A DNA stretch of 64,000 nt from Escherichia coli. Lineage in GTDB: Bacteria > Pseudomonadota > Gammaproteobacteria > Enterobacterales > Enterobacteriaceae. Under the pieces are notes generated by a model. The model ran no database searches, was not told the DNA's origin, and saw only the letters and a list, made by a program, of their open reading frames with translations. How positions within the stretch are numbered: position 1 is the first letter of the stretch; each line of letters starts with the position of its first letter. The stretch lies in NCBI RefSeq assembly GCF_051903065.1, contig NZ_CP178438.1, one strand, 5' to 3'. Shown piece after piece: positions 1 through 64,000 of the stretch. Both the position numbers and the translations under genes were made by a program.

Positions 1-1350
1 GTGCAGATCTCCCGGCAGACGAGCATCACGAATGGCACGGATCAGATTGTGCTCCAGCACATAGTTATCCATGGTTGCCAACTGCACTACCTGCTGGCGG
101 ATGCGGCAGCGATAGGCCCAGATAAAGCACTTCTCGATGGCCAGTGACAGCCCTTGGCTGCCGAACTTGTCGATATAGAAGATCAGGGCGCAGTCGAACA
201 TGGCCCGCACATAACGATCCCCGGTGCGGTGGCGACGCTCGTAGCTGCCCAGGGTCGATAGCACCTTGCTGGCCATCGGTGTCAGCGTTTCGCCGAGCAG
301 GGTGGCAGATTGCGCCTTGCCGGAATCAGACTCCTCGGCCACGATGGCGGCCACCCGCGTCTGGTAGTACTCGGCCATCTCGAAAAAGCGCCGACCATTG
401 ATGATCATCTGGTCGAGATGAAAGGGAAACGTCATGTACTGGCCGTCAATCTTGCGCTGGTACTGGCGGTTGTACTCATCGACAAAGTGGTGGGCGATGC
501 GCAGCGACTCCACGTAAGGATAATGCCCTACCCGATCTAGGTTGACCCCCTTGAAGAGATCCACCTCCCCCTTGCCAAAGTAGCGGGCCGACTTGCCCTC
601 GGCCCACTGGCGTACCCGATAGAGATAGAGGGCGAACAGATTGGCCAGCTCGTCGCTTGGCAGGCGCTCCCAATGGGCGACCGCCTCGGCCTTGAGATTG
701 GCCTCATGACCGGCAAACTCGCGCAGGTGAAATGCCTTGAGCAGATCGTGAGGAGCCAGATCGCGCCCCCGGGCATTTTGCGAATCGAAGAACTGGAACG
801 CCTCCGAGATATCCTGCAGTACAAAGCAGACCACCTGACAGCGGTTGAGCAGAAAGTCAATTTGCTGCTCGTCAAACTCAGGGCGGGCCACCAGCCGACG
901 CAACTCCAGATAGTTGCGTCTGAGGTTGAACTCCGAATCCCGGCTGGGGAAGCGCTGGCGCTGCATAAACGCATCGATAGGTCCACGCAAGACCTGCAAT
1001 TGCTCACGCAGATCCTGACGTTGAAACCGGATACTCTTCTCTTTGCCACTGCGATTTTCGTTATCCAGCACCTCGATCAGCGCCTTGACGGTCAACATCA
1101 GGGTCAGGGTGCGTTGCTGACCATCGACGATATCAAGCATCTCGCCCTGCTCACTATCGGTGTGCTGATGAAACACCACCGAGCCCAGCCGGTAGGCGCT
1201 CTTGTCCTGATGGGTTGCCAAATCGGTAAAGAGATCCGAGATATTCTTGGAGCCCCAGCGGTAAGGTCGCTGATAGCTTGGGATGGCCAGTTGGGGAATG
1301 GCCAGCAACTGGCGTACCGACTGCACTTGATTATTAATGCTCTCCATCAT
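1..1350 (-). CDS. DUF262 (ParB/Srx-like nuclease domain) protein, N-terminal ~450 aa; 3' end beyond window start
   Basis: Minus-strand frame open from the ATG pair at 1347-1350 to the window edge; translation MMESINNQVQS...IVDGQQRTLTL carries the DGQQR motif; not in ORF track because no stop in window. Confidence 0.6.
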   Translation of the reverse strand, partial: MMESINNQVQSVRQLLAIPQLAIPSYQRPYRWGSKNISDLFTDLATHQDKSAYRLGSVVFHQHTDSEQGEMLDIVDGQQRTLTLMLTVKALIEVLDNENRSGKEKSIRFQRQDLREQLQVLRGPIDAFMQRQRFPSRDSEFNLRRNYLELRRLVARPEFDEQQIDFLLNRCQVVCFVLQDISEAFQFFDSQNARGRDLAPHDLLKAFHLREFAGHEANLKAEAVAHWERLPSDELANLFALYLYRVRQWAEGKSARYFGKGEVDLFKGVNLDRVGHYPYVESLRIAHHFVDEYNRQYQRKIDGQYMTFPFHLDQMIINGRRFFEMAEYYQTRVAAIVAEESDSGKAQSATLLGETLTPMASKVLSTLGSYERRHRTGDRYVRAMFDCALIFYIDKFGSQGLSLAIEKCFIWAYRCRIRQQVVQLATMDNYVLEHNLIRAIRDARLPGDLH

Positions 1351-1371
1351 GCCTCCTGCGGTATGAAGTGG

Positions 1372-1973
<602 letters not shown>

Positions 1974-2004
1974 GACAAATGAGCCCATTGGAATAAGTTA
2001 GAAA

Positions 2005-2760
2005 CTACATATCTGCCAACAACATCCCAGCCATACCATCCAGTCGCTTCTTAACCTTTTCCCAGCCCGGCATAACCTGCCCCATCAGACGGTAAAACTC
2101 CTCGCTGTGGTTGTGCTCAGCCACATGGCATAACTCATGTAGCAAAACATAATCGATACATTCTGAGGATGCCTTAACCAGCCATGGATTCAGGGTCAGA
2201 CAGCCTTTTGCTGAACAGTTGCCCCATTGCGTTTGCATCGCCCGCAGACGTATCGGAGGACGCTCACTGACCCAAAGGGTCTGCGGAATCAGTAAATCAA
2301 GCCTGCGCTGAAAAACATCTCTGGCACGTTCCCGATACCATTCAGCCAGCAAGGCTTTAATCTTTTCTGCCGATTTGTGTCTGACAGTCACTTCCAGACG
2401 CCCACGCAACATTTTCACTCGTTGCGGCACAGTAGCGTCTTCTGTCACTTTCAACTGATATTGCTTACCGAGATAATAATGGCTTTCTCCGCTGACATAC
2501 TGACGCGGAACAATGTGTATCTGTTGCTCCCTGAAATCACGCAGTTGCTGGTATATCCAGCGCCCACGTTTTTTCAGCGCAGACAATACCTCGTGCTCCG
2601 GTGTTTCAGGCGGTACAGAGGCCACAACCCGGCAGTCCGGATAAACCTTAATGAGCACCCTGCCCTTTACGACCTGACGCGGAACACACTGTACGACGAT
2701 GACCTCATCACCATAGACAATGCGTAACGCTTTCATTGATGGCGATTCTTTTTCACTCAT
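2005..2760 (-). CDS. HExxH metal-dependent hydrolase (DUF45/YgjP/SprT-like), last gene of the R-M operon
   Basis: HELCHVAEHNH motif; 4-bp overlap with hsdR stop. Confidence 0.65.
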   Translation of the reverse strand: MSEKESPSMKALRIVYGDEVIVVQCVPRQVVKGRVLIKVYPDCRVVASVPPETPEHEVLSALKKRGRWIYQQLRDFREQQIHIVPRQYVSGESHYYLGKQYQLKVTEDATVPQRVKMLRGRLEVTVRHKSAEKIKALLAEWYRERARDVFQRRLDLLIPQTLWVSERPPIRLRAMQTQWGNCSAKGCLTLNPWLVKASSECIDYVLLHELCHVAEHNHSEEFYRLMGQVMPGWEKVKKRLDGMAGMLLADM

Positions 2761-5700
2761 GATTTCATCAAACCAACGCGCAGTATCTGGATGATGGTTT
2801 CCACAATACGGTTAACCTGATTCATTCCGGCACCAATTTCCCGGCAGGCCGTAAACAGCAGTGGTAGCAGACTTGTCTTAACGACTTTCTCAATGTCCTG
2901 GGGGTTCAGGGAGTTTTCTGCCACCGCTCTAACGATAATGCTGTCCACTTCAAAAGCCAGCTTCGTCCACTTATCCTGCACCTGAACGTCTTTTACCACA
3001 AAAACCTCAGGTAGCTCTTTTTTAAATACACCGTAATACGCCTGAGCATGCTTGTTTACCGCCAGTGCATCCGGGATATCGCTGAGCTTACGGGCTTCAA
3101 CCTGTTCTTCAAACTCACGGAATAAGAGGTACTGCTTAAGTGGATGGTCGAACAGTTTTTCAGCCTCTTCGATTGCCATACGCAGGAGTCTGGAAAAGGC
3201 CTCCTGAGCATACGGATCATCACGCAGCTCCTGCTCAATCATCTTCGTCACACGGGTTTTAATGATGTCGGTTTCATTGCGGGTTTTATTGTTGTCCCAC
3301 TCTTCGGGCTTTTCGCTCTTACCCATTTTACCGACTTCATACACGCCATCCGGTTCACGAACCTCAACGCCGGTGACATGCTTATCCAGCAGTTTTTTCA
3401 CCTGCTCGGCGTAGTCGTCATAATTGACCTGCTCTCCACTGACCTGCATCGCCCACTGGCGCAGGCTGGACATCTGTTTTACGGTTTCTTTATAGAGGTT
3501 TCGGTCTTGTTCCGTAAAGCTCTTGTCGGTGAAGAAGGTGGCGGACTGCAGTGCCACTTTCAGGCATCCGGCAAAGGCCGTTAACGCCTCGAAGAAATCA
3601 TCACGGGTTTTCTGATGGATATCGACCATCTCTCCGTCACGTTCTTCCATTTTAGGCACCAGTACCGCACGTAACTGCTCAGTATCATTTTTGTTTTTGA
3701 CACCAGCAAATATGGCCCACAGCTGGTTATACAGATGCGGCAGGCGCTTGTATTCAGAGCTCATGGCGCTGTACAGCCCGTCAATATCTTTGATGTCGTA
3801 TCCGCCCTGAGTTCGGGAGGCGAGGTCCTGATATTTGCCGATAGTCGTGTCCAGCTCAGCCAGAATACCGCGATAATCAATCAGCAGACCGAACTTTTTT
3901 AGTGGATGCAGTCGGTTCACCCGCGCAATCGCCTGGATAAGGTTGTGGGACTTAAGCGGCTTGTCGATATACAGCACGGTATTCTTCGGCTCATCAAACC
4001 CGGTGAGCAGTTTATCAACGACTATCAGCAATTTGAGCTTCTCATCGGTATCGAAACGACTGATGATATTGCGGGTATACACAGACTCATCCTGCGTGCC
4101 GACGTTATCTTTCCACCATTTCGTCACTTCCGGCAGTTTGCTTTCATCCACCTCAGTATTCCCTTCCCGGGTATCCGGCGGGCTGATAACTACAGCTGAC
4201 TCAAACAACCCGGCTTCATCAAGATACTTTTTATATTTGATGGCGGAAATCTTGCTGTCGCAGGCAAGCTGGCCTTTCAGCCCCTCATCAATATTCTTCG
4301 AGAAGTGCGTGGCGATATCGAGTGCGATCAGACGGATGCGATCATCTGCACTATAAACCTCACCTTTACGGGCATATTTACGCTTAAGGTCGGCTTTTTG
4401 CGCTTCGCTTAACCCATCGGTAATACGATCAAACCAGGCATCTATTGCCCGATCGTTAACCTCAAGGTCGGGAATACGTTCTTCATACAGCAAAGGTGTA
4501 ACGGCTTTATCTTCTACCGCTCGCTGCATGGTATAAGCGTGGACAATCGGTCCGAATTTATTGGTGGTCTTATCTTCTTTTAGCAATGGCGTACCAGTAA
4601 ATGCTACAAAGGCGGCGTTCGGCAGTGCCAGTTTCATTCGCACATGGTTCTCACCACCCTGGCTACGGTGTCCTTCATCAATCAGAACGATGATATCGGG
4701 GCTGGTATTGACGCATTCAGGAAGTTTTGTCGCTGAATTAAATTTCTGGATTAGGGTGAAAATGATGCGTTCTTTACCGGAGCCAATCTGTTTCGCCAGC
4801 ATCTGCCCGGATGTCGCCATTGCATTGGCTTTGTCTTTTTTCCCGGCCAACTCGCCGCCGGATGCAAAGGTACTGCTGAGCTGTTCTTCAAGATCGATAC
4901 GGTCCGTCACCACCACGATACGACACCGCTTCAGGCTGTCATGAAGGATCAGCGCCTTGCTGAGGAACACCATGGTGTACGATTTGCCAGAGCCGGTGGT
5001 ATGCCAGATAACACCACCTTCCCTGCCCCCATCGGGTCTGCGGGTACTGATGCGTTCCAGCAGTCTTTTAATCCCGAACACCTGCTGATAGCGGGCAACA
5101 ATTTTTCCGGTCTTTTTATCAAACAGGGTGAAGAAGCGGGTCATCTCCAGCAGACGTTCCGGCGAAAGCAGACTGATGAGCAGCTTATCCTGCCCGCTGA
5201 CAGCCAGTTCCCCCCCGGCGATTAACTGCTGATACCAGTTGAGATCGCCAACAGGACGATGCTCAAATAACGCATCAATTTGTTCAGTCGATAAAGGATG
5301 GTTGCGCAGGGCATACATCTGCGCATCGGTAATATCCTCTTCGCGCCATGCCGCCCAGAATTTCATTGGCGTATGGCATGTACCGTAGCGCCCGTCATGA
5401 CCGTTAATCGAAAGTAATAACTGGCTGTAGACAAACAGCTGCGGGATTTCATCGTTGAACTGGTTGCGGATACTCTGGGATATCCCCTCGTCAATGGTTG
5501 GCCCTTTCTTGCCATGACCAGCCGGGCTTTTCGCTTCAATAACAGCCAGCGGGATACCATTAACAAAGCAGACAATATCTGGCCTCCGGGTTTCAACACC
5601 ACCTGACCGCAATACCGTAAATTCTTCAGTAAAATGGAACTGGTTATTTTCCGGATGTTCCCAGTCGATCAGCGCAATGGTGGGGTTGACCTTCTTGCCA

Positions 5701-6044
5701 TCGACAAACTCCGTGACGGCGATACCGTAGAGCAGATGGTTATACATCCGCTCATTGGCTTTGAGCAGCCCTTCATTCAGCGCCGGAGAACAGACCTGTG
5801 ATATCAGGTTATCCAGTGCTTTTTCCGATAACTGGCAGGTTTTGCCACCCGCCATAAAGGAACGCTTCGACAGCTCTTCACGCAGAACCGGACGCAGCAC
5901 CACCTCATCCTGTTTATAGCCCCGGTAATCCATAATCTGTTTCGGAGATAAAAACGCCCAGCCGAGGCTGGTCAGTAACGTCAGTGCCGGAATTTTGGCG
6001 CTGTATTCTTCCTGGAATTTTGGCGTGTACGTCTGGTTCATCAT
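2757..6044 (-). CDS. hsdR: Type I restriction enzyme R subunit
   Basis: 1095-aa ORF with helicase motifs (GSGKS Walker A, DEGH box). Confidence 0.9.
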   Translation of the reverse strand: MMNQTYTPKFQEEYSAKIPALTLLTSLGWAFLSPKQIMDYRGYKQDEVVLRPVLREELSKRSFMAGGKTCQLSEKALDNLISQVCSPALNEGLLKANERMYNHLLYGIAVTEFVDGKKVNPTIALIDWEHPENNQFHFTEEFTVLRSGGVETRRPDIVCFVNGIPLAVIEAKSPAGHGKKGPTIDEGISQSIRNQFNDEIPQLFVYSQLLLSINGHDGRYGTCHTPMKFWAAWREEDITDAQMYALRNHPLSTEQIDALFEHRPVGDLNWYQQLIAGGELAVSGQDKLLISLLSPERLLEMTRFFTLFDKKTGKIVARYQQVFGIKRLLERISTRRPDGGREGGVIWHTTGSGKSYTMVFLSKALILHDSLKRCRIVVVTDRIDLEEQLSSTFASGGELAGKKDKANAMATSGQMLAKQIGSGKERIIFTLIQKFNSATKLPECVNTSPDIIVLIDEGHRSQGGENHVRMKLALPNAAFVAFTGTPLLKEDKTTNKFGPIVHAYTMQRAVEDKAVTPLLYEERIPDLEVNDRAIDAWFDRITDGLSEAQKADLKRKYARKGEVYSADDRIRLIALDIATHFSKNIDEGLKGQLACDSKISAIKYKKYLDEAGLFESAVVISPPDTREGNTEVDESKLPEVTKWWKDNVGTQDESVYTRNIISRFDTDEKLKLLIVVDKLLTGFDEPKNTVLYIDKPLKSHNLIQAIARVNRLHPLKKFGLLIDYRGILAELDTTIGKYQDLASRTQGGYDIKDIDGLYSAMSSEYKRLPHLYNQLWAIFAGVKNKNDTEQLRAVLVPKMEERDGEMVDIHQKTRDDFFEALTAFAGCLKVALQSATFFTDKSFTEQDRNLYKETVKQMSSLRQWAMQVSGEQVNYDDYAEQVKKLLDKHVTGVEVREPDGVYEVGKMGKSEKPEEWDNNKTRNETDIIKTRVTKMIEQELRDDPYAQEAFSRLLRMAIEEAEKLFDHPLKQYLLFREFEEQVEARKLSDIPDALAVNKHAQAYYGVFKKELPEVFVVKDVQVQDKWTKLAFEVDSIIVRAVAENSLNPQDIEKVVKTSLLPLLFTACREIGAGMNQVNRIVETIIQILRVGLMKS

Positions 6045-6093
6045 TAATCCTTTTCTTTCTGGCGCTACTCGCTACTGGTCACATGAAGATTCA

Positions 6094-6777
6094 TCAATGC
6101 AGACAGCACCTCTTAAATTTTTTACCGCTGCCACACGGACACGGGTCATTTCGCCCGGGCATGTTTTCTGCCCCCTTCACTGGAACAGGCCGGGATGATG
6201 CCTCTGACATTCTCACTGACAACCAGTACTGATAAAGTGCCAGTGCAGCAGGCTGAATAAGGGAAATACTTTTCTCAAACTGCTCTCCGGTCATTTTCTC
6301 AAGTACAGGAAAATTCTTCTCCACGCCATGAAGAGCGATCACTTCCAGAGAAGGCCGTAACTCACCGGGAAGACCAGACCAGTCATCCAGTGACTTTCCT
6401 TTCATATAACCAAAACACCACTCTTCCACAATGGTATATTTTTCCCCCTTTACCTCACGCTCATTGAAAATCGGTTCAAACTGTTCAGGGGCCTCATACA
6501 GGCAGCCAGCGATATCGTTCATATGCTGAAAACACAGCCCCACAAAACGCGTCATCTCTTTTTCGGTGGTCCAGCGAGGGTGGTAATCACCTCGCCCCCA
6601 GATAGCACTGAGCCAGGTATTAGGGGAAATCGTATTCGGGCCAGAGACAATCGCTGTCAGAAAGCCATCCAGCTCAGAGAAACAGAGCACAGAATCATCA
6701 TTGCCGTATTTCAGCAACACCTCTTCCAGCCAGTCGATTTCCCGGTCAATCAGCGGCCCGCTTTTCGTCAGTTTCAT
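6094..6777 (-). CDS. YecA-like UPF0149 protein with C-terminal SEC-C zinc motif, embedded between hsdS and hsdR
   Basis: 227 aa; C-terminal GRNDPCPCGSGKKFKRCC; start ATG overlaps hsdS stop (ATGA). Confidence 0.8.
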   Translation of the reverse strand: MKLTKSGPLIDREIDWLEEVLLKYGNDDSVLCFSELDGFLTAIVSGPNTISPNTWLSAIWGRGDYHPRWTTEKEMTRFVGLCFQHMNDIAGCLYEAPEQFEPIFNEREVKGEKYTIVEEWCFGYMKGKSLDDWSGLPGELRPSLEVIALHGVEKNFPVLEKMTGEQFEKSISLIQPAALALYQYWLSVRMSEASSRPVPVKGAENMPGRNDPCPCGSGKKFKRCCLH

Positions 6778-8012
6778 TCGGCAACCGCCTCATCGACCTT
6801 AACACGACGTTTGCCAGTCAGTAGCTGTTGCATCAGGGCTTTTTTCTCATCTCTCAGGCAGGCGAGTTTTTTCTCCAGCGTGGAGATTTCGGCATCGGCG
6901 ACGGACAGGACGGCGGCGATTTTTTGTTGTTCTCTTATACTGGGTAAGTCTAGTTCAAACTCTTTAACCATTCCGGCGTTTAGGTTGGACTGTGTACCTT
7001 GCTGGCCTTGTAGTTTTATTTTTTCTTTTAATGATGTAAGATAGAAATATAAAAACTCATAATTTAAACAATCTTTTGGTCTAATACCCAAGATTGCCTG
7101 CGAAGATGTTAAATTTACAGCAGCAATGCTGCATTCACCTATAGAAGCATACATAGCATAAAGAACCGAGTTTTTTGGATATATTCTTGCGGATGAACTG
7201 TTCAATCCTAATTCAGTCAGATATTTTTCAGTTGTAGCAATCCACTTTCCATTAGATGTCATATCAGAAATAGATACCCATGGGATATTCCCGCCATAAT
7301 ACTCTTCAACCGTTGATTTCGGAGTACCTCCACTGTTCATATCGGCTATCGCACCCAGTTTTACTCTCTTCCACTCCCCACTAAACCTCACCCCATTCTC
7401 ATCCAGCAAGCGTTTCTTCCCGGTAAGTAATTGCTGCATCAGGGCTTTTTTCTGCTGCTGACTATTGGCGAGCAGCTTTTCCGTCACTGAAATCGCGTTA
7501 TCCCAGGTTGACAAGATTTTGGCTATTTTCTTTTGTTCCGCCAGTGGGGGGAGTAATACAGGAAAACCGCAAACATCATCACGTGTAATATTAGGGTCTT
7601 TACGACTACTTGCCGCAAATTTCTTCCATAATTTTACATTCCCGTTTAAGTAATTCAGGATATATGCTGGTTCTGCTTTATCACGATCGAGTATAAGACC
7701 GGATAATGCTTGGTTTATTGCTGCCGGTATAGTGAGAAGTCCAGTTCTTCCGATCTGGTTAAAGCCTCCATACATCGCTACTAAAACAGTACCAACAGGA
7801 AATACAGAGCAAGATGTTTCTAAAAGGGCTGTGTCAGTAATTTTCTCATCAGTTGAGATAATTTCACCGTTATTTAGGTCTAATGTCTTTACCCATGGAG
7901 TACCAGCAGTAGAAAAATAACGCTCTCCCTCAGCCCTCAGCGGAGTAGATCCAGATTTAATTTTTGCTATGTCCGATAATTTGACATGTCTCCAGCCAGG
8001 TTTGAGCTTCAT
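6774..8012 (-). CDS. hsdS: Type I R-M specificity subunit
   Basis: Two target-recognition domains with repeated conserved spacer motif KKALMQQLLTGK(K/R)R. Confidence 0.85.
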   Translation of the reverse strand: MKLKPGWRHVKLSDIAKIKSGSTPLRAEGERYFSTAGTPWVKTLDLNNGEIISTDEKITDTALLETSCSVFPVGTVLVAMYGGFNQIGRTGLLTIPAAINQALSGLILDRDKAEPAYILNYLNGNVKLWKKFAASSRKDPNITRDDVCGFPVLLPPLAEQKKIAKILSTWDNAISVTEKLLANSQQQKKALMQQLLTGKKRLLDENGVRFSGEWKRVKLGAIADMNSGGTPKSTVEEYYGGNIPWVSISDMTSNGKWIATTEKYLTELGLNSSSARIYPKNSVLYAMYASIGECSIAAVNLTSSQAILGIRPKDCLNYEFLYFYLTSLKEKIKLQGQQGTQSNLNAGMVKEFELDLPSIREQQKIAAVLSVADAEISTLEKKLACLRDEKKALMQQLLTGKRRVKVDEAVAE

Positions 8013-9565
8013 AAGCTATCCTCTTGCATACTGAAGTTTTCTCTTTCACCATAACCCAACTCCTTCAGATAACCCGCCATCTCTGTTTCGAGTTTTGACA
8101 GTTCCACTTTCAATTGCTCACGTTCGGCACGCACAGCCAGCAAGTCAATCTCGTCTTCTTCCTCAAAGGTATCGACATAGCGCGGAATATTGAGGTTGTA
8201 ATCGTTGTCCTGAATTTCCTTCAGGCTGGCGAGATAGGCGTATTTCTCGACGTTATCGCCATCACGGTAGGTCTTGACGATTTTCTTAATGTTTTCTTCG
8301 CTAAGCTGGTTCTGGTTTTTACCTGCCTTGAATTCACGGCTGGCATCGATAAACAGCACCTTATCATCAACTTTCTGCTTTTTGAAAATCAGAATCGCAG
8401 CCGGAATCCCCGTACCGTAGAACAGTTTTTCCGGCAGACCAATTACCGCATCCAGCAAATTTTCGTCGATCAGTTTCTGGCGAATTTTACCTTCGCTGGA
8501 GCCACGGAAAAGCACACCGTGTGGCACAACTACGCCCATACGGCCAGTTCCCGGTTTCAGGGTTTCGATCATATGCGAGATAAAAGCGTAATCTCCTTTA
8601 GTCTTCGGCGGTACACCGCGACGAAAACGGCCAAACTTATCGTTCTCAGCCTCGTCATGGCCCCACTTATCCAGGCTGAACGGTGGGTTAGCGGTCACGA
8701 TATCAAACAGCATCAGGTCGCCATTTTTATCGAGCAGTTTCGGGTTACGAATGGTATCGCCCCACTCGATTTTATGGTTGTCTTCGCCGTGCAGGAACAT
8801 GTTCATTTTCGCCAGCGACCACGTGGAGCCAATCGCTTCCTGACCAAACAACGCATAATTACGGCTGTTATGTCCGGAGACAATTTTACGTCCGCACTTC
8901 ATCAATAACGAACCAGAGCCGCAGGCCGGATCGCAGATGGTATCACCCGGTTGCGGATCAAGCAGTTCAGCAATCAGGTCTGAAACTTCTGGTGGGGTAT
9001 AGAATTCCCCGGCTTTCTGCCCACCGCTGGCGGCAAAGTTTTTGATCAGATATTCGTAGGCATTACCGATAACGTCCAGCGTACCTACACGGCTTGGCTT
9101 CAGGTTGAGATCTTCACCGGCGAAGTCTTCCAGCAACTGACGCAGGATGGTGTTCTTCTGTTTTTCTTCACCCAAGCGGTCAGTGTTAAACGAAATATCC
9201 TGGAACACGCTTTTCCCGGCATCTTTCAGTTTGGTTCCGTTGGCTTCTTCGATTGCATGCAGAGCCTGATCGATACGCTCACCGTTACCCGGCTCATGGC
9301 GGCGTTCGTACAGCGCATAAAAGCTGGCACTTTTTGGCAGTACAAAACGCTCGTTGGCCATCATCGCTTCAATCAGTTCCGGCGCATCGCCATACTGTTC
9401 TTTGTATTCGTCATAGTGATCCTGCCAGACATCTGAAATGTACTTGAGGAACAGCATGGTAAGGATAAAGTCTTTATAGGTATCAGCACTGATGGTGCCA
9501 CGGAACGTATCACACGCGGCCCACAGGGCTTTGTTGATCGTGTCCTGACTGATTTTGTCGTTCAT
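8009..9565 (-). CDS. hsdM: Type I R-M N6-adenine DNA methyltransferase
   Basis: 518 aa; NPPF catalytic motif; AdoMet-binding DPACGSG; 4-bp overlap with hsdS. Confidence 0.9.
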   Translation of the reverse strand: MNDKISQDTINKALWAACDTFRGTISADTYKDFILTMLFLKYISDVWQDHYDEYKEQYGDAPELIEAMMANERFVLPKSASFYALYERRHEPGNGERIDQALHAIEEANGTKLKDAGKSVFQDISFNTDRLGEEKQKNTILRQLLEDFAGEDLNLKPSRVGTLDVIGNAYEYLIKNFAASGGQKAGEFYTPPEVSDLIAELLDPQPGDTICDPACGSGSLLMKCGRKIVSGHNSRNYALFGQEAIGSTWSLAKMNMFLHGEDNHKIEWGDTIRNPKLLDKNGDLMLFDIVTANPPFSLDKWGHDEAENDKFGRFRRGVPPKTKGDYAFISHMIETLKPGTGRMGVVVPHGVLFRGSSEGKIRQKLIDENLLDAVIGLPEKLFYGTGIPAAILIFKKQKVDDKVLFIDASREFKAGKNQNQLSEENIKKIVKTYRDGDNVEKYAYLASLKEIQDNDYNLNIPRYVDTFEEEDEIDLLAVRAEREQLKVELSKLETEMAGYLKELGYGERENFSMQEDSL

Positions 9566-9937
9566 GAATCATCCTGGTCTGAAGAAAAAGCTAGCGATGC
9601 AGGGCTTTGCATCTTAAAAATTGCGGTAAATGATACCGTAAGATGCCTCCCCTGACACGCCAATATCGCAGCATTCAGGTTTGCATCATCCCCGTAATAT
9701 CGACATGAGACAGACTGACACAACCTGGCTCGTCACTCGCTAAAAACCAATTATCTTAGTAAGATAGCATCCATATTAGCCATGGTGTAAAACTGCCGTT
9801 GGGGTAATGATGATCCATATATCACCCGTTCTGGTGTGTGGAGCTGACATGATCCATAATCGGCAACGTTGATGCCCTTTGATAGTAATGATGACCGTCA
9901 ATGTGATTCCCCTGCTGACTGGAGGTCTCCGGATAGA

Positions 9938-11104
9938 ATGAGTATTGCCAACTGCGCTATCGGCCCACTTTATGATGAGCAAATAAAAAAAACACTTATG
10001 TATGCTGACCATAAATTCAAGCGGCTAATGAATACACGAATGTCGTTACTCGAACATTTATCACCCCACTATGACTTATCTTCCATGTTCAGCTATGAGT
10101 TGGAGGGAAGAGTTTTTCGGATTAAATTGATCAAGCCTGAGATTAAATTATCTCGCCAGCAGTTGATCTTCTCCTCACTCTTTTTAGAGCATGATTTTCT
10201 AAAAGAATATAAAAAACACATCTCAAATACTCTACAAAAAACAATCAAACAGTGCATTAAAAAACACAAACAAAAAATCAAAATCGAGCCTTCTATTTTA
10301 GATTACATATCAGCGTCACCCCGCAATACGTCGAGTTATGTATTACATGAGATAGTTTTTGAATCTAAACATTGCGATGAAATTCGCAATATTAAAAATG
10401 ATATATTGCTTGATGAACTAACGTTGAATGGCCGGATCACTAACATTTCAAAATACATTAAAAATAGTCAAGATAAAATCGTCGAACATATAGAGTTCTG
10501 CACTCATAAATTTGTCAATATAAGTCGTAAGAACCGGCACATTTTCAACACCACCACAATATCTGGCAGAAAACCTAACATCACTGGTGTTTTACTTTGC
10601 CTTTCAGAATTGATAAGCAACCTGCATATTTACCCAACTGAAATTAATAATATAAGCAATGCCATAATATTAAGCATTGCATACTCTGTACTTCAACATC
10701 TTCAATCCGGAAGAGAAACAGAAAAAACCAAAACCTCTCCAGCACTGGATTTTATCCCCACCATCATCGCACCTCATGTTTTCTACCTGGCGAAACGCGA
10801 AAAATCCTCTCAATATAAATACATTGAAAAAGAATATCTTCTCGGCCAGTTACTTATATTTTTGATGTATAAAACAGTTTACTACTCGATTCATAGCATC
10901 AGGGTAAGCCGTAAGCATTTCTATAATGATATAAAACCAAAATTAGTGACACTAAAAAAAGAAAGCTTATTAAGCACCAATTTCATGAAAAATCGAAGAG
11001 AGATTAGTGGTGAAGTCTTTGGTGATGTTGGTAGTATTGAGGCTGATTTTCGAGAAATCAGTACACTGATTCATCGGCGGAAGGCATTATTTATTTCCTT
11101 TTAA
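9938..11104 (+). CDS. Hypothetical protein, AT-rich, Lys/Ile/Asn-rich, no recognised domain
   Basis: Long ORF (track 9869..11104); start at 9938 chosen where composition turns AT-rich; start uncertain. Confidence 0.45.
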   Translation: MSIANCAIGPLYDEQIKKTLMYADHKFKRLMNTRMSLLEHLSPHYDLSSMFSYELEGRVFRIKLIKPEIKLSRQQLIFSSLFLEHDFLKEYKKHISNTLQKTIKQCIKKHKQKIKIEPSILDYISASPRNTSSYVLHEIVFESKHCDEIRNIKNDILLDELTLNGRITNISKYIKNSQDKIVEHIEFCTHKFVNISRKNRHIFNTTTISGRKPNITGVLLCLSELISNLHIYPTEINNISNAIILSIAYSVLQHLQSGRETEKTKTSPALDFIPTIIAPHVFYLAKREKSSQYKYIEKEYLLGQLLIFLMYKTVYYSIHSIRVSRKHFYNDIKPKLVTLKKESLLSTNFMKNRREISGEVFGDVGSIEADFREISTLIHRRKALFISF

Positions 11105-11610
11105 CTTTAAAACGATAAAAACAAATGAGAGACTGAATAAATATCAGCCTCTCACATAGTTAATAAGTTTCAACTTTAATATCTGAGAAATCATTCTATC
11201 TGGGCCTTGTGGACATTAATCCTCCTGGCAACATACGACTCAAAGTTTCAGCCTTGTATAGCCATCATAAATAGTACAGGATTGGGTGCTGCTCGCATGT
11301 ATCATTCTGGTATTAATACTGATCATCAGGGGTAACTTGTATGTAATTTAAAAACCATCATATCTCAAATCTCACAATGCTCATATTTTAACCATAAAAA
11401 CTAACCGATTTACACCCGCCATATATTATCATAACTTATTGTATTTAAATGGCTATAAGCCTCTAACTCACTGATTACACCATTAAATTCAAGCCATATC
11501 CTTACGCAGATACAAGCTTGCCCCTGCTGCCATTCACGTTTTAGGATTACCTCGCTAACACGACATGCTACTTTTTAAATCAGTGTAATAATTCAAACGA
11601 GGATAAAATT

Positions 11611-12741
11611 ATGTTCGAGAAAATGAAAAACAATGTAACCCGTATACCGGGGAATTTAACAAAACTTAATCAATACCAAAAAGACATTGATCACCTGTCT
11701 AAACTATTTTCTGAACAGCAATTACTGGAACTAATGACGACTACCGAATCCGATCAAATATTGCAAATGAAGCCTGCTGTAGATATTCTTCATGTACTAT
11801 CTCCATCAGCATCTACTGCTAAGCATATCAATTTTTTTCAGCACGTCCCAGTGCTCGAACAATGGTTAAAAAAGGAGTGCACTGCCTTTAATTTACTGGC
11901 AGTACATTTCTATTCACAGCAATCCCGTAAAAATGTCATTCCGAAAGAAATCTGTATGCTACTGGATGCATTTATTAAAACTGAACTTTCATCTGCGGTT
12001 AATGGTAATAATAATGCCGAACTCCTTTCTTGTTTTCAAAACACGCTGGATAAAATGTGCAATACACTAACATTTATAGACCACACAGTTACGGAACAAT
12101 CAGGTCAAGTAGCAATGCTTGATTTCAGCGCAAAAATGCATGAATATACTGTTGAAATCAGGACCTTTTTGAAGTCTGAATACTGGCTAAACAAACTACC
12201 TAAGGATATTAATATTCCATCCATTGACCTATCCTGGCTTGTGTTTTGTTACTTTTGCTCTGAATATCTTTTTGTATTTATTCAAACAACGCTCAATACA
12301 ATGAAGGCAGGAAAAATCATTCGTGATAACTACCTTTATCATCCTAAAATGATTGCATTGATCATTTTATCTATGCTGCCTTATGAAGTCATTCATAACG
12401 ATGGATCACTGAGTGAGTTTAAAACGCCTTTAACCAGCCCTGATGAGTTCATAATCAAATCTATTTGCATTAAAGGTAAGCAAAACACTACAGGGCATAA
12501 AAAAGATATAGAACAATTGCTTCGTAAGACATATATCTATATTGCATTACTCTTAAACCCTGAGTGGGCACCATCTTCCAAGGAGTTGATTTCCTTTTTA
12601 TCAGGAAAGTCCACAGTGATAAGTGGTTCACTCAACTTCCAGTCAACCTCCAGTGGTCTGGGTGTTCAAACAAACAATATCACTCTTCTTAAGAATGAGG
12701 TTTACTTCGAAAAAATAGCGAACAAGATCATGAAACTGTAG
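11611..12741 (+). CDS. Hypothetical protein, AT-rich, no recognised domain
   Basis: 376-aa ORF with GAGGA RBS upstream of ATG. Confidence 0.5.
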   Translation: MFEKMKNNVTRIPGNLTKLNQYQKDIDHLSKLFSEQQLLELMTTTESDQILQMKPAVDILHVLSPSASTAKHINFFQHVPVLEQWLKKECTAFNLLAVHFYSQQSRKNVIPKEICMLLDAFIKTELSSAVNGNNNAELLSCFQNTLDKMCNTLTFIDHTVTEQSGQVAMLDFSAKMHEYTVEIRTFLKSEYWLNKLPKDINIPSIDLSWLVFCYFCSEYLFVFIQTTLNTMKAGKIIRDNYLYHPKMIALIILSMLPYEVIHNDGSLSEFKTPLTSPDEFIIKSICIKGKQNTTGHKKDIEQLLRKTYIYIALLLNPEWAPSSKELISFLSGKSTVISGSLNFQSTSSGLGVQTNNITLLKNEVYFEKIANKIMKL

Positions 12742-12884
12742 TTTCTTAATATAATGGCGACATGGAATTGTGTTGCCATTATATCCGAATCTGCGTTTTT
12801 TCACCTGATGAACTGTGAAAGCTGTAACTGGCAGACTATAACCTCACATCGTATTTTTCCAGTGTCATTTACAGGAGAAATACG

Positions 12885-14021
12885 ATGCCTATTCTGGATC
12901 TGCGTTTCAGCAACAAATCACTTCACCAACTTCTACATCCCCTCACGGGTTGTCAGGAATACCGTGATATTCACTGCCAAAACCTGCGTGCTCTGGTGTA
13001 TCCCAATCGGATCACGCTGGCCTTTCGTGCCACTATAAACAATCAGCGTATATATGAAACCCTGGGTCAGTTCCCTCAGCTCTGCGTTGAGGATGCCCGT
13101 CAGCATGTGATGAAACTGCTTGCTGATAAAAATCGTCTTGCGGTTCAGTCCCGTCGATTCACTGTGGAACAGGCCATCAATGACCTGTGGCTACCGGATT
13201 TGCAGTTGTATAAAAAGAGTCCTCAGTCAGAGTTGTCAAAACTCAACCTCTACGTTCGCCCGTTCTGGGGCAAGCGGCAACTTCGCGACATCACGGCAGG
13301 AGAACTAGAACAATATGCTGCTGGCTTACGGGAAAAATTACGTCCGTCAACAGTAAACCGTATCCTCGCAATATTGTCCAAAATATGCTCTCTGGCAGTA
13401 CGTGCTGGATGGATCACGCATTCCCCGATGTCACATGTCCGCTATCTGAAAGAAAATAACATTCGCTATCGCACACTGTCAGCGACAGAAATCCCGCGCT
13501 TTATTGACGCGGCAACAGCGCTGCAAACACCGGCAGCTGATTCTATATTGCTTGCTCTTTATACGGGGATGCGTATTGGTGAGGTATGTACCCTGAAATG
13601 GGAGTACTGGCACCCGGATATGCATCAACTCATACTGCCTGATACAAAGTCCGGACACCCTTTCACCTGCCCACTTGCACCTCCAGCCATTGCAGTTGTC
13701 CAGTGCCAGCAGGACCTGATGCTCAGCAAAACTTACATTTTTCCACAACTAACCGACAATGTCCGCCCTCTGGCATATCCGCGTGCAACCTTTGCCCGTA
13801 TTTGTCGGGATGCCAACATTGATAACCTGCGGATGCATGACCTGCGCCGTACCTTTGCCACCCGGGTACTACAGGCGACCGGGGATATTGCAATCGCTTC
13901 CCATCTGCTAAATCACCATTCACTCACGGCGACCCGTCGCTACGCTTTTCACAATGCAGCGACATCACACGCAGTGGTTTCTCAGGTCATAGAAAGTTAT
14001 GACACAAAAATGAACCTATGA
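12885..14021 (+). CDS. Tyrosine recombinase / phage-type integrase
   Basis: C-terminal catalytic motifs HDLRRTFAT and LNHHSLTATRRY; AGGAG RBS. Confidence 0.8.
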   Translation: MPILDLRFSNKSLHQLLHPLTGCQEYRDIHCQNLRALVYPNRITLAFRATINNQRIYETLGQFPQLCVEDARQHVMKLLADKNRLAVQSRRFTVEQAINDLWLPDLQLYKKSPQSELSKLNLYVRPFWGKRQLRDITAGELEQYAAGLREKLRPSTVNRILAILSKICSLAVRAGWITHSPMSHVRYLKENNIRYRTLSATEIPRFIDAATALQTPAADSILLALYTGMRIGEVCTLKWEYWHPDMHQLILPDTKSGHPFTCPLAPPAIAVVQCQQDLMLSKTYIFPQLTDNVRPLAYPRATFARICRDANIDNLRMHDLRRTFATRVLQATGDIAIASHLLNHHSLTATRRYAFHNAATSHAVVSQVIESYDTKMNL

Positions 14022-14163
14022 TCTGTGATTCGTGATTGATGCAACACTCGTTTAAGGACGGTATTGTCATTGCATGCTTCTGCAGGGCCCTGCATTAAGT
14101 CATCAAAGAATGTGGATTGATATTAAATCCGCGTGGTTTCTTCTTCTCTAAAACCGGAGGTTT

Positions 14164-14364
14164 ATGTATTTAACCATTAAGCAGTTTGCAGAAAGATTTA
14201 ATCTTTCCGCATCCACGGTTGCGTCAGATATATCGCGCAACCCAGGAAAACTCCCGCCCTTCATCAGAATTGGGCGGGCTATACGATTCTCTCTTGATGA
14301 TATTGTTGAGTGGGAAAATGCACATCGTCAAAACAAACTTAAAGGTGATATAAATGGTTACTAA
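14164..14364 (+). CDS. AlpA/Xis-like small HTH DNA-binding protein (putative excisionase)
   Basis: 66 aa, position downstream of integrase, GGAGG RBS. Confidence 0.6.
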   Translation: MYLTIKQFAERFNLSASTVASDISRNPGKLPPFIRIGRAIRFSLDDIVEWENAHRQNKLKGDINGY

Positions 14365-14410
14365 GAACACAGCAAATAATGCTAATAATGCACTGAACAT
14401 TCTTCCTGAA

Positions 14411-14419
14411 GCAGCAAAC
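14411..14419. repeat. 9-bp target-site duplication gcagcaaac (left copy; right copy at 15477..15485)
   Basis: Identical 9-mers directly flank the IS903-like element. Confidence 0.85.
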
Positions 14420-15476
14420 GGCTTTGTTGAATAAATCGAACTTTTGCTGAGTTGAAGGATCAGATCACGTATCTTCCCGACAACGCAGACCGTTCCGTGG
14501 CAAAGCAAAAGTTCAAAATCACCAACTGGCCCACCTACAATAAAGCCCTCATCAACCGTGGCTCCATAACTTTCTGGCTGGATGATGAAGCTATTCAGGC
14601 CTGGTATGAGTCAGCAACACCTTCTTCACGAGGCAGACCTCAGCGCTATTCTGACCTTGCCATCACGACTGTGCTGGTCATTAAACGCGTATTCAGGCTG
14701 ACCCTGCGCGCTGCGCAGGGCTTTATTGATTCCATTTTTTCTCTGATGAACGTTCCGCTACGCTGCCCGGATTACAGCTGTGTCAGCAGGCGGGCAAAGT
14801 CGGTTAATGTCAGTTTCAAAACGCCCACCCGGGGTGAAATCGCACACCTGGTAATTGATTCCACCGGGCTGAAGGTCTTCGGTGAAGGCGAGTGGAAAGT
14901 CAAAAAGCATGGCCAGGAACGCCGCCGTATCTGGCGTAAGCTGCATCTCGCCGTTGACAGTAAAACACATGAAATCATCTGCGCTGACCTGTCGCTGAAC
15001 AACGTTACGGACTCAGAGGCCTTCCCCGGGTTAATCCGGCAAACCCACCGGAAAATCAGGTCAGCCGCCGCCGATGGCGCTTACGATACCCGGCTATGTC
15101 ACGATGAACTGCGGCGTAAGAAAATCAGCGCGCTTATCCCTCCCCGAAAAGGTGCGGGTTACTGGCCCGGTGAATATGCAGACCGTAACCGTGCAGTGGC
15201 TAATCAGCGAATGACCGGGAGTAATGCGCGGTGGAAATGGACAACAGATTACAACCGTCGCTCGATAGCGGAAACGGCGATGTACCGGGTAAAACAGCTG
15301 TTCGGGGGTTCACTGACACTGCGTGACTACGATGGTCAGGTTGCAGAGGCTATGGCCCTGGTACGAGCGCTGAACAAAATGACGAAAGCAGGTATGCCTG
15401 AAAGCGTGCGTATTGCCTGAAAACACAACCCGCTACGGGGGAGACTTACCCGAAATCTGATTTATTCAACAAAGCC
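14420..15476 (+). mobile_element. IS903-like element (IS5 family), 1057 bp with terminal inverted repeats
   Basis: Terminal IRs ggctttgttgaataaatcg / cagatttattcaacaaagcc; transposase ORF; 9-bp flanking duplications. Confidence 0.85.
14452..15420 (+). CDS. IS5-family (IS903 group) DDE transposase
   Basis: ORF inside the IS; N-terminus QKFKITNWPTYNKALINRGSITFWLD; true start may be internal. Confidence 0.85.
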   Translation: MKDQITYLPDNADRSVAKQKFKITNWPTYNKALINRGSITFWLDDEAIQAWYESATPSSRGRPQRYSDLAITTVLVIKRVFRLTLRAAQGFIDSIFSLMNVPLRCPDYSCVSRRAKSVNVSFKTPTRGEIAHLVIDSTGLKVFGEGEWKVKKHGQERRRIWRKLHLAVDSKTHEIICADLSLNNVTDSEAFPGLIRQTHRKIRSAAADGAYDTRLCHDELRRKKISALIPPRKGAGYWPGEYADRNRAVANQRMTGSNARWKWTTDYNRRSIAETAMYRVKQLFGGSLTLRDYDGQVAEAMALVRALNKMTKAGMPESVRIA

Positions 15477-16065
15477 GCAGCAAACACAGCTGTAGACAAC
15501 GATGAAAAATATCTGTCCTTTGCATTAGTTCTCGCTATCACGATTATGGACAACTTAGTAAAGCTCATCGGCACAGATGGCTTCGTACTTTATACCTACA
15601 CCCTGCAGGACACGGCTACTGCTCGTGCTGTTTTTAATGAATTAGCCAGGCGTCTCAAAAATTTCAATCGTCAGGAGGAGGTCTACACCACCGATTCCCT
15701 CACCTTTCGAATGAAATACATTTACGGTGTTACCCTGTTCGAACATGATAGTAAATCTATCCTTAACCTCTTTGATAAGAAGGGTTATCCGGTATTGAGT
15801 GAATCAGGAGAACCCGGTTCTCTTGATGATATGTATCTTGACATTCAAGCCCGATTACATGGCGGCTACGCCTCAAAAAAGTTTCTTCATTTACATGAAC
15901 ATTGTCTGTTATCTGCACACGTTACCCCGTCTGTGGAAAAGACGCAACGCGGTATCCTGATTAAAGTAGGCAGGAAACTCGTTTCCTTTATCCATGTAGA
16001 TGATGAATCACACAAAACCGATATTTTCAAATCTGTAGTAAATGTTATTAAATCTTGATTCTTTA

Positions 16066-16093
16066 TGCCGGGACACAGCTCCCGGCATTTTTT
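16066..16093 (+). terminator. Hairpin plus T-tract just upstream of the piPolB start
   Basis: tgccggga-cacagc-tcccggca followed by tttttt. Confidence 0.5.
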
Positions 16094-16104
16094 CGGAGTT
16101 AACT

Positions 16105-18705
16105 ATGAGCAATAATTTGCAGGACATCCTCGCTGCCGCCTCGGGGTATCAGTCCGTGACTTCAGAGCCAGCGTTCAATCGTAAAAGACCTAAAACGCTT
16201 GATGATTATCCTGTGATACCACCTGCATCAAAAAAAGTATCTGTTATTTCAAGTGACCTGACACTCCATATCGGTTTTGATACCGAATATGTTTTCAACC
16301 CTGAAACACGACAGAATGATATTCTGTCATATCAGAGTTATGTTGTCTTACCCGATAATACAGGTATATCGAACATTATCTATCCACCTGACTCACAGAA
16401 AAAATCCCGGCTGTCTTTTAAGGAATTTCTCTGTCAAACGATTACACCGCTTCTTGAAACGGGTGTGATTACAAAATGGCCCGGTATTATTAATATATAT
16501 GCGCATTTCATTCGTGCGGATATCGCCTCCTTTGCCAATTTCTGGTCAGACTACAAAATTCTTCTGAAAGGAATACGCGGTACTGTCAGCAGCTTCAAAA
16601 ATCGTTACGGTATCGATTTTGATGAACAGCAGGAACGTCGCGTAAAGACTGAACAGATAATGTTTGACAAACGAACTTCCCCTCCGCGTTGCAGTAACGT
16701 AGCTTTCATCGATACACTGCTTATCACTCCCGGGGGTATGGGTCTGGCTGAATGTGGTGAATTACTGGGTCTTCCCAAACTCACCATTCCTGCACCTTAT
16801 TCCATAACCAATATGCGTGAATATCTTCTGGGCGACAGAGCAGGGTTTGAAGCCTATGCTCTGCGGGATGCCGAGATTGCGGTTCGTTATGCTTTACAGG
16901 TTCGCAATTTTTGCGCCCGGGAGCTGATGATTGATCGTGTCCCCGCCACCATCGGGGCGATGGCAGTTTCACGGTTCACCAAAACACTTAAAGAAAACAA
17001 TATGTCTCCTGAAGTCTGCCTTGGGACACACATTAAAACCCGTGAACTCTGGCTCACGGAGAAACAGGCATTCCGGACGATTAAAAACCCCGCCAGTGTT
17101 CCTTCAAGAGAGTTGTTTGAAACGTTCCCGATCAACTGTTACCACGGCGGACGCAATGAGTGTTTTATGATGGGGGTTACACCGTCTGATCACTGGTATG
17201 ACTACGATCTGGCTGGAGCGTATACCACCGGGCTATTAGATATCCTCACACCCGATTACGGGAACATCCGCCTCAGTAAAAATCCGGACGATTACTGTGG
17301 GCATGTAATGGGATTTGCGCTTGTCACATTTCGGTTCCCGGAATCAGTTCCCTATCCCAGCCTGCCGGTTCGGACCGATCAATATGGGTTATTCTTTCCA
17401 TTAAGTGGCGAATCATGGGCAACGGCACCTGAAATCGAACTTGCTCTGTCGCTCGGGGCAGAGATGACGATCCATAATGGGATCATCGTCCCCTGGATCT
17501 GTGACACCTCCCCACATAACAGCGAATCAACATCGGTGTTTCTTCCCTTTGTTCAACAGGTCCGTGAGAACCGTAATCGCCATATTAAAGGTTCTCTGGA
17601 GGAGAAATTCTGGAAAGAAATTGGCAACTCGCTTTATGGCAAACTTGCTCAGGGCCTTCGCGCCAAAACCGCCTTTGATACTGCCCGTGGATTAAACAGA
17701 TCCCTCCCACCATCATCGGTTACTCAGCCATTCTTTGCTGCGCATGTGACGGGATTTATCCGCGCCGTTGTCGGGGAACTCATGAATGCTTTGCCTTCTG
17801 ATTCATCGGTTGTCAGCGTCACAACCGATGGTTTTTTGACAAATTGCCCACTTGACAAGATAAACATGAGCGGTCCACTGTCTTCCCGCTTCCAGTCGCT
17901 GTGCGATATTGTTGATCCGGGTTCATCAATGTTGACATGTAAGCATGAGGTCAGCCAGCTTATCGCCATGAAAACCCGGGGGCAGTTAACCTATAGAGCT
18001 ATTCAGGGAAAACCTGTTGTTCATGCCAGGGCTGGCGTCAAACCTCCTGCCGATATTCCACGCAGTGACTATAACGACTATATGGTAGATCTTTACCTTA
18101 ATCGTTTACCCGGTCAGACGTTATCCCGAAGTACGTTGATATCAACGCGTGAGATGTGGCTCTCGGAAAGCGATCTGGTATCCCGGGAACAGGATATCCG
18201 TCTTAATCTGGAATTCGATTTCAAACGCCAGCCCGTACAGCCCGCCATGAATGAAGGGCATTTACTGATGTTTTCCCGCCCGTGGGATAATATGGAAGAG
18301 GCTCTGCAGCAACGCTCTCTTTTCGACGACTGGCGGCAAACGCATACACTGAAGACCCTGGCTGACTGGGATGACTGGTGTGATTTTCTCTATTGCCGGA
18401 CGGTGTTTTCTGATATGAAACTAAAAGTCGGAAGCAAACGTAGTGATGATATTTTAGTCAGACTATTTCTCCGGGCGCTGACTCAGTGCCAATGGGGGCT
18501 GATGCTGAAAGATAAAAAAAGTTATTCCTGTAAAGAGGTTGCTGAATGGCTGACGTCAGAAGGCTATTCAGTAACGGTGACTGATGTAAAAAATGCGGTA
18601 AGAGCAAAAATACCCCAAATGAAATTTAGTTCTGTAACACCGCGAATGAAGTCACTGATGGATATCATAGCCCGTAAATATCCGACATTCTGTCTTCCAG
18701 TCTGA
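16105..18705 (+). CDS. Family-B DNA polymerase of the primer-independent (piPolB) type
   Basis: Exo I FDTEY, Exo III YALRD, motif B NSLYGKL, motif C VTTDG, and KTRG in place of KxY; start taken at MSNNLQ after GGAG. Confidence 0.8.
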   Translation: MSNNLQDILAAASGYQSVTSEPAFNRKRPKTLDDYPVIPPASKKVSVISSDLTLHIGFDTEYVFNPETRQNDILSYQSYVVLPDNTGISNIIYPPDSQKKSRLSFKEFLCQTITPLLETGVITKWPGIINIYAHFIRADIASFANFWSDYKILLKGIRGTVSSFKNRYGIDFDEQQERRVKTEQIMFDKRTSPPRCSNVAFIDTLLITPGGMGLAECGELLGLPKLTIPAPYSITNMREYLLGDRAGFEAYALRDAEIAVRYALQVRNFCARELMIDRVPATIGAMAVSRFTKTLKENNMSPEVCLGTHIKTRELWLTEKQAFRTIKNPASVPSRELFETFPINCYHGGRNECFMMGVTPSDHWYDYDLAGAYTTGLLDILTPDYGNIRLSKNPDDYCGHVMGFALVTFRFPESVPYPSLPVRTDQYGLFFPLSGESWATAPEIELALSLGAEMTIHNGIIVPWICDTSPHNSESTSVFLPFVQQVRENRNRHIKGSLEEKFWKEIGNSLYGKLAQGLRAKTAFDTARGLNRSLPPSSVTQPFFAAHVTGFIRAVVGELMNALPSDSSVVSVTTDGFLTNCPLDKINMSGPLSSRFQSLCDIVDPGSSMLTCKHEVSQLIAMKTRGQLTYRAIQGKPVVHARAGVKPPADIPRSDYNDYMVDLYLNRLPGQTLSRSTLISTREMWLSESDLVSREQDIRLNLEFDFKRQPVQPAMNEGHLLMFSRPWDNMEEALQQRSLFDDWRQTHTLKTLADWDDWCDFLYCRTVFSDMKLKVGSKRSDDILVRLFLRALTQCQWGLMLKDKKSYSCKEVAEWLTSEGYSVTVTDVKNAVRAKIPQMKFSSVTPRMKSLMDIIARKYPTFCLPV

Positions 18706-18753
18706 TAACCGTTAAATCTCCCCCAACTCCTTTAACAGAAGTTGGGGGCTTAA

Positions 18754-19080
18754 TCACAGGCAATCGGCATCAAAACAGTGAAATAACTGCCGCGCGTCAG
18801 GATGGCCATTTACATGATAGATCCGCATGGCATGACAGGTGATACTCTGGAGATTAGCCGCCAGCCTTTTCCCCATATTCACCAGTATGCCGTGTGGTAT
18901 TTTACTGCTTGTACTGTTTACTGTCAGAGTAAAACAATTTGTTTCAACGCTGACCTCAATAAAATCATTTCCAAATAATGTACCGACAACCTGCCTGATT
19001 GTTTCTTCATAATCTGTCAGATCAATGACATCACGCCATCTCGCATTTACGAGTTGATACTTTCTGATATGTAAATACAT
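18754..19080 (-). CDS. Hypothetical protein (108 aa)
   Basis: ORF with AAAGGTGG RBS. Confidence 0.45.
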   Translation of the reverse strand: MYLHIRKYQLVNARWRDVIDLTDYEETIRQVVGTLFGNDFIEVSVETNCFTLTVNSTSSKIPHGILVNMGKRLAANLQSITCHAMRIYHVNGHPDARQLFHCFDADCL

Positions 19081-19299
19081 AGAACCACCTTTATGTTATT
19101 TCAACTAATATGATGTTCTCCGATATTATGAAAATATTAATCATCATTGTAATTGCTGATAACCTCTCTAACCTTCGGATCTTACGTTCCCCCCTGCCTC
19201 TCCGACTTGATGGCAAAAGTGCATGGTCAAATATGCAGCAAAAACATGTCATGTACAGGTCAGGATAATAATTATCACCCTGAACTTAAAAATACACAT

Positions 19300-19410
19300 G
19301 GACAGGATGAGTCCACATGTTATTCGATGATTCCAGCAATGTTTTAATATATTGATAATTAATGAGTTAATTTTTTTCTCCGTCACAGTAAAAGTGGACT
19401 CATCCTGTCC
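19300..19410. repeat. Perfect 17-bp inverted repeat pair (19300..19316 and 19394..19410) around a 77-bp AT-rich spacer, upstream of the WYL regulator gene
   Basis: ggacaggatgagtccac and its exact reverse complement gtggactcatcctgtcc. Confidence 0.7.
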
Positions 19411-19459
19411 GTTACTTTGCTGAAAATATCCTCTTCGCTGGCATTAACCGGATAAACGA

Positions 19460-20362
19460 ATGGGTAAGCACGATAAACTTGGATATCGACTCGGATTGAT
19501 ATTAACTCGCCTGAACAATGGTGAGTCACTAGCCGTCCGGGAGTTATCTGAGGAATTTAACGTTTGCGAAAAAACTATCCGTCGCGATCTTACTCAGCGC
19601 CTGTCCTATCTTAATCTGATTCGACAAAATGGTCGCTATCGCCTGTCTGACGGTGTTCTCGGTCAACGCAGCAATGCTGATTTACGTCATTTCACGCGCA
19701 TCCTGGGTATTGAAGGGCTGTTCCCTCGCTGGGATGACAGACTACTGAGTATTTTGTTAGGTAACACGAAAAATAACCCGTTTCTGATAAAACAACGTCC
19801 ATACGAAAACTGCGGATCATTCATGTCAATTCTGAATGTATTATCCGATGCCATCCTGTCACAGAAGAAAGTAAATTTTAATTACAAAGATAAAGAGTTT
19901 CGGGCTGTTGAGCCATACAGACTGGTTAATGACAACGGATTGTGGTATCTCGCTGCCGCCCATGACAGTACATTAAAAAGCTTTGTTATCTCATCTGTCA
20001 AAGACGTTTGCATGAGTAATATCTCTTTCAGGATAATCCCCGAAATTAATGAAAAAATAGAAAAGACAGATGGTATCTGGTATAGCGAAGACCTTATCGA
20101 AGTTCTCATTTCAGTTTCCGCACATGTTGCTCCGTGGTTTACCCACCGTCATCTATTGCCAGGACAGGAAATAATTCATACTTCCCGGTCTGGCGATTTA
20201 CTGGTGATATCACGTGTAACACACACAGATCAGATAATGCCTTTAATGAAATACTGGATACCGGATGTCGAAGTAATACAACCGGCCTCAATCCGTCAAC
20301 AACTTGCTGAAGATATACAATCCGCACTGAAACGTTACACCCAGCCAAGTAACGCCCCGTAA
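19460..20362 (+). CDS. WYL-domain transcriptional regulator (HTH-WYL-WCX; YafY/BrxR/CapW-like)
   Basis: N-terminal HTH ([21 protein letters not shown]), central GLWYL signature. Confidence 0.75.
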
Positions 20363-20423
20363 TGACACGGATAATATAATTTTCATTAAGTGCTATTTTT
20401 ATAAGCTAAAAAATGGAGTTACC

Positions 20424-21242
20424 ATGAAAAAATGCCCGGTTCTTCTTGTTGTATCAGGGTTTCTGACCGAAAATGATATATCATGGTTTAACCGAATTAA
20501 AGCAGGGTGTGGCCTTGATGTCAGATACTATAAATGGGAATCGGCAAATCTACTATCCATATTAAGTTCTGACATAGCGAACAAGTGGGGGTTATATACT
20601 CTCTTCCCCCTGAGAACATCTCCTTTATTGTCATCAATCTCCATTCCATTTAAAGCGCGTCAGGCCTGGTATAATGCAACGAAAGCAGCAGTTAATAACA
20701 GAGAAAAATTAGCACACGTAATAAACGAGATATACGTTAAAGAAAAGCGTAATGTGATCATAATGGGTCATTCTTTAGGGACTCGATTAATAAACAATAC
20801 ATTACCCTATATAAAAAATGATAATATTCTCTTAACAATCTCTATGGCCGGAGCCACCCCAATAACAAGTTATACAGAGAACATAATGAAAATGGCTTAC
20901 GGTTCAAAAATGGGGCATTTAAATATCTACAGTGAACATGATAAAGTACTTAACACGATATACCCTCTCGTAGAGTCAGTAACGCCAATTGGGGTTCGGG
21001 AGGTGAGATTCAGACCTGCTCGGGTGATCAACTGGAAGTGGGATATTGGTCACACTGAATATATTACTTCAAACAGGATTGATTCATTAACACACTGGTT
21101 AAATGTTACCTGTGCCGATTTAGCTGATCCAGCCGTAGAAATCACTGACGACGACATGAAATCATTTCATGATATTATTAATCTTGCGAATTTAACATGT
21201 CATAAAAACACTGTCGCACCTAAATTAATATCATTTGAGTAG
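20424..21242 (+). CDS. Putative alpha/beta hydrolase (GHSLG nucleophile elbow)
   Basis: 272 aa, IIMGHSLGTR motif; GGAG RBS; 61 bp downstream of the WYL gene. Confidence 0.55.
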   Translation: MKKCPVLLVVSGFLTENDISWFNRIKAGCGLDVRYYKWESANLLSILSSDIANKWGLYTLFPLRTSPLLSSISIPFKARQAWYNATKAAVNNREKLAHVINEIYVKEKRNVIIMGHSLGTRLINNTLPYIKNDNILLTISMAGATPITSYTENIMKMAYGSKMGHLNIYSEHDKVLNTIYPLVESVTPIGVREVRFRPARVINWKWDIGHTEYITSNRIDSLTHWLNVTCADLADPAVEITDDDMKSFHDIINLANLTCHKNTVAPKLISFE

Positions 21243-21261
21243 TTAAAAAAAGGTTGCATTA

Positions 21262-21300
21262 TAACGGGAGTGTATATTTACTCCCGTTAAGTTTCATATT
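21262..21300. terminator. Stem-loop between convergent hydrolase and small HTH genes
   Basis: taacgggag-loop-ctcccgtta, T-rich downstream. Confidence 0.45.
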
Positions 21301-21372
21301 TTATAGAATTGATATGGGGTGATGCTGCCAACTTACTGATTTAGTGTATGATGGTGTTTTTGAGGTGCTCCA

Positions 21373-21648
21373 GTGGCTTCTGTTTCTATCAGCTGTCCCT
21401 CCTGTTCAGCTACTGAAGGCGTGGTGCGTAACGGTAAAAGTACTGCCGGACATCAGCGCTATCTCTGCTCTCACTGCCGTAAAACATGGCAACTGCAGTT
21501 CACTTACACCGCTTCTCAACCCGGTACGCACCAGAAAATCATTGATATGGCCATGAATGGCGTTGGATGCCGGGCAACCGCCCGCATTATGAGCGTTGGC
21601 CTCAACACGATTTTCCGCCATTTAAAAAACTCAGGCCGCAGTCGGTAA
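21373..21648 (+). CDS. insA: IS1 InsA
   Basis: 91-aa ORF. Confidence 0.85.
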
Positions 21649-22070
21649 CCTCGCGCATACAGCCGGGCAGTGACGTCATCGTCTGCGCGGAAATGGACGA
21701 ACAGTGGGGCTATGTCGGGGCTAAATCGCGCCAGCGCTGGCTGTTTTACGCGTATGACAGGCTCCGGAAGACGGTTGTTGCGCACGTATTCGGTGAACGC
21801 ACTATGGCGACGCTGGGGCGTCTTATGAGCCTGCTGTCACCCTTTGACGTGGTGATATGGATGACGGATGGCTGGCCGCTGTATGAATCCCGCCTGAAGG
21901 GAAAGCTGCACGTAATCAGCAAGCGATATACGCAGCGAATTGAGCGGCATAACCTGAATCTGAGGCAGCACCTGGCACGGCTGGGACGGAAGTCGCTGTC
22001 GTTCTCAAAATCGGTGGAGCTGCATGACAAAGTCATCGGGCATTATCTGAACATAAAACACTATCAATAA
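21567..22070 (+). CDS. insB: IS1 InsB reading frame (expressed as InsAB' by -1 frameshift)
   Basis: 167-aa ORF overlapping insA. Confidence 0.8.
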
Positions 22071-22100
22071 GTTGGAGTCATTACCTTGATATGGATTCGA

Positions 22101-22328
22101 TTAAAAATTTCGTCTAACTCGTTCCCTTATCAAACTTGCCAGCCTTACCCTTCCAGGTGAAATAGTTTCCGTTACAGTTTCAACTCTCAACAAATCACGC
22201 TGTCCGGTTCGGCGACTGACCGCGAAACGCTGACATATATCATTAACCGATACCGTATTACCGGTATACAGTTGAAGTAATATCCAGCACAGCCTTTCTG
22301 CGATCCTTTCACCGCGAGTTTTATACAT
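22101..22328 (-). CDS. Small HTH DNA-binding protein (75 aa)
   Basis: HTH-like VSVNDICQRFAVSRRTGQRDL; GAAGG RBS. Confidence 0.45.
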   Translation of the reverse strand: MYKTRGERIAERLCWILLQLYTGNTVSVNDICQRFAVSRRTGQRDLLRVETVTETISPGRVRLASLIRERVRRNF

Positions 22329-22629
22329 CTGTAAAACCTTCAGTTATCGTCAACGATGACATAGCCCACCTCAAAACCCACATAACTGACTGTATTCATG
22401 AACATTTATTACCGGTGTAATACTGTCGTTGGGGTAATGGATTAACCGTTATCACCCTGCTACAGGAGAATGCTCCATAGGGGGCAAAAACCACGAGGGA
22501 TCTGAGATCCCCCGTGTCTGCACTTGTTTATGCGAACAGCCAGGAAAAAGAGACATCATCTCCATGCTGTGATGCACGCCACATGCAGTAGATTACAAAG
22601 CCGCCCGCTTTCTTCCTGTTCATAACGGG

Positions 22630-23064
22630 TCAACAACTTTCCACAGTTACCGTTACCCGGTAAATCCCCATAGAGAGATACTCCATAAAATTACGCTCCC
22701 ACAGGGACCAGAGTTCATTCCTCTCTGCTGCCAGTGAAATATCCCCAATCAGATAATGGAATACATAATTCCCCGACCAGCAAAAATCAATTTCTTTTTC
22801 CAGCTCAGGGTAGACACGCCCCATATAACTAAAATCTGTGACATAATCAAAATACCATTCATTATTCTTACGGATAAACCGTATTTCAACGGGATGAAAG
22901 CCCCCGGATTCTGCACTGTAGTCCGGATCACGGAAATTAATAACCACTGCCTCAGTTATTTTTTGTAAAACCTGATTTGCCAGAAGAGTAGTAATATGCT
23001 GCTGAAATTCTTTAGTAACAGGCAGAGTTAATCCTGCCTGTTTTAAGGCATATTGGGTTTGCAT
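22630..23064 (-). CDS. Hypothetical protein, possibly DUF2787-like
   Basis: 144 aa; NFRDPDYSAESGGFHPVEI recalled as DUF2787-like; RBS present. Confidence 0.45.
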   Translation of the reverse strand: MQTQYALKQAGLTLPVTKEFQQHITTLLANQVLQKITEAVVINFRDPDYSAESGGFHPVEIRFIRKNNEWYFDYVTDFSYMGRVYPELEKEIDFCWSGNYVFHYLIGDISLAAERNELWSLWERNFMEYLSMGIYRVTVTVESC

Positions 23065-23136
23065 AATAAATTTTCCTTTAGAAAGTAAATAGCGGTGTGT
23101 GGTGATTTCTGGTTGTATAACAGTGCAGGAAATAAA

Positions 23137-23670
23137 TTAATCCTCTGTAATCTTTTCCTGGCTACTGATCGTATTAAGTTTATTCAACCGCTCCCTCCAG
23201 TCCGGGTATAATACATGAGTAAATAACTTCTCTGGATGTGCCTCCAGCAGACATATATCCGGGGAGCGTAAAACAGCAGCCAGAAAACCTGCATTGTTGG
23301 CGCTTGCCCCTTTGAATAGCGGCCTGAATACTCCGGATGAGAAGCCGGTAGCAGGTTGTGTTTCCAGAACGGTTGCAATCTTTGAAAGTGAGATCCAGTC
23401 CTTAGAGAACAACCCTCCACAGCCATTTGCCACCAGACGAAGATAAAGTTCATTGTCCACCTCTGATATCGCCAGTTGCCATGTCAGCATACCACTTGCC
23501 TTAGGACTGATTTTTTCTGCCTGGCCTGTTTCAATGAGCAACTGATAGTCTTTTACATCAGATAATGTTTGTTCATCTGCACTGAGATTTTCATGAATAA
23601 CCTCTGCCTCATTTTTAATCTCCTTCGAAACTGACTCAACATTATTTTTAACTAATTTTGATTTACTCAT
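23137..23670 (-). CDS. Hypothetical protein (177 aa)
   Basis: ORF with RBS. Confidence 0.45.
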   Translation of the reverse strand: MSKSKLVKNNVESVSKEIKNEAEVIHENLSADEQTLSDVKDYQLLIETGQAEKISPKASGMLTWQLAISEVDNELYLRLVANGCGGLFSKDWISLSKIATVLETQPATGFSSGVFRPLFKGASANNAGFLAAVLRSPDICLLEAHPEKLFTHVLYPDWRERLNKLNTISSQEKITED

Positions 23671-23695
23671 TTTGCGTTCCTGGTTTTGCTTGTGT

Positions 23696-24067
23696 TTAAT
23701 AGCGTGATTCGGCCATAGAAATTAATAAATCAATACCCTTCAGAGGGCAATCGGGGTGAAATAACAGATAAATACCGTTCCCGTTATCTTCCGTAACAGA
23801 AAGCATCAGGTAATAGTCATCTGTCAGACGGACTACAAATTCTGGATTTGCAATTAACTGATGAATCACATTTAATACCTGCGCTTTAATATCTTCAGGT
23901 ACATCATCGGGCTCGACATATATTAATGTCACCCCGACTTCATCCCAGAAACTCATTGCAGAGTATTCATCTTCAAATGGGAGTACCAGCTCTGTTTTCA
24001 ACAGACTCATTACTGACTCCGGAAGAGATAGTGATGGCAGACTTTGCCAGTTAGCGATAAACTTCAT
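23696..24067 (-). CDS. Hypothetical protein (123 aa)
   Basis: ORF with AAGGAT RBS. Confidence 0.45.
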   Translation of the reverse strand: MKFIANWQSLPSLSLPESVMSLLKTELVLPFEDEYSAMSFWDEVGVTLIYVEPDDVPEDIKAQVLNVIHQLIANPEFVVRLTDDYYLMLSVTEDNGNGIYLLFHPDCPLKGIDLLISMAESRY

Positions 24068-24163
24068 TGTTCAATCCTTATAAGTAAAAAACCCCGATAC
24101 AATTAACGTATCGGGGTTTTTATACATGCGCATAACTATTATTTACAGTTATTGGTTTTCTAT

Positions 24164-24406
24164 TTAAATTCTTTCATAATATCCACAGTCCATACAGATA
24201 AGAACTGGAGCATTATTCCTTTCACACTGTTCAAGGAATCCAAATAGTTTTTTAATAGCCTTAATAATTTCTTTCAGTATTTCAGGTAAAAACTCCAGGC
24301 TAATATACCCAGAGCGTTTATTATCGGTTATTGATGGCAGTTTTCCTGCTGAACTTATCAATGTATTACAACTGCCACACTGTGGGCATTTTAAATGCAT
24401 CCTCAT
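24164..24406 (-). CDS. Small zinc-ribbon protein (CPQCGSC ... CMDCG)
   Basis: 80 aa with two CxxC pairs. Confidence 0.45.
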   Translation of the reverse strand: MRMHLKCPQCGSCNTLISSAGKLPSITDNKRSGYISLEFLPEILKEIIKAIKKLFGFLEQCERNNAPVLICMDCGYYERI

Positions 24407-24436
24407 TCTCCATATTTATAGTTTGCTAAAAAGTAG

Positions 24437-25636
24437 TCACATCTGCTTCGTAGCCGCAGTATTCAGAAGCAGGTCAGTCACTCCCTGCCCTGTCTGACGC
24501 ATACGTTCCGGTGTTAATTTCGCGTAACGTTCTGTACTCTGAATACTGGCATGCGCCAGTTGGGCTTTAACGTCATACAGGCTGAATTGACCACTCGAAA
24601 CCAGTAAAGAGGCAACAGAATGACGTGTGGTGTGAAAACAGACTTCATTCTTGTCTATACCGCACTGTGCCAGTATTTTTTCATATGCCCATCGGGGTTC
24701 CGATATCGGTTTTCCATTATCCTTAATGGCGAACAGATACGGATTACTGCCAACTCGTGGGATAGCATCAATAATCGATAATGCGGCATCGCTTAGATAT
24801 ACCGTCCGACTGCGACCATTTTTTGTATAAGGAATGAACAGAGTACGATTGGCCCGGTCGATATGTTCATGCCTGACATTAAGCATTTCTGATTTGCGTG
24901 TACCGGTTAACAACAACATGGCTATCAATCCCCCGGCAGCTTTGTTGGGATATTGGGTAGCAGCGTCAAGAATGCGCCTGATCTCATCAGCATCAAAAAA
25001 GCGCGTCCGCTGATTATTCTCTTTCAGTAAAGGGATCTTATCGGCTTCATTCTTTTCCAGCACATCCTGTCGCAACGCATAACGCCCCATCGTTTTCAGA
25101 ATAGCAAGGGCTCTGTTACAGGTAGACGGCGCATATTGCTGCCCGTGAATACGCCCCTCCAGCATGTCAAACAGCACCTGTTGTATCTCTCTGGCCCTGA
25201 GATCGCAGTAACGTATCTTTCCCAGACGAGGTTCAATGTATTGCGTGAAACGCTGAACATCCTTATCCCAGGACTTTTTATGGCGCTTGATGAACGGAAC
25301 ATAGGTCTGGTGAAAAAACTCACTAAGCGTTGGCATCGCACGATAATTATCGCGCTCTGCCTTGGGGTCATTTCCAAGTGCAATCGCCTCCTTATGACGG
25401 CGAGCTATCTGGCGAGCTGTCCCCACATCAATTTCAGGGAATCTGCCAATACTGATACTTTTTTTGGTACCGTGGAATGTGTAGCGCAGGAGGAAACGTT
25501 TGTTACCCGTTCGACCTGAGAGACATTTGAGGCCAATAACTTCGGTATCAGATACCTCAAGCTCTGTAGATCGGGTATCTGTGTTTGCCGGAAGGGCTTT
25601 GATGGATGAATTGGTGAATCGGAAGGATTTTTGCAT
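24437..25636 (-). CDS. P4-type tyrosine integrase with N-terminal arm-binding domain
   Basis: R...HxxR...Y catalytic residues (HTTRHSVAS, TERYAKL); start at MQKSF after GAGGA. Confidence 0.85.
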   Translation of the reverse strand: MQKSFRFTNSSIKALPANTDTRSTELEVSDTEVIGLKCLSGRTGNKRFLLRYTFHGTKKSISIGRFPEIDVGTARQIARRHKEAIALGNDPKAERDNYRAMPTLSEFFHQTYVPFIKRHKKSWDKDVQRFTQYIEPRLGKIRYCDLRAREIQQVLFDMLEGRIHGQQYAPSTCNRALAILKTMGRYALRQDVLEKNEADKIPLLKENNQRTRFFDADEIRRILDAATQYPNKAAGGLIAMLLLTGTRKSEMLNVRHEHIDRANRTLFIPYTKNGRSRTVYLSDAALSIIDAIPRVGSNPYLFAIKDNGKPISEPRWAYEKILAQCGIDKNEVCFHTTRHSVASLLVSSGQFSLYDVKAQLAHASIQSTERYAKLTPERMRQTGQGVTDLLLNTAATKQM

Positions 25637-25716
25637 ATTTATCCTCATGTATCTGATTGATATCATGAAAATAATATATATCTGAAGGTGTTTTTATTAC
25701 GGGGCAGGATTGAAGA

Positions 25717-26457
25717 ATGGAAAAGCTATTAGACGCGTACAAACGGATATTGCAGGAAGTTAACGCCCAGTCATTTAACCTGAATGAGGATAAATACTCA
25801 GGCGTATTTTTACCCGTACCCTTTGAAGAATACTGGCATTCACCGGTAAAAATCATGCTGGTTGGACGTGAAACCGCAGGCTGGAATACGCTGAATGGTA
25901 AGAATACGATATCACGGGTGTTGGGACTTATACCTGACGTTACCATCGGGCAAGTGGTTGAAGAAGCTGTAGATCGTTACAGGAAACATCTTCCGGTACA
26001 AAATTATGGCACCGCCAACCTCAAATCACGTAGCCGCTTCACGCAATATCATTTCAGGCTGGCCCGGGAGCTTAATATCCCTCCTCAGGCTATCGTGTAT
26101 GCCAATCTACTGGCGTGGGATTACGACGGACTGACCCCTCTCAATCGCCCTCAAAATGAAGTGCAGGAAGTTATATTAGCCTCGCTGAAGCTGCTGGCGG
26201 TACAAATTAAACACCTTGAGCCTGATTTCATGATCTTTGCATCCGGAGCCCGGAGAACAGACTACATCATTAAACAGGTGCTTACTGAGCTGGGCGGTTA
26301 TGAGACTTCTTCAGTCATTCCGGGGAAGCTGTGGGAGTTCAAAACAGGTAATACAATCTGTTTCAGAATTGCCCATCCAAGGGCTATGCGCGGACACCAG
26401 AAGTACAGAGATGAGGTGATTGCACGAATTAAGCAACTTTGTACTAAGGGCGGCTAG
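25717..26457 (+). CDS. Hypothetical protein; weak resemblance to uracil-DNA glycosylase superfamily motifs
   Basis: 246-aa ORF; VGRETAGW and AHPRAM segments loosely resemble UDG motifs A/B. Confidence 0.4.
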   Translation: MEKLLDAYKRILQEVNAQSFNLNEDKYSGVFLPVPFEEYWHSPVKIMLVGRETAGWNTLNGKNTISRVLGLIPDVTIGQVVEEAVDRYRKHLPVQNYGTANLKSRSRFTQYHFRLARELNIPPQAIVYANLLAWDYDGLTPLNRPQNEVQEVILASLKLLAVQIKHLEPDFMIFASGARRTDYIIKQVLTELGGYETSSVIPGKLWEFKTGNTICFRIAHPRAMRGHQKYRDEVIARIKQLCTKGG

Positions 26458-26633
26458 AGCATTACAACTTGCTCAGCAGGCCCCCCTTCCCGGAAGAGTA
26501 CCGGAAAACAGGCAAAGCGGCCTGGTTCTCTATGCTGGAGGCGACACGTTCAATTCGGCATTGCCAGGCTGTAGATTGCAGCTCATTGCACCCCGTGCGC
26601 ACAGGATATGCACAGGGCGTGAATTGCATGCAC

Positions 26634-26657
26634 AAAAAAACCACCCGAAGGTGGTTT
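26634..26657 (-). terminator. Rho-independent terminator of the glyW-cysT-leuZ operon
   Basis: ccacccgaaggtgg hairpin followed by T-run on minus strand. Confidence 0.6.
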
Positions 26658-26698
26658 CACGACACTGCTTATTGCTTTGATTATTCTGATGTTTCCCA

Positions 26699-26785
26699 TG
26701 GTACCCGGAGCGGGACTTGAACCCGCACAGCGCGAACGCCGAGGGATTTTAAATCCCTTGTGTCTACCGATTCCACCATCCGGGC
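26699..26785 (-). tRNA. leuZ: tRNA-Leu (anticodon UAA)
   Basis: 87-nt match to recalled E. coli leuZ, CCA end encoded. Confidence 0.9.
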
Positions 26786-26797
26786 TCGGGAAGAAAG

Positions 26798-26871
26798 TGG
26801 AGGCGCGTTCCGGAGTCGAACCGGACTAGACGGATTTGCAATCCGCTACATAACCGCTTTGTTAACGCGCC
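26798..26871 (-). tRNA. cysT: tRNA-Cys (GCA)
   Basis: 74-nt match to recalled cysT. Confidence 0.9.
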
Positions 26872-26924
26872 AAATTCTTCAGGCCTTTCAGCCAGACATC
26901 CGCTGACGCCGATGTCTTTTAAAC

Positions 26925-27000
<76 letters not shown>

Positions 27001-27151
27001 ATTCATCAAGCAATCAGTTAATCACTTGATTTTATTATCGTCTGGCAATCAGTGCCGCCGTTCGATGCGTTGCATTCTACTTACCTGGCGCGATGAGTCA
27101 ACGATATTTTTCACCACTTTTGATCGTTTGCTGAAAATTGCGCCGAAACGA

Positions 27152-27700
27152 TCACTGATCAAGCAAATCTGCACGCGCAGCGCTCAAATATTGCAACATT
27201 GACCACAGAGTCAGTACCGCAGCCACAAAGAAAAGTGCAATACCGGCGTACTCAACCCAAATGTTCGGACGCCACAGCAGCCATGCCAACGCCACCATCT
27301 GGGCAGTGGTTTTCACTTTCCCAATCCAGGAGACAGCCACGCTACTGCGTTTACCCAACTCCGCCATCCATTCGCGTAGCGCAGAAATAATAATTTCACG
27401 GGCGATCATCGTTGCCGCCGGTAAGGTCACCCACCAGCTGTGGTAATGCTCGGTTACCAGCACCATGGCGATAGCCACGAGAACTTTATCTGCTACAGGG
27501 TCAAGGAAAGCACCAAACCGGGTACTCTGGTTCCAGCGGCGTGCCAGAAAACCATCGAACCAGTCAGTCACCGCCGCGACGCAGAAAATGAGCGCGGCGG
27601 CAAACGGCGACCAGGTGACAGGCAGATAAAAGACCAATACAAAGAATGGGATAAGGATGACACGGAACAGTGTAAGCAACGTAGGGATATTAAATTGCAT
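27152..27700 (-). CDS. pgsA: CDP-diacylglycerol--glycerol-3-phosphate 3-phosphatidyltransferase
   Basis: 182 aa, recognised sequence. Confidence 0.95.
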
Positions 27701-27756
27701 AATGACGGGTAACTATCTGTTGTCAGTAAGATTACCCCTATGTTGCTACAGAGACA

Positions 27757-29589
27757 TCAATGTTTCAACGACCAGAAGATCTTTTCTGCCAGACCTTGCG
27801 AAATACCCGGCACTTTTGCAATTTCCTCAACGCTGGCGTTACGTAAACCTTGCAAACCGCCCATATATTTCAACAACATTTGCCGACGTTTTGGCCCGAC
27901 GCCTTCAATGGTTTCCAGGGAACTGGTATTTTTGACCTTCGCCCGTTTCTTACGGTGCCCACCAATCGCGTGATCGTGAGATTCATCGCGAATATGCTGG
28001 ATAACATGCAGCGCGGGAGAATCTGGCGGCAAACTGAATCCCTCACCTTCCGGCTCAAAGAACAGCGTTTCCAGCCCAGCCTTACGATCTGCTCCTTTGG
28101 CAACGCCAAGTAGCAGCGGATGATTTTTATCCCATGAGACATCCAGTTCGGCGAAGACATTTTTCGCCTGCGCAAGCTGGCCTTTGCCGCCGTCGATAAG
28201 TATCACATCCGGGATCTTACTGTCGTCGATGGCTTTACCATAACGCCGACGCAGCACCTGATTCATCGCCGCATAATCATCGCCCGGCGTGATGCCTGTA
28301 ATGTTATAGCGCCGATACTCCGCACGCAGCGGGCCGTTAGCATCAAACACCACACAGGAAGCGACGGTTTGTTCACCCATGGTATGGCTGATGTCAAAGC
28401 ACTCCATCCGCTTCACTTCCGGCAATTTCAACACGCTGGCAAGCGCGGTCAGTCGCTGGTGAACGGTAGATTGCTGCGAAAGTTTGCTGGTTAAGGCCGT
28501 CGCCGCATTGGTGCGCGCGAGTTTCAGATAACGCGCCCTATCGCCGCGAGGTTTGGTTTGAACATTAATCTTGCGTCCCGCCAGTTCTGAAAGGGAATCG
28601 GCGAGCAGCGTTTTATCGCTAAGATTAAAATCGAGCAGGATCTCACCCGGTAAGGTGCGCATCTGGCTGCCTTGTAAATAGAACTGTCCTACGAAGGTTT
28701 CCACCACCTCGCTCAGTTCCGTACCGCCAGGCACTTTCGGGAAATAGCTGCGGCTGCCAAGCACTTTGCCCTGACGAATGAACAATACGTGGACACAAGC
28801 CATGCCCGCATCGAACGCCACACCAATAACGTCAAGGTCGTCGCCGGTATTGGAAACAAACTGTTTTTCGGTGACGCGTCGCACCGCCTGAATTTGGTCG
28901 CGAATACGTGCCGCTTCTTCAAACTCCAGATTGTGACTGGCAGTTTCCATACGGCTAATCAGTTGCGTAAGCACCTGATCATCTTTGCCAGACAAAAACA
29001 GGCGCACATACTCGACCTGCTGAGCGTATTCTTCTTCACTAACCAGTCCTTCAACGCACGGTCCCAGACAGCGCCCTATCTGATATTGCAGACATGGACG
29101 CGAGCGATTGCGATAAACACTATTTTCGCACTGGCGAATGGGGAAAATCTTTTGCAGTAGCGCCAGTGTTTCACGTACGGCATAGCCATTCGGGAACGGG
29201 CCGAAATATTCACCTTTGGCATGCTTCGCACCACGATGCATCGCCAGACGCGGGTGGGTATCGCCACTCAGGAAGATAAAAGGATATGATTTATCATCGC
29301 GTAGCAAAACATTGTAACGCGGCTGATAGAGTTTGATGTAGTTGTGTTCCAGCAACAGCGCTTCGGTTTCTGTATGAGTAACCGTTACATCAATTTGCTG
29401 GATCTGGGCGACCAGCGCTTCGGTTTTGCGCGAAGCGAGGTTGCTACGGAAATAGCTGGAAAGCCGTTTTTTCAGGTCTTTCGCTTTGCCGACATAGATA
29501 ACCGTACCACCAGCATCGTACATGCGATAAACGCCAGGCTGGCTGGTTACGGTTTTTAAAAACGCTTTTGCGTCAAACTGATCACTCAC
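27757..29589 (-). CDS. uvrC: Excinuclease ABC subunit C
   Basis: 610 aa, recognised. Confidence 0.95.
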
Positions 29590-30242
29590 TGACTTGATAA
29601 TGTCTCCGCATTACACAGACCATGGCGAATTGCCAGGTGAGTCAGCTCAACATCGCCATGAATGTTTAGTTTACTGAACATACGATAGCGGTAGCTGTTC
29701 ACCGTTTTCGGACTGAGATTGAGCTGTTCTGAGATCTCATTGACCTTCTGGCCCTTCGTGATCATCAGCATAATCTGCAATTCACGTTCAGACAAACTGG
29801 CAAATGGGCTTTCTGTTTTTTCTGGTTCGATCTGGCTTAACGCCATTTGTTGAGCGATATCAGAAGCAATGTAACGCTGCCCTGAATAGACAGAACGGAT
29901 CGCACTCACGACTTCCTGCGGAGCCGCGCCTTTGCTGAGGTAGCCCGCAGCACCGGCCTGCATGACTTTCGCTGGTAAAGGGTTTTCTGTATGGACGGTA
30001 AGCATGATGATTTTTACATCAGCTGTGGAACGCGCGATTTTACGCGTCGCCTCAAGACCGCCAATGCCCGGCATACTCATGTCCATTAGCACCACGTCAA
30101 CGGCATTTGCCCGGCACCACTTAACGGCGTCTTCACCGCACGATGCCTCACCGACGACTTTTATACCCTTTATATCTTCCAGAATGCGTCGTATCCCTGC
30201 GCGCACCAGTTCGTGGTCATCAACAAGTAGAACGTTGATCAA
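29586..30242 (-). CDS. uvrY: Response regulator UvrY (BarA/UvrY)
   Basis: 218 aa, receiver plus LuxR HTH. Confidence 0.95.
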
Positions 30243-30700
30243 AGGAATATCTCCAGAAATAGGGATAACGCTACTGATAGTTAGTCATTCGTATATTAGC
30301 GGTTTTTATTGCAACTTTGAAACGTTAAAAATGGTGGGTATTCGATTTTTCTCTCGTTTTTGTAAATTCGATTGTCCACAGTTATGGTCACGCCCGTCAC
30401 CAACGGCTTCCGGGATCGTTTCACAGTAAGCCCTGCGATGAAATGTGACAAAAATTGACTTTATTCAGCAAAAATGAAAATCAGCCCGCTGAATATGTAA
30501 CATTAATTAACCCGAACAATACGGGCAAAAAACATTCATGATAAAAATATTTATTGGTCATTATATTAACGCATTTAATAGCACCGTTGACGACACGCTC
30601 AAAAAACAACCACTGCTATTTTTAGCAAAGCTTATGGTATACTCCGCCGCCTTAACATTTTTCACCGCAAATTTTCATTGCAACATGACGAGGAAAATAA

Positions 30701-30925
30701 ATGAGTACGCCTGATTTTTCTACTGCCGAGAATAATCAAGAACTGGCAAATGAAGTCTCCTGCCTGAAAGCGATGCTGACGCTGATGCTGCAGGCGATGG
30801 GACAAGCTGACGCGGGCCGCGTGATGTTAAAGATGGAAAAACAGCTTGCGCTGATCGAAGACGAAACCCAGGCTGCAGTATTTTCCAAAACGGTTAAGCA
30901 AATTAAACAAGCCTACCGTCAGTAA
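30701..30925 (+). CDS. yecF: Uncharacterised protein YecF
   Basis: 74 aa, conserved position. Confidence 0.85.
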
Positions 30926-30928
30926 TAT

Positions 30929-30965
30929 AAAACCGGCTGATAGCGTGCCTTTCAGCCGGTTTTTG
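30929..30965. terminator. Bidirectional hairpin between yecF and sdiA
   Basis: aaaccggctga...tcagccggtttt. Confidence 0.5.
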
Positions 30966-30992
30966 CATCTGGCACGCAGGACAGAAAAGAGA

Positions 30993-31715
30993 TCAAATTA
31001 AGCCAGTAGCGGCCGCGTAACAGGCAACCTGGGTCTTATTTGGTGCATTAATTTTTTTCTGCATGTTTTTCTGGTGGAAATTGACCGTATTCTCAGAGAT
31101 TGACAAAATCATCGCTATCTCTGCTGATGTCTTCCCTTCCGCCGTCCACCTCAGAATTTCTTTTTCGCGCTTGCTGAAATTCATCTCTGGCGTCATCACT
31201 ATTTCATCATTTAAACGCATCAGAGCCATCAGACTTTCGCGCACCAGTAACTGCATTTTTAATTGCAGTTCATCACTAAGAATGGGTATTTCGCGCGCGC
31301 TGCAACGGGAAAAGGACAAAAAGCCCAGCGCCCGGTTTGGCAGCATTAAATACTGAGTGACACCGCGGCGTAAACCATGTGCGCGCGCGGCTTCCCATAA
31401 CGGCTGTGCTTCGCTGAATAAGTCATCATTCCACATTAAATGGCCCTGACTAAAGTTTTCAGGGTTCAGCACCGGATCAATTGCGAGAAAGTTTTTTGCC
31501 TGATAATAACTAACCCACGCCTCAGGGTAATTGGTGTAAAAAGCCACTTTAGGTCGCGTGAATGGTACCGGGTGGCGAACACATAACGAATAGTAATCGT
31601 ACTCCAGCAGCTGAGCCTGAAGCTCTATTTCATGGTAGACCTCTTCTGCGGCCTCCATCCTCTGAAAACGCAACAGCATCGTGCGACGCCAGCTGAAAAA
31701 ATCCGTATCCTGCAT
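30993..31715 (-). CDS. sdiA: LuxR-type quorum-sensing regulator SdiA
   Basis: 240 aa starting MQDTDFF. Confidence 0.95.
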   Translation of the reverse strand: MQDTDFFSWRRTMLLRFQRMEAAEEVYHEIELQAQLLEYDYYSLCVRHPVPFTRPKVAFYTNYPEAWVSYYQAKNFLAIDPVLNPENFSQGHLMWNDDLFSEAQPLWEAARAHGLRRGVTQYLMLPNRALGFLSFSRCSAREIPILSDELQLKMQLLVRESLMALMRLNDEIVMTPEMNFSKREKEILRWTAEGKTSAEIAMILSISENTVNFHQKNMQKKINAPNKTQVACYAAATGLI

Positions 31716-31944
31716 AGTAAACCGCAACGCCCCTGAGAGTGAGTATCATTTATAATGATAATTCAAACTATCACATAAATAAGATTTATATATAATTTAT
31801 ATTATTCAGGCAATGAATTACTTTTGCAAGCCATCACATTCTCTTATGTTATTAATGAGTTATGCTGATTTGTTAAGCAGTTTTATCAGGCTTGAAATGG
31901 CGTTCCGCCCCGACTGTCGAATCGTCGGGGCTGATTTTTTCTTA

Positions 31945-32697
31945 TTATTGCAGCAGAAACTTCTCGAGGAACTGGCGGGTGCGAGGCTGCTTGGGATCGG
32001 CAAATAACGCTTTTGCGGCCCCCTGCTCGACTATCCGCCCCTGGTCCATAAAAATCGCCCGGTCCGCAACATCCCGGGCAAAGCTCATTTCGTGTGTCAC
32101 AATCACCATCGTGCGCTTTTCCTGCGCCAGCTGACGGATGGTGTTCAGGACTTCGCCCACCAGCTCTGGATCCAGCGCTGACGTTGGCTCGTCAAACAAA
32201 ATCACCTCAGGACGCATTGCCAGCGCACGCGCAATCGCAACACGCTGCTGTTGACCGCCAGACAAACGACGTGGATAGCTGGTTTCTTTACCTGCCAGCC
32301 CAACTTTTGCCAGCAGCTCGCGAGCGCGCGCCGTGGCCTCTTCTTTCGGTTCGCCTTTGACGATCACCGGCCCTTCAATAATGTTTTCCAGCACCGTACG
32401 ATGCGGAAACAAATTAAAGTTCTGGAAGACAAACCCGACGTGCTGACGCAACTGGCGAATCAGCGATTTTTGCTGACTTAATGAACGTGCAGTATCAATA
32501 GTGATATCGCCAACGGTGATCGTTCCCGCTTCGGGTTGTTCCAGCAGATTTATGCTGCGTAGCAACGTGGTTTTGCCGGAACCACTCGGACCGATAATTG
32601 CCACCACTTCGCCAGGCTTTACCTCGAGGTCGATACCGTGCAGCACCGTCTGACCGTGAAATTTTTTCACCAGGTTCTTAACTTCAATGGCACTCAT
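31945..32697 (-). CDS. tcyN: Cystine ABC transporter ATP-binding protein
   Basis: 250 aa, Walker A GPSGSGKTT. Confidence 0.9.
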   Translation of the reverse strand: MSAIEVKNLVKKFHGQTVLHGIDLEVKPGEVVAIIGPSGSGKTTLLRSINLLEQPEAGTITVGDITIDTARSLSQQKSLIRQLRQHVGFVFQNFNLFPHRTVLENIIEGPVIVKGEPKEEATARARELLAKVGLAGKETSYPRRLSGGQQQRVAIARALAMRPEVILFDEPTSALDPELVGEVLNTIRQLAQEKRTMVIVTHEMSFARDVADRAIFMDQGRIVEQGAAKALFADPKQPRTRQFLEKFLLQ

Positions 32698-33362
32698 TTT
32701 GGTTCTCTCTCCTGGCGATTAAGTTGATTCTCAAAATGGTTCTGCAACGTCGATAATACTGTCGCCATGATCCAGTAGATGAGCGAAGCCGCCAGGTACA
32801 TGGTGAACACCTCCAGCGTGCGCGAGGTAATCAACTGCGCCTGACGGAACAGCTCCGGCACCTGGATTGTCGCGGCCAGCGACGTATCTTTTACCAGACT
32901 GATAAAGCTGTTCGACAGCGGCGGCAACGCCACACGCGCCGCCTGTGGCAAAATCGCGCGACGCATAGTCTGCCATGGCGTCATACCAATACTGGCAGCT
33001 GCTTCCCACTGGCCTTTATCAATAGAAGAAATGGCGGCGCGAAGCGTTTCGGCAGCATAGGCGGCAGTGTTGAGCGACAGACCAATCATTGCTGACGGAA
33101 TGGGATCTAATTCGATACCAAACTGCGGCAGGCCGTAATAGATCATAAAAAGTTGTGCGATGAGCGGCGTACCACGAAAAATAGAGATATAAAAACGCGC
33201 CAGCCAGCGCACGGGCCAGATTGGCGACAGGCGCATCAGCGCGAGAATAAACCCGAGCAGTAAGCCAAAAAACATGCCGCCGATACTGAGTTGCAGCGTA
33301 TACCCAGCCCCTTTCAGCAGGAACGGCAAGGAATCAATAACCAGTTGTATACTTTCTTGCAT
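32694..33362 (-). CDS. tcyL: Cystine ABC transporter permease
   Basis: 222 aa. Confidence 0.9.
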   Translation of the reverse strand: MQESIQLVIDSLPFLLKGAGYTLQLSIGGMFFGLLLGFILALMRLSPIWPVRWLARFYISIFRGTPLIAQLFMIYYGLPQFGIELDPIPSAMIGLSLNTAAYAAETLRAAISSIDKGQWEAAASIGMTPWQTMRRAILPQAARVALPPLSNSFISLVKDTSLAATIQVPELFRQAQLITSRTLEVFTMYLAASLIYWIMATVLSTLQNHFENQLNRQEREPK

Positions 33363-33376
33363 GAGCGTTCCCGGAG

Positions 33377-35268
<1,892 letters not shown>

Positions 35269-35355
35269 ATTCACCCCGAATGTTGTTATGTCTGTTTGCA
35301 GTGTAGAGCCATTGTTTGTAAACACAAAAACAACTCCGCTACATCTTATTCTTAT

Positions 35356-35907
35356 TTAATATATATCAGAAGCAGGCAGGCTGGAGGATTTCTGCACAAG
35401 TCCGGTACAGGTTTGGCGCTGATAGTGTTGATACTTCCGTAATGCGATGCGGTAATTGTTGGTGCTGGTGGTGGGCAGCCACGGGGCGAGGATTTCATCA
35501 AGGAAACCGTCCTGCAGCTGATCGAGGGAAATATTTTGCTCGTGTAGATGATTCCCCAAACGGCGCAGACGAACGACATATTCACGCACCGTACCAGGGC
35601 TCATTTCAGTTTGCTCAAAAAGAAATTGCTTAAAGCCGATAATATCGAAAAAATCACTCTGCGTTTTGCAATGTAAATCACCGCAAAATCGGCACAATGC
35701 CGCCCATGATTTTTGTTCCGTTTGCCAGCCATTTTCATCAAGCAGCGTGTCCAGGCGGGAAATCTCGATTTTATTCACTATTTTGCCGTCGCGAACTAAG
35801 GTAATGCGATCGAGTAATTTACGGCAATGCGCGCAATGGGTCTGGCTGTGTTTAAAGTCTTTAAGATAGCGGCTTAATGGCCGTCTTTTCAGGTGCTGCA
35901 CCATCAT
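35356..35907 (-). CDS. fliZ: Regulator FliZ
   Basis: Start at MMVQHLKRR (183 aa). Confidence 0.9.
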   Translation of the reverse strand: MMVQHLKRRPLSRYLKDFKHSQTHCAHCRKLLDRITLVRDGKIVNKIEISRLDTLLDENGWQTEQKSWAALCRFCGDLHCKTQSDFFDIIGFKQFLFEQTEMSPGTVREYVVRLRRLGNHLHEQNISLDQLQDGFLDEILAPWLPTTSTNNYRIALRKYQHYQRQTCTGLVQKSSSLPASDIY

Positions 35908-35952
35908 TAAGAACTCCTGGTAGTCAAAGTTAAAGTGCGGCATTTACTGACG

Positions 35953-36672
35953 TTATAACTTACCCAGTTTAGTGCGTAACCGTTTAATGGCCTGGCTGTG
36001 TAACTGACTGACCCGCGATTCCCCGACCTCCAGCACCGCGCCAATCTCTTTGAGATTCAGCTCTTCCTGGTAATAGAGGGTTAATACCAGTTTTTCGCGC
36101 TCCGGCAACGTTTCGATAGCTTCCATCACCCGCTGGCGCAGATTACTGTCCAGCAGTTGTTGTAGCGGGTTTTCTCGCTGATGATCATCAGTAACCAGTT
36201 CAATGCTATCGCCGTGCTCTTCGCGCCACTCATCGTAGGAGAAGAGCTGGCTGTTATTGGTGTCGAGCAACATTTGGCGATAGTCGGCAATATCGATCCC
36301 TAAACGTTCCGCTACCTCAGTTTCCGTGGCGTTGCGGCCAAGTTCCTGCTCCAGTTGCCCTATTGCCTGTGCCACTTCACGCGCGTTGCGTCGCACGCTG
36401 CGCGGCACCCAGTCACGGCTGCGAAGTTCATCCAGCATAGCGCCACGGATACGCTGCACTGCGTAAGTTGTAAATGCCGTTCCTTGTAGGGCGTCATAGC
36501 GTTCGACGGCATTAAGTAACCCAATGCCGCCCGCCTGTAGCAGATCGTCAAGTTCCACGCTCGCGGGCAGTCGAACCTGCAGGCGCAATGCTTCGTGACG
36601 CACCAGCGGGACATAACGCTGCCACAGCGAGTGTTTATCCATTACACCTTCAGCGGTATAGAGTGAATTCAC
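35953..36672 (-). CDS. fliA: Flagellar sigma factor sigma-28
   Basis: 239 aa. Confidence 0.95.
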   Translation of the reverse strand: MNSLYTAEGVMDKHSLWQRYVPLVRHEALRLQVRLPASVELDDLLQAGGIGLLNAVERYDALQGTAFTTYAVQRIRGAMLDELRSRDWVPRSVRRNAREVAQAIGQLEQELGRNATETEVAERLGIDIADYRQMLLDTNNSQLFSYDEWREEHGDSIELVTDDHQRENPLQQLLDSNLRQRVMEAIETLPEREKLVLTLYYQEELNLKEIGAVLEVGESRVSQLHSQAIKRLRTKLGKL

Positions 36673-36794
36673 GATAAACAGCCCTGCGTTATATGAGTTA
36701 TCGGCATGATTATCCGTTTCTGCAGGGTTTTTAATCGGACGATTAGTGGGTGAAATGAGGGGTTATTTGGGGGTTACCGGTAAATTGCGGACAG

Positions 36795-36817
36795 AAAAAA
36801 CCCCGCCGGCGGCGGGG
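36795..36817 (-). terminator. Terminator in the fliC 3' region
   Basis: ccccgccggcggcgggg palindrome followed by T-run on minus strand. Confidence 0.5.
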
Positions 36818-36849
36818 AAGCACGTTGCTGACAAATTACCATTCATGTT

Positions 36850-36885
<36 letters not shown>

Positions 36886-36919
36886 AAATGTGCAAATTCA
36901 ATAAATTGCAATTCACCTT

Positions 36920-36949
36920 GTAGGCCTGATAAGCGCAGCGCATCAGGCA
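36920..36949. repeat. REP element
   Basis: gtaggcctgataagcgcagcgcatcaggca. Confidence 0.6.
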
Positions 36950-36991
36950 ATTTGGCGTTGCCGTCAGTCTCAGTTAATCAGGTTACGACGA

Positions 36992-38290
36992 TTAACCCTG
37001 CAGCAGAGACAGAACCTGCTGAGGAACCTGGTTAGCTTTGGACAGCACGGAGTTACCGGCCTGCTGAACGATCTGCGCTTTAGACATATTTGACACTTCG
37101 GTCGCATAGTCGGCATCCTGAATACGGGACTGCGCTTCAGACAGGTTAGTGGTGGTGTTATTCAGGTTGGTTACAGCAGAGCTCAGACGATTCTGTACCG
37201 CACCCAGAGAAGAACGGAATTTATCAACAGAAGCGATAGCTTTGTCCAATAGTGCCAGTGGGTTCTGAGTTGCAGTACCTTTCAGCTCAGTAGTTGCACC
37301 AGTACCGCTCAGTTGCAGAGTACCGGTATCAACAGCTGTAGTTGGAGCTGCAACACCGCTGTTCGCCAGAACGTCAACACCGGTCGCACCAGCCTGATAG
37401 TTTTTACCCTGAATGGTTACGTAACCAACAGCTGCACCGTTGGCGTCAGAAGTTACTTTGATCAGCTGACCGTTCTGAGTCGCTCCAGTAACACCATTAG
37501 TAGCGTCATCATAGGTGACGTCAGTGGTGTTCAGGTTAACTGCACCAGAGGCCGCGTTTACAGACACAGCATAGTTGTCGCTGCCAGAAGAAACAACGAA
37601 GGTACCAGTACCGTCACCAGCAGAGTCCTGAACTTCGTGCAGGCTCAGGGTGCTTGCATTCACGCCCAGTTTAGTTGCTACTGCGCTCAGGTCCACGTTC
37701 TTCGATGCAGCAGTAGTATTGCCGATCGTAGTGATAGAATCGCTCAGTTTCAGGGAGTTCTGAGAAACAGAGAAGCCGCTCAGACCCAGAGTAGAAGAGT
37801 CTATTTTCTGCAGGTCGATAGAGATAGTCTGGCCATCGTTCGCGCCAACCTGAATTGCCATAGAACCGTTTTTAGCCAGTACGTTCACGCCGTTAAACTG
37901 GGTCTGACCAGAGACGCGGTCAATTTCATCCAGACGAGATTTAATTTCATCCTGAATAGAAGAGAGATCGGAATCAGAGTTGGTACCAGTGGTGGCCTGC
38001 ACGGTCAACTCACGCACACGCTGCAAGTTGTTGTTAATCTCTGACAGCGCGCCTTCTGCTGTCTGTGCTAGAGAAATACCGTCATTGGCGTTACGTGCAG
38101 CCTGAGTCAGACCTTTGATGTTAGAAGTGAAGCGGTTAGCAATCGCCTGGCCCGCAGCGTCATCTTTAGCGCTGTTAATGCGCAGACCAGAAGAGAGGCG
38201 CTCGATAGAAGTCGACAGCGCAGACTGGTTTTTGTTGATGTTGTTCTGAGTGATCAGCGAGAGGCTGTTGGTATTAATGACTTGTGCCAT
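36992..38290 (-). CDS. fliC: Flagellin
   Basis: 432 aa; conserved N/C termini with a variable centre. Confidence 0.95.
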
Positions 38291-38366
38291 GATTCATTTT
38301 CCTGTTTTCAAGTCTACGGTTTAAGTATTGGGCTTCCACCCTTCGGCTTCGTCGCCGTCAACCCTG

Positions 38367-38393
38367 TTATCGTCTGGTCACTCACAACCTTTA
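38367..38393 (-). promoter_or_regulatory. Sigma-28 promoter for fliC
   Basis: Minus strand TAAAGGTT-N11-GACGATAA versus consensus TAAAGTTT-N11-GCCGATAA. Confidence 0.5.
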
Positions 38394-38466
38394 GAATTTT
38401 TTTCTAGCGGTCGAAATACTCCCCTTCCTCGTTGCTGTTCGTGTCATTAAGCCAAAAAATAAATCG

Positions 38467-38493
38467 TAAACTTTGCCCCGCTTACGCCGATAA
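38467..38493 (+). promoter_or_regulatory. Sigma-28 promoter for fliDST
   Basis: TAAACTTT-N11-GCCGATAA. Confidence 0.7.
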
Positions 38494-38535
38494 CCCCGGT
38501 ATTCGTTCTATACGTCGCATGATTAAGGAATCTAT

Positions 38536-39951
38536 ATGGCTAGTATTTCAACGCTTGGGGTTGGGTCGGGGCTGGACTTAAGCAGCATCCTTGACAGTCT
38601 GGAGGCGGCAGAAAAATCTACCCTGACGCCGATATCAAAACAGCAAAGCTCTTATACCGCGAAACTGAGCGCCTACGGGACGCTGAAAAGCGCACTAGAG
38701 AGCTTCCAGACAGCCAACACAGCACTGAATAAAGCCGATTTATTTACCGCCACCTCAACCACCAGCAGTTCATCGGCTTTCAGCGCCACCACCACGGGCA
38801 GCGCGATTGCCGGGAAATACACCATTAGCGTTAGCCAACTGGCGCAGGCACAAACGCTGACCACAAAAATTAGTCAAAAAGACAGTAAAGCTGCCATCGC
38901 AACCAGCGATAGCGTACTGACCATCCAGCAAGGCGGCGGTAAAGATCCGGTCACGATTGATATCAGCGCGGCTAACTCGTCACTTTCCGGCATTCGCGAT
39001 GCCATTAACAACGCCAAAGCTGGTGTCAGCGCCAGTATCATCAATGTGGGAAACGGCGAATATCGTCTGTCCATCACCGCTAACGATACGGGCAACGATA
39101 ACGCTATGAAACTTAGCGTCAGCGGCGACAGCGCCCTGGAAAGTTTTATGGGTTACAACGGAACGTCGGGTGATAGCAGCAATGGCATGATTGAAAGCGT
39201 CACCGCGCAAAACGCCAAACTGACAGTCAATAACGTTGAGATTGAAAACAGCAGTAACACTATCAGCGACGCGCTGGAAGATATCACACTCAACCTGAAT
39301 GACGTCACCACCGGTAATCAGACACTGACCATCAGTAAAGACACATCCAAAGCTGAAAATGCAGTCAAAGCATGGGTGGATGCCTATAACACATTGCAGG
39401 ATACATTCAGTAGCTTAACCAAATACACCGCTGTCGATGCCGGAGCAGAAAGTCAGGACTCCAGTAATGGAGCATTACTTGGTGACTCCACACTGCGTAC
39501 CATCCAGACACAGCTTAAAACCTTGCTCGCCAATACTCACAGCAGTTCAAACTATAAAACGCTGGCACAGATTGGCATTACCAGCGATGCCAGTACCGGC
39601 AAGCTGGAAATCGCGACCGACAAACTGCAAACGGCACTAAAAAAAGATGCCGCAGGCATCGGTGAAATGTTTATAGGTGACGGTAAAAGTACAGGGGTAA
39701 CTACCGGCATTAGTAGCAACCTGACCAGTTGGCTCTCTTCCACCGGGATAATCCAGGCCGCAAAAGATGGCGTCAGCAAAACGCTGAATAATTTGACCGA
39801 CCAGTACAACGCAGCCAGTGAGCGTATCGATACCTTAATGACGCGCTATAAAGCCCAGTTCACCCAATTAGATGTGTTAATGAACTCGCTTAACTCCACC
39901 AGTAGCTATCTGACACAGCAGTTCGACACCTCAAATAGCAACTCGAAATAA
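38536..39951 (+). CDS. fliD: Flagellar filament cap protein
   Basis: 471 aa. Confidence 0.95.
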   Translation: MASISTLGVGSGLDLSSILDSLEAAEKSTLTPISKQQSSYTAKLSAYGTLKSALESFQTANTALNKADLFTATSTTSSSSAFSATTTGSAIAGKYTISVSQLAQAQTLTTKISQKDSKAAIATSDSVLTIQQGGGKDPVTIDISAANSSLSGIRDAINNAKAGVSASIINVGNGEYRLSITANDTGNDNAMKLSVSGDSALESFMGYNGTSGDSSNGMIESVTAQNAKLTVNNVEIENSSNTISDALEDITLNLNDVTTGNQTLTISKDTSKAENAVKAWVDAYNTLQDTFSSLTKYTAVDAGAESQDSSNGALLGDSTLRTIQTQLKTLLANTHSSSNYKTLAQIGITSDASTGKLEIATDKLQTALKKDAAGIGEMFIGDGKSTGVTTGISSNLTSWLSSTGIIQAAKDGVSKTLNNLTDQYNAASERIDTLMTRYKAQFTQLDVLMNSLNSTSSYLTQQFDTSNSNSK

Positions 39952-39966
39952 TCTTCAGGAGAAACT

Positions 39967-40377
39967 ATGTACGCGGCAAAAGGCACCCAGGCCTATGCAC
40001 AAATTGGCGTCGAAAGCGCCGTAATGAGCGCCAGCCAGCAACAGCTGGTCACCATGCTATTTGATGGAGTGCTGAGCGCACTGGTTAGGGCGCGCCTGTT
40101 TATGCAGGACAACAATCAGCAAGGCAAAGGCGTCTCTTTGTCAAAAGCGATCAACATCATTGAGAACGGGCTGCGGGTGAGTCTTGATGAAGAGAGCAAA
40201 GACGAACTAACCCAAAACTTGATTGCTCTTTATAGCTATATGGTCAGGCGCTTGCTGCAAGCCAATTTACGCAACGATGTCTCCGCAGTCGAAGAGGTGG
40301 AAGCATTAATGCGTAATATTGCCGATGCCTGGAAAGAGTCTTTACTCTCCCCTTCTTTGATTCAGGACCCAGTCTGA
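39967..40377 (+). CDS. fliS: Flagellin chaperone
   Basis: 136 aa. Confidence 0.95.
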
Positions 40378-40742
40378 TGAACAATGCACCGCATTTGTAT
40401 TTCGCCTGGCAACAACTCGTCGAAAAAAGCCAGCTCATGTTACGCCTGGCAACAGAAGAACAGTGGGACGAACTCATCGCCAGCGAAATGGCGTATGTGA
40501 ATGCGGTGCAGGAGATTGCACACCTGACTGAAGAGGTTGAGCCGTCCACCACGATGCAGGAGCAGCTCCGCCCGATGCTGCGCCTGATTCTCGACAACGA
40601 AAGCAAGGTAAAGCAGTTATTACAGATTCGGATGGATGAACTGGCGAAACTGGTCGGTCAGTCATCGGTGCAAAAATCGGTGTTAAGTGCCTATGGCGAT
40701 CAGGGCGGCTTTGTGCTGGCTCCGCAGGATAACCTCTTTTGA
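40377..40742 (+). CDS. fliT: Flagellar chaperone / anti-FlhDC factor
   Basis: 121 aa. Confidence 0.9.
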
Positions 40743-40819
40743 ATCTTAAAGAGCCAATGGCTCGCGAATAATCCGATTACGGCTACGCTTCTAATGTTCC
40801 CCTTGAATGGAGTCGAAGA

Positions 40820-42307
40820 ATGCGTAATCCCACGCTGTTACAATGTTTTCACTGGTATTACCCGGAAGGCGGTAAGCTCTGGCCTGAACTGGCCGAGCGC
40901 GCCGACGGTTTTAATGATATTGGTATCAATATGGTCTGGTTGCCGCCCGCCTATAAAGGCGCATCGGGCGGGTATTCGGTCGGCTACGACTCCTATGATT
41001 TATTTGATTTAGGTGAGTTTGATCAGAAAGGCAGCATCCCTACTAAATATGGCGATAAAGCACAACTGCTGGCCGCCATTGACGCTCTGAAACGTAATGA
41101 CATTGCGGTGCTGTTGGACGTGGTAGTCAACCACAAAATGGGCGCGGATGAAAAAGAAGCTATTCGCGTGCAGCGTGTAAATGCTGACGACCGTACGCAA
41201 ATTGATGAAGAAATCATTGAGTGCGAAGGCTGGACGCGTTACACCTTCCCCGCCCGTGCCGGGCAATACTCGCAGTTTATCTGGGATTTCAAATGTTTTA
41301 GCGGTATCGACGATATCGAAAACCCTGATGAAGATGGCATTTTTAAAATTGTTAACGACTACACCGGCGAAGGCTGGAACGATCAGGTTGATGATGAACT
41401 CGGTAATTTCGATTATCTGATGGGTGAGAATATCGATTTCCGCAATCATGCCGTGACGGAAGAGATTAAATACTGGGCGCGCTGGGTGATGGAACAAACA
41501 CAATGCGACGGTTTTCGTCTTGATGCGGTCAAACATATTCCGGCGTGGTTTTATAAAGAGTGGATCGAACACGTACAGGAAGTTGCGCCAAAGCCGCTGT
41601 TTATTGTGGCAGAGTACTGGTCGCATGAAGTCGATAAACTGCAAACGTATATTGATCAGGTGGAAGGCAAAACCATGCTGTTTGATGCGCCGCTGCAGAT
41701 GAAATTCCATGAAGCATCGCGCATGGGGCGCGACTACGACATGACGCAGATTTTCACGGGTACATTAGTGGAAGCCGATCCTTTCCATGCCGTGACCCTC
41801 GTTGCCAACCACGACACCCAACCGTTGCAAGCCCTCGAAGCACCGGTCGAACCGTGGTTTAAACCGCTGGCGTATGCTCTAATTTTGTTGCGGGAAAATG
41901 GCGTTCCTTCGGTATTCTATCCGGACCTCTACGGTGCGCATTACGAAGATGTCGGTGGTGACGGGCAAACCTATCCGATAGATATGCCAATAATCGAACA
42001 GCTTGATGAGTTAATTCTCGCCCGTCAGCGTTTCGCCCACGGTGTACAGACGTTATTTTTCGACCATCCGAACTGCATTGCCTTTAGCCGCAGTGGCACC
42101 GACGAATATCCCGGCTGCGTGGTGGTCATGTCGAACGGGGATGATGGCGAAAAAACCATTCATCTGGGAGAGAATTACGGCAATAAAACCTGGCGTGATT
42201 TTCTGGGGAACCGGCAAGAGAGCGTAGTGACCGACGAAAACGGCGAAGCAACCTTCTTTTGCAACGGCGGCAGCGTAAGCGTGTGGGTTATCGAAGAGGT
42301 GATTTAA
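40820..42307 (+). CDS. amyA: Cytoplasmic alpha-amylase
   Basis: 495 aa. Confidence 0.95.
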
Positions 42308-42340
42308 ATTCATCCCCGGCGGCAAGCCGGGGAGATTTCA

Positions 42341-42754
42341 TTACGGCAATGGCGTCGGTAACGGCGCTTTATCCAGCGCGGCGGCACACTCTGCTGTCGG
42401 GCGATCCACACGCTCCATCGTCATACCATCGTACTCAATGGTGTTACCGTCACGCTCAACCTCGTACAGCTCACGTTTTACGGTAACGTTAGTGAGATCA
42501 TCAGACATCAATGTCAACTTACCCGGCACGGCAATCACCCGCTGCCACTGACGGCAATCCAGGGTATCGCCCTCTTTAGTGACAATCAGGCTGCCTATCG
42601 CTTCCGGGCTGACCAGCGCACGTTGCGGCCCTTTGGTCTGCCAGTAGCCCGCCAGCCAGTCCGGCGCGGGGGTTTTCACGACATTGTTATAGTTTTCGAC
42701 TTCGGCACAGCCCGCCAGCAACATGAGCGCGCCTGCAATTGCGAGTTTTTTCAT
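42341..42754 (-). CDS. yedD: Lipoprotein YedD
   Basis: Start at MKKLAIAG with lipobox LAGC. Confidence 0.85.
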   Translation of the reverse strand: MKKLAIAGALMLLAGCAEVENYNNVVKTPAPDWLAGYWQTKGPQRALVSPEAIGSLIVTKEGDTLDCRQWQRVIAVPGKLTLMSDDLTNVTVKRELYEVERDGNTIEYDGMTMERVDRPTAECAAALDKAPLPTPLP

Positions 42755-42940
42755 CATTCGTCCTGCATGAGAAGAAAAGAGGATTGTGGCATTAAAGCCC
42801 TGATGTCGCCAGCCTTTCAAGGTTCAGAGAGAAATTTGATCTAACTATTATTTTTGTGAATTATTACCCCGAAAATAAATTTGCATGGTGTATGATTCGC
42901 GACTCTTGTTTCAAACCTTCTGAGTTCAGAGGCTACATTC

Positions 42941-44146
42941 ATGTCATGGCAGCAATTCAAACACGCCTGGTTGATTAAATTCTGGGCCCCCATCCCTGCG
43001 GTCATCGCGGCGGGTATTCTCTCTACTTACTATTTTGGCATTACTGGCACCTTTTGGGCTGTCACGGGTGAATTTACCCGTTGGGGCGGTCAGCTCCTGC
43101 AGCTGTTTGGCGTCCATGCTGAAGAGTGGGGTTATTTTAAAATTATCCATCTGGAAGGATCGCCATTAACCCGCATCGACGGGATGATGATCCTCGGTAT
43201 GTTTGGCGGCTGCTTTGCCGCAGCGCTGTGGGCCAACAATGTCAAACTACGCATGCCGCGTAGCCGTATCCGCATTATGCAGGCCATCATTGGCGGCATT
43301 ATCGCCGGTTTTGGCGCGCGTCTGGCAATGGGCTGTAACCTGGCGGCATTCTTTACCGGTATTCCTCAGTTCTCGCTGCATGCCTGGTTCTTTGCCATCG
43401 CCACTGCCATTGGTTCATGGTTTGGCGCGCGCTTTACCCTGCTGCCCATCTTCCGTATTCCCGTGAAAATGCAGAAAGTTTCTGCCGCCTCACCGCTGAC
43501 GCAAAAACCGGATCAGGCGCGGCGTCGTTTTCGTCTCGGGATGCTGGTCTTTTTCGGCATGCTGGGCTGGGCGCTGCTCACGGCGATGAACCAACCAAAA
43601 CTGGGGCTGGCAATGCTGTTTGGCGTCGGCTTTGGTTTACTGATTGAACGTGCGCAAATCTGCTTTACTTCGGCGTTCCGCGATATGTGGATCACCGGAC
43701 GTACCCATATGGCGAAAGCAATCATTATTGGTATGGCGGTGAGTGCCATCGGGATCTTCAGTTACGTACAGTTAGGCGTTGAACCCAAAATCATGTGGGC
43801 GGGACCAAACGCGGTAATTGGTGGTTTACTGTTTGGTTTTGGCATCGTGCTGGCTGGCGGCTGCGAAACCGGCTGGATGTACCGCGCGGTAGAAGGCCAG
43901 GTGCACTACTGGTGGGTCGGTCTGGGCAATGTGATCGGCTCAACGATTCTGGCGTATTACTGGGATGATTTCGCTCCGGCGCTGGCCACCGACTGGGACA
44001 AAATCAACCTGCTGAAAACCTTTGGTCCGATGGGTGGCCTGCTGGTGACATATTTGCTGTTGTTTGCTGCGCTGATGTTGATTATCGGCTGGGAAAAACG
44101 CTTCTTCCGCCGTGCGGCACCGCAGACTGCTAAGGAGATCGCATGA
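42941..44146 (+). CDS. yedE: YedE family membrane transporter
   Basis: 401 aa. Confidence 0.9.
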   Translation: MSWQQFKHAWLIKFWAPIPAVIAAGILSTYYFGITGTFWAVTGEFTRWGGQLLQLFGVHAEEWGYFKIIHLEGSPLTRIDGMMILGMFGGCFAAALWANNVKLRMPRSRIRIMQAIIGGIIAGFGARLAMGCNLAAFFTGIPQFSLHAWFFAIATAIGSWFGARFTLLPIFRIPVKMQKVSAASPLTQKPDQARRRFRLGMLVFFGMLGWALLTAMNQPKLGLAMLFGVGFGLLIERAQICFTSAFRDMWITGRTHMAKAIIIGMAVSAIGIFSYVQLGVEPKIMWAGPNAVIGGLLFGFGIVLAGGCETGWMYRAVEGQVHYWWVGLGNVIGSTILAYYWDDFAPALATDWDKINLLKTFGPMGGLLVTYLLLFAALMLIIGWEKRFFRRAAPQTAKEIA

Positions 44147-44376
44147 AAAATATCGTTCCTGATTACCGTCTTGATATGGTGGGTGAACCCTGCCCTTATC
44201 CGGCAGTCGCAACTCTTGAGGCGATGCCGCAGTTAAAAAAAGGGGAAATCCTGGAAGTGGTGAGCGACTGTCCGCAGTCGATCAATAATATACCACTGGA
44301 TGCGCGTAATCACGGCTATACGGTGCTGGATATTCAGCAAGACGGGCCGACCATTCGTTATTTAATTCAGAAGTAA
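44143..44376 (+). CDS. yedF: TusA-like protein YedF
   Basis: 77 aa, 4-bp overlap with yedE. Confidence 0.9.
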   Translation: MKNIVPDYRLDMVGEPCPYPAVATLEAMPQLKKGEILEVVSDCPQSINNIPLDARNHGYTVLDIQQDGPTIRYLIQK

Positions 44377-44484
44377 TCCCTCATTCCCGCTGTGGCCCAC
44401 AGCGGGAATATCGTTGCCTCTGTACCACATAGATTTTACCCGCCCCCTCTCCTATTCTTTTCAGTGTGCTCTCAGGAGGTTTCT

Positions 44485-45153
44485 ATGTGTGGACGCTTTG
44501 CCCAATCCCAAACGCGTGAAGATTACCTTGCGCTTCTCGCGGAAGATATTGAACGCGATATTCCCTATGATCCCGAACCCATTGGCAGATACAACGTCGC
44601 GCCGGGAACCAAAGTCCTTCTGCTCAGTGAACGTGACGAACACCTTCATCTGGATCCGGTTTTCTGGGGATATGCTCCCGGATGGTGGGATAAACCGCCG
44701 CTGATTAACGCCCGCGTAGAAACTGCCGCAACGAGTCGCATGTTTAAGCCGCTCTGGCAACATGGTCGGGCAATCTGTTTTGCCGATGGCTGGTTTGAGT
44801 GGAAAAAAGAAGGCGACAAAAAGCAGCCTTATTTTATCTATCGTGCTGATGGACAACCTGTTTTTATGGCAGCGATAGGCAGCACACCGTTCGAGCGCGG
44901 TGACGAAGCCGAAGGATTTTTGATTGTCACTGCAGCAGCAGACCAGGGTCTGGTAGATATTCATGACCGCCGCCCGCTGGTTCTGTCGCCAGAAGCTGCG
45001 CGGGAATGGATGCGGCAAGATATTGGCGGTAAAGAAGCCTCAGAAATCGCTACCAGTGGTTGTGTGCCAGCAAACCAGTTCACCTGGCACCCGGTATCGC
45101 GCGCGGTGGGTAATGTTAAAAACCAGGGTGCGGAGTTAATTCAACCTGTTTGA
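44485..45153 (+). CDS. yedK: SOS-response associated peptidase (SRAP) YedK
   Basis: Start MCGRF after GGAGG. Confidence 0.9.
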   Translation: MCGRFAQSQTREDYLALLAEDIERDIPYDPEPIGRYNVAPGTKVLLLSERDEHLHLDPVFWGYAPGWWDKPPLINARVETAATSRMFKPLWQHGRAICFADGWFEWKKEGDKKQPYFIYRADGQPVFMAAIGSTPFERGDEAEGFLIVTAAADQGLVDIHDRRPLVLSPEAAREWMRQDIGGKEASEIATSGCVPANQFTWHPVSRAVGNVKNQGAELIQPV

Positions 45154-45264
45154 TAAGCCTGGAGATTATTGATCAACAATACTGCGTCATAAGTAATCTC
45201 TATTAGACAAAGATTTCATTACCTGTTGGCATATTGCAAAAAATAACACCAATACGGAATCGTC

Positions 45265-45744
45265 ATGTTCACGATTAAAACAGATGATCTCACCCATCCA
45301 GCAGTGCAAGCATTAGTGGCTTACCATATTTCCGGCATGCTGCAGCAGTCTCCCCCTGAAAGCAGTCATGCTTTAGATGTGCAAAAATTACGTAACCCGA
45401 CAGTGACATTCTGGTCAGTATGGGAAGGCGAACAACTCGCAGGAATTGGTGCGCTGAAGTTGCTGGATGATAAACATGGCGAACTGAAATCAATGCGTAC
45501 CGCGCCAAATTATTTACGTCGGGGTGTCGCCAGTCTGATTTTACGCCACATTTTGCAGGTCGCCCATGACAGATGCCTTCATCGCCTGAGCTTAGAAACG
45601 GGTACACAGGCTGGATTTACGGCCTGCCATCAACTTTATTTGAAGCATGGTTTCGTTGATTGCGAACCGTTTGCCGATTATCAACTTGATCCACACAGTC
45701 GATTTTTGTCATTGACGCTATGCGAAAATAATGAATTGCCATGA
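45265..45744 (+). CDS. yedL: GNAT family N-acetyltransferase
   Basis: 159 aa. Confidence 0.9.
   Translation: MFTIKTDDLTHPAVQALVAYHISGMLQQSPPESSHALDVQKLRNPTVTFWSVWEGEQLAGIGALKLLDDKHGELKSMRTAPNYLRRGVASLILRHILQVAHDRCLHRLSLETGTQAGFTACHQLYLKHGFVDCEPFADYQLDPHSRFLSLTLCENNELP

Positions 45745-64000: not shown

Follow-up and report, generated by a model that had tools for sequence, protein, structure and literature searches.

Among the described regulators that share the wHTH-WYL-WCX domain order, DriD of Caulobacter crescentus, an activator that is itself activated by single-stranded DNA (ssDNA), is the closest counterpart of the protein considered here, and PafBC is the next closest. The DriD box, ATACGAC-N7-GTCGTAT, overlaps the -35 position and lies at a fixed distance from the -10 element in promoters without a -35 element, and cases are described in which a DriD promoter region has two sites or divergent genes (PMC13004042). 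BrxR and CapW have the same fold and occupy the first-gene position upstream of BREX, CBASS, R-M, and other defense operons, where they act as repressors; CapW is released by ssDNA from the adjacent immune operon that it represses (PMC11662680). WYL proteins are also encoded by pipolins, which have been recognized as defense islands (PMC11551731; Mateo-Caceres and Redrejo-Rodriguez, NAR 2024). In the main text of PMC11551731, the WYL gene is counted among the core genes of gammaproteobacterial pipolins, and exchangeable cargo is placed in a distal module.

Here, we analyzed a stretch of 64,000 nucleotides of an E. coli chromosome (hereafter the window), which is 100% identical to E. coli 23CRST027 and carries a WYL gene followed by a hydrolase gene. 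Both genes sit within the core of a pipolin, a piPolB element, at tRNA-Leu. An 887-aa ORF (16042-18705) bears the annotation type-B DNA polymerase (piPolB), the synteny is that of published E. coli pipolins, and the core further comprises two tyrosine recombinases (one IntP2-type with an excisionase, the other IntSXT-type), DUF2787, and the WYL gene, with the tRNA-Leu adjoining. A search for att direct repeats found no second copy of the tRNA-Leu region within the window and no attL, and the left end of the pipolin probably lies beyond the window start. The first-pass annotation of this DNA had described the gene pair; the pipolin-core setting and the published core-gene status of the WYL gene were absent from it. 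The features of the locus are as follows:

18754-19080, minus strand: 108-aa ORF, divergent from the WYL gene
19300-19314, no strand assigned: distal operator-like palindrome GGACAGGATGAGTCC (GGAC-N7-GTCC); in minus-strand orientation, toward the 108-aa ORF, TAAGTT comes after a gap of 11 nt
19396-19410, plus strand: proximal operator-like palindrome GGACTCATCCTGTCC (GGAC-N7-GTCC), occupying the -35 position
19422-19427, plus strand: predicted -10 element GAAAAT of the putative WYL-hydrolase promoter, with no recognizable -35
19460-20362, plus strand: WYL gene, 300 aa, containing NGLWYLAAA; wHTH-WYL-WCX regulator
20415-20418, plus strand: ribosome-binding site GGAG of the hydrolase gene, within the 61-bp spacer
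20424-21242, plus strand: hydrolase gene, 272 aa, containing IIMGHSLGTRL; DUF726-type alpha/beta serine hydrolase
21262-21289, plus strand: intrinsic-terminator-like hairpin with an 11-bp stem, closing the hydrolase cassette
21318-22085, no strand assigned: IS1 of 768 bp with target duplication TTGATATGG at 21309-21317 and 22086-22094; context, outside the operon
22101-22328, minus strand: 75-aa stand-alone DeoR-type HTH protein, right border of the variable slot

Both genes of the pair are real, as homologues exist for each. In agreement with the first-pass annotation, a HTH-WYL protein with a GLWYL signature is followed after a gap of exactly 61 bp by a 272-aa protein with a GHSLG motif, and then by a terminator hairpin, which has a folding energy of -20.3 kcal/mol (z = -4.2; none of 200 shuffles folds as well). 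The stem of this hairpin, AACGGGAGT/ACTCCCGTT, is kept in locus L075, whose hydrolase is only 66% identical, despite diverged flanks. The segment AATGGAG(T/C)TACCATGAAA is likewise kept in this 66% lineage, while the remainder of the spacer has diverged. The hydrolase gene had also been called the only co-directional partner of the WYL gene; this holds in the window, where the upstream 108-aa ORF is divergent and IS1, which is missing from otherwise identical pipolins such as L002, lies past the terminator. No terminator-like site was found in the 61-bp spacer. Because the two genes lie on the same strand with no terminator between them and with operator-like palindromes only upstream of the WYL gene, the layout supports a putative WYL-first operon, in which the hydrolase would be the regulated gene and the two genes would be co-transcribed.

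Pfam divides the WYL protein into HTH_DeoR (5.6e-8, residues 10-61), WYL (2.5e-10, 124-183), and WCX (1.7e-9, 212-290) domains, the same layout is seen in its AF2 model (pLDDT 75.6), and the protein matches the PADLOC WYL models. A profile search of the PDB retrieved PafBC (7.6e-11) and DriD (3e-9 to 7e-9) and, at E <= 1, neither a BrxR chain (7qfz, 7t8k) nor a CapW chain (7tb5, 7tb6, 9c5g). Foldseek ordered the structural matches of the model as DriD (8tp8, 2e-12), PafBC (4e-10), BrxR (1.5e-7), and CapW (6.5e-7). Four of the six ssDNA-contact positions of DriD are conserved in type and two are not, with Y168, R176, Y192, and R204 of DriD aligning with Y142, K145, Y163, and K173 of the WYL protein. 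By sequence and model, the WYL protein appears closer to the ssDNA-activated activators DriD and PafBC than to BrxR or CapW. The earlier assignment to the BrxR/CapW type is not specifically borne out, with PafBC and DriD ranking ahead in both searches and the promoter geometry being DriD-like. By analogy, the regulator probably senses DNA damage, and we infer that ssDNA is the ligand of its WYL domain and that it activates rather than represses transcription; the sign of regulation is not settled by sequence, since the BrxR and CapW repressors have the same fold.

The two operator-like palindromes are the only matches with up to two mismatches in the 64-kb window. In all 11 enterobacterial loci compared, the proximal site keeps its place relative to the WYL start codon (-63 to -76), and in 10 of the 11 the distal site does so too (-146 to -171), there within non-homologous flanks. 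This conservation spans lineages with only 64-72% WYL identity, in which the flanking DNA is unalignable, and the site-to-site spacing is either 83-85 bp or 95-96 bp, values one helical turn apart. Together with 19394-19410, the distal site also makes up a perfect inverted repeat of 17 nt. As a source of an RNA stem or a known RNA, this repeat was rejected: Rfam returned nothing, and in other lineages the two arms differ in their central bases, which would make their pairing imperfect, while GGAC and GTCC remain fixed. Protein operators fit better than an RNA stem because each arm is itself palindromic.

A generic sigma-70 scan requiring a -35 found no promoter upstream of the WYL gene, and no conserved extended -10 was found there. 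A candidate -10 hexamer (GAAAAT, GATAAT, or CATAAT) follows the proximal site at exactly 11 nt (L002, L007, L075, L072, L009, L013, L014, L010, L012, L024, and L073), and this 11-nt spacer is strictly kept in six lineages while its sequence varies. The operator core predicted in silico, GAC-N7-GTC, matches the DriD box, and the predicted promoter has DriD-type geometry. Within the slot, variants B, C, and L012 have a third promoter with the same order of site, 11 nt, and TAnnnT; because of this shared geometry, the slot genes themselves may be targets of the regulator. No operators were found near the piPolB or recombinase genes in the window or in L002, and direct control of replication or excision genes by the predicted regulator finds no support in the sequences of this lineage.

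The position after the WYL gene is occupied by other genes in sister pipolins. Some 24 nt short of the WYL stop codon, homology between variants A and B stops; it restarts just past the terminator, so that about 1.0 kb stands in place of 2.6 kb. An 8-nt overlap joins the WYL stop codon to the start of the next gene in sister pipolins, and neither the hydrolase nor its C-terminal tail shows homology to the 135-154-aa proteins encoded in the slot elsewhere. The hydrolase cassette is self-contained, consisting of ribosome-binding site, gene, and terminator. At the right border, the 75-aa HTH protein is kept in all pipolin variants with 42-100% identity; it is a paralogue of the N-terminal domain of the WYL protein and matches, at 5.6e-8, the PHROG that the WYL protein also matches (phrog_13105), and in E. 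coli G3/10 the homologue of the 75-aa protein carries the annotation 'DeoR family transcriptional regulator'. These observations suggest that the 'conserved' core holds its own exchangeable, regulated cargo position. The published pipolin core has the same genes beside tRNA-Leu, whereas here a small exchangeable slot lies inside it; the main text of PMC11551731 mentions neither a DUF726 hydrolase nor a variable slot directly after the WYL gene.

Profile and structure searches on the hydrolase, proposed in the first-pass annotation, returned a DUF726-type alpha/beta fold. Pfam gives a weak, partial match to DUF726 (PF05277; 1.5e-6, 27.8 bits), as well as LCAT (3.3e-5) and DUF900 (2e-3), and RefSeq annotates the protein as 'DUF726 domain-containing protein'. 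The model is a confident alpha/beta-hydrolase that Foldseek places in the DUF726 family; its structural neighbors are lipases and PLA1 enzymes, along with many esterases. The triad Ser117/Asp173/His210, with the serine in the GHSLG elbow, is invariant in 24 of 24 family members with 21-88% identity, and the C-terminal part (residues 218-272) is a helical tail specific to the lineage. By analogy and from the model, the protein is most probably a lipase or a phospholipase-A-like esterase, for which a lipid substrate may be assumed. A candidate signal peptide or lipobox was rejected, as the first beta-strand of the modeled fold is made up of residues 6-10; because it has no signal peptide, the hydrolase is presumably cytoplasmic. 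A membrane anchor at the insert 39-81 was likewise dismissed: its best 19-residue stretch reaches only 0.88 on the Kyte-Doolittle scale and is not transmembrane-like, and the greater hydrophobicity of this insert relative to the whole protein in most family members is weak evidence at best.

Database comparisons place the hydrolase outside the known defense families. It matches no PADLOC-DB v2 family at E <= 0.01 and no NCBIfam entry, and its only match in PHROGs is a family of unknown function that is essentially the same protein. A single-sequence query of solved structures gave chance-level matches only, sequenced phages yielded no match, and a plasmid collection yielded a single weak one, on a Vibrio plasmid. 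Against the 66%-identical allele, a deep divergence, dN/dS of the hydrolase gene is 0.06. Among close E. coli and Citrobacter alleles, it is 0.3-1.0, compared with 0-0.3 for the WYL gene, and the elevated recent value could reflect relaxed constraint.

The hydrolase is rare and carried by mobile elements. Among 1.84 billion representative proteins, only 82 clusters match it at E <= 1e-3, and a full-length copy occurs in 182 of 5,426 complete E. coli genomes, always within a pipolin. About 120 of the 302 E. coli genomes with any hydrolase sequence have partial copies only; among those listed, mostly the 3' half alone is kept, and at the one partial locus inspected, an IS1-associated deletion had removed the WYL gene too. 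In several ETEC strains, the hydrolase gene is interrupted by IS3. In 11 single-protein look-ups, E. coli and Citrobacter pipolins are the only setting in which a WYL gene precedes the hydrolase; in the ten other contexts of the family, the WYL gene is missing, and the relatives are solitary cargo, for example in a lambdoid prophage beside RexAB, in an island beside a type I R-M system, in integrase islands, and directly after csm5. Defense-related neighbors occur in 3-4 of these approximately 11 contexts, and most other neighbors tested have no PADLOC match. A housekeeping esterase, or one not linked to WYL genes elsewhere, had been named beforehand as evidence against the pairing. The enzyme is no housekeeping esterase, while the WYL link is confined to E. 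coli and Citrobacter pipolins. Thus, the pairing, which co-occurrence analysis had been proposed to probe, is real and restricted to one lineage, with the WYL gene in the pipolin core already known; a conserved two-gene system is not borne out.

We tentatively favor, at slightly less than an even chance, an ssDNA-inducible WYL operon in the pipolin core that captured a lipase-like effector. The WYL and hydrolase genes would form one operon transcribed from the promoter of the WYL gene. The WYL protein would act as a DriD/PafBC-like wHTH-WYL-WCX dimer that recognizes the two 15-bp GGAC-N7-GTCC palindromes, of which the proximal one would replace the -35 element 11 nt before the -10. ssDNA that builds up upon DNA damage or while a phage, a prophage, or the pipolin itself replicates would be bound by the WYL domain, and the ssDNA-bound protein would turn on its own gene together with any gene in the downstream slot. 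In the E. coli/Citrobacter lineage, this slot would be filled by the hydrolase cassette, encoding a cytoplasmic Ser-Asp-His enzyme of the DUF726 type that, once induced, may serve as an effector, e.g. by damaging membranes and thereby causing growth to stop or infection to abort. The first-pass annotation had pointed to defense operons controlled by WYL regulators of the BrxR/CapW type: here, the layout and the varying slot contents fit control of the downstream gene, whereas the hydrolase belongs to no PADLOC defense model, and a possible defense role is suggested by neighboring genes only. A broader version would see a plug-in slot in the pipolin core under a DriD-like ssDNA-sensing activator, the hydrolase as a new single-gene abortive-infection or anti-invader effector, and its RexAB-, R-M-, and csm5-adjacent relatives as an unrecognized family of defense lipases; in this full extent, we regard the proposal as unlikely.

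A repressor of the BrxR/CapW kind would block its own promoter until ssDNA releases it and de-represses the operon; the outcome, an ssDNA-induced hydrolase, is the same as with an activator, with the opposite sign. The shared fold with its significant Foldseek matches, the precedent of CapW, and the position of the proximal site, which would also occlude RNA polymerase at the -35 position, are consistent with this version. Type I R-M, IetA-like ATPase, and PDC-M15A genes moreover lie downstream of more distant relatives of the WYL protein, which is also the arrangement seen with BrxR-family regulators. We nevertheless hold repression to be rather unlikely: BrxR and CapW do not appear at E <= 1 in the profile search that places PafBC and DriD at 1e-9 to 1e-11, the strict 11-nt spacing at three promoters is the published signature of DriD activation, and the promoter would be weak even when de-repressed because it has no usable -35 and no conserved extended -10. 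In at least four natural backgrounds, the hydrolase ORF is intact and the WYL gene is broken: 1008S13 and PCP06101 have IS1 and IS3, respectively, in the WYL gene, M9 has it split, and L075/L076 have a frameshift in it. Silencing of the hydrolase fits these strains more easily than de-repression, and the tolerated loss of the regulator sets the pair apart from a toxin under an essential repressor or antitoxin. The same strains are compatible with an incidental adjacency, in which the WYL protein regulates only itself or other functions of the element and the hydrolase is independent cargo with its own promoter in a recombination-tolerant gap. As the WYL and hydrolase genes are linked in a single pipolin lineage only, an accidental insertion at a permissive site may account for the adjacency, and both the compact cassette with its own ribosome-binding site and terminator and the solitary relatives elsewhere agree with this. 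The AT-rich spacer could hide a hydrolase-specific promoter, and in the 66% lineage it contains the promoter-like hexamers TTGAAT-17 nt-TAGAAT. Yet a sigma-70 scan of the window's spacer found no promoter, the left breakpoint of the cassette inside the WYL 3' end leaves no room for a terminator, and the slot genes of sister pipolins are either translationally coupled to the WYL gene or have their own WYL-type operator. In the L075 lineage, the C-terminal half of the WYL protein and the hydrolase have both diverged to 66% identity, which also counts against independence, and we judge the incidental reading unlikely.

The divergent 108-aa ORF raises a further alternative, in which the hydrolase is a toxic lipase and the 108-aa protein its immunity protein or antitoxin, sharing the intergenic region in a Tle/Tli-like arrangement. 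A tblastn search located this ORF in L001, L002, L007, L008, L074-76, L085, and L087 and, among the variant B and C loci, in none; its occurrence is limited to the hydrolase-bearing pipolin lineages, namely variant A and the L075 lineage. Reading from the distal operator toward the ORF on the minus strand, TAAGTT or TACGTT comes after 11 nt. This -10 is, however, not kept in the L075 lineage, the ORF persists where the catalytic half of the hydrolase is deleted, and no homologue of it accompanies any other member of the hydrolase family. Searches with the 108-aa protein gave nothing in PHROGs or NCBIfam and, in PADLOC, a weak match to HamB alone (E 0.0032), so the protein belongs to no family of known function, and a toxin-immunity pair seems to us highly improbable. 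Still further from likely is a common housekeeping esterase or a gene that is decaying and functionally insignificant, as might be read from the generic alpha/beta-hydrolase fold with its many esterase neighbors, the raised recent dN/dS, and the frequent deletions and IS insertions in E. coli. This reading is largely refuted by distribution and context, given the rarity of the family, the exclusive pipolin location of full-length E. coli copies, and the relatives in prophages and islands; the low dN/dS over the deep divergence and the invariant triad also contradict it.

For the favored ssDNA-inducible operon, the locus offers a testable circuit for the WYL gene of the pipolin core, with an operator sequence, a predicted promoter of fixed geometry, and a likely ssDNA signal. 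If the hydrolase is an inducible membrane-targeting effector, a rare lipase family of the DUF726 type, which PADLOC does not contain, joins the bacterial immune effectors. If it is passenger cargo only, the analysis of the regulator still stands and the pairing is unremarkable. The WYL regulators described so far upstream of effector genes, BrxR and CapW, are repressors, and the one described here may be an activator of the DriD kind.

Compared with known systems, the WYL protein finds its best structural match in DriD, to which it is only about 15% identical. DriD is a chromosomal master regulator, whereas the WYL protein is encoded by a mobile element and, with two sites in 64 kb, apparently has a tiny regulon. 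Moreover, DriD activates a divergent operon and not driD, while here the site points at the WYL gene itself. As a parallel, DriD also turns on a death effector, the endonuclease BapE. With BrxR and CapW, the locus shares the regulator fold and the first-gene position; defense genes likewise follow distant relatives of the WYL protein, and the pipolin is a defense island in the account given in the main text of PMC11551731. It differs from them in sequence, in a promoter layout that fits activation, and in a downstream gene that belongs to no recognized defense system. On the effector side, cinquedea of Haloferax, a bactericidal phospholipase A that is secreted, is the only prokaryotic protein with a DUF726 annotation that has been characterized. 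The hydrolase is likened to cinquedea and other DUF726/TMCO4-type hydrolases through the family, with its DUF726/DUF900 signal, GxSxG elbow, and Ser-Asp-His triad; unlike the secreted cinquedea, it would stay in the cytoplasm. CapV of CBASS is a patatin phospholipase with a different fold and is activated allosterically by a nucleotide signal. The Tle lipases of T6SS are secreted and paired with immunity proteins, whereas control of the hydrolase would be transcriptional.

The gene pair and the structure that closes it comprise the following features:

19460-20362, plus strand, WYL gene: 300 aa, NGLWYLAAA motif, Pfam domain order HTH_DeoR, WYL, WCX
20424-21242, plus strand, hydrolase gene: 272 aa, IIMGHSLGTRL motif, Pfam matches to DUF726 (1.5e-6), LCAT and DUF900
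21262-21289, hairpin 3' of the hydrolase gene: 11-bp stem, folding energy -20.3 kcal/mol, z = -4.2

Both ORFs, the gap of exactly 61 bp between them, the GHSLG motif and the downstream hairpin were found where the first-pass annotation had located them, and its observation is therefore confirmed; its interpretation was partly right, as detailed below. A GGAG ribosome-binding site lies within the gap, in which no terminator-like structure was found.

The window is E. coli chromosome, with 100% identity to strain 23CRST027, and the pair resides within a low-GC island (GC about 0.43) adjoining tRNA-Leu(taa) (26699-26785). The island starts with type I R-M genes, a tyrosine recombinase, an excisionase and an IS5 copy, followed by a 170-aa ORF, the 887-aa family-B DNA polymerase piPolB and a minus-strand 108-aa ORF. 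The WYL gene, the hydrolase and an IS1 copy come next, then a 75-aa HTH gene, DUF2787, three small ORFs and a second recombinase (all minus strand), and finally a 246-aa ORF and the tRNA. This island is a pipolin: the conserved core of gammaproteobacterial pipolins consists of piPolB, an IntSXT-type recombinase, DUF2787 and a WYL-domain gene, and the same 2024 study terms pipolins defence islands (PMC11551731). Neither the main text of that study nor the 2020 E. coli pipolin survey mentions a hydrolase or DUF726. No attL repeat of the tRNA-Leu was found in the window, so the element probably extends past the window start.

The distal cargo (1-12741) includes genes for an M48 metallopeptidase, a DUF262 protein and two hypothetical proteins of about 400 aa; its type I R-M system (hsdR, hsdS, hsdM) is interrupted by a YecA/YgfB-like gene that lies between hsdR and hsdS. 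The IS5-family copy (14452-15420) separates the excisionase from the ORF that precedes piPolB; this ORF measures 170 aa here versus 212 aa (639 nt) as annotated in the IS-free strain 214-4. The 768-bp IS1 (21318-22085; target duplication TTGATATGG) sits 28 bp past the hydrolase terminator. The 75-aa protein (22101-22328, minus strand), a DeoR-type stand-alone HTH, is a paralogue of the DNA-binding domain of the WYL protein, and the two match the same PHROG. Its gene, convergent with the hydrolase, is the last of the minus-strand core operon and is kept in every pipolin variant; its product could compete for the operators of the WYL protein.

The position between the WYL gene and the 75-aa HTH gene holds different genes in different pipolins. 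Scanning one genome per species yielded 65 WYL loci, in which hydrolase adjacency was tested by tblastn and the family HMM on every ORF; the hydrolase adjoins the WYL gene only in two Citrobacter pipolins, both nearly identical to the E. coli element (variant A). In variant B (Buttiauxella, Enterobacter, Intestinirhabdus, some E. coli), this slot encodes a 135-146-aa protein and a GTPase, with start codons overlapping the preceding stop codons; in variant C (Cedecea, Mangrovibacter, E. coli G3/10), a 144-149-aa protein only; and in Aeromonas, two unrelated proteins. Variants A and B lose DNA homology some 24 nt short of the WYL stop codon and regain it immediately after the hydrolase terminator; therefore, a cassette of ~1.0 kb (ribosome-binding site, hydrolase, terminator) replaces ~2.6 kb. 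The slot was probably occupied ancestrally by the 135-154-aa family, whose divergence parallels that of the WYL gene.

Upstream of its WYL homologue, the G3/10 locus (L073, 1-9981), a pipolin-core-related element without piPolB, has an 'ABC-three component system' and five TIR-domain or FRG genes; its small HTH gene and DUF2787 are separated by a gene of the lecithin retinol acyltransferase family. A WYL gene neighbours a hydrolase gene in a second, unrelated setting as well: in four Campylobacterota loci (L030, L033, L036, L037), distant WYL homologues of ~30% identity are followed, after ~345 nt, by genes for a serine protease of the DegS/HtrA type and an alpha/beta-hydrolase esterase resembling YqiA, both of which may be housekeeping.

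The hydrolase family is rare: a search of 1.84 billion representative proteins matched only 82 clusters at E <= 1e-3. Ser117, Asp173 and His210 are invariant in 24 family members, and the AlphaFold model is a confident, canonical alpha/beta hydrolase (pLDDT 80.6, pTM 0.82). The protein has no signal peptide, residues 6-10 forming the first beta-strand of the model, and matches no PADLOC model. Cinquedea of Haloferax, a bactericidal phospholipase A that has also been likened to a hornet enzyme, is the only characterised prokaryotic DUF726-annotated enzyme that we found. A dN/dS of 0.06 against a 66%-identical allele indicates past purifying selection on the hydrolase. Among near-identical E. 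coli/Citrobacter pipolins, pairwise dN/dS is 0.3-1.0 for the hydrolase versus 0-0.3 for the WYL gene, with substitutions (A237D, I240L, M245I, S247L, H249N/Y, N253D, L257S, C259H) clustered at residues 237-265, within a lineage-specific C-terminal helical tail, which could reflect diversifying selection or relaxed constraint.

Of eleven family members whose genomic contexts were looked up, ten are solitary genes; the exception, the 66%-identical E. coli allele, lies in a pipolin beside a WYL gene, which is frameshifted there. P0014 (259 aa, 34% identical; lambdoid prophage contigs L077-L079) directly follows the Q antiterminator in the accessory ('moron') region, upstream of an N6/N4 methyltransferase, RexA/RexB and lysis genes. 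Further relatives occur in prophage-like regions and integrase islands, and one adjoins type I R-M. P0025 (235 aa, 33% identical; metagenomic contigs L091, L092) starts 15 nt downstream of csm5 (PADLOC Csm5 match 1.8e-28), the usual place of type III CRISPR ancillary effectors, and is followed by STIV_B116-like and DUF1232 genes. The rest lie on short, uninformative contigs. Thus, the hydrolase is mobile-element cargo, sometimes located by defence genes, rather than a partner of WYL genes in general. Of the two properties by which the first-pass annotation would have dismissed the pairing, a housekeeping role does not apply, and the missing link to WYL genes elsewhere does.

Among 5,426 complete E. 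coli genomes, 201 carry the WYL gene, 182 a full-length hydrolase and 183 the intact pair, and about 120 more have partial hydrolase sequence only, most listed copies being the 3' half (nucleotides 425-819). At the sole partial locus inspected (L074, E. coli 17MR471), an IS1-associated deletion spared piPolB, the 108-aa ORF and the right-hand core but took out the WYL gene together with the catalytic 5' half of the hydrolase. The WYL protein of a divergent E. coli pipolin (L075/L076, 7605-9001) shares 90% identity with that in the window over its N-terminal 145 aa and only 66% over its C-terminal 155 aa, and the frame shifts at this junction, which looks like a recombination breakpoint leaving a pseudogene upstream of the intact 66%-identical hydrolase. 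Besides this frameshift, the WYL gene was disrupted independently by IS1, by IS3 and by a split, with the hydrolase ORF intact each time. The hydrolase is therefore tolerated without the regulator, which argues against the WYL protein being its essential repressor; an intact hydrolase without regulator is what one expects if loss of an activator silences the operon.

DriD, PafBC, BrxR and CapW all belong to the wHTH-WYL-WCX family, the first two being ssDNA-dependent activators and the last two repressors. CapW is released by ssDNA (PMC11662680). The regulator had been likened to the BrxR/CapW type, but a profile of 16 relatives searched against solved structures matched PafBC (7.6e-11) and DriD (3e-9 to 7e-9), with BrxR and CapW absent at E <= 1. 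Foldseek comparison with the AlphaFold model (pLDDT 75.6) gave E-values of 2e-12 for DriD, 4e-10 for PafBC, 1.5e-7 for BrxR and 6.5e-7 for CapW. Four of the six ssDNA-contact residues of DriD align with same-type residues here (Y142, K145, Y163, K173).

The 379 bp preceding the WYL gene contain a perfect 17-nt inverted repeat, and each of its arms is in turn palindromic over 15 bp (GGAC-N7-GTCC; 19300-19314 and 19396-19410); nothing else in the 64-kb window matches with <= 2 mismatches. Across 11 enterobacterial loci with WYL proteins 64-98% identical to that in the window, the proximal site is always present, 63-76 nt upstream of the WYL start codon, and a spacer of exactly 11 nt, variable in sequence, separates it from GAAAAT, GATAAT or CATAAT; no -35 hexamer is recognisable. 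The distal site recurs in inverted orientation in 10 of the 11, in DNA no longer alignable, at a spacing of 83-85 bp or 95-96 bp, a difference of one helical turn. In the window it is followed on the minus strand by 11 nt and TAAGTT, toward the 108-aa ORF. Sister pipolins repeat the arrangement (site, 11 nt, TAnnnT) at a third place, just downstream of the 75-aa HTH gene, facing one or two small signal-peptide protein genes in the slot. The WYL-type operator at this third place, GG(A/T)CATAACCTGTCC with a spacer of exactly 11 nt before TACCCT, TAGGCT or TATGCT, occurs in variants B and C and in locus L012:

L072: 10359-10373, minus strand
L009, L013, L014: 13081-13095, minus strand
L010: 12248-12262, minus strand
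L012: 9350-9364, minus strand
L024: 12251-12265, minus strand
L073: 9241-9255, minus strand

It is absent from the window's variant, and no operator sites were found near piPolB or the recombinase genes, either in the window or in the IS1-free pipolin L002. There is good in silico evidence that the palindromes would be the operators of the WYL protein and the surrounding genes its putative targets, and moderate evidence suggests that it activates rather than represses.

The evidence best supports a self-regulated WYL operon in the pipolin core that would respond to ssDNA, with an exchangeable slot downstream that in E. coli and Citrobacter holds a lipase-/phospholipase-like serine hydrolase. 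As a whole, we tentatively favour this model with DriD-like activation over CapW-like de-repression, which we consider unlikely; both predict damage or phage induction of the hydrolase. Incidental adjacency, with the hydrolase under an independent promoter, is likewise unlikely; the solitary relatives accord with it, and the terminator-free gap speaks for cotranscription. Given the element, the regulator family and some neighbours, a defence or abortive-infection role would be plausible.

The DriD box, ATACGAC-N7-GTCGTAT, has its GAC-N7-GTC core in common with the palindromes here, and the layout of the predicted WYL promoter is the architecture published for DriD, whose box overlaps the -35 position at a fixed distance to the -10 in promoters without a -35 (PMC13004042).

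What the first reader, a model, noticed from the sequence alone, without database searches (positions are those of the whole stretch)
25717..26457. Unassigned ORF between the integrase and the tRNA operon
A 246-aa ORF occupies the island edge next to leuZ. Weak resemblance to uracil-DNA glycosylase motifs would fit a polymerase-carrying element, but the motif spacing is atypical, so this is speculative.
Basis: inference. Interest (0 to 1): 0.45.

Follow-up and report, generated by a model that had tools for sequence, protein, structure and literature searches.

The report
Divergent UDG-like gene of pipolins
The ORF is a real, strongly conserved gene for a divergent uracil-DNA-glycosylase-fold protein at the tRNA-Leu end of a known E. 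coli mobile element (a pipolin); the pipolin literature already calls it a 'UDG', but its substrate and biological role have never been tested.

Summary

It is not a member of UDG families 1-6. It passes no curated model, lacks the four Fe-S cysteines of family 4, and has a different motif A.

The island is a pipolin (piPolB with KTRG, IntSXT-type integrase, DUF2787, WYL, 131-bp att repeats at leuZ). Published pipolin surveys already record this gene as a 'type-4 UDG' at the right end, so the finding is largely known.

New nuances: about 43% of E. coli carriers lack piPolB but keep the gene. Outside Enterobacterales it is not pipolin-linked; it lies in variable regions, several of them holding defence genes, often with an unknown acidic 109-aa partner. 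A Brig-like antiphage role is plausible but unproven.

The parts
25717..26457 (+). UDG-superfamily-fold protein gene (246 aa), the terminal gene of the pipolin at its attR side
25706..25709 (+). Shine-Dalgarno-like AGGA, 7 nt before the ATG
   Evidence: read directly from the sequence
25864..25884 (+). motif A codons G50-R-E52-T-A-G-W56, directly after beta-strand 1 (residues 46-50)
   Evidence: G50 in 92/92, E52 in 90/92, W56 in 91/92 family members; strand positions from DSSP on the model; the Pfam UDG model aligns from beta1 in relative P0249
26104..26106 (+). N130 codon at the end of beta-strand 2; equivalent of the base-reading Asn (N82 of S. tokodaii UDG)
   Evidence: 90/92 conserved; aligned to N82 of 4zbx by hmmsearch; role of N82 as stated in PMC11078745
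26365..26379 (+). motif B codons R217-I-A-H220-P221 after beta-strand 4
   Evidence: R217 in 89/92, H220 in 91/92, P221 in 90/92; H220-P221 align to the HP of 'tyHPaa' in 4zbx
25637..25716 (.). 80-bp divergent intergenic region between the integrase and the ORF; probably regulatory
   Evidence: 97.5-100% identical in eight of nine other loci checked, from E. coli, Enterobacter, Citrobacter, Franconibacter and Buttiauxella (only a partial 41-bp match at 92.7% in Shimwellia); the simple scan found no sigma-70 consensus
26458..26623 (.). 166-bp element-specific spacer between the ORF stop codon and the att repeat
   Evidence: 93-98% conserved in nine of ten loci checked, including the tandem remnant (a partial 136-bp match at 84% in Shimwellia)
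26624..26754 (.). attR: 131-bp direct repeat covering the tRNA-operon terminator and the 3' 56 nt of leuZ
   Evidence: BLAST finds two further copies in the identical reference genome: one next to yecA (attL) and one in the middle
26699..26785 (-). tRNA-Leu(taa), leuZ, the integration target
   Evidence: ARAGORN
24437..25666 (-). tyrosine integrase (Phage_integrase + Arm-DNA-bind_3); the IntSXT-type recombinase of pipolins, next to the integration site
   Evidence: Pfam; RefSeq annotation; naming after PMC11551731
22630..24406 (-). conserved pipolin core genes: DUF2787 (22630-23064), orf177 (23137-23670), orf123 (23696-24067) and an 80-aa Zn-ribbon-like ORF (24164-24406)
   Evidence: Pfam; co-occurrence with the ORF in other enterobacterial loci
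19460..20362 (+). HTH-WYL-WCX regulator, a pipolin core marker
   Evidence: Pfam; PMC11551731
16042..18705 (+). primer-independent family-B DNA polymerase (piPolB), the hallmark of the element
   Evidence: KTRG at aa 644 and KEIGNSLYG at aa 525; KTRG is the piPolB signature (PMC5695915); RefSeq annotation 'DNA polymerase type-B family protein'

Best explanation
[quoted passage not shown] Family 4 is its nearest canonical relative. It is the gene that pipolin papers call 'UDG'. The proposed mechanism is inferred from the conserved anatomy. The protein scans DNA and flips a pyrimidine-type base into a pocket. The pocket is built from the loop after beta1 (G50-x-E52-T-x-G-W56), the Asn that ends beta2 (N130) and the His-Pro after beta4 (R217-x-x-H220-P221). 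E52 or a bound water, together with H220, promotes hydrolysis of the N-glycosidic bond and leaves an abasic site. For the biological role, my best guess is a stand-alone, host-beneficial accessory gene that acts on non-canonical bases (uracil or 5-substituted pyrimidines) in incoming foreign DNA, in the manner of the Brig enzymes. On this view it is not a dedicated replication or repair partner of piPolB. An ancestor of the enterobacterial pipolins probably captured it at the attR end, where it is transcribed divergently from the integrase. What is shown: the gene is real and under purifying selection; the fold; conservation of three active-site elements; its position inside the element; its independence from piPolB. 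What is inferred: catalysis, substrate and the defence role. Confidence is about 0.85 for the fold and superfamily, about 0.7 for an active glycosylase, and about 0.4 for the defence-type role. The single figure given for this explanation (0.45) refers to the whole statement, including the role.
Against: There is no biochemical or phage-challenge data for this family in the searchable literature. PADLOC does not recognise the protein. It shows no sequence similarity to Brig1, and Brig2 could not be compared. The register of motif A against canonical families is inferred, not resolved. The defence-context evidence has no matched control. In enterobacterial pipolins the gene occupies a fixed position in the conserved core next to the integrase, not in the variable cargo module. 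That fits an element-maintenance role as well as a defence role. Of seven integron UDG-like candidates tested by Getz et al., only one gave defence, so a UDG fold in a mobile element is weak evidence for immunity.
Confidence: 0.45

Rival explanations
1. It is a uracil or damaged-base repair glycosylase serving the element itself. It would remove uracil (or another lesion) from pipolin DNA during episomal replication, and the resulting abasic sites would be tolerated or processed because piPolB bypasses abasic sites. This is the reading implicit in the first reader's note and in the 2017 pipolin paper, which lists UDGs among replication-associated genes.
Against: About 43% of E. coli carriers lack piPolB. 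The gene stays intact under purifying selection in decayed, immobile islands. Relatives outside Enterobacterales have no polymerase or integrase nearby. Published UDG and piPolB phylogenies are poorly congruent, with a cophenetic correlation of 0.38. From general knowledge, E. coli already has the chromosomal uracil glycosylases Ung and Mug.
Confidence: 0.3
2. It is a catalytically inactive UDG-fold DNA-binding protein with another role. Possibilities include an accessory or directionality factor for integrase at the adjacent att site, a regulator, or a lesion sensor.
For: The gene lies 166 bp from the att repeat and 80 bp from the integrase start, and both flanking non-coding stretches are very conserved. 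Motif A lacks the canonical Pro and differs from all characterised families. The protein fails every curated UDG model.
Against: Conservation is near-invariant at exactly the three positions that form the catalytic pocket in UDGs. Homologues occur without any integrase or att site. The gene is retained where the integrase is truncated. A 246-aa UDG fold is unlike known recombination directionality factors (general knowledge).
Confidence: 0.12
3. It is the toxic effector of a toxin-antitoxin or abortive-infection module. On this view the glycosylase attacks normal or host DNA and is normally restrained. The acidic 109-aa partner in marine relatives would be the antitoxin or inhibitor, for example a DNA mimic in the manner of Ugi.
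For: A conserved acidic partner (pI about 4.5) sits directly upstream in 17 of 45 species-level loci, in several loci overlapping the start codon of the basic (pI 9.3) glycosylase-like gene. The partner has no known family.
Against: All enterobacterial copies, including the one in this window, lack the partner and are still intact and under purifying selection, so the protein is not intrinsically lethal. Nothing shows that the two proteins interact.
Confidence: 0.1

Closest known systems
The 'UDG' of E. coli pipolins (Flament-Simon et al. 2020, PMC7385651; Mateo-Caceres et al. 2024, PMC11551731)
   Same: This is the same gene. It is described as very frequent in E. coli pipolins, located at the right end and syntenic with a XerC-like recombinase next to the Leu-tRNA attR, and it was used as a phylogenetic marker.
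   Different: Those papers label it 'type-4', apparently from automated annotation. Here the defining family-4 features were tested and not met. The papers do not report the piPolB-less carriers, the non-pipolin relatives or the 109-aa partner.
Family 4 uracil-DNA glycosylases (S. tokodaii 4ZBX/4ZBY, T. maritima 1L9G, T. thermophilus 1UI0)
   Different: There is no conserved four-cysteine set for the Fe-S cluster. Motif A is G-x-E-T-x-G-W rather than G-E-A-P-G. The distance from motif A to the Asn is about 40 residues longer. Identity is only 13-16%. Only about 158 of 246 residues superpose. Scores fall below the curated cut-offs.
Brig1, Brig2 and Brig3 antiphage DNA glycosylases (PMC11078745; bioRxiv 10.1101/2025.10.29.685425; bioRxiv 10.64898/2026.02.25.707755)
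   Same: They share the UDG-superfamily fold. They are single accessory genes in defence islands or mobile elements. Brig1's best structural match is also 4ZBY.
   Different: No sequence relationship to Brig1 is detectable (hhalign probability 0.1%). Brig1 has a GLNPG-type motif A and uses E147. Brig2 and Brig3 sequences could not be compared. No defence phenotype is known for this family.
Family 1 UNG (E. coli Ung)
   Same: The order of elements is the same: beta1 followed by a G-x-acid loop, beta2 ending in Asn, and beta4 followed by His-Pro (from general knowledge of GQDPYH, LLLN and HPSPLS). A conserved carboxylate (E52) occupies the third position of motif A, as D64 does in Ung (D64 cited).
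   Different: There is no match to any ung model. Glu replaces Asp, Thr replaces Pro, and Ala/Arg occupies the position of the Tyr that excludes 5-substituted bases. This last correspondence is inferred.
UDG-fold partners of DNA polymerases (vaccinia D4 in E9-A20-D4; N-terminal UDG-like domains of phage family-A polymerases)
   Different: There is no fusion and no evidence of interaction. The gene is frequently present without piPolB.

Membership tests
UDG superfamily (fold level) | alpha/beta fold with a central parallel beta-sheet that superposes on solved UDGs | tested here: met
UDG superfamily (fold level) | motif A loop starting with Gly directly after beta1, and motif B His-Pro after beta4, with an Asn ending beta2 | tested here: met
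   G50, N130, H220 and P221 are each conserved in 90-92 of 92 members; N130 and H220-P221 align to N82 and HP of 4zbx; strand positions come from DSSP
UDG superfamily (fold level) | Pfam PF03167 match above the gathering score | tested here: not met
   No hit for this protein even at E<=10. 45 of 92 relatives hit at E<1, best 8.3e-7; the three examined individually (14-18 bits) are below the 24.3-bit cut-off
UDG superfamily (fold level) | N-glycosidic bond hydrolysis on DNA | not testable with these tools
   Needs an enzyme assay; none was found in the literature
Family 4 UDG (the published label for this gene) | four conserved cysteines that bind a [4Fe-4S] cluster | tested here: not met
   Only two alignment columns carry Cys in at least 20% of 92 members (positions 133 and 215); the median is 3.5 Cys per protein and the minimum is 1. 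The Fe-S cluster of 4ZBY is noted in PMC11078745
Family 4 UDG (the published label for this gene) | motif A G-E-A/Q-P-G | tested here: not met
   The sequence is G-R-E-T-A-G-W and the family consensus is G-[RKQ]-E-T-x-G-W. The canonical motif is taken from general knowledge
Family 4 UDG (the published label for this gene) | curated models TIGR00758 or NF040953 above their cut-offs | tested here: not met
   No hit for this protein. Only 5 and 8 of 92 relatives hit, at E 0.007 and 0.002
Family 1 UNG, and families 2, 3, 5 and 6 | family-specific sequence model or motif (GQDPYH, GINPG, GMNPG, GLAPA) | tested here: not met
   No NCBIfam or Pfam hit. Structural similarity is lower than to family 4
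Brig1 antiphage glycosylases | sequence homology to Brig1 | tested here: not met
   hhalign probability 0.13%; BLASTP E 1.3. The Brig1 sequence was machine-read from the paper's supplement
Brig2 and Brig3 antiphage glycosylases | sequence or structure homology to Brig2 or Brig3 | not testable with these tools
   The sequence tables are truncated or not held. No Brig entry appeared among the PDB fold hits
Pipolin (the element that carries the gene) | piPolB with a KTRG motif | tested here: met
   KTRG at aa 644 of the 16042-18705 product; the signature is defined in PMC5695915
Pipolin (the element that carries the gene) | att-like terminal direct repeats, with attR overlapping Leu-tRNA | tested here: met
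   A 131-133 bp repeat lies at window 26624-26754, with two more copies in the identical reference genome. attL lies outside the window
Pipolin (the element that carries the gene) | gammaproteobacterial core: IntSXT-type integrase near att, DUF2787, WYL protein, IntP2 plus excisionase | tested here: met
   Pfam and RefSeq annotation; the core is described in PMC11551731

The most novel reading that the evidence does not exclude
The protein founds a new, Fe-S-less clade of UDG-superfamily enzymes that work as single-gene antiphage glycosylases, excising a modified pyrimidine from invading DNA. On this reading the gene hitch-hikes at the attR end of enterobacterial pipolins and outlives them in decayed leuZ islands. 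In marine and Pseudomonas-type relatives it would be controlled by a previously undescribed acidic 109-aa partner acting as inhibitor, sensor or DNA mimic.
Probability: 0.3. Interest if true: 0.6.

Novelty: new variant of a known kind. Interest (0 to 1): 0.3.

Why it matters
The practical value is modest. The gene's existence, its position and its UDG-like nature are already in the pipolin literature. This work corrects the label: it is a UDG-superfamily protein but not family 4, and it has no Fe-S cluster. It also shows the gene is not bound to the element's polymerase. If the defence reading is right, about 10% of complete E. coli genomes would carry an unrecognised single-gene antiphage glycosylase at the leuZ hotspot, and the Brig-type mechanism would extend to a new clade with a new partner protein. 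If the repair reading is right, it would be the first accessory factor linked to piPolB-driven replication, in which the polymerase bypasses abasic sites. Either outcome can be tested with simple assays.

Tried and rejected
- Single-sequence searches of the ORF against Pfam, NCBIfam, PADLOC and PDB sequences found nothing usable. The only hit, a HUIPC thioredoxin-like model at E 0.039 and 14 bits against a cut-off of 105, was rejected as noise.
- A search for the second att copy inside the window found none. attL lies left of window position 1 and was found in the identical reference genome.
- The simple promoter and terminator scan gave no sigma-70 consensus upstream and nothing above shuffle expectation.
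- Brig1 membership was tested and rejected.
- The Brig2 comparison failed because the sequence tables are truncated. Searching for accessions of this family in that paper's supplements returned nothing, which is inconclusive.
- The afdb50 fold library was unavailable.
- The broad alignment A2 was too diverse for the search for related loci, so the closer alignment A1 was used. This biases the 45 loci towards relatives with at least about 40% identity.
- The 109-aa partner gave no Pfam, PDB or PHROG match.
- The idea that the gene is phage-borne, suggested by a near-identical PHROG family of unknown function, was rejected because tblastn finds it in none of 50,697 phage genomes. Prophage mis-delimitation next to a P2-like prophage, as in locus L013, is the likely source.
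- A fixed UDG-like/Mrr gene pair was considered and rejected, because the distances vary from 0.1 to 9 kb.
- Plasmid contexts were uninformative.

Full report
**Observation.** To its left, transcribed divergently, is a tyrosine integrase (24437..25666 on the minus strand; RefSeq start 25636). To its right are tRNA-Leu(taa) at 26699-26785, tRNA-Cys and tRNA-Gly, all on the minus strand, followed by pgsA, uvrC and uvrY. The 1.1-kb stretch around the ORF is 100% identical to E. coli 23CRST027 (NZ_AP045789.1), where the ORF is annotated 'hypothetical protein' WP_089655401.1.

**The gene is real.**
- Its 90%-identity cluster has 3071 members from E. coli, Citrobacter and Enterobacter.
- Among 1.84 billion representative proteins, 221 clusters match at E<=1e-3.
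- Nei-Gojobori dN/dS against three other alleles is 0.083, 0.105 and 0.147.

**What the protein is.** Searched alone, the sequence matches nothing in Pfam, NCBIfam, PADLOC or PDB sequences. The link to UDGs appears only through relatives.
- 45 of 92 diverse family members touch Pfam PF03167 (UDG) at E<1, the best at 8.3e-7. In one relative the match spans the whole domain, starting at the residue that aligns with the start of beta-strand 1 here.
- A profile of the family hits the solved S. tokodaii family-4 UDG 4zbx at E 2.3e-5. It aligns N130 with N82 and H220-P221 with the His-Pro of motif B. The Brig1 paper names N82 as the base-contacting Asn of that enzyme.
- An AlphaFold2 model built from 36 homologues is confident (pLDDT 89.5, pTM 0.89).
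- All 47 Foldseek PDB matches at E<=1e-3 are UDG-superfamily structures: family 4, UdgX, SMUG1 and TDG.
- BFVD matches are phage UDGs and PolA fusions.

**Active-site conservation.** In the 92-member alignment, which reaches down to 23% identity, the nearly invariant positions are G50 (92/92), E52 (90), W56 (91), N130 (90), S156 (92), P169 (92), R217 (89), H220 (91) and P221 (90). They fall where a UDG has its catalytic elements: the loop after beta1, the end of beta2, and the turn after beta4 (DSSP). I therefore regard an active glycosylase as likely (about 0.7). No assay exists in the searchable literature.

**Family membership.** The published label for this gene is 'type-4 UDG'. Family 4 is indeed the nearest canonical family by structure and the only family-specific model that any relative touches. 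The defining features are nevertheless not met:
- Only two alignment columns carry Cys in at least 20% of members, so there is no four-cysteine Fe-S site.
- Motif A is G-[RKQ]-E-T-x-G-W rather than G-E-A-P-G.
- No curated model is passed.

The protein shows no detectable sequence relationship to Brig1 (hhalign probability 0.13%). Brig2 and Brig3 could not be compared. The fair description is an unnamed, Fe-S-less clade of the UDG superfamily.

**The element.** The island is a pipolin.
- The 887-aa product of 16042-18705 carries KTRG (aa 644) and KxxxNSxYG. KTRG is the signature of primer-independent PolB.
- Around it are an IntP2-type recombinase with an HTH excisionase-like gene, an HTH-WYL-WCX regulator, DUF726, DUF2787, three small orphan genes and the att-proximal integrase. 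This matches the gammaproteobacterial pipolin core described in PMC11551731.
- The att repeat is 131-133 bp (window 26624-26754). It covers the tRNA-operon terminator and the last 56 nt of leuZ.
- The ORF therefore lies inside the element as its terminal gene, 166 bp from att.
- attL is outside the window. In the reference genome the element runs from yecA to leuZ (about 37.5 kb), with Hhe, two DUF262 proteins and a type I RM system as cargo.
- That genome has a third att copy, preceded by an IS1-truncated second copy of this gene (nt 317-741, 96.9% identity). This is a tandem remnant.
- The literature already places a UDG at the right end of E. coli pipolins, syntenic with the recombinase, and uses it as a phylogenetic marker. 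The core of the finding is therefore not new.

**What is new here.**
1. The gene is more widespread than the polymerase. It is in 531 of 5426 complete E. coli genomes (520 nearly full length), whereas piPolB is in 295 by megablast and 303 by sensitive blastn. About 43% of carriers therefore lack piPolB.
2. In strain TUM2330 the leuZ island has shrunk to about 4 kb, holding an HNH endonuclease, an AAA ATPase and a truncated integrase. The ORF there is still intact, with dN/dS 0.105. In strain 99-3311 the core is deleted and a P2-like prophage abuts the gene.
3. The 45 loci from species-representative genomes fall into distinct architectures:
   - Enterobacterial copies (79-98% identity): integrase adjacent and tRNA-Leu about 245 bp downstream.
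   - Marine and Pseudomonas-type copies (44-56% identity): no integrase, piPolB or adjacent tRNA. In 17 of these loci there is instead a conserved acidic protein of 109-116 aa (pI about 4.5) directly upstream, in several loci overlapping the start codon. It has no known family.
   - Other copies stand alone.
4. Non-pipolin neighbourhoods often hold defence genes: Mrr plus type I RM in Proteus, Mrr/PDDEXK in Pectobacterium, and MADS-like genes in Marinobacter. I had no matched control, so this is descriptive only.
5. The gene is absent from 50,697 phage genomes and rare on plasmids.
6. The 80-bp region between the integrase and the ORF is 97.5-100% conserved in eight of the nine loci checked, spanning several genera. 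That is tighter than the ORF's synonymous sites and suggests a regulatory region.

**Interpretation.** I commit to a DNA glycosylase that works as an autonomous accessory gene, most plausibly on non-canonical bases in foreign DNA in the manner of Brig1, Brig2 and Brig3. I put this role at only about 0.4.

The main rival, at about 0.3, is uracil or lesion repair in support of piPolB replication. It draws on the gene's fixed place in the conserved core, on piPolB's ability to bypass abasic sites and on the recurrent pairing of UDG folds with polymerases. Against it stand the many piPolB-less carriers and the non-pipolin relatives. An inactive DNA-binding role and a toxin-antitoxin-like role are less likely.

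**Verdict.** The UDG interpretation is supported at the fold level, but not as membership of families 1-6, and not as a polymerase-linked function. The gene is already in the literature, so interest is modest. The open questions are the substrate, the role and the 109-aa partner, and all three can be tested directly.

Noticed in passing
L003 9672-10001; L005 9657-9986; L011 9672-10001; also L031, L033-L045, L047, L052 (not in the window): A conserved acidic 109-116 aa protein (pI about 4.5, no known family) is encoded directly upstream of the glycosylase-like gene in marine and Pseudomonas-type relatives, in several loci overlapping its start codon. It is absent from all enterobacterial loci.
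   Followed up: partly
L002 19714-19846 (attL), 21437-21861 (gene fragment), 22028-22158 (middle att); left of window position 1: The identical reference genome has three att copies. A tandem remnant element between yecA and the main pipolin holds an IS1-truncated second copy of the ORF (nt 317-741, 96.9% identity).
   Followed up: yes
window 25637-25716: The 80-bp divergent region between the integrase and the ORF is 97.5-100% identical in eight of nine other loci checked, spanning five genera. That is tighter than the ORF's synonymous sites, yet the simple scan finds no sigma-70 consensus there.
   Followed up: partly
window 16042-18705: The piPolB gene gets no Pfam or NCBIfam match at all, although it carries the KTRG and KxxxNSxYG motifs. 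RefSeq names it inconsistently across genomes (DNA polymerase in some, hypothetical protein in others).
   Followed up: partly
window 23137-26457: PHROGs contains near-identical 'unknown function' families for the ORF and three neighbouring core genes (phrog_29550, 32727, 32947, 28971), although no phage genome encodes the ORF. Prophage calls that overran a neighbouring pipolin are the probable cause.
   Followed up: partly
window 1-9565: The cargo module holds the 3' part of a DUF262 gene at the window start, an M48 metallopeptidase (2005-2760) and a type I RM system: hsdR 2757-6044, hsdS 6774-8012 and hsdM 8009-9565. A YecA/YgfB-family gene (6094-6777) is embedded between hsdR and hsdS.
   Followed up: no
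window 14452-15420 and 21567-22070: Frameshifted IS5-family and IS1-family transposase remnants interrupt the pipolin core. The window and NZ_AP045789.1 differ by a 1-bp indel somewhere between the end of piPolB and the integrase.
   Followed up: no
window 24164-24406 (-): An 80-aa ORF with two CxxC pairs (weak zinc-ribbon match) is conserved between the integrase and orf123 in enterobacterial pipolins. Its function is unknown.
   Followed up: no
L009 11151-12329; L027 2852-4030; L029 16299-16775; L059 3-1028; L007 10898-11809: Mrr-like (Mrr_cat/NA-iREase1) restriction genes recur near the ORF in Pectobacterium, Intestinirhabdus, Buttiauxella, Atlantibacter and Proteus, at distances from 0.1 to 9 kb. 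This is a recurrent neighbour, not a fixed pair.
   Followed up: partly
L012 17082-19018 (E. coli TUM2330): The decayed 4-kb leuZ island carries an HNH endonuclease and an AAA ATPase as its only cargo besides the ORF. This gene pair resembles a defence system.
   Followed up: no

Follow-up and report, generated by a model that had tools for sequence, protein, structure and literature searches.

The open reading frame at positions 36992..38290 on the minus strand of the window (the whole 64-kb stretch of DNA analyzed here) is almost certainly the flagellar filament gene fliC, carrying the allele for the H39 antigen. Comparison with flagellin genes of other E. coli strains and of Enterobacter further indicates that H39 fliC is probably a mosaic whose antigenic segment was exchanged between genera. 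With regard to direction, we lean toward a scenario in which a ~0.8-kb piece of Enterobacter-type fliC, comprising the variable domain and the 3′ conserved region, entered an E. coli fliC by homologous recombination and thereby created H39. The allele call itself matters for typing only; the mosaic origin would be a modest evolutionary and diagnostic addition.

Identification of an intact fliC gene

The open reading frames of the 64-kb window include an intact ATG-to-stop frame of 432 codons that coincides exactly with 36992..38290 (-). Its product matches the Pfam families Flagellin_N (PF00669; residues 5–141, E 1e-46, 158.9 bits against a cut-off of 26.6) and Flagellin_C (PF00700; residues 346–430, E 2e-31, 108.9 bits against a cut-off of 23), and with both families matched the frame cannot be attributed to chance. 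An earlier note on this DNA had described a 432-residue FliC, shorter than the 498-residue H48 flagellin of K-12; both lengths hold, the first given the intact frame with flagellin domains at both ends and the second given the annotation of K-12 MG1655 fliC at 1497 nt. The gene and the predicted parts of its product are as follows:

36992..38290 (-), fliC CDS, H39 flagellin (432 aa plus stop; open reading frame, Pfam, and 431/432 residues identical to the H39 type strain)
37766..38290 (-), codons 1–175, conserved N-terminal helical part D0/D1 (93–99% amino acid identity to other E. coli alleles)
37271..37765 (-), codons 176–340, hypervariable, surface-exposed central domain and H39 determinant (21% amino acid identity to K-12 on the multiple alignment)
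36992..37270 (-), codons 341–432 plus stop, conserved C-terminal helical part D1/D0 (Pfam Flagellin_C at residues 346–430)

In RefSeq the identical gene bears only the generic name ‘FliC/FljB family flagellin’. Its surroundings, established from open reading frames, Pfam matches, and the RefSeq annotation of the identical genome, show the canonical gene order of the E. coli fliC locus, with dcyD-tcyJ-fliZ-fliA-fliC (tcyJ being fliY) followed by fliD-fliS-fliT-amyA; the latter group is divergent from fliC, and fliC lies upstream of fliA-fliZ. An antisense frame of 243 aa inside fliC, at 37313..38044 (+), was also considered; nothing independent supports it, and the composition of the coding strand most likely accounts for it. 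E. coli strains 23CRST027 and 23CRST031, from human faeces in Ecuador, are 100.0% identical to the window over 24 kb, single-base indels excepted: between window positions 8009–36992 and NZ_AP045789.1 two one-base shifts in offset imply two such indels relative to that assembly.

Domain composition and predicted structure

Amino acid identity to K-12 is 93% over residues 1–175 and 91% over residues 341–432 as against 21% over residues 176–340, in keeping with the conserved termini that had been described earlier. In an alignment of 11 alleles nearly every column of the N-terminal part is invariant. Residues 89–98, which we take to be the TLR5-recognized stretch of D1 from the established role of the 89–96 region of Salmonella FliC, are invariant across the 11 aligned alleles except at V92. 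The TLR5–flagellin complex 3v47 is among the PDB sequence matches, and all strong matches in the PDB are flagellar filaments. At the other end of the protein, residues 341–432 are 100% identical to E. kobei and 91–96% identical to other E. coli alleles, and V408 (AQIVQQ) is common only to the window FliC and the Enterobacter 432-aa alleles among the 11 aligned.

The center had been called rich in Thr, Ser, Gly, and Asn, and these four residues do make up 45.5% of residues 176–340, compared with 39% of the N-terminal part and 33% of the C-terminal part; yet Ala (13.9%) and Val (10.9%) match Ser and Asn in prominence there, so that the domain is overall Thr/Ala/Gly/Val/Ser/Asn-rich. In the alignment, the 66-residue shortfall relative to K-12 H48 corresponds to extra material in the K-12 center; judging from these sequences, the shorter length of the window protein reflects a smaller surface-exposed central, or outer, domain.

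An AlphaFold model built from an 11-sequence alignment had low confidence overall (pLDDT 59.8), with a β-rich domain at residues ~181–300 (pLDDT 74–92) flanked by long helices as expected of D0/D1, among them helices at residues 4–39, 45–100, and 106–128. The best match of this model among solved structures was Salmonella FliC delta 204–292, in which D3 is deleted (PDB 9iwq), with large rmsd values. The fold search confirms a flagellin and offers a hint of a D3-less architecture.

Transcription signals and proposed working

Motif and terminator scans, together with similarity to K-12, placed four candidate elements around the gene:

38367..38393 (-), sigma-28 (FliA) type promoter of fliC, TAAAGGTT-N11-GACGATAA, its end 76 nt upstream of the ATG (identified by match to the consensus)
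38467..38493 (+), sigma-28 type promoter-like site facing the divergent fliD, TAAA-N15-GCCGATAA (motif scan)
36794..36988 (-), fliC 3′ UTR, equivalent of the K-12 FliX small RNA, with REP-like repeats (96.9% identity to annotated K-12 fliX)
36801..36817 (-), intrinsic terminator of fliC, CCCCGCCGCCGGCGGGG then TTTTTT (terminator scan: 7 G-C pairs plus T run)

The fliC motif stands at an equal distance from the ATG in K-12 and lies 80 nt upstream in E. kobei, and the site facing fliD is the single match to its pattern in the entire window, where 0.06 would be expected by chance. Downstream of the fliC stop codon, the 195-nt FliX-equivalent stretch ends in a strong terminator; Rfam gave no match in or beside fliC, and this stretch was mapped instead through its similarity to K-12.

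From established knowledge of flagellins, fliC would be transcribed by FliA (sigma-28) from a class-3 promoter, and FliS would act as chaperone for its product, which would pass through the flagellar type III apparatus and polymerize beneath the FliD cap. The helices of residues ~1–175 and ~341–432 would form the filament core (D0/D1), with D1 bearing the stretch recognized by TLR5, and the ~165-residue center would form a β-rich outer domain on the filament surface, constituting the H39 antigen.

Assignment of the allele to H39

We compared the window protein with the flagellin reference database in supplementary file 9 of PMC3578835, a set for mass-spectrometric H typing that lists gi|30059910 as ‘H39’ from strain E3a. 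The window protein and this type-strain flagellin are identical at 431 of 432 residues; the sole change, D245N, lies in the variable domain and is described as conservative, and D245 variants are present among database members of the same protein cluster as the window FliC. The gi|30059910 sequence reportedly belongs to the set of Wang et al. 2003. Typing was also performed in silico with the primer and probe sets that Table S8-5 of PMC11529414 gives for each of the 53 H types. Primers H39-F and H39-R and the H39 probe matched the window fliC with 0 mismatches (nt 832–851, 1034–1052, and 880–909, respectively), defining an amplicon of 221 bp (nt 832–1052), and for the remaining 52 H types at least 7 mismatches were counted when summed over each primer pair. 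The same procedure called K-12 as H48, this being the only control with an independently known H type; ATCC 8739 was called H33, H9Ecoli and UTME-7 were called H29, and ECCRA-119 was called H25.

Given that the type-strain protein is matched at all but one residue and that the primer and probe match is both exact and exclusive, the sequence identifies the allele as H39, one of the 53 recognized H antigens, rare and already known; no observation made here speaks against this assignment. The earlier note had proposed an H serotype allele other than that of K-12 and had suggested comparison with H-typing references as a check; this comparison, made here with published primers and a published flagellin database, supplies the name. 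A megablast search found the full-length allele at ≥99% identity in 9 of 5,426 complete E. coli genomes, the rest matching through the conserved ends only. H39 has been catalogued for decades and is present in routine serotype tables. It is recorded in ST10 bovine-mastitis isolates (PMC5422975); a paper on the baboon isolate PapRG-06-5 gives sequence types without a serotype, and an E. coli fliC PCR-RFLP paper contains nothing about H39 or gene lengths.

The low count among complete genomes and the generic RefSeq name might be taken to mean that this is an uncatalogued new H type, or a variant merely resembling a known one. We regard that reading as scarcely credible, and as refuted at the sequence level, with a single conservative change from the H39 type strain in 432 residues and with the H39-specific primers and probe matching exactly.

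A separate question is whether this fliC encodes the flagellin that is expressed, as the strain could be non-motile or could use a second locus (flkA, fllA, flmA, or flnA). Some E. coli have additional flagellin loci accompanied by a fliC repressor, and the DNA visible here is 64 kb of the genome. Such an arrangement nevertheless appears very unlikely: the fliC frame is intact, with a sigma-28 promoter motif and a terminator; fliA, fliZ, fliD, fliS, fliT, and the fliE-to-fliL genes are all intact in the window; and the primers for the non-fliC H types (H3, H17, H35, H36, H44, H47, H53, H54, and H55) have no match to the window fliC. Those for H3, H17, H35, H44, H47, H53, H54, and H55 have no match anywhere in the 64-kb window.

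An Enterobacter-like segment within fliC

The 90%-identity protein cluster that contains the window FliC also includes flagellins labeled Enterobacter kobei, E. soli, and E. asburiae, and the E. kobei member aligns with it across the full 432 residues at 95% identity. The chromosomes that bear the E. kobei gene are genuinely those of Enterobacter and show the same gene order; the flanks there have 65–86% nucleotide identity to the window, and fliC itself has 90.8%. Nucleotides ~453–1269 of fliC, which cover the variable center and the conserved 3′ part, are 92–94% identical to the gene for the E. kobei / E. soli 432-aa flagellin. Informative sites and synonymous divergence (dS) delimit one further feature:

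37022..37838 (-), Enterobacter-like mosaic segment, fliC nt 453–1269 (three-way informative sites, dS)

Sliding-window identity in 100-nt bins, calculated for the window against E. coli strains and E. kobei, gave the following pattern. The fliA gene and the fliA–fliC spacer are 91–100% identical to all E. coli strains compared, and the fliC–fliD spacer, fliD, and the first 100 nt of fliC are 93–100% identical to strains of types H25, H29, and H33 as against 61–88% to K-12. Across the center of fliC, identity is 82–96% to E. kobei versus 39–84% to the closest E. coli allele, and in the conserved 3′ part it is 96–98% to E. kobei versus 91–94% to the H33 and H29 alleles. In pairwise protein alignments the center has 90% identity with the Enterobacter 432-aa allele, and its identity to H33, H29, H25, H48, and two other Enterobacter alleles does not exceed 53%; among the E. 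coli H types sampled, the closest apart from H39 itself (H33, H29, and H25) fall at 43–53%.

A three-way test of informative sites among the window, the E. coli H33 strain 2020CK-00188, and E. kobei placed the edges of this resemblance. From 60 nt upstream of the gene to fliC nt 450, an unbroken run of 71 sites is of E. coli type; between nt 453 and 1269 Enterobacter-type sites predominate; and from nt 1296 to 150 nt downstream a further unbroken run of 92 sites is of E. coli type. The 5′ breakpoint at nt 450–453 was set against 2020CK-00188, which is possibly itself recombinant with an H39-type 5′ end; for this reason the point where the Enterobacter-like segment begins is uncertain. In that strain (L008, 3001–3450) the 5′ 420–450 nt of fliC are 99.5% identical to H39 and 93% identical to other H33 alleles, a pattern suggesting that the gene arose by recombination within fliC between H39 and H33 lineages.

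Synonymous divergence over nt 451–1296 is 0.25 relative to E. kobei and 0.17–0.20 relative to the E. soli-type copies, compared with 0.81–2.6 for the flanking genes fliA, tcyJ, dcyD, fliS, fliZ, and amyA and 0.96 for fliC nt 199–450. The first 198 nt of fliC also have a low dS relative to E. kobei (0.27), possibly owing in part to codon bias or to a mosaic of greater complexity.

Two alternatives to acquisition from Enterobacter, which we consider unlikely even when taken together, are that the resemblance is an ancient polymorphism present in both genera and that the allele was transferred from E. coli to Enterobacter. Flagellin alleles are subject to diversifying or balancing selection, which lends the first of these some appeal, and H25, H29, H33, H39, and the Enterobacter 421-aa and 432-aa alleles form one domain family with 40–62% amino acid identity, such that some of this variety may predate the genera; either alternative could also accommodate the fact that the closest Enterobacter copy is still ~6% divergent. 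An ancient polymorphism, however, predicts a dS at least as high as that of the flanks, and the values seen are 0.17–0.25 as against 0.8–2.6, with sharp breakpoints. Low dS combined with sharp edges thus rules out, in our assessment, an old polymorphism inherited by both genera and points to exchange between them.

Proposed direction and origin of the probable exchange

The 3′ conserved part of H39 is 94–98% identical to Enterobacter alleles, including ones with unrelated centers, versus 86.5–96% to E. coli alleles. At genus-diagnostic sites, H39 has the E. coli state at 6/6 in the 5′ part of the gene; in the 3′ region there are three such sites, of which nt 1209 and 1269 agree with Enterobacter in H39 and nt 1296 agrees with E. 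coli. With three diagnostic sites in the 3′ region, the direction that we infer rests on little. Divergence between the E. kobei-type and E. soli-type copies is 3.8% in fliC and 5% in fliA, and this parallel suggests that the 432-aa allele has long been resident in Enterobacter.

A transfer from E. coli to Enterobacter sits poorly with these observations: the 3′ part of H39 has Enterobacter-type states that are common to Enterobacter alleles with unrelated centers, the allele occurs in two Enterobacter species with a divergence parallel to that of fliA, and the E. coli H39 copies are mutually near-uniform (99.6–100%). Entry of an Enterobacter-type piece into E. coli is accordingly the direction that we favor, with reservation. 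Within the segment, however, identity to the best-matching Enterobacter copy reaches 93.6%, and the actual donor is therefore not among the sampled sequences.

Wider searches of species-representative genomes and metagenomes revealed no closer copy. The only relative among 100,044 species-representative genomes was a distant one, at 54% identity, in an Enterobacter MAG (L013), and the E. coli, E. kobei, and E. soli representatives therefore carry other alleles. A scan of metagenome contigs with a 35-nt conserved stretch found two, both of Enterobacter type and at most 92.1% identical in the segment. A query of a 5.8-billion-protein collection with the central domain gave seven fragments and no full-length protein, the best being a partial Enterobacter hormaechei flagellin at 90%.

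If the proposed direction is correct, the mosaic would be a worked example of how a new H antigen enters E. coli, through recombination within fliC with a donor from another genus, and H antigens would be exchanged across genera of the Enterobacteriaceae. Within E. coli, it is already an accepted idea that fliC recombines and is transferred horizontally (PMC548302). We found no paper linking H39 to Enterobacter; a 2003 survey of E. coli fliC, outside our coverage, may discuss an outside origin, and we do not claim the link as new. An H39 antiserum should, under the proposed origin, cross-react with Enterobacter carrying the 432-aa allele, and the mosaic predicts a risk of both serological and PCR cross-reaction between E. 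coli H39 and some Enterobacter. At window positions 37628–37678 (fliC nt 613–663), 51 nt of the ‘hypervariable’ region are identical in H39 and the four Enterobacter 432-aa alleles compared and absent in the other alleles examined; this shared stretch is of probe length, and cross-reaction in typing assays is possible.

Neighboring regions and related loci

Several further features of the window and of the loci compared with it were recorded. At window positions 38291–39951, fliD (471 aa) and the fliC–fliD spacer are 93–100% identical to the H25, H29, and H33 strains, and the divergence from K-12 stops just inside fliS; on this pattern the filament cap gene seems to travel with the flagellin family. 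In the widely used strain E. coli ATCC 8739 (L007, 339–2764) the same spacer contains an IS66-family element, ISEc43, with three open reading frames, which parts fliC from some of the sequence upstream of it and could alter how flagellin is expressed.

A large insertion occupies window positions ~1–26700, adjoining a tRNA-Leu/Cys/Gly cluster (Rfam, 26702–27000). It also bears a second tyrosine recombinase and IS5 and IS1 remnants, and it looks like an integrative or defence island. Between yedL and fliE (window 45900–49300) there are a frameshifted DUF5503 gene, an acetyltransferase fragment, and an integrase fragment, along with one intact gene; the K-12 counterpart of this region contains the yedN pseudogene. 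The individual features are:

about 2757–9565, type I restriction-modification system in the insertion
16042–18705, type-B DNA polymerase family protein in the insertion
24437–25666 (-), site-specific integrase in the insertion
47836–48975 (-), intact 379-aa leucine-rich-repeat protein between yedL and fliE
61863–61949 (-), DsrA small RNA (full-length Rfam match, 102.5 bits)

Enterobacter strains with identical FliA were found to have very different upstream content (L014–L023). The variants include a 274–275-aa flagellin followed by a FliB-like methylase, flagellins of 402 aa or 421 aa, and clusters of glycosyltransferase and methyltransferase genes; given this variety, fliC in Enterobacter is at least as polymorphic as in E. 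coli.

Comparison with known flagellins

The flagellin of the H39 type strain E3a has the same length as the window protein (432 aa) and the same type of locus, fliC, and differs from it at D245N. The H48 flagellin of K-12 (FliC, b1923, 498 aa; filament structure 8cxm) is the product of the same gene at the same locus, with N- and C-terminal core regions that are 93% and 91% identical at the amino acid level; its center, in contrast, is 21% identical and 66 residues longer, and the K-12 fliD and fliC–fliD spacer belong to another allele family with 61–82% nucleotide identity to the window.

The closest E. coli H types sampled are H33 (428 aa), H29 (440–442 aa), and H25 (443 aa), which have an alignable central domain of similar size and share the fliD allele family of the window (93–100% nucleotide identity). 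Their central domains are 43–53% identical to that of the window protein, however, and they are distinct antigens with typing primers of their own.

The 432-aa flagellin of E. kobei and E. soli (P0003, P0007, and P0010; L001 and L024–L029) has the same length as the window protein, with 95–96% amino acid and 91–92.5% nucleotide identity over the whole gene; its center is 90% identical at the amino acid level, and V408 is held in common. It differs in that the 5′ 450 nt of the gene are of Enterobacter type, with 89–90% identity to the window, that the chromosomal flanks have 65–86% nucleotide identity, and that the fliC–fliA spacer is 163 bp long as compared with 319 bp in the window. Lastly, the structural match to Salmonella FliC without D3 (9iwq) hints, at the level of a predicted model, at a flagellin with D0, D1, and a single compact outer region, not one with the full D2 and D3.
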